The position numbers were made by a program, and so were the translations under genes. Of a DNA stretch of 64,000 bases, positions 1 through 64,000 are shown one piece after another. The notes under the pieces are model-generated. The model did no database searches, was not told the DNA's origin, and was given only the letters and a program-made list of their open reading frames with translations. This DNA is from Alphaproteobacteria bacterium (GTDB lineage Bacteria > Pseudomonadota > Alphaproteobacteria > Bin95): NCBI GenBank assembly GCA_963665325.3, contig CAXXWS020000002.1, forward strand, positions 544,001-608,000, in the 5' to 3' direction. Each line of letters starts with the position of its first letter. The first letter of the stretch is position 1.

Positions 1-189
1 GATTTCGCAAGGGACGCCGCGACCAGCGAAGTCACCGGGCTCATTGCCGCGCTCCTTGTCGCTGCCGGCTTCTGGTGTGCCGAGCATGTCGAGTTGGCCA
101 TTACTGTCGTCTGCATCGGGTTTTCCATCTATGGCCTGGCCCAGGTCTTCTGACCGGCCAGTCCGTCCGACACGCCTCAACCACCGCAT
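1..189 (-). CDS. 5' part of the gene following pilO in the pil operon (PilP-like position); runs off the window
   Basis: ATG at 189-187 overlaps the pilO stop (TGATG). The frame is open to the window edge (MRWLRRVGRTG...). Identity is inferred from position only. Confidence 0.4.
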   Translation of the reverse strand, partial: MRWLRRVGRTGRSEDLGQAIDGKPDADDSNGQLDMLGTPEAGSDKERGNEPGDFAGRGVPCEI

Positions 190-1484
190 CAGCCCGACCT
201 CCCCGTTGTGCGATCCGCCGCCGCGCCCGCCTGCGTCAGCGCGTCGAACTCGCTCTCCAGCATGGTGAACGGCCGCGTCCGCCTGACCCCGAACCGCCAG
301 CCGCCCTCTTCGCTCCAGGAGACCGAGGCGACCTCGACACCCTCCATGGCGGACAGCATCGCCACCGCCTCCCTGAGCGGCCTGCCGGTGCCGAGCACCG
401 CTTCTGCGTCCGCGCCGAACTCCGTGTATTCGATATCGAAGCCGCGAAGCGCCAGCGTCCGGTCCAGAAGGTCCCGGAACTGCGTCGGCTCCAGCGCGTG
501 GCCGGCCTTCGGGTCGTGCCGCTCGAGCACCGAAGGCAGTGCGACAAGCGCAACCGATGCGCCGTTGTCGTCGATGAACGCCTTCGGCCAGCCGCGCAGC
601 ATGTCCCGGGCCATCGGTTCGTAGACGCGCGGGTCGAGGCCTTCCCTGAGCGCCCAGCGGACCTCCAGCACCGGCCGGCCCATCCCGGCGCCCCATGAGG
701 CGCCCGACTCGCTCCCGGCAAACCTCGGATGGCAGACCACGGCGCGGCGGTCGAACCCCGCCATGCGCACCCTGAGCCCGTCCCAGCCCGCCTGGCACGA
801 CCGCAGGAATGCCGGCGTCACCACGACCGCCTCCACCGTCGGCGGCTCCTCCGGTTCCGGCTTCCCGTACCCGGCCAGCTCCAGAATGTCGTCGTAATGC
901 TGCCAGCCCGCATATGCGGCCCCGCCCACGACCAGCAGCAGCGTCGCCGCCCAGGTCGCGGCCTTCGACAGGCTCCCCTTCGGCGCCTCGACCAGGACCG
1001 GCAGGTCCTTCGCGGCGGCAGCAATGCTCGACGGCTCGACGGTCGCGGCTTCCTCGAACAGCGCCGCCAGGCCCGGCGTCGCGAGAATGCGCACGCCCTG
1101 GGTGGCGCCTGTCCCGAGCGCCCTCTGCGCCTCCGCAGCCGACTGAAACACGCCGTCGCCGCCGGGAAGGACCGTGCCGCCCGAACCGCGCACCACCCCG
1201 ACCCGCTTCGGCCCCTCGCCCTCGCCGTCCTCCTCGATGAACGCCGTCCAGGGCGACCTGCCCTCCGGGCGCTTGCGCATATACTCCACGAGCGCGCCCG
1301 CCAGCGGCGCCAGCCCGCCGGGGTTCTCGATATCGCCGAGGAATCCCGTCTGCCCGCCGAGCTCGACCGCCCAGCGATGGCCCCGGTCGCGCGCCGCCTT
1401 CGCCGCCTTGCCCCCGCGCAGGACCTCGCGCTCCCAGTCGAGACCGGCCGCGAAACGGTGACCGCCGACGACAAGTACGCTCAT
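189..1484 (-). CDS. pilO: Type IVB pilus accessory protein, PilO/PilO2-like
   Basis: 431 aa. N-terminal FAAGLDW motif and one central TM segment. Start overlaps the pilN stop; order matches R64-type pilN-pilO. Confidence 0.6.
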   Translation of the reverse strand: MSVLVVGGHRFAAGLDWEREVLRGGKAAKAARDRGHRWAVELGGQTGFLGDIENPGGLAPLAGALVEYMRKRPEGRSPWTAFIEEDGEGEGPKRVGVVRGSGGTVLPGGDGVFQSAAEAQRALGTGATQGVRILATPGLAALFEEAATVEPSSIAAAAKDLPVLVEAPKGSLSKAATWAATLLLVVGGAAYAGWQHYDDILELAGYGKPEPEEPPTVEAVVVTPAFLRSCQAGWDGLRVRMAGFDRRAVVCHPRFAGSESGASWGAGMGRPVLEVRWALREGLDPRVYEPMARDMLRGWPKAFIDDNGASVALVALPSVLERHDPKAGHALEPTQFRDLLDRTLALRGFDIEYTEFGADAEAVLGTGRPLREAVAMLSAMEGVEVASVSWSEEGGWRFGVRRTRPFTMLESEFDALTQAGAAADRTTGRSG

Positions 1485-3266
1485 CCGCCAGCCTCCCGGG
1501 CCGCGCCGGCTGCCGCCGGAGAGACCGCATCCTGGAGGGCCGGGGCCGCCGGGGCCGCATTGCCGCTTTCAACCTTCGCGACAGGCCCGCCGGCGCCCTC
1601 GCCGAGCTGGCGTTCCGTAATGCCGAGCGGCGTCCCGATATCGGCCGTCACCAGCAGCGCCGTCTCGGCGCGGACGATGGCCGCATCCGCGCCGCCTTCG
1701 GGCAGGGGCACCGCCGGATGGAACGTGCCCGACCGCTCGCCAGAGGACGCCCGCTCGCGGAAGCCCGTGAGGAGAAGCGTCTCGCCCCTCGCGATGCGCT
1801 GCGTCACCACGATCGCGCGGCGTCCGGACGCCGGAAGCTGGATCTGGTTGCCAGCCGGCCCGAAAGGCACGATCTCAGGAGCATCCTGGATCGTCGCCGT
1901 AATCCGCGCCAGAACCTCGTCCGGCGCGACGATCCGCGCCACGAAACTCAACCCGAAACCCCACGACACCGTATCGGGCTCCAGTTCGAACGTCCGCAGC
2001 CCTTCCTGAACCGTTGTCGTGATCTTCGCCAGATAGGCTTGGTCGAACAGGTCGTAGAACTGCGCCGGGCGCCCGTTCAGGGTCGGTACGTCCACCGACA
2101 GCACCCGCGAGGCCGTGCCGACCTTGCGGAGCGCATTCACCGTCGCCCGCAGGGACGAGGCACCGATCGATGTCGGCCTCACCACGGAAATCGTGCCGCC
2201 GTCGACGCCGACCACGAAGTTGGACCCAAACACCTCCGGCAGAATGCCCGTCAGACCCACCTCATAGTCCGAGCCCTTGTCGAAGCGCACCGAGTAGACG
2301 TGCACCGACAAGGTCACCGGGCGCAGCACATGCCCGTTCACATGCTCCAGATAGGCCCGCACACGGTCCGCCGCCCGGGGCAGGCCGGTCACCGTCACCG
2401 TCCCGGCCGTCGTCGAAACCGAAACCGCGCCCTCCGGACCCGCCGCCGCAACCGCCTGCGGCCCGATCTCCTGCCAGGGATCGTAGGTCATCTCGGACGA
2501 GATCGATTGCGAGGAAGTGCCGCTCGTCCCCTCGCCGGCGCTCCCGGACGTCGTCGTCGTCACGCCGTATGTTTGCCTCCCCGCCAGTGCGTGGACCTCG
2601 AAGATGCGCGTCTCGGAGCGCACGACCTCGACCAGCGCCGCCTCGTCATCGTACTGCCACCGGTAGCCCGCAGCCTGCGTCCAGGCGTCCAGCAGCCGGT
2701 CAAGCGGACCCGACCACACGCCGGCCTCGCCCGCCAGCTCGTCTGACCAGGACGAGAGCCAGTCCACGCGAACGGTGTCCGTCAGCGTACGAACGGTATC
2801 CGTTACTGCGTCCACGGGTCCGCCCTCGCCGACAGGGGACTGCCAGCGGACGCCGACCAGGCGGACCCCGATCCCGGCCGCATCCGATATCCGCCGCGCC
2901 AGAACCTCGTCACCCGGCTCGTCGCCGAGCGTGACAACGATCCCGGTCTCCGAGCGCAGGTCCTCGGGCAGGAGCGAACGATCCTCCGCCACCGGGCGCA
3001 GCGCCAGATAAGGGTCCCTGGATTGCGTGAGAGAGCGGAAGCCGGGCCTGTCCGGCTCCAGCGAGCCGACCGAACCCAGGCGGGCCTCTACGGACGCCGC
3101 ATCTCGCGCAACCTCATCCTGGTCGAACCAGCCGCAGCCCGGCAGCAGAATTGCCGCCGCGAGGAAGAGCGCCCCGACAGCCCCTCCGGAACCTGACGCG
3201 GCAGCGTTCGAACCGGCCGTAAGTCCTTGTCGAGCGGTAGTTGACAGACCCCCGAATCCCCATCAT
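1481..3266 (-). CDS. pilN: Type IVB pilus lipoprotein secretin (PilN/BfpB family), copy 1, with an apparent 1-nt frameshift in the signal peptide
   Basis: Secretin C-terminal domain (TLNGRPAQF...GETLLLTGF) and Ser/Thr-rich linker. Lipobox LLPGC is in frame upstream of the called GTG (2992). ATGs at 3266/3263 join this frame only if one C of CCCC 3181-3184 is removed. Confidence 0.7.
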
Positions 3267-3303
3267 CCTTCTTCCGAATGCAGTTGCCGGTCGGGTGCTT
3301 TTC

Positions 3304-4020
3304 ATGGACCTGCTGGTGGCGCGGGAGAACACCGAGGGCTTCTATGCCGACCGCAACATGTTCGCAGGCTCGGGCGAGTTCATGGCGACCGAGGATGTCG
3401 GGCTCGCAGTGCGCAAGATCACCCGCAGGGGCTCGGAAAGGATCGCCCGCGCCGCCTTCGCCGCCGCCCGCGACCGGCGGCGCAAGGTGACGGTCGTCCA
3501 CAAGTCGAATGTGCTGAAACACACGGACGGCCTCTTCGAGCGCGTGGCCTACGAGGTCGGCGCCGAGTGGCCCGATGTCGAGGTGGACGATGTGCATGTC
3601 GATGCCGCCGCCGCGCTGCTCGTTCGCGAGCCCGAGCGTTTCGACGTGCTGCTCTGCACCAACATGTTCGGCGACATCCTCTCCAATCTCGCTGCGGAGT
3701 TGTCGGGTGGCCTCGGGCTCGGCGGCTCGATCAATGCGGGCGATGCAGTGGCTGTGGCCCAGGCCGCGCACGGCAGTGCGCCGGACATTGCGGGTAAGGA
3801 CATGGCCAACCCGAGCGCGCTCCTGTTCTCGGCGGCGCAACTGCTCGCATGGAAGGGCGCACGGGAGCAGAACAACTCGCTCATGGAAGCCTCGCGGGTG
3901 CTGGAACGCACCGTCGAGAGGCTGCTTGCCTTGCCCGAAACGCGCACGTTCGACCTCGGCGGCCCGCTCGGCACGCGGGCGTTTGCCGACAGGGTGGTCG
4001 CCGGCATTTCTGACGGATAG
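3304..4020 (+). pseudogene. 3' fragment of an isocitrate/isopropylmalate dehydrogenase family gene, truncated at the element junction
   Basis: Begins abruptly at MDLLVARENTEG. Has HKSNV, NMFGDILS and HGSAPDIAGK motifs. The N-terminal third is absent and replaced by pilN upstream DNA. Confidence 0.8.
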
Positions 4021-4125
4021 CGCGGAAGGCCAGCGGATTCGGCCTGGATCGCCACTCCCGGCCGTTCGGGGGAGGGCCGCCCTTTGCCGCTCTCCGGCAA
4101 GGGCCTGCAGCGGAGCCCCCCGGAG

Positions 4126-4576
4126 AGTGTCATGCAATGTCATGTTTCGTCATGTTTCCCATGTGCAAAACGCGTGTTGGGGGCCCCGTTCCGGCATGAC
4201 GCCATCGCTTCGGCTAGAGGTTCCGGGGGTATTCCGCCTTTTCCGGCGCCTGTCTGTCTTCGGCATAGGTCCTTCCTTTCGATCCGGTTCCACTCCCGCC
4301 GCAGCGCCGTGGCGGGTCCCTTTGTCGCGCGTATCGCGGGCGGGCGGGCGCGCCCGTCGGCGCCGGCGCGGTTCGCGCGCCTGATTGCGCACGCGCGCGA
4401 GGCAAACGCCGGACGCAACTGTCCTGTCCGCTCCCGCCGGAACATTTTTTGCCTCAGCCGCTTTTCCGCCCAAGAAAGCGTAAAGGCGGCCCCGGGAGCC
4501 GCCTCTCTACTCTCATTCTAACATAGATATTTGCTTGTCAATCCTGTTTCGGGAATTATTTCCAAAAAATTCATGA
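4126..4576 (-). repeat. Dispersed non-coding element, copy A
   Basis: A 47-bp core (4344-4390) is 43/47 identical to 22092-22138 (inverted). Shares 10-bp-phased GTCATG boxes and an AT-rich promoter-like end with copy B. Confidence 0.7.
4515..4541 (-). promoter_or_regulatory. Putative sigma70 promoter pointing into repeat copy A
   Basis: Minus strand reads TTGACA-N15-TAGAAT with an extended -10 TG. The spacer is short. Confidence 0.4.
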
Positions 4577-4594
4577 TCGGATAGAGAATACCAT

Positions 4595-5332
4595 TCAATC
4601 CCTTGCTTCTGCCATCGGCGGTCGATGCGCGTCGGCGAAGCCGGAATGCACCCAGCTTATGAAGCTGAAAATGTCATGCACCGGCAGGGCCGTTTCGTTG
4701 CGTACGGCGGCGGCGTAGGGGGCCATGTTGGCGCATTCGAGCACGATGGCGCCGACCTCCGGGCAGCGCGCCTTGAGGCGGCGGGCGGCGGCGATGACAT
4801 CGGCTTCGGCCGCGGCAATGTCGAGCCAGGGCTCATTGCCGATCAGCACGCGGGTGAGCTCGCGCCCGCTTTCGGTGCCCTCGACGGGTGTGTCCGCGCG
4901 TGCGCCGACGGTAGTGAAATGGTCGTCCCAAAGGCTCTCGCGGCTGACCGTGACGACGCCCGTCCGCTTTCCGGGAGGCAACATCCGGTCGAGCGCCGCC
5001 ACCTGCATCAGGGTGGACGAGGCGACCGGCACGCCGGCATGGGCGGCGAGTTCGGACTGGAAGAAGGACAGGAACCCGCAAACCGTGGTGAGGGCCGTGG
5101 CGCCGCGATCCACCAGCCGCCGGGCGGCATCGAGGAAGGCGCCGTCCAGCCCTTCGGCGCGGCGGCGCACCACCCGTTCGGGCGTTGCGCCGCGCACGAT
5201 CTCGTAAAGCACCGGGAACGGCCAGGTATCGCCATTGCCCATGTCGCCCGGGACGCGCGGAAAACGGGCGTCCAGCATGAGGATGCCGAGCGCCGCTCCG
5301 CCGATGGGCGAGCCTCCGACCGCGACCGTCAT
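4595..5332 (-). CDS. Aspartate/glutamate racemase family protein
   Basis: LGILMLDARFPRVPGD, TTVCGFL and LECANM motifs with both catalytic-type Cys. Confidence 0.8.
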   Translation of the reverse strand: MTVAVGGSPIGGAALGILMLDARFPRVPGDMGNGDTWPFPVLYEIVRGATPERVVRRRAEGLDGAFLDAARRLVDRGATALTTVCGFLSFFQSELAAHAGVPVASSTLMQVAALDRMLPPGKRTGVVTVSRESLWDDHFTTVGARADTPVEGTESGRELTRVLIGNEPWLDIAAAEADVIAAARRLKARCPEVGAIVLECANMAPYAAAVRNETALPVHDIFSFISWVHSGFADAHRPPMAEARD

Positions 5333-5970
5333 CGCGGGAAGACCCTGGGGGCAAGGCTGGCGTGGAACCAGGCGAGGAAGCGGGTCCGGTCATAGACGGG
5401 CCGGCCGGTGGCGGCGCGGATATCGGATGCGAATGGGCCCATCTCCGGCTCCTCTAGCAGCCAGGCGGCGATGCCGGGCCGATTGGAAACGGCCCGCTCG
5501 GCAGCGGTGGCGAGGCTGTCCCGCGCGCGCTCCACATCGAGCCTGTCCTGATCCGCCGCCACGGCGTCGGCGAGATAGCCGGGCGCTGCAATCCGGTCAT
5601 TGTCTGCGGAGAAGGCCAGCACGCCGACCTCGGCGCTCGGCGGGAGCATGGCTTCGATGAGGTCCCGTTGCGTCGCCAGTCCGCCCGCATATGGGGCGTC
5701 GAGAGCGTCCGCAAGGTCGAATTCCGCGTTGAAGGCGAGGCCGATGCCTTCCGCGCCCTCGTCCAGCAGGCGTTCCGCGGCGTCCAGAGCCGCTGTCCGG
5801 TCGGTCTGCTCCAGCACCGCATAGCGCACGCTGAAGGGGAAGCTGCTTGCATTGGCCGGGTCGCCCGGCAGCCGCGGAAAGCGCGTCCGGCGCACCAGCA
5901 GCCCGAGCCGCGCACCGTAGAAGCTCCTGCCGCCCGTCGCGACTGTGCTCATGGTCCCATCTATGCCCAT
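5329..5970 (-). CDS. Asp/Glu racemase family paralog lacking the catalytic cysteines
   Basis: LGLLVRRTRFPRLPGD N-terminus parallels the neighbour. The Cys motifs are replaced (IGLAFN, LEEPEM). 4-bp overlap with the downstream gene. Confidence 0.65.
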   Translation of the reverse strand: MGIDGTMSTVATGGRSFYGARLGLLVRRTRFPRLPGDPANASSFPFSVRYAVLEQTDRTAALDAAERLLDEGAEGIGLAFNAEFDLADALDAPYAGGLATQRDLIEAMLPPSAEVGVLAFSADNDRIAAPGYLADAVAADQDRLDVERARDSLATAAERAVSNRPGIAAWLLEEPEMGPFASDIRAATGRPVYDRTRFLAWFHASLAPRVFPR

Positions 5971-6165
5971 CTGACATATCGATTTGTCGAGCCCGAGCTT
6001 ACGAGCCGGCGGCAGCTCATGCTATAGCGGCCAAGGGCGTCCCGAAGACCCGGGAGGGGACGGAATGGTGGCCAATGCTGCCAGGCCGAAGGTGTTGCCC
6101 GGCGACGGCAGACATCCCGGGCGGCGACCGGGAAGTTTCTGCCGAAGGCATGAGCGATGCGGTGA

Positions 6166-7416
6166 TTGCGGCGATGGAGCGGCGCTGTGGCTGAAAACGC
6201 GGATGTCTCGGCGGCGATAGAGCAAGCTTCCGGACGGTCCGCGCGCTTCGACGGGCGGCTCGGCGCGCTCGGCGTGCTGATGCTGCGGAACCTGCTGTTC
6301 TCCATTCTGACGTTCGGCATTTACCGCTTCTGGGGCCGGACGCATGTGCGGCGGTTTGTCTGGCGCCATACGACCGTTCTGGACGATGCGCTGGAATATC
6401 TCGGCACGGGCGGGGAGCTGTTCATCGGCTTCCTGATCGCGGTCGCCGTTCTGTTGCCCGTGTTCGCCGCCTATTCGGTGTTGCAGTTCGTCTTCGCGGA
6501 CGGGTCGCAAGTTGCGCTGATTGCGCTCGAAGTCCTGTATTACCTGGCGCTGTTCTTCCTGATCCAGATCGCCATCCACCGGATGCGCCGCTACCGGCTG
6601 ACGCGGACAGCCTGGCGCGGCGTGCGTTTCGGACTCGGCGGCTCGTCGCTCGCTTATGCCCGCGTGGCGTTCGGTTACGGTCTGCTGACGGCGGCTACCC
6701 TTGGATTTGCCTATCCCTGGCTGCGGGTCGCGACGCTGAAATATTTCGCAAGCCACGCCTATTTCAGGACAGCATCGGTCGCGCTCACGCCGGACGCCCG
6801 CTGGCTGTTCCGACGGTGGCTGGCGGTTGTTGCGCCGCTGACGGCAATTCTTGCTCTCTTTATCGCACTCAACCTGGAAATGTTCGAAAACATTCGCTTC
6901 TTCTTTGAGGAGGGATACGACAGGGCTGGTGGGCGCGCCATGCTCCGCTTGTCATTCTGGCCTCTCTTCATCTATCCGATAGCGCTTCTCGCTTGGATCT
7001 GGTACCGCGTGGTCGAATTCCGGCACATGGTCGGTTGTCTGATCATTGGCGATACCGGATTCGGCTCCTGCGCCCGACCGAAATATGTTTTCTGGCGACT
7101 TCTTATTTTCGTTTTGGCCATGGTCTCGATCGGTGTGCTCGTCGGCGGCTTTGCGGCCTCGATGGCGACCGGTTTGGCAAAGACCGGGGCCGCGCCCGCC
7201 ACTGTGGCCGCTACTGTGATCGTGCCGCTTCTCGCGTTCGTTCTTGTTGCGGGCATCCTCAGAACCCTGCTCCTGGACATCCCGCTGCTGGCCCATGCCT
7301 GCGAGACGCTCGAAATCTCGAACGGCGGGGCGCTGGACGAGGTCGTGCAGTCCTCGGCCGCCGTGCCGAGCTACGGCGAGGGGACGGCCGAGGCGCTGGA
7401 TGTCGGCGGGTTCTGA
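6166..7416 (+). CDS. YjgN/DUF898 family inner membrane protein
   Basis: LTFGIYRFW, LEYLGTGGELF and RYRLTRTAWRGVRF motifs; multiple TM segments; typical pairing with an M48 peptidase. Start uncertain (GTG at about 6187 is possible). Confidence 0.85.
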   Translation: MRRWSGAVAENADVSAAIEQASGRSARFDGRLGALGVLMLRNLLFSILTFGIYRFWGRTHVRRFVWRHTTVLDDALEYLGTGGELFIGFLIAVAVLLPVFAAYSVLQFVFADGSQVALIALEVLYYLALFFLIQIAIHRMRRYRLTRTAWRGVRFGLGGSSLAYARVAFGYGLLTAATLGFAYPWLRVATLKYFASHAYFRTASVALTPDARWLFRRWLAVVAPLTAILALFIALNLEMFENIRFFFEEGYDRAGGRAMLRLSFWPLFIYPIALLAWIWYRVVEFRHMVGCLIIGDTGFGSCARPKYVFWRLLIFVLAMVSIGVLVGGFAASMATGLAKTGAAPATVAATVIVPLLAFVLVAGILRTLLLDIPLLAHACETLEISNGGALDEVVQSSAAVPSYGEGTAEALDVGGF

Positions 7417-7419
7417 CGC

Positions 7420-8550
7420 ATGGCCCGGTATCCGGCGCGGTACTATGACGGGCTGACGGCGCGCTCGCGGGCGGTCGAGATCGAGATTGCGGCAACCGGG
7501 CTTGCGATCTTCGACGAGGCCGGGCCGGTCGTCGGGTCCTGGCCGGGCGAGGGCATACGGCTGGTGGAGAAGCTGCGTGAGGGGGAGCCGGTGCGCCTCG
7601 GCCTCGCCGGCACGACGGCGCGGCTCATCGTGGACGATCCGGGGATCGTCGCCTCGCTCGGCGGGGTGGCGCCGCGCCTCCGGAGCCGGCAGAGGACATC
7701 GGGCAGGGCGGTCGGCCGGATCGCGCTCTGGGCCGTGCTGGCCGCCGGGTCGCTGACCGGCATCGTGCTCGTGCTCATCCCGCTGCTCGCGGCCCAGCTT
7801 GCGGCGGCAACGCCGGAGTCGGCGAAATACCGGCTGGGCCGGGCGGTTCTCGCCCAGGTCGCTGAGTTGCTGCCGGGTCCGGCCGGCCCGGCAAGCCGCC
7901 AGCGCTACTGTTCCTACGAAGATGGGCAGGCGGCACTGCAGCGCCTTGCGGACCGTCTCGCTGCGGACTTGCCGGACCCGCCGACGGTTCGGGTGGTCGT
8001 GGTGAATACCCTTCTGGTCAATGCCTTTGCGCTGCCGGGAGGAATCATGGTCTTCACCCGGGGGCTGCTGGTCCATGCGGGCAGCGCGGAGGAAATCGCG
8101 GGCGTTGCCGCGCACGAACTCGGCCATATCGCGCACGACCATTCGATCCGCGCTCTCTTCCGTTCCTTCGCCGTCTCGCTGCTGATCGGTGTGCTTCTGG
8201 GCGACCTGACCGGCGGCACGCTGGCGGGCGGGCTCGCGGAGTGGCTGGTCAACACCGGCTACTCCCGCGAGGCCGAGCGCGACGCGGACGCCTTTGCGCT
8301 GGCTCGCCTGGAGGCTGCGGGAATCGATACTCAGGGGCTCGCGGATTTCTTCGCCCGCTTGAAGGAACAGGAGAAGGACGAAGGCGGGCTGCTGGCCCGA
8401 ATGCTCTCTACCCACCCGGCCACCGAGGAGCGTTTGGCCCATATCCGCGATGCCGCACGCCCGGGTCTCCGGCCCGCTATGAGCGAAGAGGACTGGACAC
8501 ATGCCCTGAAGGCATGTCTCACGCTTCAAATGACGCCGCCGCTGCCGTAA
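7420..8550 (+). CDS. M48 family zinc metallopeptidase
   Basis: VNAFALPGG, HELGH (HEXXH), YSREAERDAD and STHP motifs. Confidence 0.9.
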   Translation: MARYPARYYDGLTARSRAVEIEIAATGLAIFDEAGPVVGSWPGEGIRLVEKLREGEPVRLGLAGTTARLIVDDPGIVASLGGVAPRLRSRQRTSGRAVGRIALWAVLAAGSLTGIVLVLIPLLAAQLAAATPESAKYRLGRAVLAQVAELLPGPAGPASRQRYCSYEDGQAALQRLADRLAADLPDPPTVRVVVVNTLLVNAFALPGGIMVFTRGLLVHAGSAEEIAGVAAHELGHIAHDHSIRALFRSFAVSLLIGVLLGDLTGGTLAGGLAEWLVNTGYSREAERDADAFALARLEAAGIDTQGLADFFARLKEQEKDEGGLLARMLSTHPATEERLAHIRDAARPGLRPAMSEEDWTHALKACLTLQMTPPLP

Positions 8551-8592
8551 GAAGCGAGCTGTGTGCCGCAGCCGGAAGCGAGGGAGAGGGCA

Positions 8593-9747
8593 ATGCCCGA
8601 ACCGGGTCTGGAGTTCACCTTCGGGATAGAAGAAGAGTTTTTCCTGGTCGATCCGGAAACGCGGGACATCATCGCCGATCCCGACCCCGGAATCATGGAA
8701 CGCTGCGAACGGGAAAGCGGCCCGCATACGGTGGTGCCCGAATTGCTGCGCTCCCAGGTCGAGACCAACACGCGGGTCTGCTCCTCCATTGCGGACCTGC
8801 GCACGGCGCTTGCCGAAACCCGCCGGCTGGTCGTTGAGGCGGCGGAGGCCTACGGCGCCCGCGCCATGGCCGTCTCGACACACCCGTTTGCGGCCTGGCG
8901 GGAGCAGCAGGTCACGCCGAAGGCGCGTTACCAGGAGGCCGAGATCGCATTGCAGGAGGCCGTGCGGCGCTTTCTTGTGGGCGGCATGCACATCCATGCC
9001 GGCTTCGGCGATCCGGACTCCCGCCTGCGCGTCATGACGGCGATCCGCCGCCATCTGCCGCTGTTCATCGCGCTCTCGGCCTCCTCTCCCTTCAATGCCG
9101 GGAGCCACACCGGGTTCAAGTCCTACCGACCCATCATCATCGGCGCCCTGCCTCGCACGGGACTTCCCCGCCCGTTCGCCTCGCAGGCTGAGTTCGACGG
9201 GCTGGTGACGGAATACCGGCGCATCGGCGCCATCGAAGACAGCAGCGAATTGCGCATGGATATCCGTCCTTCCCACGCCTATCCGACGATCGAGCTCAGG
9301 AGCTGCGATATCTGCCCGCGCATGGACGAATCGATGACTCTGGCGGCCCTCTATGCCTCGCTCCTGCGCCGGCTGTTGCGCCAGGACGGGGCGGAGGGGC
9401 TGCCGCCCGAACCGCCGACCGAGATCATCGCCGAGAACTGCTGGCTCGCCCAGCGCTACGGCACGCTGGCCTTCATCGGCGATCTGGAACGCGGCGGGCG
9501 CATCGATATTGCGGATTGTGTCGAGGCGCTGGTGGAGGAGGTCATGGAGGATGCGCGCGCGCTCGGCTGCGAAGAGGAACTCACGCGGGTTTCCCTCATC
9601 CTGCATGACGGCGCCTCGGCGGATCGGCAGCTCGAACGCTACAGCCTCTGCCGCCTGGACGGCGCGGACCACAAGGAAGCGCTGCATGCGGTGGTGGACG
9701 AGGTGCTGGAGGAAACACGCACAGGGACAGGCGGGCCAGCCCGTTGA
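8593..9747 (+). CDS. Carboxylate-amine ligase (glutamate--cysteine ligase 2, YbdK family)
   Basis: FTFGIEEEFFLVD, GGMHIH, SASSPF and TIELRSCD motifs. Alternative start at 8563. Confidence 0.88.
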   Translation: MPEPGLEFTFGIEEEFFLVDPETRDIIADPDPGIMERCERESGPHTVVPELLRSQVETNTRVCSSIADLRTALAETRRLVVEAAEAYGARAMAVSTHPFAAWREQQVTPKARYQEAEIALQEAVRRFLVGGMHIHAGFGDPDSRLRVMTAIRRHLPLFIALSASSPFNAGSHTGFKSYRPIIIGALPRTGLPRPFASQAEFDGLVTEYRRIGAIEDSSELRMDIRPSHAYPTIELRSCDICPRMDESMTLAALYASLLRRLLRQDGAEGLPPEPPTEIIAENCWLAQRYGTLAFIGDLERGGRIDIADCVEALVEEVMEDARALGCEEELTRVSLILHDGASADRQLERYSLCRLDGADHKEALHAVVDEVLEETRTGTGGPAR

Positions 9748-9805
9748 ACGCCCGCGCGAAAAAGCGCAGCCTTCCTGGAATTCCCTGATCGCGGGGCGGC
9801 TTCGG

Positions 9806-12800
9806 ATGGCGGGTCTGGCGAGAGAGTGGATCGAGGCTGGCGCAGAGCTTCCGGTCGTTGCCGATACCGAGGCGGCGCAAACCTGCTGGCAGCGCTGGCG
9901 CGAGGCGGCGGACGAGGCGGGCGACGATGCCCTGCGTGCCTTCATGCTGGCGGCGGAGGGCGACGCGACTGCCGGGCGGCTGCTCTCCTCGGTGTTCGCG
10001 AACAGCCCCTATCTCAGCCACAGCCTGATCTCCGATCCCGGTTTCGCCCGGCTGGCGCTGGAGGCCGGACCGGACGCGGGCTACCGGGCGGCGTATGACG
10101 AGGCTGCCGATCGGGCCGGCTTCGCAGGGGAATCGACAGCGGACATCATGCTCCGCCTGCGCCGGGCCAAGAGGCGCGCGGCGCTCGTCATCGCCCTGGC
10201 CGACATCGCGTCCGCCTGGCCGCTGGAGAAGGTGACCGGCGCGCTTTCCGAATTTGCCAACGCCACGCTGGGCGCCGCCTTCCGGCATTTGCTTCGCGGA
10301 CTGCACGAGGCGGGCGAGCTGGCCTTGCCGGACCCCGAGGATCCGGAGCGCGGCTCGGGACTGTTCGCGCTCGGCATGGGCAAGCTCGGTGCCTCGGAAC
10401 TCAACTATTCCAGCGATATCGACTTGATCCTGTTCTACGACCAGGATCGGGCGCCCTATATCGGCAGGCGTGGCATCCAGCCTGCCTTTGCGCGGTTGGC
10501 GCAGGGCCTGGTGCGAATCATGGGCCAGCAGACTGCCCAGGGCTACGTGTTCCGCACCGATCTGCGGCTGCGCCCCGACCCGGGATCGACGCCGCCTGCC
10601 GTCTCGGTACGCTCCGCTGAGGTGTACTACCGCACTGCCGGGCGCAACTGGGAGCGGGCGGCGATGATCAAGGCGCGGCCGGTCGCCGGCGATATCGAGG
10701 CGGGGGAAGCGTTCCTGGAGGTGTTGCAGCCCTTCATCTGGCGCCGCCATCTCGACTTCGCCGCAGCGCAGGACATCCGGGCGATCAAGGAGCAGATCGA
10801 CACCGCGCGCGGCGCGGGCGGGGAGGGACTGGAAGGGCACAATGTCAAGCTCGGCCGCGGCAGCATCCGCGAGATCGAGTTCTTCGTGCAGGCGCAACAA
10901 CTCCTCTGGGGCGGGCGCAACCCGGACCTTCGCAGGCGCGGCACACTGGAATCTCTGGAGGCGCTGGTGTCGGCAGGCCATGTCGATTCCGGCGCGGCGG
11001 TGGAGCTTCAGGCGGCCTACGGCTTCCAGCGCAGCGTTGAGCACCGTCTGCAAATGGTGGATGACCGGCAGACCCACAGCCTGCCTGACAGCGGGGACGG
11101 CATTGCGGGCATCGGGGCGTTCATGGCCTTCCCTTCCGCGGGTGCGTTCGGGGACCGGCTCAACGGGCATATCGCGGCGGTGGAACGCCACTATGGAGCA
11201 TTGTTCGAAGACCCGCTGGCTGTGACGGACGCCGAAGGAGTGGACTTCTCGGCGGAGGGCGAGGGGGAAACGGCGCTTGCAGGCATGGGCTATGCCGATG
11301 CTGGGCAGGCCGCGGCAACGGTCCGCCGCTGGCTGGCTGGCGGCGCGCCGGTATTGCGAAGCGAAGAGGCGTGCGGGCTGCTCGCGAGGTTGTTGCCCGG
11401 GATTCTGGCGGCGTTCTCGGCCGCGCCCGACCCCGACGCAGCCTTGTCGCGGTTCGACCGGTTCCTCGCCGGACTGCCGGCCGACCGGCGGCTGCTCTCC
11501 CTGCTGGCGGCGCGGCCCGAATTGCTGGGCATCGTGACGGATGTCGCCGGTTCCGCACCCCTGCTCGCCGGCTGGCTCACCCGCCGCCCGCTGCTGCTGG
11601 AGAGCGCGCTCAGCCGCGATTTCACCGATCTTGACCTGCCGGACGAGGAGGGCCTCGAGCCGGAGATCGCGGAGGCGGCCCGCCGGGGGCTGGTGCGGCT
11701 CTTCTATGCGCGGGAGTTCGGCCGGCCGGAAATGCAGGCGGAGCTGGAAGCTGCGGCCGGCCGCGCGGGCGACCTTATGGATTTGCTCGACTCCGTCAGG
11801 CGTTGGGCCAATGACCGGTTGTTCCAGATCGGGACCCATATATTGCGCGGACGCCTCTCGCCGGAGGAGGCGGGGTCGCCGCTTTCCGAAATCGCTGATG
11901 CTTGTATCGGGGCGCTGGCGCCGGCGGTGCAGGAAGTGTTCGCGGCCGTCCATGGGCGCGTGCCGGGCGGCAGAGCGGCGGTGCTGGCCTTCGGCGACCT
12001 CGGCAGCCGCGAAATGACGCTGAACTCCGATCTCGATCTCATGCTGCTCTACGATTTTGAGGGAAGCGAGTCGGACGGCTCCCGGCCGCTGGACGCCGAC
12101 ACCTACTATGCGAGGTTTTGCCGGCGCCTGACGGCTGCTCTGACTGCCGAGACCGCCGAAGGCGGCCTTTACCGCATCGACATGCGGCCGCGCGAGACGG
12201 GCAGCAGCGGTCCGCTGGCCTGCTCTCTGCCGGCTTTCCTGGACTATCCGCACGACCGCGCCGAAGCGCCGGAACTGGCGGCGCTCCGGCGCGCGCGGGT
12301 CGTCTGGTCCGAGGACGGACTGGGAGAGCGTTTCGAAGAGGCGAAGCGGGCCGTGCTCGCTGCGCCCCAGCCGGCGGGTCCGCTGGCGGCTGGGCTTGTC
12401 CCGGTGCGGGGACGAAAGGACGAGGCCGGGGACGACCTCTGGGCCATCGAGCACATGGCCGGCGGCCTGCGCGACGTGGCTGCCGCCGCCGACTTCCTCC
12501 GATTGCTCCACGCCGCCGAACGGCCGTCCATCCTCCACGGCGACGCGCCGGCGGTCTTCCGGGCGGCGCAGGCGCTGGGCTCCATCGGAGCCGGTGCGGC
12601 GGAGGACCTTGAAGAGGCCGCGCACCTCTGGCGTAACCTCTGGGGCCTGGCGCAGCTGGCCGTGGACGGGAACCTCGTCGGCGAAGCCGCAGGACCGGAG
12701 CTGATGAGCGTGATCGGCCGGTCGGGCGGGAAGCTTGTCGTCGAGGCATTGAGCGATTCGGTACAGGATATCGCGGCCCGCGCCGCCGGGCATGTCGACG

Positions 12801-12835
12801 GGATACTGGGCCCCGCCCGGACGGGAGGACCGTGA
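9806..12835 (+). CDS. glnE: Glutamine synthetase adenylyltransferase/adenylyl-removing enzyme with a divergent C-terminal domain
   Basis: N-domain GMGKLGASELNYSSDIDL, DLRLRPDP, WERAAMIKAR, NVKLGRGSIREIEF. Second domain GDLGSREMTLNSDLDL. Start codon chosen by eye. Confidence 0.9.
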   Translation: MAGLAREWIEAGAELPVVADTEAAQTCWQRWREAADEAGDDALRAFMLAAEGDATAGRLLSSVFANSPYLSHSLISDPGFARLALEAGPDAGYRAAYDEAADRAGFAGESTADIMLRLRRAKRRAALVIALADIASAWPLEKVTGALSEFANATLGAAFRHLLRGLHEAGELALPDPEDPERGSGLFALGMGKLGASELNYSSDIDLILFYDQDRAPYIGRRGIQPAFARLAQGLVRIMGQQTAQGYVFRTDLRLRPDPGSTPPAVSVRSAEVYYRTAGRNWERAAMIKARPVAGDIEAGEAFLEVLQPFIWRRHLDFAAAQDIRAIKEQIDTARGAGGEGLEGHNVKLGRGSIREIEFFVQAQQLLWGGRNPDLRRRGTLESLEALVSAGHVDSGAAVELQAAYGFQRSVEHRLQMVDDRQTHSLPDSGDGIAGIGAFMAFPSAGAFGDRLNGHIAAVERHYGALFEDPLAVTDAEGVDFSAEGEGETALAGMGYADAGQAAATVRRWLAGGAPVLRSEEACGLLARLLPGILAAFSAAPDPDAALSRFDRFLAGLPADRRLLSLLAARPELLGIVTDVAGSAPLLAGWLTRRPLLLESALSRDFTDLDLPDEEGLEPEIAEAARRGLVRLFYAREFGRPEMQAELEAAAGRAGDLMDLLDSVRRWANDRLFQIGTHILRGRLSPEEAGSPLSEIADACIGALAPAVQEVFAAVHGRVPGGRAAVLAFGDLGSREMTLNSDLDLMLLYDFEGSESDGSRPLDADTYYARFCRRLTAALTAETAEGGLYRIDMRPRETGSSGPLACSLPAFLDYPHDRAEAPELAALRRARVVWSEDGLGERFEEAKRAVLAAPQPAGPLAAGLVPVRGRKDEAGDDLWAIEHMAGGLRDVAAAADFLRLLHAAERPSILHGDAPAVFRAAQALGSIGAGAAEDLEEAAHLWRNLWGLAQLAVDGNLVGEAAGPELMSVIGRSGGKLVVEALSDSVQDIAARAAGHVDGILGPARTGGP

Positions 12836-14121
12836 TGCTGTGCCGGACCGGTTTCGGGCTGGCGCTGGCGGTGTGTCCGCTGCCGGCCCTGGCGGAGGCC
12901 GGAACCGTGAGTGCCGGCGATACGGCATGGATGATCGCCGCAAGCGCTCTTGTCCTGCTGATGACCCTGCCGGGCCTCGCCATGTTTTATGCAGGCCAGG
13001 TGCGCGCGCAGGCCGTGCTATCGGTCGTCATGCAGTGCCTGGCCGTCGCCTGCCTCTCGAGTGTGCTCTGGCTCGCGGGCGGCTACAGCCTTGCATTCGG
13101 AGACAGCCTGGGCGGGCTCGTCGGCAGCCTCGACAGGATTTTCTTCGCGGGCATCGGGCGGGATGCGGTCAGGGGCACGATTCCGGAGATTGTCTTCGCC
13201 GTTTTCCAGATGACCTTCGCGATCGTCGCACCCGCAATCATGATCGGCGCCTGGGTGGAGCGGATACGTTTCCCGGTCGTACTGATCGTAAGCGGGGCCT
13301 GGCTGCTGCTGGTCTATGCGCCGGTCTGCCACTGGGTGCGGGGCGGCGGCTGGCTGGCGGGACTCGGCGTCGCGGATTTCGCCGGTGGACTCGTCGTCCA
13401 CGTCAGTGCGGGCGTTTCGGCTCTCACGATTGCGAAACTCCTTGGCGCCCGGCAGGGCTTCCCCGGCAATATCCATCCGCCGCACAATCCCGGCATGACG
13501 GCTGTCGGCGCGGCGCTGCTCTGGGTCGGCTGGTTCGGTTTCAACGGCGGCAGCGCGTTGGCGGCCGACGCCACGGCCGGCATGGCGGTTGCGGCGACGC
13601 ATATTGCCGCGGCGACGGCCGCCATGACCTGGGCGGCGATCGAGTGGATCAGGTTCGGCAAGGCCTCGCTCGTCGGGGCGGTGACGGGCATGATTGCCGG
13701 CCTCGCCGCGGTGACGCCGGCGTCCGGCTTCATCGAGCCCGCAGGCGCGTTGGTGCTGGGCGCGGTTGCTGGAGCCGCCTGTTTCGCGGCGACGGAAGCA
13801 GTCAGGAAGTCATTGAAAATCGATGATTCTCTGGGTGTATTCGCCGTGCACGGAGTGGGCGGTGCGGCCGGCGCACTGCTGGTTGCCGTCCTGGTGACGG
13901 ATGCGCTCGGTGGTCCGGGCCTGGGTGAGGGAGCGACCGCCGGTGGCCGAATCGCCGTGCAGGCGGCGGGTGTGCTGGGGGTCGCCGCTTGGGCGGTCGT
14001 CGCGACCTTCGTCATCGTCAAGGCCGCCGAAGCGTTGGTCGGCGGCCTGACAGTGGACAAGGAAGATGAACTGGTGGGTCTTGACCTTGCCGCCCACGGC
14101 GAACGGGGCTACGACCTTTAG
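12832..14121 (+). CDS. amtB: Ammonium transporter (Amt family)
   Basis: FQMTFA, DFAGGLVVH, GWFGFNGGS and VFAVHG motifs; C-terminal GLDLAAHGERGY. Confidence 0.92.
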   Translation: MMLCRTGFGLALAVCPLPALAEAGTVSAGDTAWMIAASALVLLMTLPGLAMFYAGQVRAQAVLSVVMQCLAVACLSSVLWLAGGYSLAFGDSLGGLVGSLDRIFFAGIGRDAVRGTIPEIVFAVFQMTFAIVAPAIMIGAWVERIRFPVVLIVSGAWLLLVYAPVCHWVRGGGWLAGLGVADFAGGLVVHVSAGVSALTIAKLLGARQGFPGNIHPPHNPGMTAVGAALLWVGWFGFNGGSALAADATAGMAVAATHIAAATAAMTWAAIEWIRFGKASLVGAVTGMIAGLAAVTPASGFIEPAGALVLGAVAGAACFAATEAVRKSLKIDDSLGVFAVHGVGGAAGALLVAVLVTDALGGPGLGEGATAGGRIAVQAAGVLGVAAWAVVATFVIVKAAEALVGGLTVDKEDELVGLDLAAHGERGYDL

Positions 14122-14252
14122 CCAAGGGTGAGTACAGTTACCGAAGGCTATGTCGGGCGGCGGGATCGTGCAAGAATAGGGCAAACAGCGCCTGAGATGG
14201 GCGAAACAGGTGCTTGGGCCGCGCTGGACGCCGCCGGACACGGACAGGAGGA

Positions 14253-14597
14253 ATGAGAATGGAAGTCAGGATGGAACGGCGCGAGGGCGCTCTGCTTGCG
14301 GTGCCGGAAGGCCGCATCGACAGTGCGACGGCCCGTGATTTCGAGAGCAAGATGAAAGCGGCGATCCAGGACGACGACCGTGCCGTCGTCGTGAACCTGT
14401 CCCAGCTTTCCTATATCAGCAGTGCCGGTCTTCGCGCGGTGCTCGTGATCGCCAAGGGTCTCTGGAGGCGGGATGCGAGCTTCGCGCTCTGCGCGCTTCC
14501 CGACACCGTCCGGGAGATCGTCCAGCTTTCCGGTTTCGACAAGATCATCCAGATTCACGGGTCCGAGGTCGAGGCGCTCGACGCGGTCGGGAACTGA
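14253..14597 (+). CDS. STAS domain anti-sigma-factor antagonist
   Basis: GRIDSATA, LSYISSAGLR and SGFDKI motifs; AGGAGG RBS. Confidence 0.9.
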   Translation: MRMEVRMERREGALLAVPEGRIDSATARDFESKMKAAIQDDDRAVVVNLSQLSYISSAGLRAVLVIAKGLWRRDASFALCALPDTVREIVQLSGFDKIIQIHGSEVEALDAVGN

Positions 14598-14821
14598 CGG
14601 GCGGATCGCGGACCGATCCGGCGCCCGACGGATTCGGCGCAGCAATCCTTCCAACTGCCGCACCGCGGTAAACTTCTATTGAGAGGCGGCGCAGCGGGTT
14701 TCGCAACCGTTGCGCCGCAGTATTTGGAACAGGGTGCGAAGGCGGCCCGGCTGTCCGATACCGGGAGCGGGCGCTGCGGCTCCGGTCTATACTGCCCGCT
14801 CCGAAGCAACGGAAATGCGCG

Positions 14822-15691
14822 ATGACCGGCCTCTGCGCCTTCTTCCCGACCAGGGATTTCGGCTCCGATTTCGCTGCCATCCGGGACTGGGCCCAGGCAG
14901 CGGAGGATCTGGGCTACGACTGGATTACGGTTCCCGACCATGTGCTCGGTGCGGACCCGGCCACGCGCGACGGCTGGAAGCCGCCCTACACCCACCTGGA
15001 CCAGTTCCACGAGACCTTCGTCACGATGGGCTATCTGGCGGCCTGCACGACGCGAATCGGGCTGGCCTCTGGCGTGTTGATTCTGCCGCAACGCCAGACG
15101 GCGCTCGTCGCCAAGCAGGCGGCCGAGGTGGATATCCTGTCCGGCGGGCGCCTTAGGCTCGGCATCGGTACCGGTTGGAACTTCGTCGAATACGAGGCAC
15201 TGAACGAGGACTGGGAAACGCGCGGCGCCCGGCAGGCGGAGCAGGTGGCGCTGATGCGCCGGCTCTGGACGGAGGACCTGGTGACGACCGAGGGACGCTG
15301 GCACGGCTTTGCCGACGCCGGGCTCAATCCGTTGCCGCCCCAACGCCCGATCCCGGTCTGGTTCGGCGGCACGCATCCGGCCGTGCTGCGCCGCGCGGCA
15401 AAGATGGGCGACGGGTGGATTCCCATCGCCCGCCCGGACGACGCCGGCAAGCGGCTGGTCGAGACGCTTCACGGTCTGCTGGAGGCGGAGGGGCGCGATC
15501 CGGCTTCGTTCGGCATCGACGCCTGGCTGCGCGCTTCCTCGCCCGACGTGCAGAAATGGGCTGCTGCTGCCGAGGGCTGGCGGGCGCTCGGCGCAAGCCT
15601 GCTGACGCTCTACCCGCTCTACCGGGTGGAGTCGGTGGACGAACGCATCCAGGCGCTTGCGCGCTTCAAGGAGGCGGCCGGCGCTTGCTGA
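14822..15691 (+). CDS. LLM class (F420-dependent-type) oxidoreductase
   Basis: AEDLGYDWITVPDHV, LSGGRLRLGIGTGWN and PIPVWFGG motifs. Confidence 0.85.
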   Translation: MTGLCAFFPTRDFGSDFAAIRDWAQAAEDLGYDWITVPDHVLGADPATRDGWKPPYTHLDQFHETFVTMGYLAACTTRIGLASGVLILPQRQTALVAKQAAEVDILSGGRLRLGIGTGWNFVEYEALNEDWETRGARQAEQVALMRRLWTEDLVTTEGRWHGFADAGLNPLPPQRPIPVWFGGTHPAVLRRAAKMGDGWIPIARPDDAGKRLVETLHGLLEAEGRDPASFGIDAWLRASSPDVQKWAAAAEGWRALGASLLTLYPLYRVESVDERIQALARFKEAAGAC

Positions 15692-16812
15692 CGATCTCCG
15701 GCGGACAGGTCCTGTCGCCGGAAGGCGGCTTCGAGCGGGGCGATCTTGCCGTCGCCGACGGGCGCATTGCGGCCGCCGGCAGCGGCGGAGGCGAGGTTCT
15801 CGACGCCTCCGGGCTTCTGGTCCTGCCGGGAATCGTGGATATCCACGGCGACGCCTTCGAACGCCAGATCATGCCGCGCCCGGGCGTCCATTTCCCGCTG
15901 GACGTGGCGCTGCTGGACACCGACCGGCAGATGGCCGCCAACGGCATCACCACGGCTTACCACGCCGTCACATGGTCGTGGGAACCGGGACTGCGCGGGC
16001 GCGGCACGCTGGTGGCGCTGATGAATGCGCTGGAGGCGCTGGAAGGCCGCCTCGTCGTGGACACCCGCCTGCACCTGCGCATCGAGACCTACAATCTGGG
16101 CGCGGTGGACGAGCTTTGCGAGTGGATGGGAGCGGGGAAAGTCGATCTCCTCGCCTTCAACGACCATTTCGAGGAGATCTACGAGCAGTGCCGCGACGGC
16201 GAAAAGATCGGGAAATACGCAGAGCGCGCGGGGCTCGCGCACGACGCCTTTCTTGACCTTCTGGAGGAGGTGCGAAAGGGAGTGCCCGAGGTGCCGGCGG
16301 CCATGCGGCGGGTCGCAGCGGCGGCGGAAGCGGCGGGCGTCGTCCGGCTCGCCCATGACGAGGAGACGCTCGAAGACCGGAGCCTTTATCGCAGCCTGGG
16401 CGCGCTGATTTCCGAGTTTCCGGAGATTGTGCCGGTGGCGCGCGAGGCGGCTGCGGCAGGGGAGGACGTCGTGTTCGGGGCGCCGAATGTGCTGCGGGGC
16501 GGCAGCCACGCCGGCTGTCCCGGAGCGGCTGACATGGTCCGCGAGGGCTTCTGCACAGTGCTGGCCTCGGACTACTACTATCCCGCCCTGCTGCTGGCGC
16601 CGTTCCGGCTGGCGGAGCAGGGCATCCTCAAGCTGGAGGAGGCCTGGCCGCTGGTCTCCGCAAACCCGGCCCGCGCGGCGGGCTTGGCCGACCGGGGTGC
16701 GCTCGTCGAGGACGCACGGGCGGACATCTTGCTCGTCGATCCCTCCGGCCCCGTGCCCCGCCCCGCCGCCATGCTCGCCGGAGGCAGGCTGCTGCGCTTC
16801 GGGATCGGCTGA
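15685..16812 (+). CDS. phnM: Alpha-D-ribose 1-methylphosphonate 5-triphosphate diphosphatase-like amidohydrolase
   Basis: PGIVDIHGDAFE, GITTAYHA, GAPNVLRGGSH and LASDYY motifs; TTG start after AAGGAGG. Confidence 0.8.
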   Translation: MLTISGGQVLSPEGGFERGDLAVADGRIAAAGSGGGEVLDASGLLVLPGIVDIHGDAFERQIMPRPGVHFPLDVALLDTDRQMAANGITTAYHAVTWSWEPGLRGRGTLVALMNALEALEGRLVVDTRLHLRIETYNLGAVDELCEWMGAGKVDLLAFNDHFEEIYEQCRDGEKIGKYAERAGLAHDAFLDLLEEVRKGVPEVPAAMRRVAAAAEAAGVVRLAHDEETLEDRSLYRSLGALISEFPEIVPVAREAAAAGEDVVFGAPNVLRGGSHAGCPGAADMVREGFCTVLASDYYYPALLLAPFRLAEQGILKLEEAWPLVSANPARAAGLADRGALVEDARADILLVDPSGPVPRPAAMLAGGRLLRFGIG

Positions 16813-16971
16813 CGATTCGGTTCAAGAAACGATCTGCCCCCGTCCTGCCGGCGGCGCCGGCAGCTTGAGCCCGGCCTCTCGGTATTCGGGGCCGGCATGG
16901 CTGGCGCAGGGGCTTGCGGCCGGTGGCCAAGGCTTGCTTGACTGACAGCTGACCCTTGCCGGAGACCTCGA

Positions 16972-18501
16972 ATGAATCTGGCCGCATTGATGATCCGTGC
17001 AGCCCGCGCCAGGCCGGACAGCCTTGCGCTGGCGCGCGGGCTCGAACCGCACTCCGACTACCGCACGCTTGCCGACCGCTCAGCCGCTATCGCCGGCTCC
17101 CTGCGCGCCGCCGGCCTGCAGCCCGGAGACCGTGTGGCGATCGCGATGAAGAACTGCCCGGAATTCATCGAACTGCTTTACGGCATCTGGCATGCGGGCC
17201 TCTGCGCCGTACCGGTCAATGCCCGGCTGCACCCGGCGGAGTTCGCCTACATCTTCGAGAACTCCGGCGCTCGGGTCGTGGCCGTCACGCCGGACCTAGC
17301 GGACGCGCTGGCCCCGGTCTGCGACGGCCTGCCCGAGGTGGAACGCATGCTCGTCGTCGGGGAGGCGGAGTTCCGGGCCCTCTACGACGGCGAGCGGATC
17401 GGCCTCGCCGATGTCGCGCCGACGGACAATGCGTGGCTGTTCTACACCAGCGGCACGACCGGCCGGCCAAAGGGTGCCGCGCTCTCGCACCGCAACCTGA
17501 TGCACTGCACGCTCGGCTATTTCTCCGACGTGGACGACATCTCCGAGGGCGATGCCGTGCTGCATCCCGCGCCGCTCAGCCATGCATCCGGCTGCTACAG
17601 CATCCCCTATGTCGTCCGCGCCAGCCCCCAGGTGGTGCCCCACGGGGGTTTCGACCCGGAAGAGATTTTCGAGCTGATCCGGCACTACAGGGGCAGCAGC
17701 TTCTTCGCGGCGCCGACCATGGTGAAGCGCCTGATCGACCACCCGGCGGCTGCGAGCGCGGACGTCGCCAACCTGCGCTCGATCATTTACGGCGGCGGGC
17801 CGATGTATGTGGCGGACGCCAAGCGCGCCTTCGAGCTCTGGGGACCGAAGCTCATCCAGATCTATGGGCAGGGCGAGTGCCCGATGACGATCACGAGCCT
17901 GCGCCGGGAAGAGATCGCGGATGTGGACCATCCCCGCTACGAGGAGCGGCTCGCCTCGACCGGGCGGGCTTTCTCCAACGTCGAGGTGCGGGTCGCCGAC
18001 GCGGACGAACGCGCCCTGCCGGCAGGCGAGATCGGCGAAATCCAGGTGCGCGGCGAGGTCGTGATGAACGGCTACTGGAACAATCCGGAAGCCACGGAAG
18101 CGGCGCTCAGGGGCGGCTGGCTGCATACGGGCGATGTCGGAATCATCGACGAAGAAGGCTATGTGACGCTCAAGGACCGCTCGAAGGACATGATCATCTC
18201 GGGCGGCACCAACATCTATCCGCGCGAGATCGAGGAGGTGCTGCTGACCCATTCCGGCGTGAGCGAGGTCGCGGTCATCGGCCGGCCCGACCCGGAATGG
18301 GGCGAAAGCGTCATCGCCTATGTCGTCGCCGCAGGGGATACGCCCGCGCAGGATTCGCTCGACCGGCACTGCCTGGACCATATGGCCCGCTTCAAGCGTC
18401 CCAAGGCCTACCGCTTCGTCGAGGCGTTGCCGAAAAACAACTACGGCAAGGTCGTGAAGACGGAAATCCGGGACCTGGAGGCTGCACAGCCGGCCCCCTG
18501 A
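16972..18501 (+). CDS. AMP-binding acyl-CoA synthetase
   Basis: FYTSGTTGRPKG, YGQGE, LHTGD, DRSKDMIISGG and PKNNYGK motifs. Confidence 0.92.
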   Translation: MNLAALMIRAARARPDSLALARGLEPHSDYRTLADRSAAIAGSLRAAGLQPGDRVAIAMKNCPEFIELLYGIWHAGLCAVPVNARLHPAEFAYIFENSGARVVAVTPDLADALAPVCDGLPEVERMLVVGEAEFRALYDGERIGLADVAPTDNAWLFYTSGTTGRPKGAALSHRNLMHCTLGYFSDVDDISEGDAVLHPAPLSHASGCYSIPYVVRASPQVVPHGGFDPEEIFELIRHYRGSSFFAAPTMVKRLIDHPAAASADVANLRSIIYGGGPMYVADAKRAFELWGPKLIQIYGQGECPMTITSLRREEIADVDHPRYEERLASTGRAFSNVEVRVADADERALPAGEIGEIQVRGEVVMNGYWNNPEATEAALRGGWLHTGDVGIIDEEGYVTLKDRSKDMIISGGTNIYPREIEEVLLTHSGVSEVAVIGRPDPEWGESVIAYVVAAGDTPAQDSLDRHCLDHMARFKRPKAYRFVEALPKNNYGKVVKTEIRDLEAAQPAP

Positions 18502-18518
18502 TCCTGCTCCTGAAACGA

Positions 18519-18544
18519 CGAAGCCCCGCCGGGGCGGGGCTTCG
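18519..18544. terminator. Probable bidirectional intrinsic terminator
   Basis: CGAAGCCCCGCC/GGCGGGGCTTCG stem between convergent genes. Confidence 0.7.
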
Positions 18545-18568
18545 CGCTTGCCGGAGCCTGCTGTCGGG

Positions 18569-19990
18569 TCAGACGCTGTAATACATCTTGAACTCGACCG
18601 GATGCGGGGTGTGCTCGAGGGCGTAGACCTCGTTCCACTTGAGGTCGATATAGCCGTCGATCAGGTCGTCGGAGAACACGTCGCCCCGCGTCAGGAAGGA
18701 CCGGTCGGCGTCCAGGCTCTCGAGCGCCTCGCGCAGCGAACCGCACACGGTCGGCACGCCTTCCAGCTCTTCCGGCGGCAGGTCGTAGAGGTTCTTGTCC
18801 ATCGGCTCGCCCGGATGGATCTTGTTGATAACCCCGTCGATGCCGGCCATCAGCATGGCCGCGAAGGCGAGATAGGGGTTGGCGCCCGGATCGGGGAACC
18901 GCACCTCGACGCGCTTGCCGTTCGGGCTCGCAACATAGGGGATGCGGCAGGAGGCCGAGCGGTTGCGGCTCGAATAGGCCAGCAGCACCGGCGCTTCGAA
19001 GCCCGGAATCAGCCGCTTGTAGGAGTTGGTCAGCGGGTTGGAGAAGGCGTTGATGGCCTTCGCATGCCGGATGATGCCGCCGATATAGTGCAGCGCGAAC
19101 TCCGAGAGGTCCGCATAGCCGTGGCCGGCGAACAGCGGCTGGCCGTCCTTCCACACCGACTGGTGCACATGCATGCCGGAGCCGTTGTCGTCCATTACCG
19201 GCTTGGGCATGAAGGTCGCGGTCTTGCCATAGCTGTGCGCGACCATATGCGTCACGTATTTGTAGATCTGCAGGGAGTCGGCAGCCCCGACCAGAGTGCC
19301 GAACTTCAGGCCGAGCTCATGCTGGGAGGGCGCCACCTCATGGTGGTGCTTCTCCATGTCGAGGCCCATTTCGGCCATGGTGGACACCATCTCGGAGCGC
19401 ATGTCCTGGCCGCTGTCCACGGGTGCGACGGGGAAGTAGCCGCCCTTCACGTCCGGCCGGTGGCCGGGATTGCCCTCGTCGAACTTCGAGCCGGAGTTGT
19501 AGGGCCCCTCGTCGCTGTCCAGCATGTAGAAGGTCTTGTTCATCGAGACGTCGAAGCGCACGTCGTCGAACACGAAGAACTCGGCTTCCGGACCGAAATA
19601 GGCGGTATCGCCAATGCCGGCTTCCTGGATGTAGGCCTCGGCCTTCTTGGCGACCGAACGCGGGCAGCGCTCATAGGACATGCCCGTGGAAGGCTCGTGC
19701 ACGTCGCAGAACATCACCATCGTGTTCTCTGCCATGAACGGGTCCATGACCGCCGTGGTCGGGTCCGGCATCAGGATCATGTCGGACTCGTTGATGTCCT
19801 TCCAGCCCGCGATCGAGGATCCGTCGAAGAAGAAGCCGTCCACGAAGACGTCCTCGTCCATGGTCGTCATATACTGGGCGGTGTGCTGCCACTTGCCGCG
19901 CGGATCGGTGAAGCGCAGGTCCACATGGCGGACATCGTTATCCTGGATTGCCCTGAGCACGTCCTCGGGCGTCTTGCAGTTGAGCGACAT
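18569..19990 (-). CDS. glnA: Glutamine synthetase type I
   Basis: [22 protein letters not shown] and EVRFPD motifs; adenylylation site KNLYDLP. Confidence 0.98.
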
Positions 19991-20048
19991 GAGATAGAGG
20001 CTCCCTCTCTTTTCCGGACGGCGTTCCCGCCGAGTTCCCTGAATGGCG

Positions 20049-20474
<426 letters not shown>

Positions 20475-20507
20475 TCAACGGTTTTTCGACCATCGGGCAT
20501 CGGTATT

Positions 20508-20543
20508 TGCACATATTTGCGCCAAATGCCGATTATGTGGGCG
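20508..20543. promoter_or_regulatory. Two putative NtrC binding sites
   Basis: TGCACATATTTGCGCCA and TGCCGATTATGTGGGCG, 17-bp imperfect dyads upstream of the sigma54 promoter. Confidence 0.55.
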
Positions 20544-20568
20544 AATGAAATGCCTGCCGAACGGGCGG

Positions 20569-21732
20569 TCAAAGCACGGTGCGGATACGCTCGACCGCGC
20601 GCTCGATGTCTTCCTCGCTCGCCGCGTAGGAAAAGCGGATGAAGCCCTCTCCATGCGCGCCGAAGCTGGTGCCGGCCACGGTCGCGACGCCGGCATCCTC
20701 CAGCATCCGGCTCTGCAACTCGCGGGCGCTCATGCCGGTGCCCTCGATATTGGGGAAGGTGTAGAACGCGCCGCCCGGGTCGACGCAGCGGAAGCCCGGC
20801 AGCTGGTTGAGAGCGCGCACGATGATGCGCCGCCGCGCATCGAACGCCCGGCGCATGGTTTCCACGGCGTCCTGCGGCCCGTTCAGCGCGGCGATGCCGG
20901 CATATTGCGTGGCCGCGTTGACGCAGGAATGGCAGTTGACCGCCAGCCGCTCGACCAGCGGGAAGAGCGCCTTCGGCCAGACGCTGTAGCCGAGCCGCCA
21001 GCCGGTCATCGCATAGGTCTTGCTCCACCCGTCCAGCAGGATGGTGCGCTCGCGCAGGCTCTCATAGCCGAGCAGCGAGACATGCTCATTGTCCTCGTAG
21101 AGCAGCCGGCTGTAGATCTCGTCCGACATCACCGCGACATGCGGATGAGCTTCCAGCCCGGCAACCAGCTTGTCCATTTCCGCCTTCGGCGCGACGCCGC
21201 CGGTCGGGTTCGCGGGGCTGTTCAGGATGAGCAGGCGGGTTGCAGGGCCGATCTGCGCCAGCACCTCGGCGGCCGAGAACGCGAAACCGTTCTCCTCGTG
21301 CAGCGCCATGGCGACGGGGGTAGCGCCGGTATAGGCGATCATCGACTCGTAGATCGGGAAACCGGGATTGGGATAGACGATCTCCGCCCCGGGCTCGCCG
21401 AACATCATGATCGCAAAGAACATGGTCGGCTTGCCGCCCGGCAGGATCATCACGAGGTCGGGATCGACCTCCACATTGCGGTAGCGCGCGATGTCCGCCG
21501 CCACCGCCTCGCGAAGCGCCGGGATGCCGTTTGCCGGGGTGTAGCCGTGATGCCCGTCGCGCAGCGCCTTCTCGGCCGCCTCAACGACATGAATAGGCGT
21601 CTTGAAGTCCGGCTGCCCGATGCCGAGATTGACGATGTCGCGGCCTTCCGCCTGCAGCTTCGCCGCCCGCGCCAGGACCTCGAAGGCGGTTTCGGTTCCC
21701 AGTCGGTTCAGGTTGTCGGCAAGGCGAAGCAT
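20569..21732 (-). CDS. PLP-dependent class I aminotransferase (aspartate aminotransferase-like)
   Basis: NLGIGQPDF, NSPANPTG, SDEIY and GWSKTYAMTGWRLG motifs. Confidence 0.93.
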   Translation of the reverse strand: MLRLADNLNRLGTETAFEVLARAAKLQAEGRDIVNLGIGQPDFKTPIHVVEAAEKALRDGHHGYTPANGIPALREAVAADIARYRNVEVDPDLVMILPGGKPTMFFAIMMFGEPGAEIVYPNPGFPIYESMIAYTGATPVAMALHEENGFAFSAAEVLAQIGPATRLLILNSPANPTGGVAPKAEMDKLVAGLEAHPHVAVMSDEIYSRLLYEDNEHVSLLGYESLRERTILLDGWSKTYAMTGWRLGYSVWPKALFPLVERLAVNCHSCVNAATQYAGIAALNGPQDAVETMRRAFDARRRIIVRALNQLPGFRCVDPGGAFYTFPNIEGTGMSARELQSRMLEDAGVATVAGTSFGAHGEGFIRFSYAASEEDIERAVERIRTVL

Positions 21733-21931
21733 GGCGGCCGGGTATCTCCTCTTGGCGGAAGGCGCCGGACTATGTCCGAAAGCGGAATCCGCCGCAATGC
21801 CCCGGCCGCGGACTCCGCCGGTTGCGTTCCCGGGTGGGGTGCGGGCGCTCCCGCCGGAAAACCGCCCGCCGAAGGATGGCCGGCGGGGCATGGCGGGATG
21901 AGGGACGGCCGCGCCGGATGCGGGCCGGGGC

Positions 21932-22302
21932 TTCATGAAAATGGCCGAATATTCATTTTTTGTTTTGTTTAAGGCCTGATTACAGGAAAAATATGCTAAT
22001 ATATCTCCAGGGAAGAGGCATCCGGAGCCGCTTCCCGGACACAAGAAATACCCGCAAAACCGACGGGAGACGTGCGCCCTGCGACTCGCGCGCGCAATCA
22101 GGCGCGCGAATTGCGCCGGCGCTAACGGGCGCGCCCGCGTGCCATACGCGCGAAACAGGGCCCGCTGCTCCCGGCCGGACAAGGAGAGCCGATGACCGCA
22201 ATCGACCCCCGAACTGCCGCTGCAAGACAACCGCCCCGGAGACCGCCGCGCCGGCCGGGCCTCCATCGCAAAACATGACATACCATGACACTTCACGACA
22301 CA
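21932..22302 (+). repeat. Dispersed non-coding element, copy B
   Basis: Inverted homologue of 4126-4576. Core at 22092-22138; CATGAC/CATGAC/CACGAC at 22274, 22284 and 22294. Confidence 0.7.
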
Positions 22303-22406
22303 TCGCGCGGGGTGCGGCCTCCGGCACGCCGGCGCAGCGGCGCCGGTCTTGACCTTCGGGGGGTGGAGGGCATAGATGGCGTCCTTCCTTGCGAGGCTTT
22401 CCGCGT

Positions 22407-22484
22407 GGTGCCCATAGCTCAGTTGGTTAGAGCGCCTGGTTGTGGTCCAGGAGGTCGCCGGTTCAAATCCGGTTGGGCACCCCA
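22407..22484 (+). tRNA. tRNA-His(GTG) with encoded G-1, C73 and CCA
   Basis: Acceptor stem GTGCCCA/TGGGCAC, anticodon arm CCTGG-TTGTGGT-CCAGG, GTTCAAATC T-loop. Confidence 0.97.
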
Positions 22485-22514
22485 CGGCCCGCTGGCGCGG
22501 CGGAGCGGGCGCGG

Positions 22515-23198
22515 GTGAGCGGCAAACGGCCGTCCAGAACGCCGATCCGCGATGCGGCCACCCTCGTGATCCTGCGCCGGGAGACCGGCGAAGTGGTGAT
22601 GGGCGAGCGCTCGCAGGGCCATGTCTTCTACCCGGAGCACTATGTCTTTCCCGGCGGCAGGGTGGATGCCCAGGACGGCCATGCGCCGGCGGCGCGCGAG
22701 CTGCGCCCCGAGGTAGAGGAACGGCTGCGGAGTTCGGCGACCGCGCGGCGGGCGCGCGCGCTTGCGCTCGCAGCGGTGCGCGAGACTTTCGAGGAAGCCG
22801 GGCTGGTGGTCGGCGAGCCCGTCAACGGTGTGGCGCCCGACGGCCTTTCGGACGACTGGCGCCACTTTTACGATTCCGGCTATGCCCCGGCGCTCGACAA
22901 GCTCACCTATATCCACCGGGCCGTAACCCCTCCGGGCCGTCCGCGTCGTTTCAACGCACGCTTCTTCGTGATCGACGCCGAGCATGTGCGCGGCGATCTC
23001 AGCGAAGGGTCCGGCGAGCTGCTGAAGCTGCACTGGGTCGGACTCGCCGATGCGCAGCGGCTCAGGCTCCGGCCGATCACGGCGCTCGTGCTCAAGGAAA
23101 TCGAGGCCCGCCTGGCCGAAGACCGGCTGCACGACATGACCCGGCCCGTGCCGGTCGTGAAGACGCTACACGGCAAGCGCGTCATGGAATGGGACTGA
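22515..23198 (+). CDS. NUDIX hydrolase
   Basis: RDAATLVIL, VFPGGRVD, AAVRETFEEAG and RRFNARFF motifs. Confidence 0.88.
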   Translation: MSGKRPSRTPIRDAATLVILRRETGEVVMGERSQGHVFYPEHYVFPGGRVDAQDGHAPAARELRPEVEERLRSSATARRARALALAAVRETFEEAGLVVGEPVNGVAPDGLSDDWRHFYDSGYAPALDKLTYIHRAVTPPGRPRRFNARFFVIDAEHVRGDLSEGSGELLKLHWVGLADAQRLRLRPITALVLKEIEARLAEDRLHDMTRPVPVVKTLHGKRVMEWD

Positions 23199-23218
23199 AC
23201 GAACCGGCCTCCCCCGCA

Positions 23219-24661
23219 ATGCGCGGCCGTTCGGCCCTGCTGACGGTCGATGAGATGGGCCGGGCCGACCGGCTGGCGGCAGACTATGGGCATTCGGGCT
23301 TCGAGCTGATGCGCAATGCCGGTGCGGCGATCGCCGATGCGGTGCGTCGGCGCTGGAGCCCCCGTCCGGTTCTGGTGCTCGCAGGACCCGGCAATAATGG
23401 CGGCGACGGCTTCATCGCGGCCGAGAGACTGCTCGCCGCAGGCTGGCCGGCGCGGGTGGCGCTGCTCGGCCGGCGGGAGGCGCTCGCCGGGGACGCGACG
23501 GACGCGGCGCGAAGCTGGCCGGGGCCGGTCGAGCCGCTTGGAGTGGAGGCGCTGGGGGACGCCCGGATCGTCATCGACGCCCTGTTCGGGGCCGGGCTGA
23601 AACGGCCTGTCTCCGGCGCTGCAAGGCAGGTCCTGGAGGCGGCAGCGGGCCTGCTGACGGTCGCGGTGGACCTGCCGAGCGGTATTGCGGGAGATACAGG
23701 TGCGGTGCTGGGCCACGCGCCCTGCGCCGAACTGACGGTGACCTTCTTCCGCAAGAAGCCCGGCCACCTGTTGCTGCCGGGACGGTTGCATTGCGGTGAG
23801 GTCGAGGTGGCCGATATCGGCATTCCGGAGGCGGTGCTGGACGAGATCGGACCGTCCGGATTCGAGAATGGGCCGGATTTGTGGACGCTGCCGTTTCCGG
23901 GGCCGGAGAGTCATAAATATACGCGCGGCCATGTGGTCGTCTGGGGCGGAGCGGAAACGACCGGCGCGGCCCGGCTGGCTGCGCGGGGCGCGATGCGCGC
24001 GGGCGCAGGCCTCGTGACCGTTTCCGCGCCGGACGAAGCCTGGCCGGTCTATGCCGCTTCCATGCCGGGGGCGCTGGTCGTGCGGTGCAGCGCGCCGAAG
24101 GACTTTGCCCGTCTGCTGGAGGATGCGCGCAAGAATGCCGTGCTGGTCGGGCCGGGCGCCGGCCTCGGCGCCGAAACCGTCGCTGCTGTGGAAGCGGCCT
24201 GCGCGCGCGCCGGAGGGGTTGTGCTCGACGCCGACGCCCTGACCGCCATGGCGGGGCGGCTGCCGGCAGGCAGGGGCGAAGACGGACTGCTCACGCCCCA
24301 TGACGGCGAGTTCGCGCGCTCGTTCTCCTTCGACGGCGACCGGCTCTCGAGGGCGCGTGCAGCGGCGGCGGCCAGCGGCTGGACCGTATTGCTCAAGGGC
24401 GCGGACAGTGTGATTGCTGCGCCGGACGGGCGCGCGGCAATCTCCGCGAACGCACCGCCCTGGCTGGCGACCGCCGGCAGCGGCGATGTGCTGGCCGGAA
24501 TAGCTGTCGGCCTGATGGCGCAAGGCATGGCTGCGTTCGAGGCTGCGGCTGCGGCAACATGGCTGCATGGAGAGGCGGCTGAAGAGTTCGGGCCGGGCTT
24601 GATTGCAGAGGACTTGCCGAACATGTTGCCGGCCGTTCTTCGCCGGATGTTCGCCGCATGA
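23219..24661 (+). CDS. nnr: Bifunctional NAD(P)H-hydrate epimerase/dehydratase
   Basis: GPGNNGGDG, DALFGAGL, HKYTRG, DADAL, TPHDGE and ATAGSGDVLAG motifs. Alternative start at 23189. Confidence 0.92.
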   Translation: MRGRSALLTVDEMGRADRLAADYGHSGFELMRNAGAAIADAVRRRWSPRPVLVLAGPGNNGGDGFIAAERLLAAGWPARVALLGRREALAGDATDAARSWPGPVEPLGVEALGDARIVIDALFGAGLKRPVSGAARQVLEAAAGLLTVAVDLPSGIAGDTGAVLGHAPCAELTVTFFRKKPGHLLLPGRLHCGEVEVADIGIPEAVLDEIGPSGFENGPDLWTLPFPGPESHKYTRGHVVVWGGAETTGAARLAARGAMRAGAGLVTVSAPDEAWPVYAASMPGALVVRCSAPKDFARLLEDARKNAVLVGPGAGLGAETVAAVEAACARAGGVVLDADALTAMAGRLPAGRGEDGLLTPHDGEFARSFSFDGDRLSRARAAAAASGWTVLLKGADSVIAAPDGRAAISANAPPWLATAGSGDVLAGIAVGLMAQGMAAFEAAAAATWLHGEAAEEFGPGLIAEDLPNMLPAVLRRMFAA

Positions 24662-26013
24662 ACCAGACTGAAGAAGCAACGGCTTCGACGCTCTTCGACC
24701 GTACGCTGGCGGGGCTGAGGGGGGCTGTACGGGGACTGATCGGCGGCGATATCCTCGATCCGGACCCCGACCTGAAGAAGGGAGATGCCGAGCGCATCCG
24801 GGAACGCCTTTGGGCATGTCTCGAAGGCACGGGCGGCGAAGTCTCGGCCCGCAACCGTGCGGCCGATCTCGGCAAGGCCTACCTTCAGTTGTCGCAGACC
24901 GGCCGCCGCCGCTATCTCACTATACTGGCAACAGAATTCGACCGGGACCCGGCGGCAGTCGAGCAGGCAGCGGCAGCGCTGGCGGCAGCGCCGCCGGAGG
25001 ACCGGGCCGCAGCGGAAGACGCCCTCCGGGATGCGCTCAGCGCTCCTCGCGAACGCCTGCTGCGGCAATTCAATACGCTCGCCGACGGCGCGAAGTTCCT
25101 GGTCGATCTGCGCTACGACCTCATGCGCTTCGCACGCGAGGATGTGGCGCTCTCGGGCCTCGAGAAGGACCTGAAACGCCTGTTGGCGAGCTGGTTCGAT
25201 GTTGGATTTCTGGAGCTCAGGCGGATTGACTGGAATGCCCCGGCGTCGCTGCTGGAGAAACTCATCGACTATGAGGCCGTGCATGCCATCCAGAGCTGGC
25301 AGGACCTCAAGAACCGGCTTGACTCGGATCGCCGCTGCTACGCCTTTTTCCACCCGAGCATGCCCGACGAGCCTCTGATTTTCGTCGAGGTCGCGCTGGA
25401 GGCGGGGCTTGCGGACAATGTTCATGCGCTGCTCGACGAGGAGAGCCCGGTCGGCGATCCGTCGCGCGCCGATACTGCGGTGTTCTATTCGATCTCCAAC
25501 GCCCAGCGCGGCCTTGCCGGCATCGCGTTCGGCGATTTCCTCATCAAGCGCGTCGTGGACGACCTGCGCGCCGAGCTGCCCAATCTCAAGACCTTCGCCA
25601 CGCTTTCCCCGATTCCCGGTTTCTCGCGTTGGCTCGAGAACAATCCCGACGAAGCCGTCGATACCGCCCTGGCGAAACCGGGATGGTGGGAGGACCCGGA
25701 GACTGCCGAGGCGGCAAAGGGGCCGGTTCTGCGGGCGGTGGCGCGCTATCTCGTCCACGCTAGGCGCAGGGGCCGGGCGGCTGATCCGGTCGCGCATTTC
25801 CACCTCTCCAACGGGGCGCGCATGGAACGGCTGAACTGGATGGCAAATGTCTCCGAAGCCGGGCGCGCCCAGTCCTCCGGCGTCATGATCAACTACCTCT
25901 ACAGAAGCGACATGATCGAAGCGAACCACGAGGCCTACAAGGGCGAGGGGCGGATTGCGATGTCTTCGGCGGTGCGTGCGCTGGCCGGGAAGCGGGAGAA
26001 CAAGGCCCGATGA
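24658..26013 (+). CDS. Malonyl-CoA decarboxylase
   Basis: [31 protein letters not shown] and [12 protein letters not shown] motifs. Confidence 0.93.
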
Positions 26014-26744
26014 CCGCCGCCCGCCGCCGGCTCATTGCCGGCAACTGGAAAATGAACGGCCTCGCCGCCGACGGCCTCGTTCTGGCGCGTTCCCTCGCGG
26101 CGGCGCCGGAAGGGGCGGCGGAACTCCTGGTCTGTCCGCCCGCGACCCTGCTGGCCCAGGTCGCATCGGTGCTGTCAGGCAGCCCGGTAGCACTCGGCGG
26201 GCAGGACTGCCATGTGGAGGAGTCCGGGGCGCATACCGGCGACATTTCGGCGGAAATGCTGGTCGATGCCGGCTGCTCTCATGTCATTACCGGCCACTCC
26301 GAGCGCCGCGCCGACCATGGCGAAACGGATGCGGTCGTGCGCGCAAAGGCGGCAGCCGCGCACCGGGTGGGCCTCATCGCCATCGTCTGCGTCGGCGAGA
26401 CGGCAGAAGAGCGCGATGCGGGTGAGACCGAAGCAGTGGTTGCCGCGAGCCTGCTCGGTTCCCTGCCGGAGAGCGCCCGGCCGGAGAACACGGTTGTTGC
26501 GTATGAGCCGGTCTGGGCCATCGGCACCGGGCGCACGCCGACCGTGGATGAAGTCGTTGCCGTCCACGCCGCGCTCCGCGCAGCACTCGGCGAGCGGGGT
26601 GGGGCAACGCGCATCCTATACGGCGGCTCGGTCAAGCCCGACAACGCGGCCGCTCTGCTCGCGTCCTATGACGTGGACGGTGCGCTGGTCGGCGGCGCAA
26701 GCCTTTCCGCGGCCGATTTCCTTGCCATCGCCGGGGCGGTCTGA
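26010..26744 (+). CDS. tpiA: Triosephosphate isomerase
   Basis: [29 protein letters not shown] and LVGGASL motifs. Confidence 0.98.
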
Positions 26745-27760
26745 GCGCCCGCGCGGGCCAGATCGATCAGGGCGCGTTCGGCGATTGCCCGGTCCGGCAG
26801 GCCGGTTGTCTTGCAGTCGATTTCGGCCCGGTTGAGCCGCGCAAGCGCAGCAAGGATCCGGCCTTGCGGCCAGCGCCGGAGCTGGCTGCGGAATGCGTCC
26901 CGGCGGCGGAAGAAGACCGGCGGGCGCAGGCGGGTCATAACGCTTTGCGCGTCCGTGCCGGCGGCTATGAGGGATTGCGCCGCATCCAGGCGCTGGAAGT
27001 GACGGCCGACGGCCCGGAGGATCGATACGGGCGCCGTCGTCTCCGCCGCCGCCCGGTCGAGGGCGGTCGAAAGCGCGGCGAGGTTGCCGGCGCCCGTGGC
27101 GAAGGCGATGTCGTCGAGGGAAAGCACCGCGGAGTCGCCGATGCAGGCCACGGCATCCTCGAGCGCTATCGTCCCGCCCTCGCCGGCATAAAGCGCGAGC
27201 TTCTCCGCCTCCATGCGGGTCGTTATCCGGTCGTTGCCGAGGTGGTTGGCGGCGAAAGCGAGCGCATCGGGCTCGATCCTGGCGCCGGCGCTCCGCACGG
27301 CATGCTCCACCAGCCGGGCGACGGTGTCGTCGTCATCGGCGTAGCAGGGCAGGGCGGCGGCGCGGTCGTGCGATTCCGCCAGTCGGCGCAGTTTCGAGCG
27401 CGGCGGAAGGTCGCCCGCCTCGACCACGATGAGCGCGTCAGCGGCGGGGCCGTCCAGCACGGCTTCAAGCGCCTTCTCGCAATCGTCCCCGGCGGCGCGC
27501 AGTCGTATCAGCCGCGTGCCGCCGGTGAACGAAATGGCCGTCGCCTCATCGGCCAGCCGGGCCGGGTCTGCCTTCAGGTCGGGCCCGGTCAATCCGGCGA
27601 CCCGGAAGGGATCCTGGATATCCTCCACGACCTGGCCGGCCAGCAGGCGGGCGCGTTCCCGCACCAGCCCTTCGTCGGGTCCGTAGAGAACCACCGCGAG
27701 CAGTTCCGGCGGCGGCGGATTGCGGAGGAACGCGGCGATCTGCCGGCCGGACAGCTTCAC
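26666..27760 (-). CDS. holA: DNA polymerase III delta subunit
   Basis: [17 protein letters not shown] and LRPPVFFRR motifs; leuS-lptE-holA synteny. Confidence 0.9.
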
Positions 27761-28284
27761 CCTGCCTTTTCCCCGCTGCGGAAGAAAAGCGCGAGCCGCC
27801 GGGCGATCTGGCCGCTCAACGCATCGACGCCGCGCTCGCGGGCCGCACGCTCCGCCGCCCGCGTTGCAAAGGCGGACTGCAGGACATCGTGGCTGTGGAC
27901 CGAGCGCGCCCATCCCCGCAATGTCGGCCGGTCACCGCCCCGCTTTGTGAGTTCGAACTCGGCAGTGAGTGTCAGGTCGGAGCGGGTTACGGTTTCGCTC
28001 CTGCCGACGAGCGCGCCCGCCGACGTCGAGCGCAGCCGCACGCGCAACCGGTACTCTGCGGGAAGGCGAGGCCCGCCAGGGGCGAGGCGTTCTTCCAGAC
28101 GCCGACTCAACAGGAGGCCGATGCGGTCCGGAATCGGCTCCACTTCCACCTGCGCCATGAGGGCCGTGACATCCGGACTCTGCTGAGGTCGGCGCGCGTG
28201 GACGGGCTCGAGCGTGCAGCCGGCAAGCATTACGCCGAGCAGCAGTCCGGCGACGGCGGCTGCGAGCTTGTCAGGCCACGACAT
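27757..28284 (-). CDS. lptE: LPS assembly lipoprotein LptE
   Basis: Lipobox LAGC, then TLEPVH; lies between leuS and holA. Confidence 0.75.
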
Positions 28285-30823
28285 TGACGATCTTGTCGGG
28301 CACGACGACGACGCGGCGGGGCGGCCGGCCGTCCAGCTGTTTCTGGACACCGGCGAGCGCAAGCGCCGCCGACTCGACGTCTGCTGTCTGCGAGCCGCGC
28401 GCGACCTCCAGCTGGCCACGCAGCTTTCCGTTCACCTGCACGGGAAGCACCACAATGTCCTCCACAAGCCGCGCAGGGTCGGCTGTCGGCCAGGGCTGAT
28501 CCGAGAGCAGGCCTTCTCCGCCGAGCCTTCGCCAACAGCTCTCCGCCAGATGCGGCGTCATCGGCGCGATCAGGCGCACGGCGGTTTCGATGCCTTCCCG
28601 ATAGGCTGCCGCCATGGCGGGGGCAGTGGCTGGCAGGGCGTCAGCCAAGGCGTTGGTGAGTTCGCGAACCCGCGCCACCGCCCGGTTGAAATGGAAACGT
28701 TCGAGGTCGCCGGTAATCGCATCGACCGTCTTGTGCGTAGCGTTCCGTAATGCCTCGGCCTCGGGGTCGGTTCCCGGACTCGCAGGCGCCTCGGGTGCTT
28801 CGTCAACCAGCCGCCAGAGCCGGTTGAGGTAGCGCCACGCGCCCTCGACGCCCGCTTCCGTCCAGTCCAGGTCGCGTGCCGGCGGACTGTCCGAGAGCAT
28901 GAACAGCCGGGCCACATCGGCGCCGTAACGTTCGATGATCTCTTCTGGGTCGACGACGTTCTTCTTCGACTTGCTCATTTTCTCGGAGCGTCCGACTGCT
29001 ACCGATGCACCGTCCGACAACTGCCGTTTGCCGCCCTTACCGTCATCTTCCACCTCGTTCGGCTGCAGCCAGCTTCCGTTCGGCGCGCGGTACGTCTCGT
29101 GACACACCATTCCCTGGGTAAACAGGCCGGCGAATGGCTCATCGACCCCGATATAGCCGCATTCCTTCATCGCCCGGCTAAAGAACCGGGAATACAGAAG
29201 GTGCAGCACGGCATGCTCGATGCCGCCGATATACTGGTCCACGGGCATCCAGTAATCGACCGCCTCGCGGTCGAAGGGCCGGTCGTCGACGCCCGGCGAG
29301 CAATAACGGGCGAAATACCAAGACGACTCGAAGAACGTATCGAAGGTATCGGTTTCGCGCTCGGCGGGCGCGCCGCAGGACGGGCAGGCGACATGCTTCC
29401 AGGCCGGGTGCCGGTCCAGTGGATTGCCCGGCGCGTCGAAGGTCACGTCTTCGGGCAGCGTCACGGGAAGGTCTGTGCGGGGAACCGGCACGATGCCGCA
29501 AGCGCCGCAATGGATGACCGGGACCGGGCAACCCCAGTAACGCTGCCGCGAGACGCCCCAGTCGCGCAGGCGGTACTGGACAGTGCGCTCGCCGGAGCCG
29601 AGCGCCTCCAGCCGTTCGCCCATCTCCCGTTTGGCCTCCGGCACATCGAGCCCGTCCAGGAAGGCCGAGTTGATGAGCCGCCCGTCGCCGGTATAGGCCT
29701 CCATCCCGATTTCGAAGCCCGACGGGTCCGCATCCGGCGGGCAGACGACGGGAAGCACGGGCAGCCCGTAGGCGCGAGCGAAGTCGAGGTCTCGCTGGTC
29801 GTGGGCGGGACAGCCGAAAATGGCGCCGCTGCCATATTCCATGAGCACGAAATTCGCGACATAGACGGGCAATTCCAGGCTGTCGTCGAAGGGATGCAGC
29901 GCGCGCAGCCCGATGTCCCGCCCGCGCTTTTCCGCCTGTTCGATCGCCGCCTCGCTGGTGCCGAGGCTGCGGCACTCGGCGATGAAGGCCTCCATCTCCG
30001 GGTCTCTGGCCGCGATTTCCTGCGCCAGCTTGTGGTCCGGCGAGACCGCCATGAAGGAAGCGCCGAACAGCGTGTCGTGCCGTGTGGTGAAGACTTCGAG
30101 CACATCGTCGCGGCCTTTGAGGCCGAAGCCGACGCGGGCGCCGTTGGACCGGCCGATCCAGTTCGCCTGCATCAGCCGCACGCGGTCCGGCCATCGGTCC
30201 AGCCCGTCCAGTGCGTCCAGCAACTCGTCGCTATAGGCGGTGATCTTGAGGAACCATTGGGCAAGTTCACGCCGCTCGACCGGCGCGCCCGAGCGCCAGC
30301 CATGACCGTCGATCACCTGCTCGTTGGCGAGCACGGTGTTCTCGACCGGGTCCCAATTGACCCAGGACTTGCGCCGGTATGCGAGCCCCTTGTCCAGGAA
30401 GTCCAGGAACATCGCCTGCTCATGCTTGAAGTATTCCGGCTCGCAGGTCGAGAGTTCCCTGTCCCAGTCGTAGGAAAGGCCCATGGTCGAGAGCTGCGCC
30501 TTCATCGTCGCGATGTTCCGGCGCGTCCACACGCCCGGATGGACGCCGGCCTCGAAGGCGGCGTTCTCCGCCGGCAGTCCGAAGGCATCCCAACCCATAG
30601 GGTGAAGCACGTTGAAGCCGCGCGCTCGCTTGTAGCGGGCGACCACATCGCCCAGCGTGAAATTGCGCACATGGCCCATATGGATGCGCCCTGAAGGGTA
30701 GGGGAACATCTCCATCACATAGTATTTCGGGCGCGCAGCATCCTCGCGGGCGGTGAAACAGCCGGCTTCTTCCCATTGCCGGCGCCAGTAAGGCTCGGCT
30801 TCCCGGTGATCGTATCGGGCCAT
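28271..30823 (-). CDS. leuS: Leucine--tRNA ligase
   Basis: [24 protein letters not shown] and KMSKS motifs. Confidence 0.99.
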
Positions 30824-30847
30824 GAAGGCGCTCCGTGCTCCCGGATG

Positions 30848-31378
30848 CTACAGGCTGGCGATGCGCAGCTCCCGCGCCCGGGCCAGGATGTTGTTCTCGA
30901 TGTCGGTATGCGTCGTGCCGCCCACCGTCGCATCGACCCAGCCGGCCTCGCCCTTCTCCTGTCGGAATACCGCGACTTTCAGGCCGTCGGCGCGAAGCCG
31001 CTTGTCGAGAATGTACACCGTGACCTTGAAGCGTTCGTCGGGCGTTTCGGGCGGCGCGAACCAGTCGGTGATGATGACGCCGCCGAAGGGGTCCGCGGAC
31101 GCCAGCGGCATGAACGACAATGTGTCGAGCGAAGCCCGCCAGAGGAAGCTGTTGACGCCGATTCCCGAGCCCCCGCCCTGTTCCCGGTCTCCGCCCAGGA
31201 GATTGATGCCGCCCTCGCCGAAAATCCCCTGCGCGCCGCCCTTCGGACGATAGCTGGAGCCGTCGCTCCCCGGCAGGTGACGGTACAGGGGGTCCGGATA
31301 ATCGTGCTCTACCTTGGAATCGCCGCAACCGGCCAGAAGCGCGGCAACGGCAGCGGCGACGAGATAGGAACGGATCAT
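30848..31378 (-). CDS. DUF3576 family lipoprotein
   Basis: Lipobox LAGC; VNSFLWRASLDTLSFMPLASADPFGGVIITDW; usual position upstream of leuS in alphaproteobacteria. Confidence 0.88.
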   Translation of the reverse strand: MIRSYLVAAAVAALLAGCGDSKVEHDYPDPLYRHLPGSDGSSYRPKGGAQGIFGEGGINLLGGDREQGGGSGIGVNSFLWRASLDTLSFMPLASADPFGGVIITDWFAPPETPDERFKVTVYILDKRLRADGLKVAVFRQEKGEAGWVDATVGGTTHTDIENNILARARELRIASL

Positions 31379-31517
31379 AAAATTTCTCGCGGTGTTGGCA
31401 CCGGCGCGAGTGTAGCATAATCCATAGTTCAGTTCGAAGACCGCCCGGTCGAGTTTGCCTGTCCCGTTTGGGCGTTGACGCCGGGGGACCGGATTCTGTA
31501 AGTCTCGCCCGCTTTCG

Positions 31518-31607
31518 GGACAGGTGGGTGAGTGGCTTAAACCAGCGGATTGCTAATCCGCCATACCCAACAGGGTATCGAGGGTTCGAATCCCTCCCTG
31601 TCCGCCA
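31518..31607 (+). tRNA. tRNA-Ser(GCT)
   Basis: GGACAGG/CCTGTCC acceptor stem, GCGGA-TTGCTAA-TCCGC anticodon arm, long variable arm, G73 plus CCA; TTGACG upstream at 31475. Confidence 0.97.
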
Positions 31608-31709
31608 GCTCACTGTCCTTCTCGATTTCGCGCCGACGAGCGTTGCGGCGGCGCCTACGGCCGTGCGTTCCAGGCGTCCGGCAGCTGAAGCGCTATCCAG
31701 GAGGTTTGC

Positions 31710-32864
31710 ATGATCCGCAAGTTCACCACCGTGTATCCGGGCCATATCGACCTGCCAGACCGGGGGCAGGGCGCGACTCCTGCCAACGAGCGCCGCTACT
31801 CGAACGAGGAGCTCGCGTCCGTGTTTGCCAAGACGGATGCGGTGGCGAGGAAGCTGGACGAGATCGGCTTCGACACGCTCTGGCTGGCCGAGCACCATTT
31901 CCAGCACGAAGGCTATGAGTGCATCCCGAACATCCTCATGTGCGCGGTGCATCTGGCCCATATCACGCGCGCGCTGAAGATCGGCTGCGGCTTCAACATC
32001 GCGCCGATGTGGCATCCGCTGCGGCTTGCCGAGGACTTCGCCACGGCCGACATCCTGACTGAGGGGCGCACCGTTTTCGGGGTCGGGCGCGGCTATCACA
32101 CCCGCGAAGTCGAGACCTTCGGCGCGCCGATGCAGGACCAGACCGCCAACCGGGACCTGTTCGAGGAGCAGGTCGAGATCATGTTCAAGGCGTTCAACGA
32201 AGAGAGCTTCCGCCACGAGGGCCGCCACTACACCCTGCCGCCGCGTGTGCCCTATCGCGGCTACGACCTGGAGGAGATCACGCTGGTGCCGCGACCGGTC
32301 AACCTGCCGGTGGATTGCTGGCAGCCGGTGGTAAGCGCCAATCCGCGCGGGCTGGACTTCATGGTCCGGCACGGCATCAAGGGCGCCGTCGGCGGCGGCG
32401 CGGCGACCATGGCGGAGGGGCCGATCCAGGGCTACCGGGACGCAGCGGCCCGCGCCGGGATGGACCTCGCTCTCGGGGAGAACCTGACCATCGGGATCTT
32501 CTTCTATCTCGCCGATACGAAGGAACAGGCGGTCCGCGAGATGACGCCGCTCTATGAGGAGCATGTAAAGATATTCGCGCCGCTGGGCTTCGTGCCGGGC
32601 ATTTCGCCCGACGGCGTCGAGGCGGCGTCGCGACGGGGCGGCTGGTACGAGAACGGCGTGCCGCGCCTGGAGCATTTCATGGACCTCGGCGCCTGGTTCG
32701 CGGGCACTGCGGAGGAGCTGGTCGAGCGCCTGAAGCAGCTGGAAGAGCGCTACCCCGGCATGGAGCACATCAACCTCTCCACCAGCATGGGCACGCCGAC
32801 CGCCCAGATGCTGGAGCAGTTCGACCGTGTGGCGAAGGATGTCATGCCCGCTTTCGGGCATTAG
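31710..32864 (+). CDS. LLM class flavin-dependent oxidoreductase
   Basis: GFDTLWLAEHHF, HPLRLAEDFATADIL and GVGRGY motifs. Confidence 0.88.
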   Translation: MIRKFTTVYPGHIDLPDRGQGATPANERRYSNEELASVFAKTDAVARKLDEIGFDTLWLAEHHFQHEGYECIPNILMCAVHLAHITRALKIGCGFNIAPMWHPLRLAEDFATADILTEGRTVFGVGRGYHTREVETFGAPMQDQTANRDLFEEQVEIMFKAFNEESFRHEGRHYTLPPRVPYRGYDLEEITLVPRPVNLPVDCWQPVVSANPRGLDFMVRHGIKGAVGGGAATMAEGPIQGYRDAAARAGMDLALGENLTIGIFFYLADTKEQAVREMTPLYEEHVKIFAPLGFVPGISPDGVEAASRRGGWYENGVPRLEHFMDLGAWFAGTAEELVERLKQLEERYPGMEHINLSTSMGTPTAQMLEQFDRVAKDVMPAFGH

Positions 32865-32964
32865 GACGAAGGACTGCAGCCGCCGACAGAGCCGGCAGAT
32901 TGCCCACAATGGCAGGTCCGCTATGTTCGCGCGGAGTGCAATAACCCGACAGAGGAACGACCCG

Positions 32965-33813
32965 ATGGCATTTCAGCATCTGATCTTCGATGTGGCCGAC
33001 GAGATTGCGACGATTACGCTTAACCGCCCGGAGGCGCGCAATGCGCTCTCCGAACCCATGCGGGCCGAGCTCGACACCGTGCTCGCCGAGCTCAAGCGCG
33101 AGGCCGGCCGCAGCGTGAAGGCCGTCATCCTGACCGGGGCGGGCCGGGCCTTCTGCGCCGGGGGCGATGTGAAGGCGATGCAGTCGCGCCAGAAGGGGGC
33201 GGAGGCGGGCCGCCGCCGGATGCGCGAGGGCCACAACCGCTTCTACGATATTCTGAACCTCGAACTGCCGGTGATCGGCGCTGTGAACGGAGCGGCCGCG
33301 GGCGCAGGTTGCAATCTGGCGCTCGCCTGCGACTTCATCCTCGCCACGCCGCGCTCGATCTTCATGCAGGCTTTCGGGCGTATCGGGCTGGTGCCCGACT
33401 GGTCCGGCTTCTACCTGCTGCCGCGGATCGTCGGGCTGCAAAGGGCGAAGGAGCTGATCTTCAGCGCCCGCAAGCTGGGCGCGGCCGAAGCCAGGGAATA
33501 CGGCATCGTCCATGAGCTGCACGAGGAAGACGCGCTCATGGACGCGGCGCGAGCACTGGCGGGGCGTTTCACAAAGGCCTCGACGACAGCCATCGGCCTT
33601 TCCAAGACCATCCTCAACCAGTCCTTCAACCTTGATCACCGCACCATGCTGGAGATGGAGGCCTTCGCCCAGTCGGTCGCGTCCGGCTCCGAGTACCACA
33701 GCGCCGCCGTCGCCCGCTTCGTCGAGAAGCAGCCGGCGCTGTTCGACTGGGAAGCGATGGACAGGGCCCGGACCGACGCGCTGGCGGCCGCGGATACGCT
33801 GGCGGCAGAGTAA
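32965..33813 (+). CDS. Enoyl-CoA hydratase/isomerase family protein
   Basis: TLNRPEARNAL, AFCAGGD, AVNGAAAGAG and IGLVPD motifs. Confidence 0.92.
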   Translation: MAFQHLIFDVADEIATITLNRPEARNALSEPMRAELDTVLAELKREAGRSVKAVILTGAGRAFCAGGDVKAMQSRQKGAEAGRRRMREGHNRFYDILNLELPVIGAVNGAAAGAGCNLALACDFILATPRSIFMQAFGRIGLVPDWSGFYLLPRIVGLQRAKELIFSARKLGAAEAREYGIVHELHEEDALMDAARALAGRFTKASTTAIGLSKTILNQSFNLDHRTMLEMEAFAQSVASGSEYHSAAVARFVEKQPALFDWEAMDRARTDALAAADTLAAE

Positions 33814-33826
33814 GGAAGAAAAAAGA

Positions 33827-33858
33827 AAAGCCGGCGCGACCCGACAGGTGCCGGCTTT
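33827..33858. terminator. Probable bidirectional terminator
   Basis: AAAGCCGGC...GCCGGCTTT with an A-tract, between convergent genes. Confidence 0.65.
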
Positions 33859-33879
33859 GCAGAGTCTACGGCGCGGCGG

Positions 33880-34218
33880 CTATTCGGCCGCCTCGTCGTA
33901 TGCCGTGCCTTCGTCGTAGACCGTGTTGTATTCCCGGTCCATCGTGATGGGCATCTCATACATCTCGATCTGCGGCGGATGGTCGTATTTCGCCGTCATG
34001 TAGGCGACCCACTCGGCGTTGTAGCCCTTCTCCGCCGCCTCTCGGGACTCCCAGAGATAGATTCCCCCGCCGAGGCCGTCTCTGTAGAGGACGTTCTTGC
34101 GGATCAGCCCCTCGGTCGCCATGTAGCGCGGGATCGAATCGCGGAACATCTGCACGGCCGTTTCCCGGTCGGTGCCTTCCGGCAATCCGTAGGTGACAAC
34201 GGCGATCATCCTCGTCAT
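33880..34218 (-). CDS. YdhR-like dimeric alpha/beta-barrel (putative monooxygenase) protein
   Basis: GLIRK...GGGIYLWESREAA motif, 112 aa. Confidence 0.7.
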   Translation of the reverse strand: MTRMIAVVTYGLPEGTDRETAVQMFRDSIPRYMATEGLIRKNVLYRDGLGGGIYLWESREAAEKGYNAEWVAYMTAKYDHPPQIEMYEMPITMDREYNTVYDEGTAYDEAAE

Positions 34219-34383
34219 GGCCCGTCTCCCATCGTTTGCGGGCAAGCATAGCAGAACGGGCGCGGAAGCGGTTGCCCCCGCAGGTCGTGGACCTCATCGA
34301 CCGCGACCTGATCCAAGTCATCCGCGTGGTGCCGACAGAGCGCTCGGTCGCGCAATAGCGCGGAAAGTCAGGGTCGGCACCGG

Positions 34384-34773
34384 TTAGGCGGCGCGGGCCT
34401 CGAACAGCGGGCGCGCCGTTTTGGCGTAGGTGTGCTTGGCGACGATCCTGCCGCCTTCGACATGCAGCAGGTCGAGGCCGCGCCAGGCGCTCGACCGTTC
34501 CGGCGTGGTCAGCACGCAGGACCAGGAGATCATCGCCTTGCCGTCTTGCGCGTCGAGGAACAGGTCCTCCTCCTCGAAGCGCACCTTGCCGAATTTTCCG
34601 GCGAACATCGGCTCGAACGCCGCGCGGATCGCCGCCTTGCCTTCGTGCCGTCCGCCATGGAACTCGTCATAGACCGCATCCTCCGCGAACCAGGCCATGA
34701 CGCCGTCGAGGTCGTCGCGGTTGAAGGCGTCGGTGAACTTGAGCGTGATTTCCTTGAGCTCGTCGCGAGTCAT
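34384..34773 (-). CDS. NTF2/SnoaL-like domain protein
   Basis: FTDAFNRDDLDGVMAWFAEDAVY...GKAAIR...GRIVAK. Confidence 0.85.
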   Translation of the reverse strand: MTRDELKEITLKFTDAFNRDDLDGVMAWFAEDAVYDEFHGGRHEGKAAIRAAFEPMFAGKFGKVRFEEEDLFLDAQDGKAMISWSCVLTTPERSSAWRGLDLLHVEGGRIVAKHTYAKTARPLFEARAA

Positions 34774-34808
34774 ACGGAAGGCCTCCGGGACAGGGGTTGC
34801 AGGGGGCA

Positions 34809-35942
34809 CTATAGCGCCTTGGCAGGGGCGAAGGGGCGGCGCTGGCCGGCGGCTTCCATGAGCGGCATCACCTCCTCGATCCACTGGCGGCACTCGCCGA
34901 GATAATCCACCCAGGAAAGCAGCAGACCGTCCACACCCATGTCCGAGAGGCGCTCCAGGTCCTCGACGATGTCCTCCGGCGTGCCGACCAGCGGATAGCC
35001 GCCGTGCCCCGCCTTGAAGTGGAAGCGGAACGCATCCATCACCGCCGGCTCCAGGGTGCCGGACTGGAGCCCGAATATCTCCAGCATGTTCGCGACCGCA
35101 ACATCGTCGCCCCGCTCGACGACATAGTGGTGGAGATAGTCCTGGGCCTCGCGCCGGGTCGGCCGGCAGACGACATAGCCGTGGATCCAGCATTGTGAGG
35201 ACCGGCCGAGATCGGCGGCCATGGCCTTGAGATGCTCGATCTGGGCCCGGTCGCTTCCTTCGTCCTTCTGGCGCAGCATGACGAAATTCATGTCCGCTTG
35301 CGCGGCGGAGAAGGCCTGTCCGGCGGGCGAACTGCCGGCGTTCATGATCGCAGGCCTCGGGCGCTGGAGCGGTTTCGGTTCGCTCCAGAGCGCCTTGCCG
35401 CCGAAGAAGCGGCCATCGAGGTCGAACGGCTCCGTTGCGTTCCAGAGGCGCTTCACCAGCGAAAGCCATTCCTCGGCATAGGCGTAGCGGTCGTCATGCG
35501 GTCGTATTTCGAGGCCGAACATGTCGAACTCGTTCTTGAACCAGCCGGCGACGAGGTTGAGCGCGAACCGGCCGCCGGAAATATGGTCCACCGTCGCTCC
35601 CATCTTCGCCGCTGCGACGGGGTGGATCAGCGGTGCATGGACGGTCGAGAATACGGTGGCGTGGGAGGTCGCGGCCGCGATGCCGGCCGCCCAGGTCAGG
35701 CTTTCGAAGGTCCGGTTGTTGAAGTTCGTCTCCCCGCCATAGCCCTTCCAGCGGCCCACCGGGAGCAGCGCCTCGAAGCCGGCGGCGTCCGCCATGCGGG
35801 CGAGCGCGCGATTGTCTTCCCAGGTCATCGGCCAGGCGCCGTCGGCAGTCGTAACGGTGGAGCCGTGGGAGCAGTTGAATGCCATGACTCCGAGCTTGAT
35901 GCGGTTATCGTTGAACAGCGGGCTTCGGGGCGCCTCATTCAT
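34809..35942 (-). CDS. LLM class flavin-dependent monooxygenase (SsuD/RutA-like)
   Basis: RWKGYGG, ATVDHISGGRFALNLVAGW, NAGSSPAG and LVGTPE motifs. Confidence 0.88.
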   Translation of the reverse strand: MNEAPRSPLFNDNRIKLGVMAFNCSHGSTVTTADGAWPMTWEDNRALARMADAAGFEALLPVGRWKGYGGETNFNNRTFESLTWAAGIAAATSHATVFSTVHAPLIHPVAAAKMGATVDHISGGRFALNLVAGWFKNEFDMFGLEIRPHDDRYAYAEEWLSLVKRLWNATEPFDLDGRFFGGKALWSEPKPLQRPRPAIMNAGSSPAGQAFSAAQADMNFVMLRQKDEGSDRAQIEHLKAMAADLGRSSQCWIHGYVVCRPTRREAQDYLHHYVVERGDDVAVANMLEIFGLQSGTLEPAVMDAFRFHFKAGHGGYPLVGTPEDIVEDLERLSDMGVDGLLLSWVDYLGECRQWIEEVMPLMEAAGQRRPFAPAKAL

Positions 35943-36736
35943 TGCGGCGTTGCCGTTGCGCTGACGCCCTTGTCGATCAACGCCTCGATCTCGGCCCGGT
36001 CCAGCCCGGCCTCGCGGAGCACTTCCTCGCTGTGCTCCCCAGCTCGCGGTGCCTGCCGGCGTATCGACCCCGGCGTTCTAGAGAACGAGACGGGCGGACG
36101 CATATGGACCAGGCGACCTTCGGAGGGATGCTCCATGGTCTGGAAAAAGTCCACGGCCTCCAGGTGCGGGTCGTCGAAAAGGCTTTCGGGCGAGTGCATC
36201 GGCATACAGGGAATGTCAGCGCGTTCGAGATCGGCCAGCCAGTCGGCTGTGGATCGGCGCCGCATGATGTCCGCGAGCGTCCGGTAGAGTTCCTCGATGT
36301 TTCGGCCCCGCGAGGCCATGTCGGCGAAGCGCGGGTCATCCGCCAGCTCCGGATGTCCGGCTATCACGAAAAAGCGCCGCCAGTGGCGGTCGTTGTAAGG
36401 CAACACGCATAGATGGCCGTCGGCGGTCTCGTGAGGCCGACGCCATGGCGTCAGCAGCCGGCCATAGCCCGCCGGCCCGAGCGGTGGGTCGAATGTGCGC
36501 CCCTGTTGGTGCTCGTTCATCACGAAGGAAGCGAAACATTCGAACATGCCGCAATGGATTTCCTGCCCCTCGCCGGTGTTTGCACGGTGGTGGAGCGCCA
36601 TCAGCACCGCGAAGAGCGCGAACAGGCCACTGGTCTTGTCGGCGAATACCGAGGGAGCGTAGCGCGGTGCGCTGCCGCTCTGCTCGCCCTCCAGCCAGGC
36701 GAGGCCAGAGACCCCCTGGATCAGGTCGTCATAGGC
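35939..36736 (-). pseudogene. 3' fragment of a CaiB/BaiF CoA-transferase, truncated at the element junction
   Basis: Frame begins at AYDDLIQGVSG, with a TGA immediately upstream (36739-36737). C-terminal APRAGEHSEEVL is present; the N-terminal domain is missing. Confidence 0.85.
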
Positions 36737-36772
36737 TCATAAGCCGACCTCCACATCGGTTTCCTGACCGGT

Positions 36773-38593
36773 GTGACGGGGATGGAATTGAGTGATTCGC
36801 AACGAGTTGTCAACAAGCGGTTATCTGGTTTGCGCATCGGGGGCATTCTGTTCTCGTTTTCGGGTGCTGTCCTGCTTGGCGGCTGCGGCTGGTTCGACCA
36901 GGCTGAGGTTGCGCGGGACGCAGCGTCCGTAGAGGACCGCCTGGGTTCGGTCGGCTCGCTGGAGCCGGACAGGCCCGGCTTCCGCTCTCTCACGCAATCC
37001 AGGGATCCCTATCTGGCGTTGCGGCCGGTGGCGGAGGATCGTTCGCTCCTGCCCGAGGACCTGCGCTCGGAGACCGGGATCGTTGTCACGCTGGGCGACG
37101 AGCCGGGCGACGAGGTTCTGGCGCGGCGGATATCGGATGCAGCCGGGCTCGAAGTCCGGCTGGTCGGGGCCGAGTGGCTGGGCGCAGGTGAGAGCCTGGC
37201 TGGCGTCGAGGCGGGCATCGAAGTCCAGAGCGGCGCGCAGGCGAGGGAAGCGTCGGGTGACGCACGCGTTCGAACCGCGTTCAACAGAAGCGGCTTCGTC
37301 TCGGGCTGGCTCTCGTCCTGGTCCGACGAGCTGGCGGGCGAGGCCGGCGTGTGGTCGGGTCCGCTGGACCGGCTGCTGGATGCCTGGACGCAGGCTGCGG
37401 GCTACCGGTGGCAATACGATGACGAGGCGGCGCTGGTCGAGGTCGTGCGTTCCGAGACGCGCATCTTCGGCGTCCACGCCCTGCTCGGCAGCCAGAAATA
37501 CAATGTGACGACGACGACGGTCGGCGCGGGCGGTGAAGCCACGTCCGGATCCTCGTCGCAGTCGATCTCCTCCGAGATGACCTACGACCCCTGGCAGGAG
37601 ATCGGGCCGCAGGCGGTTGCGGCGGCGGGCCCGGAAGGGACGGTCTCGATTTCAGCGGCGTCCGCGACGGTGACGGCGACCGGCCTGCCGCGGGCGGTCG
37701 AGCGGGTGCGGGCGTATCTGGAGCATGTGAACCGTCATGTGCTGCGCCCGGTGACGCTCTCGGTGCATCTCTACTCGGTGCGGTTCGACAAGGGCTCGGA
37801 CTACGAGGTCGGCCTGACGGGCATCCTGCCGGAGGCGTTCGGGTCCAACTTCGCGGTCGGCGTCGACGGCGGCACGATTTCCGTAGTGAGGCCGACATCG
37901 GTCGGGGCCTCCTCCCTGCGCGCAACGGTGAGTGCGCTCCGCAAGGTCGGCACGGCCTCGCGGGTGCTGTCGGTGGACGTGCCGACGCTGAACGGTCGCC
38001 CGGCGCAGTTCTACGACCTGTTCGACCAGGCCTATCTGCAGCAGGTCAGCACCACGATCGAGGATGGCGTGCGGGCGGTGGAGCTGACGCCGGGAACGGT
38101 GTCGTCCGGCTTCGGCCTCAGCTTCGTTGCGCGGATCGTGGCGCCTGACGAGGTTCTGGCGCGCATTACGGCCACCATTCAGGACCGTCCGGAGTTCGCG
38201 GCCTTCGGAGCTGCGGGCAACCAGATCCAGCTTCCGTCGGGCGGCAGGCGCGCGATCGTGGTGACGCAGCGTATCGCGAGGGGCGAGACGCTTCTCCTCA
38301 CGGGCTTCCGCGACCGGTCGTCCTCGGGCGAGCGGTCGGGCACGTTCCATCCGGCGGTGCCGCTGCCGGAGGGCGGCGCGGATGCGGCCATCGCGCGTAT
38401 CGAGACGGCTCTGCTGGTGACGGCCGATATCGGGACGCCGCTCGGCATATCGGAGCGGAGGCTCGGCACGGGGTTCCCGGCCGGCGGTCCGGTCGCCAAG
38501 GTCGAGAGCGGCAATGCGGCCCCGGCGGACCCGGCCCTCCAGGATGCAGTCTCTCCGGCGGCAGGCGGCGCGGCCCGGGAGGCTGGCGGATGA
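36773..38593 (+). CDS. pilN: Type IVB pilus lipoprotein secretin (PilN/BfpB family), copy 2
   Basis: 606 aa, lipobox LLGGC and secretin domain; closely similar to 1481-3266. Confidence 0.72.
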   Translation: MTGMELSDSQRVVNKRLSGLRIGGILFSFSGAVLLGGCGWFDQAEVARDAASVEDRLGSVGSLEPDRPGFRSLTQSRDPYLALRPVAEDRSLLPEDLRSETGIVVTLGDEPGDEVLARRISDAAGLEVRLVGAEWLGAGESLAGVEAGIEVQSGAQAREASGDARVRTAFNRSGFVSGWLSSWSDELAGEAGVWSGPLDRLLDAWTQAAGYRWQYDDEAALVEVVRSETRIFGVHALLGSQKYNVTTTTVGAGGEATSGSSSQSISSEMTYDPWQEIGPQAVAAAGPEGTVSISAASATVTATGLPRAVERVRAYLEHVNRHVLRPVTLSVHLYSVRFDKGSDYEVGLTGILPEAFGSNFAVGVDGGTISVVRPTSVGASSLRATVSALRKVGTASRVLSVDVPTLNGRPAQFYDLFDQAYLQQVSTTIEDGVRAVELTPGTVSSGFGLSFVARIVAPDEVLARITATIQDRPEFAAFGAAGNQIQLPSGGRRAIVVTQRIARGETLLLTGFRDRSSSGERSGTFHPAVPLPEGGADAAIARIETALLVTADIGTPLGISERRLGTGFPAGGPVAKVESGNAAPADPALQDAVSPAAGGAAREAGG

Positions 38594-38809
38594 GTGTGCT
38601 TGTCGTCGGCGGTCACCGTTTCGCGGCCGGTCTCGATTGGGAGCGGGAGGTCCTGCGCGGGGGCAAGGCGGCGAAGGCGGCGCGCGACCGGGGCCATCGC
38701 TGGACGGTCGAGCTCGGCGGGCAGACGGGGTTCCTCGGCGACATAGAGAACCCCGGCGGCCTGGCGCCGCTGGCGGGCGCGCTCGTGGAGTATGTGCGCA
38801 AGCGCCCGG
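38590..38809 (+). pseudogene. pilO: PilO-like gene, 5' fragment cut by the transposon
   Basis: First 73 codons nearly identical to the 189-1484 product, then sequence switches to the transposon end at 38810. Confidence 0.8.
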
Positions 38810-39082
38810 TGAGTGTGCTCTCGGTATCTGATGGCGGGATGGTCACGTTGTTCGATGGTTTTCAGGCGTCGGGCCGGGCGTGACGGCGGGGGTGTCGGAC
38901 GGCCGTCGGCGCGTCAAGCCGCTTCGCGGCTCCTGCGCTGCGCTCCGGCCCTTCGGGTGACCCGCCGCCGTCCCTCCGACGGAGTGCATCCATGGCCGTA
39001 AGCAAGCTTCCGGCCACGGGCCGGCCGCTTTACGCAGTGTGACAATGGGAGCGGTGTTACCCGTTACCGTTACCCTCTCTCC

Positions 39083-40081
39083 CTAGGGGTTCGAGGCGGT
39101 AACGGTTTTCGGTAACGTGTCCCTGCGGTCGTTGCCGTTGAGGGCGGCGAGGCGGTATCCGCCTTCGGATGCGCGCTCGACGCGTCCTTCGCGGACGAGC
39201 CTGTGCAGCGCCTCGGCGACGGTTGCGGGCCGGGTTGCCGCGCGCTCGCGGATCCGGCGCTGGGAGAGCGGCGCGTCGGCGTCGGCGAGGGCCTGCAGGA
39301 TGCGCCGTTCGGGGGTATCCGGCTCCGGCGCCTGGTCTTCCGGCGTCTCGCGCAACCGCAGGGCGGGGCGCTCGTCGTCGTCGGCGAGTTCGATCTCGAG
39401 GTCTTCGAGGCCAGGGGCGTCGCGATGCTCGACGGTCATGAGGATCTGGCGGTCTCGCCGGCGCAGGTACAGATTCGAATCGCCCCAGGCGTGAAGTTCG
39501 CTGCTGCCGCGCAGCGCCTGCCCGGGCCGGGAGCCGCCGCTCTTTCGTGCGTGATGGACGAGGAGGACGGCGGTTTCGAAGCGGCGCTGTATGTCGCGCA
39601 GGAAGCCCAGCATGGGGGCGACCTCGGCGACGGTATTTTCGTCGACGCCGTGCAGGCGCACGAGGGGGTCGAGGACGACGAGGCGGGGTGAGACGCGCTC
39701 CACCGTCTCGACCAGGCGCTGGCGATCGGCGCGATGGTCGAGACGCAGCGTGGGCACGTCGATGACGGCGATGTCGAGGGTCTCGAACGCGGTGCCTGCC
39801 GCCTTTGCGATGCCCTGGAGGCGTGCGCGCACGATATGGCCGGCGTCCTCGGCGGCGAACAGCAGCACGGGGCCGCTTGCGGCGGGACGGAAGTGGCGCA
39901 GGCAGGGGACGCCGGCGGCGACCGCGACGGCGATGTCGAGTGCGAGGAAGGATTTGCCGCACTTGGGCTCGCCGCCGACGATGCCGACGCCCTGCTCGGA
40001 CCACAACGCCTCGACCATCCAGCGGCGCGCCTGGGGGCGCTCTTCGAGCTCCGCCGGCGCCCGTGTCGGGAAGCCCTTCAC
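39083..40081 (-). CDS. AAA_25/RepA-like RecA-fold helicase with C-terminal winged helix (transposon ORF4)
   Basis: GGEPKCGKS, FAAED, VVLDPL, LVHHARK and LRGSSEL motifs; GTG start overlapping the ORF3 stop. Confidence 0.75.
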   Translation of the reverse strand: MKGFPTRAPAELEERPQARRWMVEALWSEQGVGIVGGEPKCGKSFLALDIAVAVAAGVPCLRHFRPAASGPVLLFAAEDAGHIVRARLQGIAKAAGTAFETLDIAVIDVPTLRLDHRADRQRLVETVERVSPRLVVLDPLVRLHGVDENTVAEVAPMLGFLRDIQRRFETAVLLVHHARKSGGSRPGQALRGSSELHAWGDSNLYLRRRDRQILMTVEHRDAPGLEDLEIELADDDERPALRLRETPEDQAPEPDTPERRILQALADADAPLSQRRIRERAATRPATVAEALHRLVREGRVERASEGGYRLAALNGNDRRDTLPKTVTASNP

Positions 40082-40911
40082 CGCCGCGCCCTCCTCGGCT
40101 TGGCGGGTTCGCCCAGGGTCTCGATGAAGAGCTTCTCGTCGAGGACCTCGCGCTCCTTCTCGGCGGCGGCGGCGAGCAGGGCGTCGGCCATGACGGTGAG
40201 CGCCCGCGGGTTGCCGTCGGCATGGGCGACCAGGGTGTCCTTGAGGCCCGCGGTCATGAGGCCGGGATTGCCGGCCTGCTCGATCAGATGGTCGAGCAGG
40301 GCCGCGAGGTCGCCGGCCTCGGCCTTGGTCATGACCAGGCGCTGGCGGATGCGCGAGGCGATGGGCTGCAGATCGGGCTGGCGGAGCTTGTCGAGCAGGC
40401 GCGTGTCGCCGGCGAGGACGACCGAGAGGATGGCGCGCGAGTCGAAGTCGGTCGAAGCCAGCAGGCGGATCTCGGAGAACACCGAGGGCAGCAGCTCCTG
40501 GGCCTCGTCGACGAGCACGACGGGGCGCATGCGGGTATCGTCGACATGGGCGAGCCAGCGCTCGCGCAGGCTTTTGAAGCTGGCCCAGCGGTTGTTGTAC
40601 ATCAGGTCGACGCCGAACATCTCGCCGATCTCGCGGTAGAAGTCGGACAGCCGGGAGGAGGGATGGGTGATGGCGGCGATGCTGAGCCCCTCGCAGCGGC
40701 CGAGACGGTCGGCGAGCAGGCGCAACGCCACACTCTTTCCGGCGCCGGGCTCGCCGGCGATCAAGGCGAAGCCGCCCTGGCGCACCAGGTGGCGCTCGAT
40801 CCTGAGGCAGAAGCTGTCGACGGCAGGCGTCGCCATGAGACTGTCGACCGGCAGGTCGGTGGCGAAGGGGTTCCACTTGAGCCCGTAGAAGGTGAGCAGT
40901 TCCCGGTTCAT
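40078..40911 (-). CDS. ExeA-family AAA+ ATPase (MuB/TniB-like transposition ATPase, ORF3)
   Basis: WNPF, GEPGAGKS, LVDEAQ, SRI and GNPR motifs; overlaps the transposase stop. Confidence 0.85.
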   Translation of the reverse strand: MNRELLTFYGLKWNPFATDLPVDSLMATPAVDSFCLRIERHLVRQGGFALIAGEPGAGKSVALRLLADRLGRCEGLSIAAITHPSSRLSDFYREIGEMFGVDLMYNNRWASFKSLRERWLAHVDDTRMRPVVLVDEAQELLPSVFSEIRLLASTDFDSRAILSVVLAGDTRLLDKLRQPDLQPIASRIRQRLVMTKAEAGDLAALLDHLIEQAGNPGLMTAGLKDTLVAHADGNPRALTVMADALLAAAAEKEREVLDEKLFIETLGEPAKPRRARR

Positions 40912-42383
40912 GGCGCATCTCCCCGATCTTCGTCCTCGCCCGGACCGGGCGTCTTGTCATGGGGCAGCCAGGCCGGCGGCAGGCCGGTTGCGGCCTGGGC
41001 GTCGAGCATGCCCTTGAGCAGCGGCGGAAGTTCCCCCGTCCCCGCGCCGCCATTGCCATCGTTGCCGCCGGGGCCGGCGGGACGGCGCACGCCATCGGCG
41101 TTGCCGCGCTTGTCGAGGGGGTACAGCGTGCACAGGCGCTCGCCGCCTCGACCGTCGATCAGATCGACGCTGGCGAGGTTCCAGCGCGCGTAACGGATCC
41201 AGGCCTCGCGCAGGTGGCGCCACGGCTGTGGCACCTGGTAGCGGATGCCCTCGACCGAGACGGTGCCGTCCGAGCGCCTGAGCGTGCGCTTCCTGGTGAT
41301 GCGGAAGGCCGCCTTGAGCTCGGCCGAGCCGGGGCAGGATCTCGACGCGTCGACGCTCCCGGCCAGGCGTTGATGCGGCGTCATGCCGAGCTCGCGGTGC
41401 TTGCGGCGGTGATAGTCCTGCTCCAGCCAGGCGATGGTGGCGTCGTTGAGCATCTTCAAGGTAAGCGCGTCGACGCCTTCGAGCTGAGCCATCAGGCGCG
41501 ATTCGACCGTGCCCCAGAACGACTCGATCTTGCCGTTCTGATGGGGGCTGTAAGCGAGCGTCGTGACCCCCGCGATGCCGAGCCGGTGCAACCCCTCCTC
41601 GACCTCGCCCGCGGTCATCGCCGCGCCGTTGTCGGTCAGCAGGGACCTCGGCAGACCGCGCTTCATGAAGGCCTGGCAAAGGCCGTGGACGAACACCTCG
41701 GCGGTCTCGGCGAGGTACCACTGAAGGTGGCAGCCGAGGCGCGAGTGGTCGTCGAGGAAGCCGAGCAGGATCGGCGTCTTCCACTCGCCCGAGGCGGTCA
41801 GCACGCGACGCTTGGCGCTGTGCATGTCGGCGTGCCACAGGGCGTGAGAGCGCGAGACCTCGTAGCTCAATACCTCGCGGGCTTCGACCGCCGGCCTGGC
41901 CTCGCTCTCATGCCACTTGCGCCGGCGCTTGCGTACCAGCCCGCGAGCCCGCATCGCCCGGGTCAGCGTCGCGTAGGACGGTATCGGGCCGAGCTCGGGA
42001 TCGGCCTCGACCCGCGCGGCCAGATTCTCGTGATGAAGCTGCGCCGACCACGACGGATGCGCCCGGTACTGCTCGTGCAGCGCCTCGATCAGCGTCGGCG
42101 ACATCGCGCGCGGGCGCCCGGCATCGGCGCGCGGGCGCCGCTTGAGCGCCCCCACCGGATCGTTGTCCGCCGCCCGCGCCTGGTAGTACCAGCGCTCGAT
42201 CGTGGACACCGCGAAGCGCACCCGGCCCTTGCCGGACGGGTGATCCCACTCGCGTTCGGCAAGCCGCTCAAGCTCGGCGTGCAGCCGCCCCGCCGGCGGC
42301 GGCGAGGCCAGAAGCGGCCCGACCACCGCGAAGCGCAACCGCGCCCACCGGTCGCGACGCTCGCTCCCGTCGTTGCTGTTCAT
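40908..42383 (-). CDS. DDE transposase/integrase (rve core, Mu-like C-terminus, ORF2)
   Basis: N-terminal HTH (STIERWY); WHAD, LTDNG and GKIESF triad; RRSDGTVSVEGIRY beta-barrel motif. Confidence 0.92.
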   Translation of the reverse strand: MNSNDGSERRDRWARLRFAVVGPLLASPPPAGRLHAELERLAEREWDHPSGKGRVRFAVSTIERWYYQARAADNDPVGALKRRPRADAGRPRAMSPTLIEALHEQYRAHPSWSAQLHHENLAARVEADPELGPIPSYATLTRAMRARGLVRKRRRKWHESEARPAVEAREVLSYEVSRSHALWHADMHSAKRRVLTASGEWKTPILLGFLDDHSRLGCHLQWYLAETAEVFVHGLCQAFMKRGLPRSLLTDNGAAMTAGEVEEGLHRLGIAGVTTLAYSPHQNGKIESFWGTVESRLMAQLEGVDALTLKMLNDATIAWLEQDYHRRKHRELGMTPHQRLAGSVDASRSCPGSAELKAAFRITRKRTLRRSDGTVSVEGIRYQVPQPWRHLREAWIRYARWNLASVDLIDGRGGERLCTLYPLDKRGNADGVRRPAGPGGNDGNGGAGTGELPPLLKGMLDAQAATGLPPAWLPHDKTPGPGEDEDRGDAP

Positions 42384-42431
42384 TCCGGCATCCCCCTCGC
42401 TGCTTCGTGGAGGTGCCGATGATGCGGTGCC

Positions 42432-43046
42432 CTATCCGTGCATCATAGAAACGCTTTCTGCGGGCGAAGCCGGACCTGCGCCGAGCGCGCAAAAGCCGGT
42501 CCACGGCATCAGCCAGACCAGGCTCCGCAGCAGCCGCGAGCGGAAGCCACGGCCCCGCATGATGCGCAGCAGCCGGCGCAGCGGCGCCTCTTCGGGCGGC
42601 GCCGCCAGCTCGCCCCGTCTCGCCTGCCACTCCCGGGTCAGCGGGAAGGCTTCCAGCCACCAGCGCCGCCAGCGCTTCAGCGTCGAGGCCGGAACCCCGC
42701 ACCGCCGCGCGATCGTCTGCAACCGCGCGCCGCCGGCCACAGCCAGCGCACTCACCACAAGGAACAGCGCCCCGACGTAAAAGCGCCTGCCGAAGAAACG
42801 CACCGACGGCGGCTTCACGCGGCGTCGGCACACCGAACAGCACAGGCTGAAGCGCCGAACGTCGTTCCGAAGATTCGCCGCCAGACCGTGCGGCTTGCGC
42901 GGGTAGCTCGCGCTGTGAAGCGCGCCGCCGCAGCGCGGGCAACCCGCCGCCCGGCACGCCTCCGCCTCGGCCGCGTCGACCTGCTTCAGAAAATCCCAAA
43001 CCCGGGCGTTGGAGAGATTGGAGTGCCGGAACAGCTTGTGCGACAT
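42432..43046 (-). CDS. Zn-ribbon plus HTH protein (transposon ORF1)
   Basis: CPRC...CCSVC and TIARRCGVPASTLKRWRRWW. Confidence 0.7.
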   Translation of the reverse strand: MSHKLFRHSNLSNARVWDFLKQVDAAEAEACRAAGCPRCGGALHSASYPRKPHGLAANLRNDVRRFSLCCSVCRRRVKPPSVRFFGRRFYVGALFLVVSALAVAGGARLQTIARRCGVPASTLKRWRRWWLEAFPLTREWQARRGELAAPPEEAPLRRLLRIMRGRGFRSRLLRSLVWLMPWTGFCALGAGPASPAESVSMMHG

Positions 43047-43193
43047 TGGGGCCGTCTCAGGTTGATGTCACTGTCACCGAGACAAGCCCTCCGGCGGCCT
43101 TCTTGCAAGATCGCCGGGGGGCACCCAATCCAAAACCTCGATTAATCCGAGCCGATCAGCCCCTGATCGCCGCTGAAAGCCTGCGCCCGCTCA

Positions 43194-43268
43194 CTCGGTG
43201 AGTTCCTCGACCTTCTTGTGCTCGACCGGGTCGAGTTCGTCGATGAGGCTTTGGACGTTGAGAGGCAT
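43194..43268 (-). pseudogene. 5' stub (25 codons) of a probable XRE/HigA-type antitoxin cut by the transposon
   Basis: ATG overlaps the toxin stop; MPLNVQSLIDELDPVEHKKVEELTE then TGA from the transposon end. Confidence 0.7.
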
Positions 43269-43633
43269 CAGCGTGGTCCTTTCTCTGCGAGCCGGGCAAG
43301 GTGGCGGTCGAAACGCTCGTCGGCCTTTCGGATGAGGTCTCGATAGAAGCGGCGGCTCGGGCGGCCCGACTTATCGCTAGCTACGAAGAGGATGGCGTTG
43401 CGGTGCGGGTCGAAGGCGAAGGCGATTCGCCACTCGCCCTGGGCGGCGGTGAGTCGCACTTCCTTCATGTTTACATGGCGGGACCCGTTGAGGGTGACGA
43501 CATAGGGCCGGCCGAGGTGGGGGCCATGCTCGCGAAGGATATTCGTTGTTGCGAGAATGGTTCTCCTTACTTCGGTTGGTAGATTGCGGTACTCCGGCAC
43601 GAATTCGTCGGCCAGCTCGACGTGCCAGTTCAT
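43268..43633 (-). CDS. Type II TA toxin, RelE/HigB (Gp49-like) family
   Basis: GPHLGRPYV.TLNGSRH.NMKEVR...WRIAFAFDP.R.AIL...DKSG...RFY..LI..AD.RF pattern. Confidence 0.85.
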   Translation of the reverse strand: MNWHVELADEFVPEYRNLPTEVRRTILATTNILREHGPHLGRPYVVTLNGSRHVNMKEVRLTAAQGEWRIAFAFDPHRNAILFVASDKSGRPSRRFYRDLIRKADERFDRHLARLAEKGPR

Positions 43634-43713
43634 GACTGGAGCTTGTTGCGCCGGGTGGCGCAAGTCAAGGTTGCGGGGTGGAGCATGGTGGCCTCCTGGG
43701 CAAGCAACGGTCG

Positions 43714-43756
43714 TCGGGACGAAATCTGTTCTGAACTTGGGTATCGGGACGAAATC
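43714..43756. repeat. 13-bp direct repeat TCGGGACGAAATC x2 in the TA promoter region
   Basis: Copies at 43714-43726 and 43744-43756. Confidence 0.6.
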
Positions 43757-43779
43757 GGGTTGGACCGGGCGGAGATGAC

Positions 43780-43813
43780 AAAAAAAGGGGCCGCCGCTGG
43801 TTAGCGACGGCCC
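43780..43813 (-). terminator. Intrinsic terminator after ssb
   Basis: Minus strand GGGCCGTCGCT-AACC-AGCGGCGGCCC followed by a T-run. Confidence 0.75.
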
Positions 43814-43847
43814 GGGTTGGGGAGGAAGACAGGGAGGCGCGACGTCC

Positions 43848-44279
43848 TCAGAAGGGGATGTCGCTGTCGAGGTCGGCCGGTGCCGGGACGGGGTTCGACG
43901 CTGCGGGCTCGCGGTTGATGCCGAAGTCGTGGTCCTTGTCGAGGAACTGGATGCGTCCGCTCGGGACGACGAGGATCTCGGTCGAGTAGCGGTCGTTGCC
44001 GTCCTGGTCCTGCCACTTCCGGGTCTGGAGCTTGCCCTCGACCTGGACCAGCCGGCCCTTGACCGCCTTGCGCTCGAGGATGTCGACCAGGCCGTCCTGG
44101 AAGGTGGTGACGCGGTGCCATTCGGTCTTCTGGACGCGCTCGCCCCGGTTCTTGTCGTAATAGCCCTCGTCGGTGGCGATCGAGATATTTGCGACCTTCG
44201 TGCCGGTGGCGAGGTGGGAGATCGCGGCGGCGGCGCCGAGGCGACCGATGAGGAGGACCCTGTTCATTCCGAAAGCCAT
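43848..44279 (-). CDS. ssb: Single-stranded DNA-binding protein
   Basis: NRVLLIGRLG, TEWHRV and VEGKLQTRKW motifs; acidic DIPF tail. Confidence 0.93.
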   Translation of the reverse strand: MAFGMNRVLLIGRLGAAAAISHLATGTKVANISIATDEGYYDKNRGERVQKTEWHRVTTFQDGLVDILERKAVKGRLVQVEGKLQTRKWQDQDGNDRYSTEILVVPSGRIQFLDKDHDFGINREPAASNPVPAPADLDSDIPF

Positions 44280-44376
44280 GGGATGGCTCCTTCGTTGTCT
44301 GGATGTTGACTTGAGTTGGGAACCGGACGACCGGACCGGGTGGCCCGATCGTCATTCGGTTCATCCGTGACCGGCT

Positions 44377-44547
44377 CTACTCAAACTCTTCGATGTCGAA
44401 GCGTGCGCCGGCGGGAGGGTTGTCGGGCAGGATCTCGCGGATCGCGCGGCCGCTGAGCCCGATTTCGGAGAGCAGTTCGCCGGTGGTGCCGGACGCTGGA
44501 TGGTCGCGCGGCTTGACGTGCTCGGTGGCATCGAAGTCATGGAACAT
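44377..44547 (-). CDS. Small hypothetical protein (56 aa), possibly a gene remnant
   Basis: GGAAGG RBS then MFHDFDATEH... Confidence 0.35.
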   Translation of the reverse strand: MFHDFDATEHVKPRDHPASGTTGELLSEIGLSGRAIREILPDNPPAGARFDIEEFE

Positions 44548-44789
44548 GGAAGCGCCTTCCGTTGGAGTGGGCCCGGTGTGCCGGGCGTCTACGCGGAAAG
44601 GGCTTTGCTCAATCTCATGGCACCGTTTTTCGGTGCCAGGGCGCTTGCGTGGGCCTTCGGCGATAGGCCGACGGGGTACAAGCAGAAGGGCCGGCACTAC
44701 GTGAGCACCGGCCCTGGCAAGCGGCTGGTTGTGGCGGCGGGTCAGGGGATGAGCTTTACCGCGGCGCGTGCAGGTGTGGGAGCTAAGGT

Positions 44790-45236
44790 CTAGCTTGCTG
44801 GAGCGACACTTGGCGCGGTGTTCCGAATGAGGGCATCGAGGGCCTTCATGGTTTGCGTATGGCGCTTGTCGAGGGCCTTCATGACTTCCTCGTGGCGCCG
44901 TTCGCTTTCCGCGCGCTCGGCGGCAAGGGAAGCCATGGCTTCCTTGTGGCGATCGGCCTCGGCATTCATGGCTTCCTTGTGGCGGTCGCCTTCGGCCTCC
45001 ATGGCGTCCTGGTGGCGAGCGTCGCGCTTCTCGCTGGCTTCGGTCATCCTGGCTATGCCGCGGGCGACGACGCGGATCTGGAAGAAGCCGATAACGCATC
45101 CGGCGACGACCAGGGCGGCGGTAACGATGACGAGGGCGGCGGTGACGGTCACCATGTCGCCGGTGGCGATGGCGGTAGCGGCTTGCGGATTCGTTGGCGC
45201 CAGCGTTGTTATGTCGGTGAAGAACATTTCGTACAT
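44790..45236 (-). CDS. Membrane-anchored coiled-coil protein with 11-aa repeats
   Basis: One TM segment followed by DARHQDAMEA/GDRHKEAMNA/ADRHKEAMAS repeats; AGGAGG RBS. Confidence 0.6.
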   Translation of the reverse strand: MYEMFFTDITTLAPTNPQAATAIATGDMVTVTAALVIVTAALVVAGCVIGFFQIRVVARGIARMTEASEKRDARHQDAMEAEGDRHKEAMNAEADRHKEAMASLAAERAESERRHEEVMKALDKRHTQTMKALDALIRNTAPSVAPAS

Positions 45237-45395
45237 CGTTTAGCCCTCCTTTGGCGGGGTCGCAAGTTGGCGCGGCGGGTGTTCCTTCCGCGCGAAGTCA
45301 CCCGTACGGGGCTGTCCTCTGCTTGCGGATCGCGACAGGGTGGCGGGTAGTTGCGGGCCGAAGGCCGCTGAACGGTGGCCGGCGGCGCATGCATG

Positions 45396-45425
45396 AAAAA
45401 GGCCGGCACTCATGGAGTGCCGGCC
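45396..45425 (-). terminator. Intrinsic terminator after the second ssb
   Basis: Minus strand GGCCGGCACTC-CAT-GAGTGCCGGCC-TTTTT. Confidence 0.8.
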
Positions 45426-45446
45426 AGCTGGGGGAGGAAAGGTCCG

Positions 45447-45878
45447 TCAGAACGGGATTTCAGGCGCCGGGCCCGACGGCGGCGGGGCTGCCGCTTCCGC
45501 CGGCGGCCCGGAGGCGGGCGCCTTGTCCTCGGGACGGTCGAGGAACTCCATGCGGCCTTCCTGGTTGACGACGATCTCCATGGTGTAGCGGTCGTTGCCG
45601 TCCCGGTCCTGCCATTTGCGGTGCCACATCTTGCCGGAGACGAAGATCTTGCGGCCGCTCGAGCCGTGCTTGTCGAGCAGTTCGATCAGCGACTTCTGGA
45701 AGGTCACCACGCGGTGCCACTGGGTGCGTTTCACGGTCTCGCGCGCGTTCCGGTCCCAGTAGCTTTCGTCGGTCGCGACGGAGAGCGCTGCGACCCGGTC
45801 TCCGTTCTGCATCGTACGAATTTCGGGATCGTGCCCGAGGTGACCTATGACCTCGGCGCGATTCAGTCCATATGCCAT
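45447..45878 (-). CDS. ssb: Single-stranded DNA-binding protein, second paralog
   Basis: LNRAEVIGHLGHDPEIR and TQWHRVV motifs; EIPF tail; AGGAG RBS. Confidence 0.92.
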   Translation of the reverse strand: MAYGLNRAEVIGHLGHDPEIRTMQNGDRVAALSVATDESYWDRNARETVKRTQWHRVVTFQKSLIELLDKHGSSGRKIFVSGKMWHRKWQDRDGNDRYTMEIVVNQEGRMEFLDRPEDKAPASGPPAEAAAPPPSGPAPEIPF

Positions 45879-45943
45879 CGGTATGCTCCTGCATGGCTGG
45901 TTGACGGGCCGCAGGGGGATTCTGCGCTGTTCGGAGTCCGGGA

Positions 45944-46396
45944 TCAATCGCCGGGACGGGCGCCAGGGACGGGGAGAGTTTCGAGCTCGGGGAACCGGCG
46001 ATCGCGATAGACCTGTCCCAGGCTGACGAGCTCGAGGGCGCTCCGGTGCGGGGGCATCAGGCATATCATGCGCCGGACCCGCTCCCGGGCGACCTCGAGG
46101 CGGCGCCGCTCGTGTCGTATGGCATGGTCGCAGCGCTTCGCCCGGGCGGCAGCCTCGGCGATGTTGCTCCAGAGGATCGGCAAGGGAGGGTCGGCCCGGT
46201 CGAACGCGGCGCCGACGGCCTGCCATTCCGCGAGCGCCGCATCGCGCTCGATCTCGGCCGCCCGAAAGTCATCGGCGCCAGGCGCCGGATGGCCGTACCA
46301 GTGCGGGATGGCAACGTGCGAACGGGAGCCGGCCGCCTGCGGCCGGGGAGGCCCCTCGCCGTGGAAGGGAAGGACGAGCTGAATGGGCATGGGCAA
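45944..46396 (-). CDS. Hypothetical protein
   Basis: 150-aa ORF with AGGAG RBS, co-oriented with its neighbours. Confidence 0.5.
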   Translation of the reverse strand: MPMPIQLVLPFHGEGPPRPQAAGSRSHVAIPHWYGHPAPGADDFRAAEIERDAALAEWQAVGAAFDRADPPLPILWSNIAEAAARAKRCDHAIRHERRRLEVARERVRRMICLMPPHRSALELVSLGQVYRDRRFPELETLPVPGARPGD

Positions 46397-46411
46397 GGCT
46401 CCTGGACGGTG

Positions 46412-47410
46412 TCAGGCACGGGACGTGCAGCCGAGACACTGGCGGATGGCGTAGGCGCCGCCGGCGGCGAGGTCCTCGTTGAAGTCGCCAAGCTCGGGCG
46501 CCAGGACGCGGAAGCGGATCCCGCTCTGGCCGCAGCGCTTCGCGAGATTGTCCGCAGCTGCGCCGCCGTCGCGGCCGGCGTCCCGGGCGATAGCTACGCG
46601 CCGGCCGCGGGGAGGGACGAAGGCGCCGAGGCTGCCTGCGGACAGCGCGGCCGCGCCGGCGGCTCCGGGATATGCCGTGAGCAGCGAGAGAACGGTCTCG
46701 ATCCCCTCGCCGACGATCAGCACGGGATCGGGCCTTGCGTCGGCGGGTCCGAAGCGGACGGCCTGGCCATAGACGGGGCCGAGGGCCTTCTTCGGAGCCG
46801 GCACGTCGGCCTTCGCCGGCCGGTCCGGATCGAGGTAGGTGCGCAGCACGCCGGTGAGGCGGCCGGCGCCGTTCGTAACCGCGGCGACCAGGGCGGGATA
46901 TTCGCGCTGCGAGCTGCTGCCCGGGTCGCGGTAGCGGAGCTTCGGGTGGAACCGGAGCGAGGCGAACCGGCAGCGCTCGATGCCGCGCGCCTGCAGGTAG
47001 GCCTCGGCGTGGGTGCCGTCGATCGGCCGACAATAGCGCCAGAGGCGCAACGCGGCTCCGGAAGGATTGGCTTCGGCAGGACCGGCCGGCTCCGGCGCCT
47101 GGCGCGCGGGAAGTGCGAGGAAGGACCGGGCCTCGGAAAGGACGGCCGCCAGGCTGGTGCTGCGCGAATGGTGGCGAATGATGTCGAGCAGGTCGCCATG
47201 AGTTCCGTTCGCCATATCGTTCCATTTCCCGGGCCTTCCGGGAGCGCGGAGACGGACGATCAGCGAATGGCCGCGAGAGCCGTCGATATCGCCGACGACC
47301 CAGTAGCGCCCCTGGCGTTCGCCGGCGGGCAGATAGTGCCGGCAGACGTCCTCGGCTTGGGCGGCCAGGGCAGCGGCGATTTGGGTGGCGGGTGATGAGC
47401 AGGCATGCAT
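46412..47410 (-). CDS. Toprim-domain primase-like protein (DUF7146 + toprim) of alphaproteobacterial ICEs/plasmids
   Basis: VCRHYLPAG, GDLLDII, AEAYLQARGI, LRFHP, HPAL-like YPALVA, RTYL and VGEGIET motifs. Confidence 0.8.
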   Translation of the reverse strand: MHACSSPATQIAAALAAQAEDVCRHYLPAGERQGRYWVVGDIDGSRGHSLIVRLRAPGRPGKWNDMANGTHGDLLDIIRHHSRSTSLAAVLSEARSFLALPARQAPEPAGPAEANPSGAALRLWRYCRPIDGTHAEAYLQARGIERCRFASLRFHPKLRYRDPGSSSQREYPALVAAVTNGAGRLTGVLRTYLDPDRPAKADVPAPKKALGPVYGQAVRFGPADARPDPVLIVGEGIETVLSLLTAYPGAAGAAALSAGSLGAFVPPRGRRVAIARDAGRDGGAAADNLAKRCGQSGIRFRVLAPELGDFNEDLAAGGAYAIRQCLGCTSRA

Positions 47411-47611
47411 GGGAGTTCTCCCGGTTGGCGGCAGCACGAAAGGCGGCGGCTGCAAGGGCAGCGGCCGGGTTCGGCATCGATCGCGGTGGTGGTAGTGGCG
47501 CCGGGGGTCGGAGCGGCGCGGCGGCCGGCTGGTCGTCCGGAGCCCCGAAGGATTCGTCAGGCGGGCGCTTTACTCAAACTAGCCGATCCCTCTTCCGGTC
47601 GCCTTCATTAC

Positions 47612-47655
47612 AAAAAAAGGGCATGGACCGCTGGTCGATTGCAGCAGTCCATGCC
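47612..47655 (-). terminator. Intrinsic terminator-like hairpin
   Basis: Minus strand GGCATGGACTGCTG...CAGCGGTCCATGCC followed by a 7-T run. Confidence 0.65.
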
Positions 47656-47822
47656 GATCGGTGATGTGGATTGAGACTGTGGGTGAGGCGCGTTATTGGC
47701 TCATCGCAGGTGCCGGAAGGGGTAGGATATCGGTTGAAATTCCGGCGACCTGGCGAAAGGCGGAGAACGCTGCAGCAGCGTTGGTGGATGAAAGATGAGG
47801 CCGCAGCCGTTGCAGGGTGAGG

Positions 47823-48281
47823 CTACTCGTCCGCACCGCCGGTTTGAGGAGCAGGATCGTCGCTCAGCAGGTTGCGGGCGATGATGTAGCGCTCGATGAA
47901 GTCGAGCTTGCCGAGGATCGAGCCTTTCAGCTCGGCCTGGCCGGTTTCGAGGGAACGGAGACGCTCGTCGAAGCCGTCCATGCGATTGTCGAAGCGCTGC
48001 TCTAGGCCGTCGATGCGCTTGTCGAGTCGTTGCTCGAGTCCGTCCATGCGCTTGTCGAGTCCGTCCATGCGCTTGTCGAGGCTGTCGATGCGCTTGTCGA
48101 CGCCGTCGAAGCGCTTGTCGACGCCATCGAAGCGCTTGTCGACGCCGTCGAAGCGCTTGTCGACGCCGTCGAAGCACTTGTCGACGCCGTCGAAGCGTAT
48201 ACCGATCCCGTGATGGCCGCGAAGCATGAGTCCTGCGAGTGCCACGCCGACGGCGAGGATGGCGATCGTTTCCGGGGTCAT
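47823..48281 (-). CDS. Membrane-anchored heptad-repeat coiled-coil protein
   Basis: N-terminal hydrophobic helix, then (FDGVDKR)n and related heptad/11-mer repeats. Confidence 0.7.
   Translation of the reverse strand: MTPETIAILAVGVALAGLMLRGHHGIGIRFDGVDKCFDGVDKRFDGVDKRFDGVDKRFDGVDKRIDSLDKRMDGLDKRMDGLEQRLDKRIDGLEQRFDNRMDGFDERLRSLETGQAELKGSILGKLDFIERYIIARNLLSDDPAPQTGGADE
48090..48194. repeat. 21-bp tandem repeat x5 (coding VNTR)
   Basis: Unit GCGCTTGTCGACGCCGTCGAA, no spacers, encodes the heptad. Confidence 0.9.
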
Positions 48282-48368
48282 GTTGAAATCCTAGCAGGTT
48301 GGGGGTTGACCGTCATCCTGGAGTGGGTGACGACGGGTTCCAGGACTCCGTGTATGGAGCGACGCGGG

Positions 48369-48632
48369 TCAGTGAAGATGTCCGGGCGGGCGGCCGATGG
48401 ACATGCAGTCAGCCACAAAGCTGTGCCACGAGGTGCGATCGAAGCCGAGGCGGGCGTTAAGGCGATCGCAGATGGTGTTTGCGTCGCCGAGGTTGGCGGC
48501 GGCCATGTCGGTCGGGATGTAGCCGGCGGCGTTTTCGAAGACGATGATGATCCTCTGGGCGCTGGTTTCGGGGAGGTCGTAGGCGGGAGAGAAGGCGAAG
48601 TTGAGGGTGTGCGGAAGGGGTTGAGGGGTCAT
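48369..48632 (-). CDS. Small hypothetical protein (87 aa)
   Basis: ATG overlaps the PAPS-reductase stop (MTPQPLPHTLNF...). Confidence 0.55.
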   Translation of the reverse strand: MTPQPLPHTLNFAFSPAYDLPETSAQRIIIVFENAAGYIPTDMAAANLGDANTICDRLNARLGFDRTSWHSFVADCMSIGRPPGHLH

Positions 48633-49462
48633 GGGATCGACTCCGGGTTGACGGGGATTCCGGTGACCGCTGGAAGCGGCAGCCGGGTTGGGGAGAGGGT
48701 ATGGCCGATGCGGTGCTCGAGGGCGGCATACCGGGCGTAGAGCCGGGGGCGGAGTTCGGCAGCCCGGCGCAGGTCGGCGCGCGATGCGAGGATGCAGAAC
48801 GAGCAGCTCAGCCTGGTCATGCCGGCGGCATAGGCCCAGTGGGGAGACTGTCCCGCGCGTTCTATGGCGTTGAAGACTTCTGCTTCGGAGAAATCGAATA
48901 TGGGCAGCCAGTCGTGCCAGTCGCGGCCGGCCTTGCTGTTGCGGGCGTTGCGTGACCACGGAGTGCGCCTGGACCGATCGGTACTCTCGTCGGCGCGGAT
49001 GCCCATGCAGTTGACGATCCGGCCGGCAAATCGGGGATGTGCTGAGAGGTGCCGGCGGAGCTCGCGTTCGATGGGTCCGCGCTTGAAATCGCTGGTGCAG
49101 AAGCGCCGGCGCTTGTCCGGAAACAGCCCCCTCAGCTCGATGCGTTCGAGAAGGGACTGGCCGGAGGCGATCGGCGCGATGATGAGGGGCAGGCCGCGGG
49201 GCATGGTGGCCTCTATGTGGGAGATGGTGTCGGGCCATTCGACTTCGCCGAGCGGCGCGTGGACGATGACGATCCGGTCGTGGGGGATGAACCTTGACAG
49301 GAGGATCGTCATCGCCTGGCTATCTTTTCCTCCGCTGTGATTGATGGCGAACAGGGCACCGTCGCGGATCATGCGGCGGCAGGCGGGCGGTACGAGGAGG
49401 CGCCGCGCGGGAGGGGGAACGGGCCGGGCATTTTGCCCGACCGCGCCGGTTGGTTGGTTCAT
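48629..49462 (-). CDS. Phosphoadenosine phosphosulfate reductase family protein
   Basis: NHSGGKDS, RFCTSDFK, GIRADES.DR, WLPIF and RLSCSFC motifs. Confidence 0.88.
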   Translation of the reverse strand: MNQPTGAVGQNARPVPPPARRLLVPPACRRMIRDGALFAINHSGGKDSQAMTILLSRFIPHDRIVIVHAPLGEVEWPDTISHIEATMPRGLPLIIAPIASGQSLLERIELRGLFPDKRRRFCTSDFKRGPIERELRRHLSAHPRFAGRIVNCMGIRADESTDRSRRTPWSRNARNSKAGRDWHDWLPIFDFSEAEVFNAIERAGQSPHWAYAAGMTRLSCSFCILASRADLRRAAELRPRLYARYAALEHRIGHTLSPTRLPLPAVTGIPVNPESIP

Positions 49463-49489
49463 GGCGAGGTCTCCGGATCGGTCGCGGCG

Positions 49490-49826
49490 TCAGGCGGCGA
49501 CGGGCCATTGCTCGAGGACGCGGTCGAGGACGCGGGCTTCGGGAGCGAAGGTCCGGGCGCGCCATGAGATGATCTCGACGGTGCAGCCCATGCGTTTGAG
49601 GGCGGCGGTGTCGCGGTCGACGGGTCCCTCGATCTCGATGCGGTGCGCGCCCATGATGCGTCGCCTCGCGAGGCGCCAGCCGTTCGAGAGAGCGAGGGCC
49701 TTGCCCCGGTCCATGATTGCTTCGTAGGCGTCGGTGCCGGTCATGGCGGGACCGCCGTCGAGGCCAAAGGCCTGGCGGACGGCGCGGACCTGGTCGGCGT
49801 CGAGGACGCGCCCGAGGAGGGACAGT
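49490..49826 (-). pseudogene. 3' fragment of the strawberry-notch methylase/helicase split by transposon copy 2
   Basis: Removing the element and one ACAGT restores ...TTDDG-LSLLGRVL...GWRLARRRIMGAHRIE...EIISWRARTF. Confidence 0.88.
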
Positions 49827-49973
49827 TGAGCGGGCGCAGGCTTTCAGCGGCGATCAGGGGCTGATCGGCTCGGATTAATCGAGGTTTTGGATTGGGTGCC
49901 CCCCGGCGATCTTGCAAGAAGGCCGCCGGAGGGCTTGTCTCGGTGACAGTGACATCAACCTGAGACGGCCCCA

Positions 49974-50588
49974 ATGTCGCACAAGCTGTTCCGGCACTCC
50001 AATCTCTCCAACGCCCGGGTTTGGGATTTTCTGAAGCAGGTCGACGCGGCCGAGGCGGAGGCGTGCCGGGCGGCGGGTTGCCCGCGCTGCGGCGGCGCGC
50101 TTCACAGCGCGAGCTACCCGCGCAAGCCGCACGGTCTGGCGGCGAATCTTCGGAACGACGTTCGGCGCTTCAGCCTGTGCTGTTCGGTGTGCCGACGCCG
50201 CGTGAAGCCGCCGTCGGTGCGTTTCTTCGGCAGGCGCTTTTACGTCGGGGCGCTGTTCCTTGTGGTGAGTGCGCTGGCTGTGGCCGGCGGCGCGCGGTTG
50301 CAGACGATCGCGCGGCGGTGCGGGGTTCCGGCCTCGACGCTGAAGCGCTGGCGGCGCTGGTGGCTGGAAGCCTTCCCGCTGACCCGGGAGTGGCAGGCGA
50401 GACGGGGCGAGCTGGCGGCGCCGCCCGAAGAGGCGCCGCTGCGCCGGCTGCTGCGCATCATGCGGGGCCGTGGCTTCCGCTCGCGGCTGCTGCGGAGCCT
50501 GGTCTGGCTGATGCCGTGGACCGGCTTTTGCGCGCTCGGCGCAGGTCCGGCTTCGCCCGCAGAAAGCGTTTCTATGATGCACGGATAG
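49974..50588 (+). CDS. Zn-ribbon plus HTH protein (transposon ORF1)
   Basis: Identical translation to 42432-43046. Confidence 0.7.
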   Translation: MSHKLFRHSNLSNARVWDFLKQVDAAEAEACRAAGCPRCGGALHSASYPRKPHGLAANLRNDVRRFSLCCSVCRRRVKPPSVRFFGRRFYVGALFLVVSALAVAGGARLQTIARRCGVPASTLKRWRRWWLEAFPLTREWQARRGELAAPPEEAPLRRLLRIMRGRGFRSRLLRSLVWLMPWTGFCALGAGPASPAESVSMMHG

Positions 50589-50636
50589 GGCACCGCATCA
50601 TCGGCACCTCCACGAAGCAGCGAGGGGGATGCCGGA

Positions 50637-52112
50637 ATGAACAGCAACGACGGGAGCGAGCGTCGCGACCGGTGGGCGCGGTTGCGCTTCGCGGTGGTCG
50701 GGCCGCTTCTGGCCTCGCCGCCGCCGGCGGGGCGGCTGCACGCCGAGCTTGAGCGGCTTGCCGAACGCGAGTGGGATCACCCGTCCGGCAAGGGCCGGGT
50801 GCGCTTCGCGGTGTCCACGATCGAGCGCTGGTACTACCAGGCGCGGGCGGCGGACAACGATCCGGTGGGGGCGCTCAAGCGGCGCCCGCGCGCCGATGCC
50901 GGGCGCCCGCGCGCGATGTCGCCGACGCTGATCGAGGCGCTGCACGAGCAGTACCGGGCGCATCCGTCGTGGTCGGCGCAGCTTCATCACGAGAATCTGG
51001 CCGCGCGGGTCGAGGCCGATCCCGAGCTCGGCCCGATACCGTCCTACGCGACGCTGACCCGGGCGATGCGGGCTCGCGGGCTGGTACGCAAGCGCCGGCG
51101 CAAGTGGCATGAGAGCGAGGCCAGGCCGGCGGTCGAAGCCCGCGAGGTATTGAGCTACGAGGTCTCGCGCTCTCACGCCCTGTGGCACGCCGACATGCAC
51201 AGCGCCAAGCGTCGCGTGCTGACCGCCTCGGGCGAGTGGAAGACGCCGATCCTGCTCGGCTTCCTCGACGACCACTCGCGCCTCGGCTGCCACCTTCAGT
51301 GGTACCTCGCCGAGACCGCCGAGGTGTTCGTCCACGGCCTTTGCCAGGCCTTCATGAAGCGCGGTCTGCCGAGGTCCCTGCTGACCGACAACGGCGCGGC
51401 GATGACCGCGGGCGAGGTCGAGGAGGGGTTGCACCGGCTCGGCATCGCGGGGGTCACGACGCTCGCTTACAGCCCCCATCAGAACGGCAAGATCGAGTCG
51501 TTCTGGGGCACGGTCGAATCGCGCCTGATGGCTCAGCTCGAAGGCGTCGACGCGCTTACCTTGAAGATGCTCAACGACGCCACCATCGCCTGGCTGGAGC
51601 AGGACTATCACCGCCGCAAGCACCGCGAGCTCGGCATGACGCCGCATCAACGCCTGGCCGGGAGCGTCGACGCGTCGAGATCCTGCCCCGGCTCGGCCGA
51701 GCTCAAGGCGGCCTTCCGCATCACCAGGAAGCGCACGCTCAGGCGCTCGGACGGCACCGTCTCGGTCGAGGGCATCCGCTACCAGGTGCCACAGCCGTGG
51801 CGCCACCTGCGCGAGGCCTGGATCCGTTACGCGCGCTGGAACCTCGCCAGCGTCGATCTGATCGACGGTCGAGGCGGCGAGCGCCTGTGCACGCTGTACC
51901 CCCTCGACAAGCGCGGCAACGCCGATGGCGTGCGCCGTCCCGCCGGCCCCGGCGGCAACGATGGCAATGGCGGCGCGGGGACGGGGGAACTTCCGCCGCT
52001 GCTCAAGGGCATGCTCGACGCCCAGGCCGCAACCGGCCTGCCGCCGGCCTGGCTGCCCCATGACAAGACGCCCGGTCCGGGCGAGGACGAAGATCGGGGA
52101 GATGCGCCATGA
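50637..52112 (+). CDS. DDE transposase/integrase (ORF2)
   Basis: Identical translation to 40908-42383; D-D-E triad intact. Confidence 0.92.
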   Translation: MNSNDGSERRDRWARLRFAVVGPLLASPPPAGRLHAELERLAEREWDHPSGKGRVRFAVSTIERWYYQARAADNDPVGALKRRPRADAGRPRAMSPTLIEALHEQYRAHPSWSAQLHHENLAARVEADPELGPIPSYATLTRAMRARGLVRKRRRKWHESEARPAVEAREVLSYEVSRSHALWHADMHSAKRRVLTASGEWKTPILLGFLDDHSRLGCHLQWYLAETAEVFVHGLCQAFMKRGLPRSLLTDNGAAMTAGEVEEGLHRLGIAGVTTLAYSPHQNGKIESFWGTVESRLMAQLEGVDALTLKMLNDATIAWLEQDYHRRKHRELGMTPHQRLAGSVDASRSCPGSAELKAAFRITRKRTLRRSDGTVSVEGIRYQVPQPWRHLREAWIRYARWNLASVDLIDGRGGERLCTLYPLDKRGNADGVRRPAGPGGNDGNGGAGTGELPPLLKGMLDAQAATGLPPAWLPHDKTPGPGEDEDRGDAP

Positions 52113-52942
52113 ACCGGGAACTGCTCACCTTCTACGGGCTCAAGTGGAACCCCTTCGCCACCGACCTGCCGGTCGACAGTCTCATGGCGACGCCTGCCGT
52201 CGACAGCTTCTGCCTCAGGATCGAGCGCCACCTGGTGCGCCAGGGCGGCTTCGCCTTGATCGCCGGCGAGCCCGGCGCCGGAAAGAGTGTGGCGTTGCGC
52301 CTGCTCGCCGACCGTCTCGGCCGCTGCGAGGGGCTCAGCATCGCCGCCATCACCCATCCCTCCTCCCGGCTGTCCGACTTCTACCGCGAGATCGGCGAGA
52401 TGTTCGGCGTCGACCTGATGTACAACAACCGCTGGGCCAGCTTCAAAAGCCTGCGCGAGCGCTGGCTCGCCCATGTCGACGATACCCGCATGCGCCCCGT
52501 CGTGCTCGTCGACGAGGCCCAGGAGCTGCTGCCCTCGGTGTTCTCCGAGATCCGCCTGCTGGCTTCGACCGACTTCGACTCGCGCGCCATCCTCTCGGTC
52601 GTCCTCGCCGGCGACACGCGCCTGCTCGACAAGCTCCGCCAGCCCGATCTGCAGCCCATCGCCTCGCGCATCCGCCAGCGCCTGGTCATGACCAAGGCCG
52701 AGGCCGGCGACCTCGCGGCCCTGCTCGACCATCTGATCGAGCAGGCCGGCAATCCCGGCCTCATGACCGCGGGCCTCAAGGACACCCTGGTCGCCCATGC
52801 CGACGGCAACCCGCGGGCGCTCACCGTCATGGCCGACGCCCTGCTCGCCGCCGCCGCCGAGAAGGAGCGCGAGGTCCTCGACGAGAAGCTCTTCATCGAG
52901 ACCCTGGGCGAACCCGCCAAGCCGAGGAGGGCGCGGCGGTGA
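52109..52942 (+). CDS. ExeA-family AAA+ ATPase (ORF3)
   Basis: Identical translation to 40078-40911. Confidence 0.85.
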   Translation: MNRELLTFYGLKWNPFATDLPVDSLMATPAVDSFCLRIERHLVRQGGFALIAGEPGAGKSVALRLLADRLGRCEGLSIAAITHPSSRLSDFYREIGEMFGVDLMYNNRWASFKSLRERWLAHVDDTRMRPVVLVDEAQELLPSVFSEIRLLASTDFDSRAILSVVLAGDTRLLDKLRQPDLQPIASRIRQRLVMTKAEAGDLAALLDHLIEQAGNPGLMTAGLKDTLVAHADGNPRALTVMADALLAAAAEKEREVLDEKLFIETLGEPAKPRRARR

Positions 52943-53937
52943 AGGGCTTCCCGACACGGGCGCCGGCGGAGCTCGAAGAGCGCCCCCAGGCGCGCCGCTG
53001 GATGGTCGAGGCGTTGTGGTCCGAGCAGGGCGTCGGCATCGTCGGCGGCGAGCCCAAGTGCGGCAAATCCTTCCTCGCACTCGACATCGCCGTCGCGGTC
53101 GCCGCCGGCGTCCCCTGCCTGCGCCACTTCCGTCCCGCCGCAAGCGGCCCCGTGCTGCTGTTCGCCGCCGAGGACGCCGGCCATATCGTGCGCGCACGCC
53201 TCCAGGGCATCGCAAAGGCGGCAGGCACCGCGTTCGAGACCCTCGACATCGCCGTCATCGACGTGCCCACGCTGCGTCTCGACCATCGCGCCGATCGCCA
53301 GCGCCTGGTCGAGACGGTGGAGCGCGTCTCACCCCGCCTCGTCGTCCTCGACCCCCTCGTGCGCCTGCACGGCGTCGACGAAAATACCGTCGCCGAGGTC
53401 GCCCCCATGCTGGGCTTCCTGCGCGACATACAGCGCCGCTTCGAAACCGCCGTCCTCCTCGTCCATCACGCACGAAAGAGCGGCGGCTCCCGGCCCGGGC
53501 AGGCGCTGCGCGGCAGCAGCGAACTTCACGCCTGGGGCGATTCGAATCTGTACCTGCGCCGGCGAGACCGCCAGATCCTCATGACCGTCGAGCATCGCGA
53601 CGCCCCTGGCCTCGAAGACCTCGAGATCGAACTCGCCGACGACGACGAGCGCCCCGCCCTGCGGTTGCGCGAGACGCCGGAAGACCAGGCGCCGGAGCCG
53701 GATACCCCCGAACGGCGCATCCTGCAGGCCCTCGCCGACGCCGACGCGCCGCTCTCCCAGCGCCGGATCCGCGAGCGCGCGGCAACCCGGCCCGCAACCG
53801 TCGCCGAGGCGCTGCACAGGCTCGTCCGCGAAGGACGCGTCGAGCGCGCATCCGAAGGCGGATACCGCCTCGCCGCCCTCAACGGCAACGACCGCAGGGA
53901 CACGTTACCGAAAACCGTTACCGCCTCGAACCCCTAG
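52939..53937 (+). CDS. AAA_25/RepA-like helicase with winged helix (ORF4)
   Basis: Identical translation to 39083-40081. Confidence 0.75.
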   Translation: MKGFPTRAPAELEERPQARRWMVEALWSEQGVGIVGGEPKCGKSFLALDIAVAVAAGVPCLRHFRPAASGPVLLFAAEDAGHIVRARLQGIAKAAGTAFETLDIAVIDVPTLRLDHRADRQRLVETVERVSPRLVVLDPLVRLHGVDENTVAEVAPMLGFLRDIQRRFETAVLLVHHARKSGGSRPGQALRGSSELHAWGDSNLYLRRRDRQILMTVEHRDAPGLEDLEIELADDDERPALRLRETPEDQAPEPDTPERRILQALADADAPLSQRRIRERAATRPATVAEALHRLVREGRVERASEGGYRLAALNGNDRRDTLPKTVTASNP

Positions 53938-54103
53938 GGAGAGAGGGTAACGGTAACGGGTAACACCGCTCCCATTGTCACACTGCGTAAAGCGGCCGGC
54001 CCGTGGCCGGAAGCTTGCTTACGGCCATGGATGCACTCCGTCGGAGGGACGGCGGCGGGTCACCCGAAGGGCCGGAGCGCAGCGCAGGAGCCGCGAAGCG
54101 GCT
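53903..54103. other. Origin-like region: opposed GTTACC/GGTAAC hexamers and GNA-loop hairpins (mirror copy at 38917-39117)
   Basis: CGTTACCG at 53903 and 53916; CCCTAGGG palindrome at 53932; GGTAAC at 53946, 53952 and 53959; hairpins CCC-GAA-GGG, GC-GCA-GC and AGCCGC-GAA-GCGGCT. Confidence 0.5.
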
Positions 54104-54210
54104 TGACGCGCCGACGGCCGTCCGACACCCCCGCCGTCACGCCCGGCCCGACGCCTGAAAACCATCGAACAACGTGACCATCCCGCCATCAGATACCGAG
54201 AGCACACTCA

Positions 54211-57200
54211 ACAGTCCGTCATCGGTGGTGAGACGGCGGACGCGCATGTTGTCCGAGGGCAGACGGTCCCAGATGGGAAGCAGGAGCCCGGCGGCGAGCC
54301 AGAAACGCGACTCCGTATGGGTCGGGAGCTGCGAGGTCTCGTGCTCCCAGAGCGTGCGCCAGGTCTGCGCATCGGCGGGTTGCCAGTTGGACGAGACGAG
54401 CTCGGCAAGAGCCATGGTTTCGCGTGTGGCGGGCCGTAGGAGGCGGACGCGTTCCAGGACGGCGCCGTCGTCGGATATCCGCGAGGGTGCGGGAATTCTG
54501 ACGGCGGCGCGCCTGGAGCGCTGGTTGACCATCAGGATGGGGTAGCCGTCCGTGTCCGGGTGTTGGCGCCCGCTGGCAAGGGCAGACTCCGGGGTGGTGG
54601 GCTGGAGCCGGTCGCGGCGCTGGATCTCGACGATCTCCATGATCGCGCCGGTGGCGGGGTGCTCGTAGAGCGTTTCGCGCCCGGTGGCGGCAAGGGAGTC
54701 GGCGCGGACGGTTTCGACGCCCACCTCGAAGGAGCCGGCTTCGATTGCCTGCTCGATATTGGAGGCGATGCGGTTCTCCAGCTCCGCAAACAGCTGGTTC
54801 TGTTCGGCGATGGGCAGAGCCAGGAGACGGTTGAGGAAGCGGGGCATGGGCGGCAGGTCGTCCTTGAGCCCGCCTTCGTGCACGATCTTGAGCCCGGTCG
54901 ACTCCTGGAAGCGTTCGATGTTCCAGTCCTCGATCCTGCCGCGCCAGAGCGCGCTGTAGAATTGGCGCAGAGCCGCCTTGGCATAGGGGCTCTCCAGGTT
55001 GTCGCTCTCGCGGAACAGCGCGGCGTCGCTGCCGCCCATGGCGGTCTGGCTGTCGCGCTGGCCGCGTGTGATGGCGCCCAGGCTGTCGAGACGCCGCGCG
55101 ATGGTGGCGATGAACCTTCGCTCGCCCTTCACATCCGTGGTGACGGGGCGGAACAGCGGTGCCGAGGCCTGGTGCGTGCGGTGGGTGCGCCCGAGCCCTT
55201 GGATGGCCTGGTCGGCCCGCCAGCCGGGCTCGAGCAGGTAGTGGACGCGGCGCTGCGTGTTCTCGCAGCTGAGGTCGGCGTGGTAGCTGCGTCCCGTGCC
55301 GCCGGCCATGGAGAACACCAGGATGCGTTTGGTGCCGTCCATGAACGCTGCGGTCTCGGCGAGATTGGCCGATGTGGGGCGGGTGCGGAGCGCCAGGCGT
55401 TCGCCGTTCGCGTCGGCGATCCGCACGACCCGGCGCGAGCGGCCGGTGACTTCGGAGACGGCTTCGTGCCCGAAATGATGCACGACCTGGTCGAGGGCGG
55501 TCGGGACGGCGGGAAGTGCCGCCAGCTTCTCGATCAGCTCGTCGCGCTGGGCCTCGGCCTCGCGGCAGATGACGGGATTGCCGTCTTCGTCCGTGGCGGG
55601 CCGGCTCATCAGGTTGCCGTCGTCGTCGGTGAACGGCTCCTGCAACTGCACCGGGAAGGCGTGCATCAGGAACGAGAGGATGCCGTCCCTCGGGGTGAGG
55701 TCGATATTGAGGTCGTCCCACTCCGATGCCGGGATTTCGGCGATCCGGCGCTCCATCAAGGACTCTCCGGTGGAGACCAGCTGGATGACGGCGGAGTGGG
55801 CGGCTTCCAGGTCGGCCTCGATGGCGCGGATCAGCGAGGGGCACTTCATGCCGGTGAGCAGATGGCCGAAGAAGCGCTGCTTGGTGCTCTCGAAGGCGCT
55901 GAGGGCGGCGGACTTGGCGTTCTTGTTGAGCGTGTCCTCGCCCTGCACGATGCCGGTGGCCTTCAGGGCTTCCTCGATGTTCTTGTGGATGATCTTGAAG
56001 GCGCCGGCATAGGCGTCGTAGATGCGCCGCTGTTCGGGGGTGAGGGGGTGTTCGAGGATGTCGACCTCGATGCCGTCATAAGCGAGTGCACGGGCCTGGT
56101 AGAGGCCGAGCGCCTTCAGATCGCGGGCAACCACCTCCATCGCGGCGACGCCGCCCGCTTCCATGGCGGACACGAACTCGGTGCGTTTCTCGAAGGGAGT
56201 CTCGTCGGAGCCCCAGAGTCTGAGCCTGCCGGCATAGGCCAGGCCCGGAACGGTGGTCGCTCCTGTGGCGGAGACATAGGCGATCCGCGCGTCGGGCAAT
56301 GCGTTCTGCAAGCGCAGCCCCGCCCGGCCCTGCTGGGACGGCTTGACGTCGCCGCGTTCGCCCTTCGAGCCGGCGGCGTTGGCCATGGCGTGGGCCTCGT
56401 CGAAGACGACGGCGCCGTCGAATGCGAGCAGGTCCTCGTCCTCCAGGGAGCCGGCAAGCCACCTGACGATCTGGTCGAGGCGCGAGGGCTTGTCCTGGCG
56501 GGACGGGGAGCGCAGCGTGGCGTAGGTGGCGAACAGGATGCCCTCGGGATGCGGGATTTCGGCGCCCTGGCGGAACTTGCCGAGGGGTATGACCTGGTCG
56601 CTGTGGCCTCCGAGCGCAGTCCAGTCGCGCCGGGCGTCCTCGAGCAGCTTGTCCGACTGGGAAAGCCAGAGGGCCCGCTTTCTGCCCTGCATCCAGTTGT
56701 CGAGGATGATGGCGGCGACCTGGCGGCCCTTGCCGCAACCGGTTCCGTCTCCGAGCATCCATCCGCGCCGGAAGCGAACGGGGCGCGAGAGGGTCTCGCC
56801 GTCGGCGGTGAGCAGCGAAGTGTCAGGGACCTCGTCATCGCCTTCGGCAGACCGCTGCACGGTCTCCCATCCGGAGCCGATCCTGTAGAGGGCGGAGAGG
56901 TGGCCGGAGTGGGCTTCGCCGGCGAGCACGATGCTTTCGAGCTGGGCGTCCGACAGAAGGCCGTCCGAGAGGATGCGCCGGGGAAGGATCGGGCGGTGCG
57001 CGGGGACGGGTTGCGGCACGGCTGCCATTGCGGCGGACTGGACCAGCGGGGTCGGATGGGGAGTGGCGCCCTGTACGGAGACGATACCGGGGCGCCAGGG
57101 CTCATACGGGCCGGATCCGGTGGCGGCGGCAGCCGGGGGGCGGATCTCGATCGGAAGGGCGGCAACGGGGCCCCAGTCATGCGCCGACAGCGGCTGGGAG

Positions 57201-58348
57201 GGTGTGGTCTCCGGGTTGCCTTTACGGCGTGTCGTGACGGGCTTCGGGGCTGGTTTGCCGAACAGGTCGTTCGCGGGTGCGGCGGGGGATGCCGGCAGGA
57301 TCGTCAGCCGAGGAGGTATCGCGCCGGCGATCGCGGCGAGCAGCTCGGCTGCATTGGCGGCGTGCGCGTTGCGGTCGAGGGGAATCCCGGGCTCGTCGGA
57401 CCGGTCGATCACGGTAAGCCTGGTGTCGAAGCCGGTGCCGCGGCGGGCATAGGCGCGGCCGTCGATCGCCGTGGAGAATATGACCCGGGCGGCGGGGGAG
57501 AGGCTGGCGAAAGCGGCGTTCCAGTCGAGGCCGCCGGGGATGCAGGCTTCGGAGGTGATCGCGGCGAGGCGGCCGCCGGGCGGGAGCATCGAGAAGGCGG
57601 AGCGGACATGGTGAAGGTCGGCGTCGTGGCGGATGCGGTCGACGCCGGGTGTTGTCGAAAAGGGAGGGTTCATGAGGATGACGGTGGGCCTGACTGCCGG
57701 CAGGCGGTCGGCGATGGCTTCGGCGTTGAAGCGGGTGACCCCGGCGCCGGGAAAGAGTCCGGCGAGAAGGCCGGCGCGGGTCTGGGAATATTCGTTGAGA
57801 TGGAGGTTGCCGGACGCGTGGAAGCCGAGCGCGCATTCGGCCATGACGGCGAGCATGCCGGTGCCGGCGGACGGTTCGAGGACGACGTCGCCGGGGCGGA
57901 CGGCTGCGGCCTGGAGGAGGGCGTAGGCGAGAGGGAGGGGGGTCGAGAACTGCTGCAGGCGAACCTGCTCCTCGGAGCGCCTGGTGTGCGAGGGCTCAAG
58001 CGCCGCGATCGCCTCGAGCATGCGCAGCATGCGCGGCGGTCCTTCGTCGCCGGCGGTGCGGCGCATGTCGCGGCCGTACCGTTGCAGGAACAGGACGAGG
58101 GCGGCTTCGGCCGCTTCATAGGCGTCCTTCCAGAGCCAGGCGCCCTCGGCGTCGCTGGCGCCGAATGCGTGGATCATGGCCGCGCGAAGGGTGCCGGCAT
58201 GGAGCGGGCGGCCGGCGGCGAGGAACGGGAGGAGGGCGTGGGCCGCTGCGAGCAGGGAACCGGCATCGGTCGGTGCGGGGGCAGGATGGCTGGCATGGGC
58301 GGCAGTGGCGCGCGTGGCGGCGTCCGGCGCCGTGTGGGCGTCGAGCAT
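54211..58348 (-). pseudogene. Strawberry-notch family methyltransferase/SF2 helicase, 5' part (interrupted)
   Basis: QQFSTP, LEPSAGTG and NPPF (amino-MTase) motifs; GDGTGCGKG, DEAH, SATG and QGLGRTHR helicase motifs. Confidence 0.9.
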
Positions 58349-58600
58349 GGAAAGCTCCGTTCTGGCGATGGAAGTGCAACGGCCGCGGGCGGATGGCCCG
58401 ACGGCTCAATGGATTCGCAGAAGGAGGGCTTTCCTGAAGCTCGACGGATGGGGGAAAGGCGGTGTGCGGGGGAGAAGGCGCGGCGGCTGGGTCGTGTCGG
58501 CGCAAGCAGGGCACGGATGTGTGGTGCGCAGCTGATGCGCGGTCCGCGCGCCGGTGCCCTTCAGGTCGCTGGTGACAGGCGATAGGGCGCGCAGTGGCGC

Positions 58601-59362
58601 CTAGAGGTGGCCCTGGTCCCGGAAGCTGGTCGCGCCGGTTGCCGTGATGATGATGTGATCGTGGATACCGATATTGAACAGCCGGGCGGCTTCGACGAGC
58701 CTCTTCGTGATCTCGATGTCCGCCTGGGACGGGGTCGGGTCTGTCGAGGGATGGTTATGTACGATGATGATGGCGCTGGCTTGCAGCTGAAGGGCGCGGT
58801 GCACGATCTCGCGGGGATAGGCCGGCGTGTGGTTGACGGTTCCGGTCTGGGAGCGTTCGGCCCGGATGAGGTGGTTGCGGTTATCGAGGAACAGCAAATG
58901 GAGCTCTTCGATAGCCTTGTAGCCGAGGCGTGCGCGGCAGTAGTCGACGACCTGGCGGTAGTTGCTGAGAGCGGGGTCGAGGCGGTCGGGAAGCTGCTCA
59001 GTGGCGAGCAGGATGCCGAGCGCCTCGGCAAGCTTGATCGCGCAAATACCGTCGCTGCCCAGGCCGGGAACCGTGGCGAGCTGGTCACGGCTGGCTGCGA
59101 GGACATGGGGAAGCGATCGGAACGAGGCCAGAAGGCTGTCGGCAAGGGAGAAGGCCCTGTCGTGGCCGAGAGATCCGCGAAGCAGAAGGGCGAGGAGCTC
59201 CCGGGACTGGAGGGCGCCCGGGCCGGCGCGAAGGAAGCGGGCCTTGAGGACTTCCATCGGTTTGCCCAGGGGCGGAGGCCTGGTTGAAACGGAAGTGCCG
59301 GGGTCGTTGCGGGAGCCGGTGGAGCCGGCCGGAATGGGGTGAGCGGCGGAGTCGAGAGGCAT
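58601..59362 (-). CDS. radC: RadC family JAB-domain protein
   Basis: ELLALLL, HhH motif, GTVN..PAYPREI, HNHPS.DP.PS.AD and DHII motifs. Confidence 0.9.
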   Translation of the reverse strand: MPLDSAAHPIPAGSTGSRNDPGTSVSTRPPPLGKPMEVLKARFLRAGPGALQSRELLALLLRGSLGHDRAFSLADSLLASFRSLPHVLAASRDQLATVPGLGSDGICAIKLAEALGILLATEQLPDRLDPALSNYRQVVDYCRARLGYKAIEELHLLFLDNRNHLIRAERSQTGTVNHTPAYPREIVHRALQLQASAIIIVHNHPSTDPTPSQADIEITKRLVEAARLFNIGIHDHIIITATGATSFRDQGHL

Positions 59363-59408
59363 CGCGGTGATTCCTTGCAAGGCAAGTGAGGCAAACAGGG
59401 GATGGGGC

Positions 59409-59918
59409 TCAGGCGGCGTGATCGGCGAGCACCTGCATCGTGTAGCTGCACTCGGTGTCGCATTCGCCGCATAAGGCGGTCGCCTCATAGGTGCTGTGAA
59501 GCTCCCAGCGTTGGGCGGCTGTGTCCCATTCGGCCCAGGCGTCGACGAGAACCCGGGTGCTGCCGCACGTGTTGCATGTGGGCTGGAGGGGCGCGCCGGC
59601 GTCGAGGGCCTTGCGGGCATAATCGGCGAGTTCGCGGATGTGCGAGTGGACAGGCGGCCGCACGGAGCCGGAGAGAATGCTCTCGTGCAGGCGGTCGAGG
59701 CCGATCGTGAGAGCGACGAGCGGCGGCCGAAGGTCGTCCTGGCGGCGGCAGCGGTCGTCGAGCATTGCGGCGCCGCGGCAGCCTTCGAGGGGGCATTCGC
59801 CGGCGGGCATGACGTCGCCGGGCTGGACGCGGTCCCATAGGTCGCGAAGCTCGCGGGTATCATCGGCGGGTCCGTGCCACCCGCAGGCCTGGCAGGTGGC
59901 GGTTTCGGTGGCGGTCAT
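59409..59918 (-). CDS. Hypothetical Cys-rich (Zn-finger) protein
   Basis: CQACG, MPAGECP, CNTCGS..V.VDAWAEWD and CGEC motifs; AGGAG RBS. Confidence 0.65.
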   Translation of the reverse strand: MTATETATCQACGWHGPADDTRELRDLWDRVQPGDVMPAGECPLEGCRGAAMLDDRCRRQDDLRPPLVALTIGLDRLHESILSGSVRPPVHSHIRELADYARKALDAGAPLQPTCNTCGSTRVLVDAWAEWDTAAQRWELHSTYEATALCGECDTECSYTMQVLADHAA

Positions 59919-59929
59919 GCGGTTGCTCC

Positions 59930-60271
59930 TCAGGCCGGGCGCAGGGCGCGGTTGCGGAAGGTCGATAGTGCGCGGGTGACGGTCAGCTCGTCGGCGCCGG
60001 CGGCGGCTCCCCAGCCGCGCAGGTTGCGCTCGAAGTCCTCGACGGAGCCGAGGTGAAGATCGAAGAAGGGGTTGTCGCTGGTTGATGCCAGGACGGAACT
60101 GCCGGCGACGGAAATGTCCGTGATCGCGGGGTCGGTCACGGGTTCGGCGCCGATGAGCCAGCAGAGAAATGCTGCGAACATGGGCGACAGGGACTCGCCG
60201 CGGCGGGGGTCCATCGGGTGCGGTTTCGGCAGTGGGTCGATGGGGTGAGGCGGCATGACGGTATCGGGCAT
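59930..60271 (-). CDS. Hypothetical protein
   Basis: 113 aa, GAGGAG RBS, co-oriented with the operon. Confidence 0.6.
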   Translation of the reverse strand: MPDTVMPPHPIDPLPKPHPMDPRRGESLSPMFAAFLCWLIGAEPVTDPAITDISVAGSSVLASTSDNPFFDLHLGSVEDFERNLRGWGAAAGADELTVTRALSTFRNRALRPA

Positions 60272-60300
60272 TGCGGACTCCTCGGGGTCGGCATGGGAGG

Positions 60301-60437
60301 CCCCGCCCCGATTGTCCGGGCGAGGCAGTATTGGCGGCGGCTGAAGGTTGGGAACGGGCGCGTGCAGCCGCTTTGAGTGTGCTGCGGGTCTCGATTATGC
60401 GTTGGGTGGCGGAGGCGCCGCGTACGTAGATGGATAT
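60301..60437. repeat. Diverged direct repeat of 61061-61197 (3' end of the DUF2958 gene plus hairpin)
   Basis: Colinear at offset 760; shared blocks ATTGTCCGGGCGAGGC, GCTGCGGGTCTCGA and CGTAGATGGATAT. Confidence 0.8.
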
Positions 60438-60532
60438 ACGCGGAAGGGTCTTGGCGTTGGCGGCCGGAGGATGGTTGGACCGAAATTGCCGTTAGGATTG
60501 TCCGGGCGATGACGGCCGGGGTTGGAACGGGT

Positions 60533-60757
60533 TCAGCGGATGGAGACGAAGTCGTCTGTGCTGAGTCCGACCTGGCGGGCGATCTGGTGAAGGAGATAGG
60601 GGGGCAGATCGCCGGAGCCGTGAACGGGAACGGTGGTGGCCCGGCCGTCGGGGTGACGGAAGCGCTTGTGGGAACCGCGCTGGCGTACCTCGCGGAAGCC
60701 GAGCGCGGTGAGGATCGCGATGACCTCGCGAGGCCTCAGCGTCGGGGTGCTGGCCAT
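60533..60757 (-). CDS. hicA: HicA family toxin
   Basis: LGFREVRQRGSHKRFRHPDGRATTVPVH. Confidence 0.9.
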   Translation of the reverse strand: MASTPTLRPREVIAILTALGFREVRQRGSHKRFRHPDGRATTVPVHGSGDLPPYLLHQIARQVGLSTDDFVSIR

Positions 60758-60762
60758 GGCGG

Positions 60763-60969
60763 TCAGACGTGGACGGTGTGGGTGCCGACGAATTCGGTTT
60801 GCGGTTCGCTGTCCTCGTCCTCGAGGACGAGCGTAATGACCTCGATCAGGCGGTCGTGGAGCTGGTCGAGGGTGTCGGCGTGGGTATGGGCGCCGGGGAG
60901 CGCGGGGACATGGCCGACATATTGTCCGGTGACGGCGCACCGTTCGATGATGGCGGTGAAAGTGCGCAT
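60763..60969 (-). CDS. hicB: HicB family antitoxin (short form)
   Basis: YVGHVPALPGAHTHADTLDQL...EVI; no C-terminal DNA-binding domain. Confidence 0.85.
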   Translation of the reverse strand: MRTFTAIIERCAVTGQYVGHVPALPGAHTHADTLDQLHDRLIEVITLVLEDEDSEPQTEFVGTHTVHV

Positions 60970-61107
60970 GCGGCGCGTTCCTTTCATTGCGGGGTCGAGT
61001 GTAGAAGTTGCGCGAATTCGCGCAAGAGTATCGGGTGGCGCGAGGTCTGGCCGGCAGAGTCCCCGCCCGGATTGTCCGGGCGAGGCTGTGCTTGCAGCGG
61101 TAGGGGA

Positions 61108-61479
61108 TCAGCAGGGGGAGCGTGCGGCCTCGTCGAGGGCGCTGCGGGTCTCGACGATGCGCTCGGCCGCAGAAGCGGCGCGCGCGTAGATGGATATCGC
61201 GTACTCGGCGTCGAAGAAGATGTCGCGCTCGATGCCGAGGCCGAACGGCCCTTCGAAGGATTGGAGCTCCGCGAGGCTGACATAGCCGAGTTCGGGGAAA
61301 CCGAAGCCGAGGTCGGCCAGGCAGGCGAGCCGGTCGGGTTCGTCGGGATCGGCGTGTGTGATGAGCCAGGTTCCGGTGCCGGCAGGGTTGAAGAACTTGC
61401 ATGCGGGAGGACGGTCGGTGTCGGGGGTCCTGCCGTTGGCGATGAGCTGCGCGCGCAGCTCGGGCGTCAGAAGTTCCAT
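61108..61479 (-). CDS. DUF2958 family protein
   Basis: KFFNPAG.GTWL, LADLGFGFPELGYVSL.EL and IERD.FF motifs. Confidence 0.88.
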   Translation of the reverse strand: MELLTPELRAQLIANGRTPDTDRPPACKFFNPAGTGTWLITHADPDEPDRLACLADLGFGFPELGYVSLAELQSFEGPFGLGIERDIFFDAEYAISIYARAASAAERIVETRSALDEAARSPC

Positions 61480-61598
61480 GGAGCGTTCCTTGTCGGATTG
61501 CGGGGGGAGAAGGCCGGCAGCGCCGGCGGACGCCCGGAGGAGGCTTTCCTCTGCTCCGGGCGCTTCAGGGAGCGGTGGCTCCGGCGTTGCCGGGACGC

Positions 61599-62080
61599 TC
61601 AGTAGTCGATAATCCGGATGCGTACGTCGCCGTCCGTGACTTCCACGTCGGGGGCGCCATCCGGACGTCGGCGGATGACGACGGTGGGGCGGGCGTCCGG
61701 GGTTGGCAGTGTTGCCGGGCGGCTGGCGGTTATGTCGCCGTGCGGGGTCTTGAAACGGAACAGGACCTGTCCGCGCGTGACCTCTGTTGTCTCCTGCGGT
61801 GTTCCGGCGCCGTGGAAGGTGACAACCGGCAGAGGACCGCGTTCGGTATATTCGGCCGGCACGGAGAGGGCGGTCTGGCCCCATGGGTCGGAGTCGGCGC
61901 CCTCAGCCACGGCATCGACATATGTGTCAGAGACATGGTCGGTGGATTTCCAGCCGTCCATGTCCGTGTTGACGGTGTCGAGGGCCTTGCTGAGTGCTTC
62001 GTCGAGGCTCCCGGCTTCGACGGTGACGGTATTGGCCAGTGCGCGTTGTAGGCGCACTGGACCGTCCATTTCCGGGGCAT
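61599..62080 (-). CDS. Hypothetical protein with an apparent 1-nt frameshift near 62037
   Basis: ATG at 62080 overlaps the upstream stop (MPRKWTVQCAYNAHW). The frame continues as ANTVTVEAGSLDEAL only with one extra G. Confidence 0.5.
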
Positions 62081-63843
62081 CAGGCGGCCTCCTGCGGCGG
62101 GGCGAGAGCGACCGTGACGTCTGTGCCGCGGATGGTGATCGTGGCGGCGCGGTCGCGGGGGACGAGATAGCGGAGCTCGCGGTGCGTTGCGTCGAGCAGC
62201 GACTGGCGGATAGCCTCGTCATGGCCGCAGAGGAGCTTTGTCGAGAGCCTCGCGGATTCCTGGCGGAAGTGTTCGCGCTGGGTTTCCCAGGAATCGGCCT
62301 CGCAATCGTCGGAAGGCGAGAAATAGGCTGCCTCCAGCAGTTCCGCGAGCTCGTGGGGCTGCATGGGGGTTTCCTGGCGTAGGTGGATGCGCACGTCGTC
62401 GAGCCAGCCCCAGGGCTCGCCGCAGAGGACGACGTCGGTCGCCATTACGACGGTTCTGGTTGTGCCGTCATGGCGCTGCACGGTGAGGGTGAGGAGGATG
62501 TCCTCGGGCCGGTCCTTGGGATCCGTTTCGAGGTCGTCGGTTGTGCGGTCTGCGGTAGCGTCGGTGATGATGGCGGTATGCCCGCAGGACATCGACTCGA
62601 CGCGCAGGCCGATGACGCGGTCCAGACGGTCGTACCAGTCATAGCCTTCGAGTTGACGGTCGGTCTCGAAGACCTGGGCGGTGAGGTTCGCGCATGTCAG
62701 CGCGCGGTGGAGGGTCTGGGATTCCGGCGTCTCCGGATCGAATGCCATGACCAGGGCGGCCGGTGGAACCGGGGCGCGCACAGGTGATTCGCTCCAGTGG
62801 TTGACGTCGGCGACCGAGGGCTTCCACGTGCGGAGCAGTTTGCCGGGCGGCCGGATATCGATGCCGGCCTCGCGGGCGCGGCTCCAGTCCCGGAACGCGG
62901 GACAGGGGTCGGCGTCGTTGGCCATGGCACGGTAGATGCAGAGCCGGGCGGCCTTGCGCAGCTCGTCCAGGAAGGGGGTCTGCACGATTTCCTTCCGGGC
63001 GGGGAGGACGAGTTCGAGCCGGGGGCAGTCGACGATATCGGCGCGGACGGTCCAGGTGTCGTTGTTGACGGTCCGCACTTGCGGCATACCGGCAGCGACC
63101 GTGACGCCGTGAAAGTTGACGGTCGGATCGTCGTAGGAGGCATGGCGGTTACGGAAGACGCCGAAGACGAGGCCGTTCCACCGCTCGACATGGATTGCGC
63201 CGTCGAGGAAGGCTTTGCGCGGGAGTGCGTCTCCGCCCGGGGCGGTGCGGGGGATGCCTTCGAAGAAGACCGGCAGCGGGAAGTGCCTGGCGGCGGCTTT
63301 CGCTGCCGTGCGGATGGCCGTGGCGGTTTCGGTTGCGGGGAAGGATATGGAAGCGCCGTGGGGGAAAGGAGCGGCTTCAGAGGCGTGGATTGTCGCGTCT
63401 TCCTCGCCGAGGAAGTGCGCCGGCGTCAGGGCTGCCTGCCAGGCGGGAACGCCGGTGGCGGCGAGAACGGGGCGGGAGGAAACCGTGCAGCCGCGCCGCG
63501 CGAGGCTGGCGAAGCCGAACCCGGCGGCGTCCTCGCGTTCGACGAGGTCGGGGCTCCAGCCGTTCTCGCCGAAGCTGAGCAGGACGGCGGGATCGGAGAT
63601 GCCGGAGCCGTCGTCCGCGGTGGTGATGGAGAAACGCGGCTCCTGGCTCTCCGGCCCGCCCGGGAGAGGCGCGTCCGTGAGGGTGTCGATGGTTATGCGC
63701 AGGCGGGTGGCGCCGGCGCGGCGCGCGTTCTGGAATGTCTCGCTGAAGATGTCGCGAAGGCTGCTGTCGAAGAACCTGGTCACGCGCTTGACGGCGTTTT
63801 CGTGAACGCGGGCGCGGATGGTGGCGGGGAGTGCGGGGTTCAT
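62080..63843 (-). CDS. GHKL/HATPase-fold ATP-binding protein of ICE leading regions
   Basis: ETFQNARRAGAT (N box), DDGSGI (G1) and DAAGFGFASL (G2) motifs. Confidence 0.75.
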   Translation of the reverse strand: MNPALPATIRARVHENAVKRVTRFFDSSLRDIFSETFQNARRAGATRLRITIDTLTDAPLPGGPESQEPRFSITTADDGSGISDPAVLLSFGENGWSPDLVEREDAAGFGFASLARRGCTVSSRPVLAATGVPAWQAALTPAHFLGEEDATIHASEAAPFPHGASISFPATETATAIRTAAKAAARHFPLPVFFEGIPRTAPGGDALPRKAFLDGAIHVERWNGLVFGVFRNRHASYDDPTVNFHGVTVAAGMPQVRTVNNDTWTVRADIVDCPRLELVLPARKEIVQTPFLDELRKAARLCIYRAMANDADPCPAFRDWSRAREAGIDIRPPGKLLRTWKPSVADVNHWSESPVRAPVPPAALVMAFDPETPESQTLHRALTCANLTAQVFETDRQLEGYDWYDRLDRVIGLRVESMSCGHTAIITDATADRTTDDLETDPKDRPEDILLTLTVQRHDGTTRTVVMATDVVLCGEPWGWLDDVRIHLRQETPMQPHELAELLEAAYFSPSDDCEADSWETQREHFRQESARLSTKLLCGHDEAIRQSLLDATHRELRYLVPRDRAATITIRGTDVTVALAPPQEAA

Positions 63844-63927
63844 GGGGAACGCTCCGTTGGTGCGGTGAAACGGCGAACGCCCCACGCGGCAAGTGCCGGC
63901 GGGGCGTCGGTTGGGCCGGTCGTTCGA

Positions 63928-64000
63928 TCAGGCGTTGCGCAGGAAGGCCGGCAGGGAGCTGTCCGGTTCGGCGCCGGCGGCCGGGTGGTGCGAACCGTTC
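63928..64000 (-). CDS. 3' end of an upstream gene, possibly ParB-like
   Basis: ...AEPDSSLPAFLRNA*. Identity is guessed from context only. Confidence 0.35.
   Translation of the reverse strand, partial: NGSHHPAAGAEPDSSLPAFLRNA

What the first reader, a model, noticed from the sequence alone, without database searches (positions are those of the whole stretch)
49827..54210. Recently mobile four-gene Mu-like transposon that carries its own RepA-like helicase
Seen: two apparently identical 4384-bp copies with TG...CA ends, weak terminal inverted repeats (TGAGcGgGCgC vs TGAGtGtGCtC) and loosely shared subterminal motifs (CTGAT(C)GGC, TCGA(T)GGTTTT). Copy 2 has a clean 5-bp duplication (ACAGT). The operon is Zn-ribbon/HTH protein, DDE transposase, ExeA-type AAA+ ATPase, then a RecA-fold AAA_25 protein with a winged helix; the last three genes are translationally coupled. 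Established: TG/CA ends, 5-bp TSDs and a transposase+AAA+ pair define Mu/Tn7/Tn5053-like elements. Mu uses host restart proteins to load the host helicase, and AAA_25 includes the RSF1010 RepA replicative helicase. Inference: this is a minimal non-phage replicative transposon that loads its own helicase at the strand-transfer fork or replicates as an excised form. It has no resolvase, TniQ or capsid genes. I do not know a characterised family with this layout.
Basis: partly seen in the sequence, partly recalled or inferred. Interest (0 to 1): 0.85.

Follow-up and report, generated by a model that had tools for sequence, protein, structure and literature searches.

The report
Multicopy transposon carrying its own helicase
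This is a recently active 4.4-kb jumping gene, related to the little-studied transposon Tn6049, that carries a plasmid-type DNA helicase gene next to apparent binding sites, so it may bring part of its own DNA-copying machinery.

Summary
Window 49827-54210 is a 4384-bp element with TG..CA ends and a 5-bp ACAGT duplication. A 100% identical inverted copy lies at 38810-43193, and the genome holds 24 copies. Contigs from two other sequencing runs show the empty site.

Genes 1-3 (Zn/HTH protein, IS481-like DDE transposase, AAA_22 ATPase) are 40-52% identical to those of Tn6049 of Cupriavidus metallidurans CH34. A named relative therefore exists, but Tn6049 has no ORF4.

ORF4 is a RepA(RSF1010)/DnaB/RadA-fold ATPase with a winged helix, and the motif residues shared with RepA are invariant. 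It is not a passenger. Of 60 decidable metagenome loci found through the transposase alone, 55 carry it. A second backbone whose transposase is only 28% identical has also captured it.

New findings:
- Hexamer repeats sit on the ORF4 stop codon, and their variable base tracks a winged-helix residue.
- A covarying, strand-specific structured block of about 130 nt follows ORF4.
- In sister lineages a DUF3991-Toprim (primase-like) gene takes the place of that block.

Best reading (about 0.5): ORF4 and its downstream region form a portable replication cassette that serves transposition. This is inferred, not shown. I rate it a new variant of a known kind, interest 0.7.

The parts
49827..54210 (+). 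Copy 2 of the 4384-bp element (complete)
   Evidence: Inverted-repeat arm, 100%. Empty-site contigs in runs X16 and X17 join 49821 to 54211. 24 copies in the genome.
38810..43193 (-). Copy 1, identical and inverted, with no target duplication. Mirror ORFs: ORF1 42432-43046, ORF2 40908-42383, ORF3 40078-40911, ORF4 39083-40081
   Evidence: Its left flank (38410-38809) is 100% identical to C1:1971835-1972234, but that paralogue continues differently. Copy 1 therefore sits at a rearrangement junction.
49822..49826 (.). Left copy of the 5-bp target duplication ACAGT
   Evidence: A single ACAGT is left in the empty-site contigs.
54211..54215 (.). Right copy of the 5-bp target duplication ACAGT
49827..49890 (+). 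Left end: TGAGCGGGCGC terminal repeat plus subterminal CTGATCGGC and TCGAGGTTTT motifs (probable transposase-binding sites)
   Evidence: The TGAGCG.GCGC end is conserved in related elements of other genomes.
54150..54210 (+). Right end: the reverse complement reads TGAGTGTGCTC..CTGATGGCG..TCGATGGTTTT
   Evidence: The last 78 bp or so are specific to the backbone and are not shared with type B elements.
49974..50588 (+). ORF1, 204 aa: Cys-rich (CxxC...CCxxC) N-terminal part plus HTH_23
   Evidence: Pfam HTH_23, 3.4e-6. 40% identical to the 181-aa first gene of Tn6049. Atlas look-alikes are DUF6431/HTH_23 clusters, which is a lead only.
50637..52112 (+). ORF2, 491 aa: DDE transposase (HTH_32 + rve + rve_3)
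   Evidence: Pfam. NCBIfam IS481 model: 123.9 bits, below its 224-bit cut-off. 50.4% identical to the Tn6049 transposase. phrog_310, 2.4e-40.
52109..52942 (+). ORF3, 277 aa: AAA_22 (ExeA/GspA/MuB-like) ATPase; its start overlaps the ORF2 stop
   Evidence: AAA_22, 5.1e-20. 52% identical to the Tn6049 'gspA' ATPase. phrog_296 'DNA transposition protein', 1.4e-23.
52939..53937 (+). ORF4, 332 aa: RepA/DnaB/RadA-fold ATPase (residues about 10-245) plus a C-terminal winged helix (about 257-311); GTG start overlaps the ORF3 stop
   Evidence: AAA_25, 4.6e-36. RSF1010 RepA 1g8y, E=2.4e-8. AF2 model pLDDT 91.1. Foldseek top hits are RadA 8rxc, RepA 1nlf/1g8y and DnaB 4esv. K40, K43, E78, D79, D138 and R191 are invariant in 58 homologues.
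53904..53964 (.). Hexamer-repeat array centred on the ORF4 stop codon: GTTACC x2 (53904-53922), palindromic centre CCCTAGGG, GGTAAC x3 (53946-53964). Proposed binding site of the ORF4 winged helix
   Evidence: The same array, as GGGAAC or GGAAAC variants and often a full inverted pair of triplets, lies at this place in relatives down to about 50% identity. Its variable base tracks ORF4 residue 285.
53999..54124 (+). Conserved structured block, about 130 nt, non-coding, structured on the + strand only
   Evidence: 13 sequences, 49 pairs, 96.4% of cells paired. 8 pairs show compensatory change against 3.7+-1.3 in shuffles (0 of 500) and 0-3 in slid controls. The + strand folds at z=-3.2; the - strand at z=-0.67. 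No Rfam family and no terminator-like site. Shared with type B elements.
54211..58348 (-). Host gene interrupted by copy 2: Strawberry-notch-like helicase (AAA_34 + Helicase_C_4). The ORF now runs on to 54137 inside the element

Best explanation
The feature is an active, multicopy DDE transposable element of the Tn6049 lineage. It has an IS481-like transposase, a MuB/ExeA-type AAA_22 ATPase and a small Zn/HTH protein. It also carries a fourth, usually conserved module. This module comprises ORF4, a RepA(RSF1010)/DnaB-type ring-helicase-like ATPase with a C-terminal winged helix. It also includes a hexamer-repeat array on the ORF4 stop codon and, downstream, one of two things. These are a strand-specific structured ~130-nt block (as here) or, in sister lineages, a DUF3991-Toprim primase-like gene.

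Proposed mechanism, all inferred:
1. The transposase and ATPase make the strand-transfer (or copy-out) intermediate.
2. ORF4 is positioned on the element by its winged helix binding the repeats, and unwinds the element.
3. Complementary-strand synthesis is primed either at the structured single-stranded block by host enzymes or by the element's own primase.
4. The DNA synthesis that transposition needs would then not depend on host fork-restart loading.

Shown here: mobility, exact ends, copy number, homology, conservation and co-divergence of ORF4, conservation of its motif residues, structure covariation, and the either/or pattern of block and primase-like gene. Not shown: helicase activity, repeat binding, priming, or the replicative mode.
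For: Mobility and ends: 24 copies; 20 of 24 have 4-6 bp duplications; empty-site contigs in X16 and X17.

Family: ORF1, ORF2 and ORF3 are 40%, 50% and 52% identical to the Tn6049 genes.

ORF4 is core to the family. All 80 loci found through ORF4 have an AAA_22 gene directly upstream. Of the 80 loci found through ORF2 alone, 60 were decidable; 55 of those carry ORF4, 54 of them within 150 bp, and 5 lack it. ORF4 identity tracks ORF2 identity (r=0.83, n=55). Rows without ORF4 fall in at least 3 places nested among rows with it (FastTree).

Independent capture: type B elements have a transposase 28-29% and an ATPase 26-28% identical to those here, and different TGTTGT ends. Their ORF4 is 74-79% identical and forms one clade inside the type A ORF4 clade. 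Nucleotide homology between the types covers only ORF4 plus about 195 bp downstream. A third backbone (L180, L182) has a 46% identical ORF4 in the same position.

Helicase character: AAA_25 at 124.7 bits; RepA 1g8y at 2.4e-8, with the GKS, AED, VLD, HHA.K and RGSS stretches aligned; K40, K43, E78, D79, D138 and R191 invariant in 58 sequences of 35-51% identity; Foldseek top hits RadA, RepA (TMt 0.72-0.75) and DnaB; PHROG matches to the helicase parts of phage primase-helicases.

Replication context: a 289-aa DUF3991+Toprim_2 gene follows ORF4 in 7 of 18 distinct type A lineages. The structured block follows it in 10 (7 by blastn; 3 more by covariance model). One locus was too short, and no locus has both.

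Repeat array and residue 285: RP goes with GGTAAC (7 of 7), RN with GGGAAC (8 of 8 in type A, and also L107, L144, L150, L172 in the distant clade), and RA with GGAAAC (2 of 2).

No TnsA-like or resolvase domain was found in the four ORFs.
Against: - Tn6049 (12 copies in CH34; PMC2864759, passage) and 5 of 60 relatives do without ORF4. The helicase is therefore not needed for the transposition chemistry.
- Nothing here shows replicative transposition. 20 of 24 copies look like simple insertions. The one flank-swapped pair (C2:25283 and C4:930514) is explained equally well by homologous recombination or by an assembly choice.
- No end-to-end junction was seen, although only contigs, not raw reads, could be laid.
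- In the ~50%-identity clade, 20 of 21 decidable lineages showed neither the block nor the primase-like gene with my queries. A helicase gene with repeats is then all that is conserved there.
- The block has G-U pairs on the sense strand, so it could be a 3'-UTR RNA structure rather than single-stranded DNA.
- The residue-repeat correlation is partly confounded by shared ancestry.
- Insertion orientation showed no clear bias against GC skew.
- The PLSDB plasmids hold no ORF4 relative at E<=1e-10, so there is no experimentally tractable annotated relative.
Confidence: 0.5

Rival explanations
1. ORF4 with the repeats and block is a plasmid-like replicon for an excised circular form. The element would leave the chromosome as a circle, as IS3/IS481-type copy-out elements do. 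The circle would be amplified from its own origin (repeats plus block) before it reinserts.
For: The transposase is nearest to IS481/IS3-type models. The arrangement resembles an initiator-helicase gene with its origin next to it: repeats directly 3' of the helicase gene and a primase-like gene in 7 lineages. The cassette moves between backbones as a unit. Copy number is high: 24 here, and at least 27 plus 14 loci in one other assembly.
Against: No contig joins the right end to the left end in four runs, although contigs cannot show rare forms. There is no separate initiator or partition gene. AAA_22/MuB-type ATPases are typical of target-capture transposition, not of circle-forming IS3-type elements (recalled). 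The k-mer depth of element contigs is about 27 times the flank depth in X15, which matches 24 chromosomal copies without needing extra free circles. The tool warns that this depth is not a copy number.
Confidence: 0.15
2. ORF4 is a target selector or regulator, playing the part of TniQ, TnsD or TnsE. It would use its winged helix and ATPase to choose targets or to limit copy number by binding the repeats near the right end, rather than acting as a helicase.
For: ORF4 sits where TniQ sits in Tn5053-type operons (recalled) and is translationally coupled to the AAA_22 ATPase. It has a sequence-reading winged helix whose residue 285 tracks a repeat inside the element. Copies cluster: 8 of 24 lie within C1:1.98-2.10 Mb, a strongly skewed region, and 3 lie within C3:0.53-0.60 Mb, in and just upstream of the window's region with conjugative-element-type genes.
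Against: The residues shared with RepA are invariant over 58 sequences, which a pure DNA-binding adaptor would not need. The repeats it appears to read lie inside the element, not in targets. Target duplications show no consensus. A Toprim primase-like gene as the alternative neighbour fits replication, not targeting.
Confidence: 0.15
3. ORF4 is a RadA-like branch-migration motor. It would help host recombination resolve the cointegrates that a resolvase-less replicative transposon leaves behind.
For: The best Foldseek hit is pneumococcal RadA (8rxc, E=3.7e-12). No resolvase domain was found in the four ORFs. One pair of copies on two contigs has exchanged flanks.
Against: The RepA and DnaB hits are statistically equal to the RadA hit, and by sequence only RepA is found. 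RadA's zinc-finger and Lon-like domains were not found in ORF4 (the RadA architecture is recalled). This reading does not explain the primase-like alternative partner.
Confidence: 0.07
4. ORF4 is cargo that does not take part in transposition. It might be a defence, anti-defence or plasmid-interference function that benefits the host or the element indirectly.
For: Tn6049 and a few relatives lack ORF4 yet multiply (PMC2864759). The ORF4 cassette is exchanged between backbones like a cassette.
Against: ORF4 has no PADLOC match. It is present in 55 of 60 relatives, always in the same coupled position, and it co-diverges with the transposase (r=0.83). Cargo genes normally vary between related transposons. 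Cis-elements have co-evolved next to it.
Confidence: 0.08

Closest known systems
Tn6049 (Cupriavidus metallidurans CH34; also on P. aeruginosa plasmid pHS87a)
   Same: The first three genes are homologous and in the same order: small Cys-rich/HTH protein 40%, IS481-like transposase 50%, 277-aa AAA_22 'gspA' ATPase 52%. Both have TG...CA ends with short imperfect inverted repeats and a 4-bp duplication (PMC4739549, passage). Both are multicopy: 12 copies in CH34 (PMC2864759, passage).
   Different: Tn6049 is 3.5 kb. After the ATPase it has only an unrelated 71-aa ORF, with no ORF4, no repeat array and no block. On the ORF2+ORF3 tree it sits in one of at least 3 ORF4-less groups nested among ORF4-bearing lineages. 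I found no paper on its mechanism in the listings or passages read.
Tn552, Tn5053/Tn402, phage Mu, Tn7 and IS21 (DDE transposase plus AAA+ partner)
   Same: All have an rve-fold transposase with TG/CA ends working with an ATPase encoded just downstream. ORF2 and ORF3 match the phage 'transposase' and 'DNA transposition protein' families. The type B transposase also matches Mu-transpos_C. Lower-identity tblastn hits include Staphylococcus and Listeria plasmids and 'Mu transposase C-terminal domain' genes.
   Different: No TniQ/TnsD, TnsA or resolvase domain was found. The duplication is 4-6 bp rather than fixed. To my knowledge (recalled), none of those elements encodes a RecA-fold helicase; Mu uses host PriA/DnaB. 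The review PMC11406308 (passages read) lists none.
RSF1010 RepA hexameric replicative helicase (PDB 1g8y, 1nlf)
   Same: The only PDB relative found by sequence (E=2.4e-8 over residues 35-196). Same fold (TMt 0.72-0.75). Same Pfam family, AAA_25.
   Different: Only about 19% identity in the structural alignment. ORF4 adds a C-terminal winged helix that RepA lacks. In RSF1010, RepA works with separate RepC initiator and RepB' primase proteins and with ssiA/ssiB sites (recalled).
pri-rep-ori modules of staphylococcal pathogenicity islands and the phage P4 alpha protein (recalled, not tested here)
   Same: Same layout logic: a helicase that carries its own origin-reading domain, repeats directly 3' of its gene, and a primase gene as neighbour.
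   Different: Those modules use other helicase families and belong to integrase-mobilised islands or phages, not to a DDE transposon. No homology was tested.

Membership tests
Tn6049 lineage | Transposase homologous over its whole length | tested here: met
   50.4% identity over 94% of ORF2 to the CH34 copies.
Tn6049 lineage | Adjacent, coupled 'gspA'-type AAA_22 ATPase and an upstream small Cys-rich/HTH gene | tested here: met
   52% identity over 277 aa and 40% over 149 aa. The gene order is the same in pMOL30 and pBPHYT01.
Tn6049 lineage | TG..CA ends with short imperfect inverted repeats, and a short (4-bp) duplication | tested here: met
   TGAG.G.GC.C ends and 4-6 bp duplications. The Tn6049 values come from PMC4739549 (passage).
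Tn6049 lineage | About 3.5 kb, with three transposition genes plus a small ORF | tested here: not met
   This element is 4384 bp and has a 332-aa ORF4 and about 270 bp of conserved non-coding DNA instead.
IS481 family (NCBIfam NF033577) | Score at or above the curated cut-off of the equivalog model | tested here: not met
   123.9 bits against a cut-off of 224. It is still the best-scoring IS family. Classical IS481 members encode only a transposase (recalled).
Mu/Tn552/Tn5053/Tn7-type elements | rve-fold DDE transposase plus a downstream AAA+ ATPase | tested here: met
   rve, rve_3 and HTH_32 all score below the Pfam cut-offs (27.4 against 32.6 bits, and so on), but phrog_310 gives 2.4e-40. 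AAA_22 scores 72.6 bits and phrog_296 gives 1.4e-23.
Mu/Tn552/Tn5053/Tn7-type elements | TniQ/TnsD selector, TnsA nuclease or resolvase; a fixed 5-bp duplication | tested here: not met
   No such domain in the four ORFs. Duplications of 4, 5 and 6 bp occur.
Replicative (cointegrate-forming) transposons | Cointegrates or Shapiro intermediates as products | not testable with these tools
   Only indirect hints exist: one flank-swapped pair of copies and two copies without duplications. No raw reads were on offer.
RepA/DnaB-type RecA-fold hexameric helicases (Pfam AAA_25) | Family model above its cut-off, and the RepA fold | tested here: met
   AAA_25 at 124.7 bits against a cut-off of 27. 1g8y at 2.4e-8. 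Foldseek probability 1.00 to RepA, DnaB and RadA.
RepA/DnaB-type RecA-fold hexameric helicases (Pfam AAA_25) | Walker A lysine, catalytic Glu, Walker B Asp, sensor His and arginine finger conserved | tested here: met
   K43, E78, D138 and R191 are invariant, and H176, H177 and K180 are at least 90% conserved, in 58 sequences. These positions align to RepA's GKS, AED, LD, HHA.K and RGSS stretches. The functional names of these residues are recalled from the RepA literature.
RepA/DnaB-type RecA-fold hexameric helicases (Pfam AAA_25) | Ring hexamer and DNA unwinding | not testable with these tools
   No assay was possible, and no oligomer model was made.

The most novel reading that the evidence does not exclude
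A widespread family of DDE transposons carries a complete, portable replication-initiation cassette. The cassette is a RepA-type helicase that reads a repeat array on its own stop codon, plus either a single-strand priming signal or its own Toprim primase. With it, the element would replicate itself during transposition without the host's fork-restart primosome. The cassette has itself been captured by unrelated transposon backbones.
Probability: 0.35. Interest if true: 0.85.

Novelty: new variant of a known kind. Interest (0 to 1): 0.7.

Why it matters
How transposons of the Mu type hand over from recombination to replication is known in detail only for Mu, which borrows the host's restart proteins. 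A family that encodes its own helicase, and sometimes a primase-like protein, would be a natural experiment on that hand-over. It could also explain how these elements burst to dozens of identical copies in distant phyla. Record titles of the loci name Alphaproteobacteria, Chloroflexota, Acidimicrobiales and Acidobacteria.

The family gives a testable function for one branch of the very large, mostly unannotated AAA_25 family: 38184 library hits at E<=0.001. It also adds a new structured nucleic-acid element with no Rfam family.

In practice, the 24 identical 4.4-kb repeats are a source of rearrangement and mis-assembly in this genome.

Tried and rejected
1. Replication-direction bias. The genome's cumulative GC skew shows no clean origin/terminus pattern. 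Element orientation against the skew of 40 kb of flank is 16 negative to 8 positive, but the copies are clustered and so not independent. In another assembly, 27 type A copies split 12 to 15. I dropped this as inconclusive.

2. Complex prediction with ORF3 (alignment A2) and ORF4 (alignment A1) returned 'no answer', score 0.00. This counts neither for nor against binding.

3. Circle or tandem junctions. Read laying had only Logan contigs, and no joint from right end to left end was listed. Contigs cannot show rare forms, so this says nothing about circles.

4. Rfam had no match at E<=1 across the element. The promoter and terminator scans gave 0 and 3 sites, none in the block, which is no more than shuffles give.

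5. No near-identical DNA exists in PLSDB, and tblastn with ORF4 found no hit at 1e-10.

6. The Tn6049 71-aa ORF is not a remnant of ORF4 (best E=1.7). Type B's first ORF shows no BLAST similarity to ORF1 and has no Pfam match.

7. Searching 401 genomes of the phylum with the type B transposase gave 9 genomes with a match, on short contigs. Two loci have ORF4 after the ATPase, two have at least 640 bp of room without it, and the rest are undecidable.

8. The covariance model of the block, run on 151 genomes of the class, found 3 other genomes with hits. The one full-length hit (G406) has no ORF1-4 or primase-like homologue within 10 kb and lies near two integrase genes. This tells us nothing about function.

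9. Literature. Searches for 'AAA_25'+transposon (which returned noise from accession numbers), IS481+ExeA, 'RepA-like helicase'+transposon+transposase, a five-term replication/IS query and Tn552/Tn5053/IS481/AAA+ found no description of the four-gene layout. ISfinder and TnCentral could not be consulted. Supplements are closed, and the original Tn6049 description (Van Houdt 2009, recalled) was not seen. My statement that the layout is not in print rests only on these searches.

Full report
OBSERVATION. The window holds two copies of a 4384-bp sequence that are 100% complementary, at 38810-43193 and 49827-54210. They are inverted and lie 6633 nt apart; no direct repeat of 200 nt or more exists. 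The element starts TGAGCGGGCGC and ends GAGCACACTCA. Copy 2 is flanked by ACAGT on both sides. Copy 1 has no duplication.

The whole genome (5 contigs, 5.58 Mb) holds 24 copies. Twenty-one are identical and uninterrupted, two carry a 1-bp indel, and one is split by a 2070-bp insertion. Read in element orientation, 10 copies have a 5-bp duplication, 8 have 4 bp, 2 have 6 bp and 4 have none.

Contigs of two public runs of related organisms (X16, X17) join window base 49821 to 54211. They skip 4389 bases, which is the element plus one ACAGT. This is the unoccupied site. In three runs the k-mer depth of element contigs is roughly 10 to 27 times that of the flanking contig. That is compatible with many copies, although the tool warns that depth is not a copy number.

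THE GENES.
- ORF1 (49974-50588) has a Cys-rich N-terminal part and an HTH_23 motif.
- ORF2 (50637-52112) has HTH_32, rve and rve_3.
- ORF3 (52109-52942) is an AAA_22 ATPase.
- ORF4 (52939-53937, GTG start) is AAA_25 plus a winged helix.

The ORF2/ORF3 and ORF3/ORF4 junctions overlap by four bases, and this coupling is kept in relatives. Among NCBIfam models ORF2 is nearest to IS481, but it scores below the cut-off (123.9 against 224 bits). In PHROGs, ORF2 and ORF3 match the phage 'transposase' (2.4e-40) and 'DNA transposition protein' (1.4e-23) families. None of the four ORFs shows a resolvase, TnsA or TniQ domain.

A NAMED RELATIVE EXISTS. tblastn of ORF2 against PLSDB finds 50.4% identity over 94% of its length in Cupriavidus metallidurans CH34 plasmids and chromid. 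There the annotated neighbourhood is a 181-aa 'transposase', a 479-aa IS481-family transposase, a 277-aa AAA ATPase and a 71-aa hypothetical protein. The same order is found in Paraburkholderia phytofirmans pBPHYT01.

This is Tn6049. It is 3.5 kb, has 12 copies in CH34, and all copies carry the 'gspA' ATPase (PMC2864759, passages). It has 12-bp imperfect terminal repeats and a 4-bp duplication (PMC4739549, passages). ORF1 and ORF3 are 40% and 52% identical to the Tn6049 proteins. Tn6049 has no ORF4, and its 71-aa ORF is unrelated to ORF4. The passages I read describe only its occurrence, not its mechanism.

ORF4 IS A CORE GENE, NOT A PASSENGER. ORF4 has a very large set of close homologues: 7823 proteins at E<=0.001 among the 8000 candidates scored, with the best 120 at 72-99% identity. 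Many sit on 2-5 kb contigs, as repeated elements do.

Of the 140 genome stretches that encode a relative, 80 were kept. All 80 have an AAA_22 gene directly upstream. Fifty of them are 'type A', with ORF1-4 all 63-91% identical to those here. Thirty are 'type B'.

A sample unbiased with respect to ORF4 comes from the 80 metagenome loci found with ORF2 alone, whose ORF2 identity runs from 50% to 90%. Of these, 55 have ORF4 (54 within 150 bp of ORF3). Five lack it although at least 1000 bp of room follows ORF3. Sixteen are too short to decide, and 4 end before ORF3. ORF4 identity rises and falls with ORF2 identity (r=0.83, n=55).

On a FastTree of ORF2+ORF3, the six rows without ORF4, Tn6049 included, fall in at least three places nested among ORF4-bearing rows (4 changes). 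This fits ancestral presence with repeated loss. The helicase is nevertheless dispensable for movement in some lineages.

THE CASSETTE WAS CAPTURED BY ANOTHER BACKBONE. Type B elements are about 4.4 kb with TGTTGT ends and 4-5 bp duplications. Their genes are a 214-aa ORF with no Pfam match, a 453-aa transposase with HTH_32, rve, rve_3 and Mu-transpos_C, and a 267-aa AAA_22 ATPase. These are only 26-29% identical to ORF2 and ORF3, yet their ORF4 is 74-79% identical.

On the ORF4 tree, type B forms one clade (support 100) inside the type A clade (supports 96-100). This is the quick IQ-TREE result, because the careful search did not finish. Nucleotide homology between types A and B (78-80%) begins at the ORF4 start and stops about 78 bp before the right end. 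ORF4 and about 195 bp downstream have therefore moved as a unit. Two loci with a third, equally distant transposase also have an ORF4 homologue (46%) right after the ATPase.

WHAT ORF4 IS. By sequence, its only PDB relative is the RSF1010 RepA helicase (1g8y, E=2.4e-8 over residues 35-196). The GKS, AED, VLD, HHA.K and RGSS stretches align. The exhaustive library search gives 38184 hits at E<=0.001 and 489 at E<=1e-30. In an alignment of 58 full-length homologues (35-51% identical), K40, K43, E78, D79, D138 and R191 are invariant. H176, H177 and K180 are at least 90% conserved. The AlphaFold model is confident (pLDDT 91.1). Its best Foldseek matches are RadA, RepA (TMt 0.72-0.75) and DnaB. PHROG matches are to the helicase parts of phage primase-helicases, and no PADLOC family matches. 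Residues about 257-311 form a winged helix.

NEW CIS-ELEMENTS AND A PRIMASE-LIKE PARTNER.

(a) Repeat array. It is centred on the ORF4 stop codon. Two GTTACC copies lie at 53904-53922, then the palindrome CCCTAGGG, then three GGTAAC copies at 53946-53964. Relatives down to the ~50% clade carry the same array, often as a full inverted pair of triplets, with GGGAAC or GGAAAC units. The variable base follows residue 285, the first residue of the predicted recognition helix:
- RP with GGTAAC, 7 of 7;
- RN with GGGAAC, 8 of 8 in type A, and also in four rows of the distant clade;
- RA with GGAAAC, 2 of 2.
Related rows share labels, so this is suggestive rather than proof that the winged helix reads the repeats.

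(b) Structured block. About 130 nt downstream (53999-54124) is conserved between types A and B. It folds into a hairpin and a three-way domain. Across 13 sequences and 49 pairs, 96.4% of cells are paired. Eight pairs show compensatory changes, against 3.7+-1.3 in shuffles (0 of 500) and 0-3 in slid controls. Only the + strand folds better than shuffles (z=-3.2 against -0.67). It has no Rfam family and no terminator-like T-run. A covariance model finds it in all 24 copies and in one remnant in this genome.

(c) Primase-like gene. In 7 of 18 distinct type A ORF4 lineages, a 289-aa gene with DUF3991 and Toprim_2 domains follows ORF4. Ten lineages have the block instead, 7 found by blastn and 3 more by the covariance model. 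One locus is too short, and none has both. In the ~50% clade one locus has a 37%-identical primase-like gene. Twenty show neither feature with these queries, and 15 are too short.

MECHANISM. What is shown: the element is an active member of the Tn6049 lineage, and its fourth gene is conserved, co-diverging and exchangeable with its own cis-region. What follows is inference.

A helicase of the RepA/DnaB kind has three features here: a domain that appears to read repeats next to its own gene, either a Toprim protein or a strand-specific structured block as neighbour, and a host element with no nuclease for second-strand cleavage and no resolvase. This is most simply a replication module for the DNA synthesis that transposition requires. 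I put this at about 0.5.

The block lies on the + strand near the right end. If it is a priming signal, it would suit conversion of a + strand displaced by a fork entering from the left end. This is speculation.

The rivals are a replicating excised circle (0.15), a target selector or regulator (0.15), a RadA-like aid to cointegrate resolution (0.07) and unrelated cargo (0.08).

Several points count against the main reading:
- Tn6049 and 5 of 60 relatives lack ORF4.
- No product of replicative transposition is demonstrated.
- The block could act as RNA.
- The distant clade shows only the helicase and the repeats.

COMPARISON AND NOVELTY. The element works like, and is related to, the Mu/Tn552/Tn5053 group, and it belongs to the Tn6049 lineage by homology of three genes. 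It fails the curated IS481 model and lacks the accessory genes of Tn5053 and Tn7. The helicase cassette is the new part. I found no description of it in five literature searches or in the review passages read (PMC11406308). PLSDB holds no ORF4 relative at E<=1e-10, which may explain why it has gone unnoticed. ISfinder, TnCentral and paper supplements could not be checked. Verdict: a new variant of a known kind, interest 0.7.

Noticed in passing
window 1265-3159 and 36861-38809; genome C1:1971835-1972234: An inverted paralogous segment, 86-95% identical in three pieces, ends exactly where copy 1 begins (38809/38810). The 400 bp left of copy 1 are 100% identical to a stretch on contig C1. That stretch continues differently from the DNA on the other side of copy 1, so copy 1 marks a rearrangement junction.
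   Followed up: partly
genome C2:25283-29666 and C4:930514-934897: These two copies have exchanged flanks: CGACC on one side of each and ACGG on the other. This is the pattern of a cointegrate or of recombination between copies on two replicons. It could also be an assembly choice across 4.4-kb repeats.
   Followed up: no
genome C1:2290596-2297053: One copy is split by a 2070-bp insertion with a 4-bp overlap (element positions 4108-4111), presumably another insertion sequence. The split copy keeps its own 5-bp CATGG duplication.
   Followed up: no
genome C1:503215-507597 and C3:175650-180032: Two copies carry a single 1-bp indel. In the C1 copy it breaks the ORF2 frame: the tblastn hit splits near 505176/505284.
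   Followed up: partly
genome C1:1.98-2.10 Mb; C3:531870-598210 (window region): Insertions cluster. Eight of the 24 copies lie within 120 kb of C1, where GC skew is about +0.15, and 7 of those 8 have the same orientation. Three lie within 67 kb around the window. This could be local hopping, tolerance of island DNA, or targeting.
   Followed up: partly
window 43194-49826 and 54211-64000: The surroundings look like the leading region of a conjugative element: a 1403-aa Strawberry-notch-like helicase gene (interrupted at its 3' end by copy 2), an SSB gene, a RadC-like gene and an ORF whose C-terminus matches HicA_toxin.
   Followed up: partly
genome C1:446362-446548 and C1:452255-452362: Short, diverged fragments (70-86% identical) of a left end, the ORF4 3' end and the structured block lie about 6 kb apart. 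They look like the remnant of an older, related element.
   Followed up: no
L045:2496-3197 and L102:4111-4853: In two type A relatives, about 570-590 nt of unexamined sequence lie between the ORF4 repeats and the structured block, so the cassette can take an insert there.
   Followed up: no
L197:10001-10170 (G406:C1:1619143-1619312): A full-length copy of the structured block (E=7e-16) stands alone in another genome of the class. No ORF1-4 or primase-like homologue lies within 10 kb. Two tyrosine-integrase genes lie 2-4 kb upstream and a DUF772 transposase gene lies downstream.
   Followed up: partly
L015-L043 and L077-L094 (one assembly, record title 'Alphaproteobacteria bacterium'): Among the 80 loci kept, one long-read assembly holds at least 27 type A and 14 type B loci. 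Two backbones that share one helicase cassette have therefore both expanded in one genome.
   Followed up: partly
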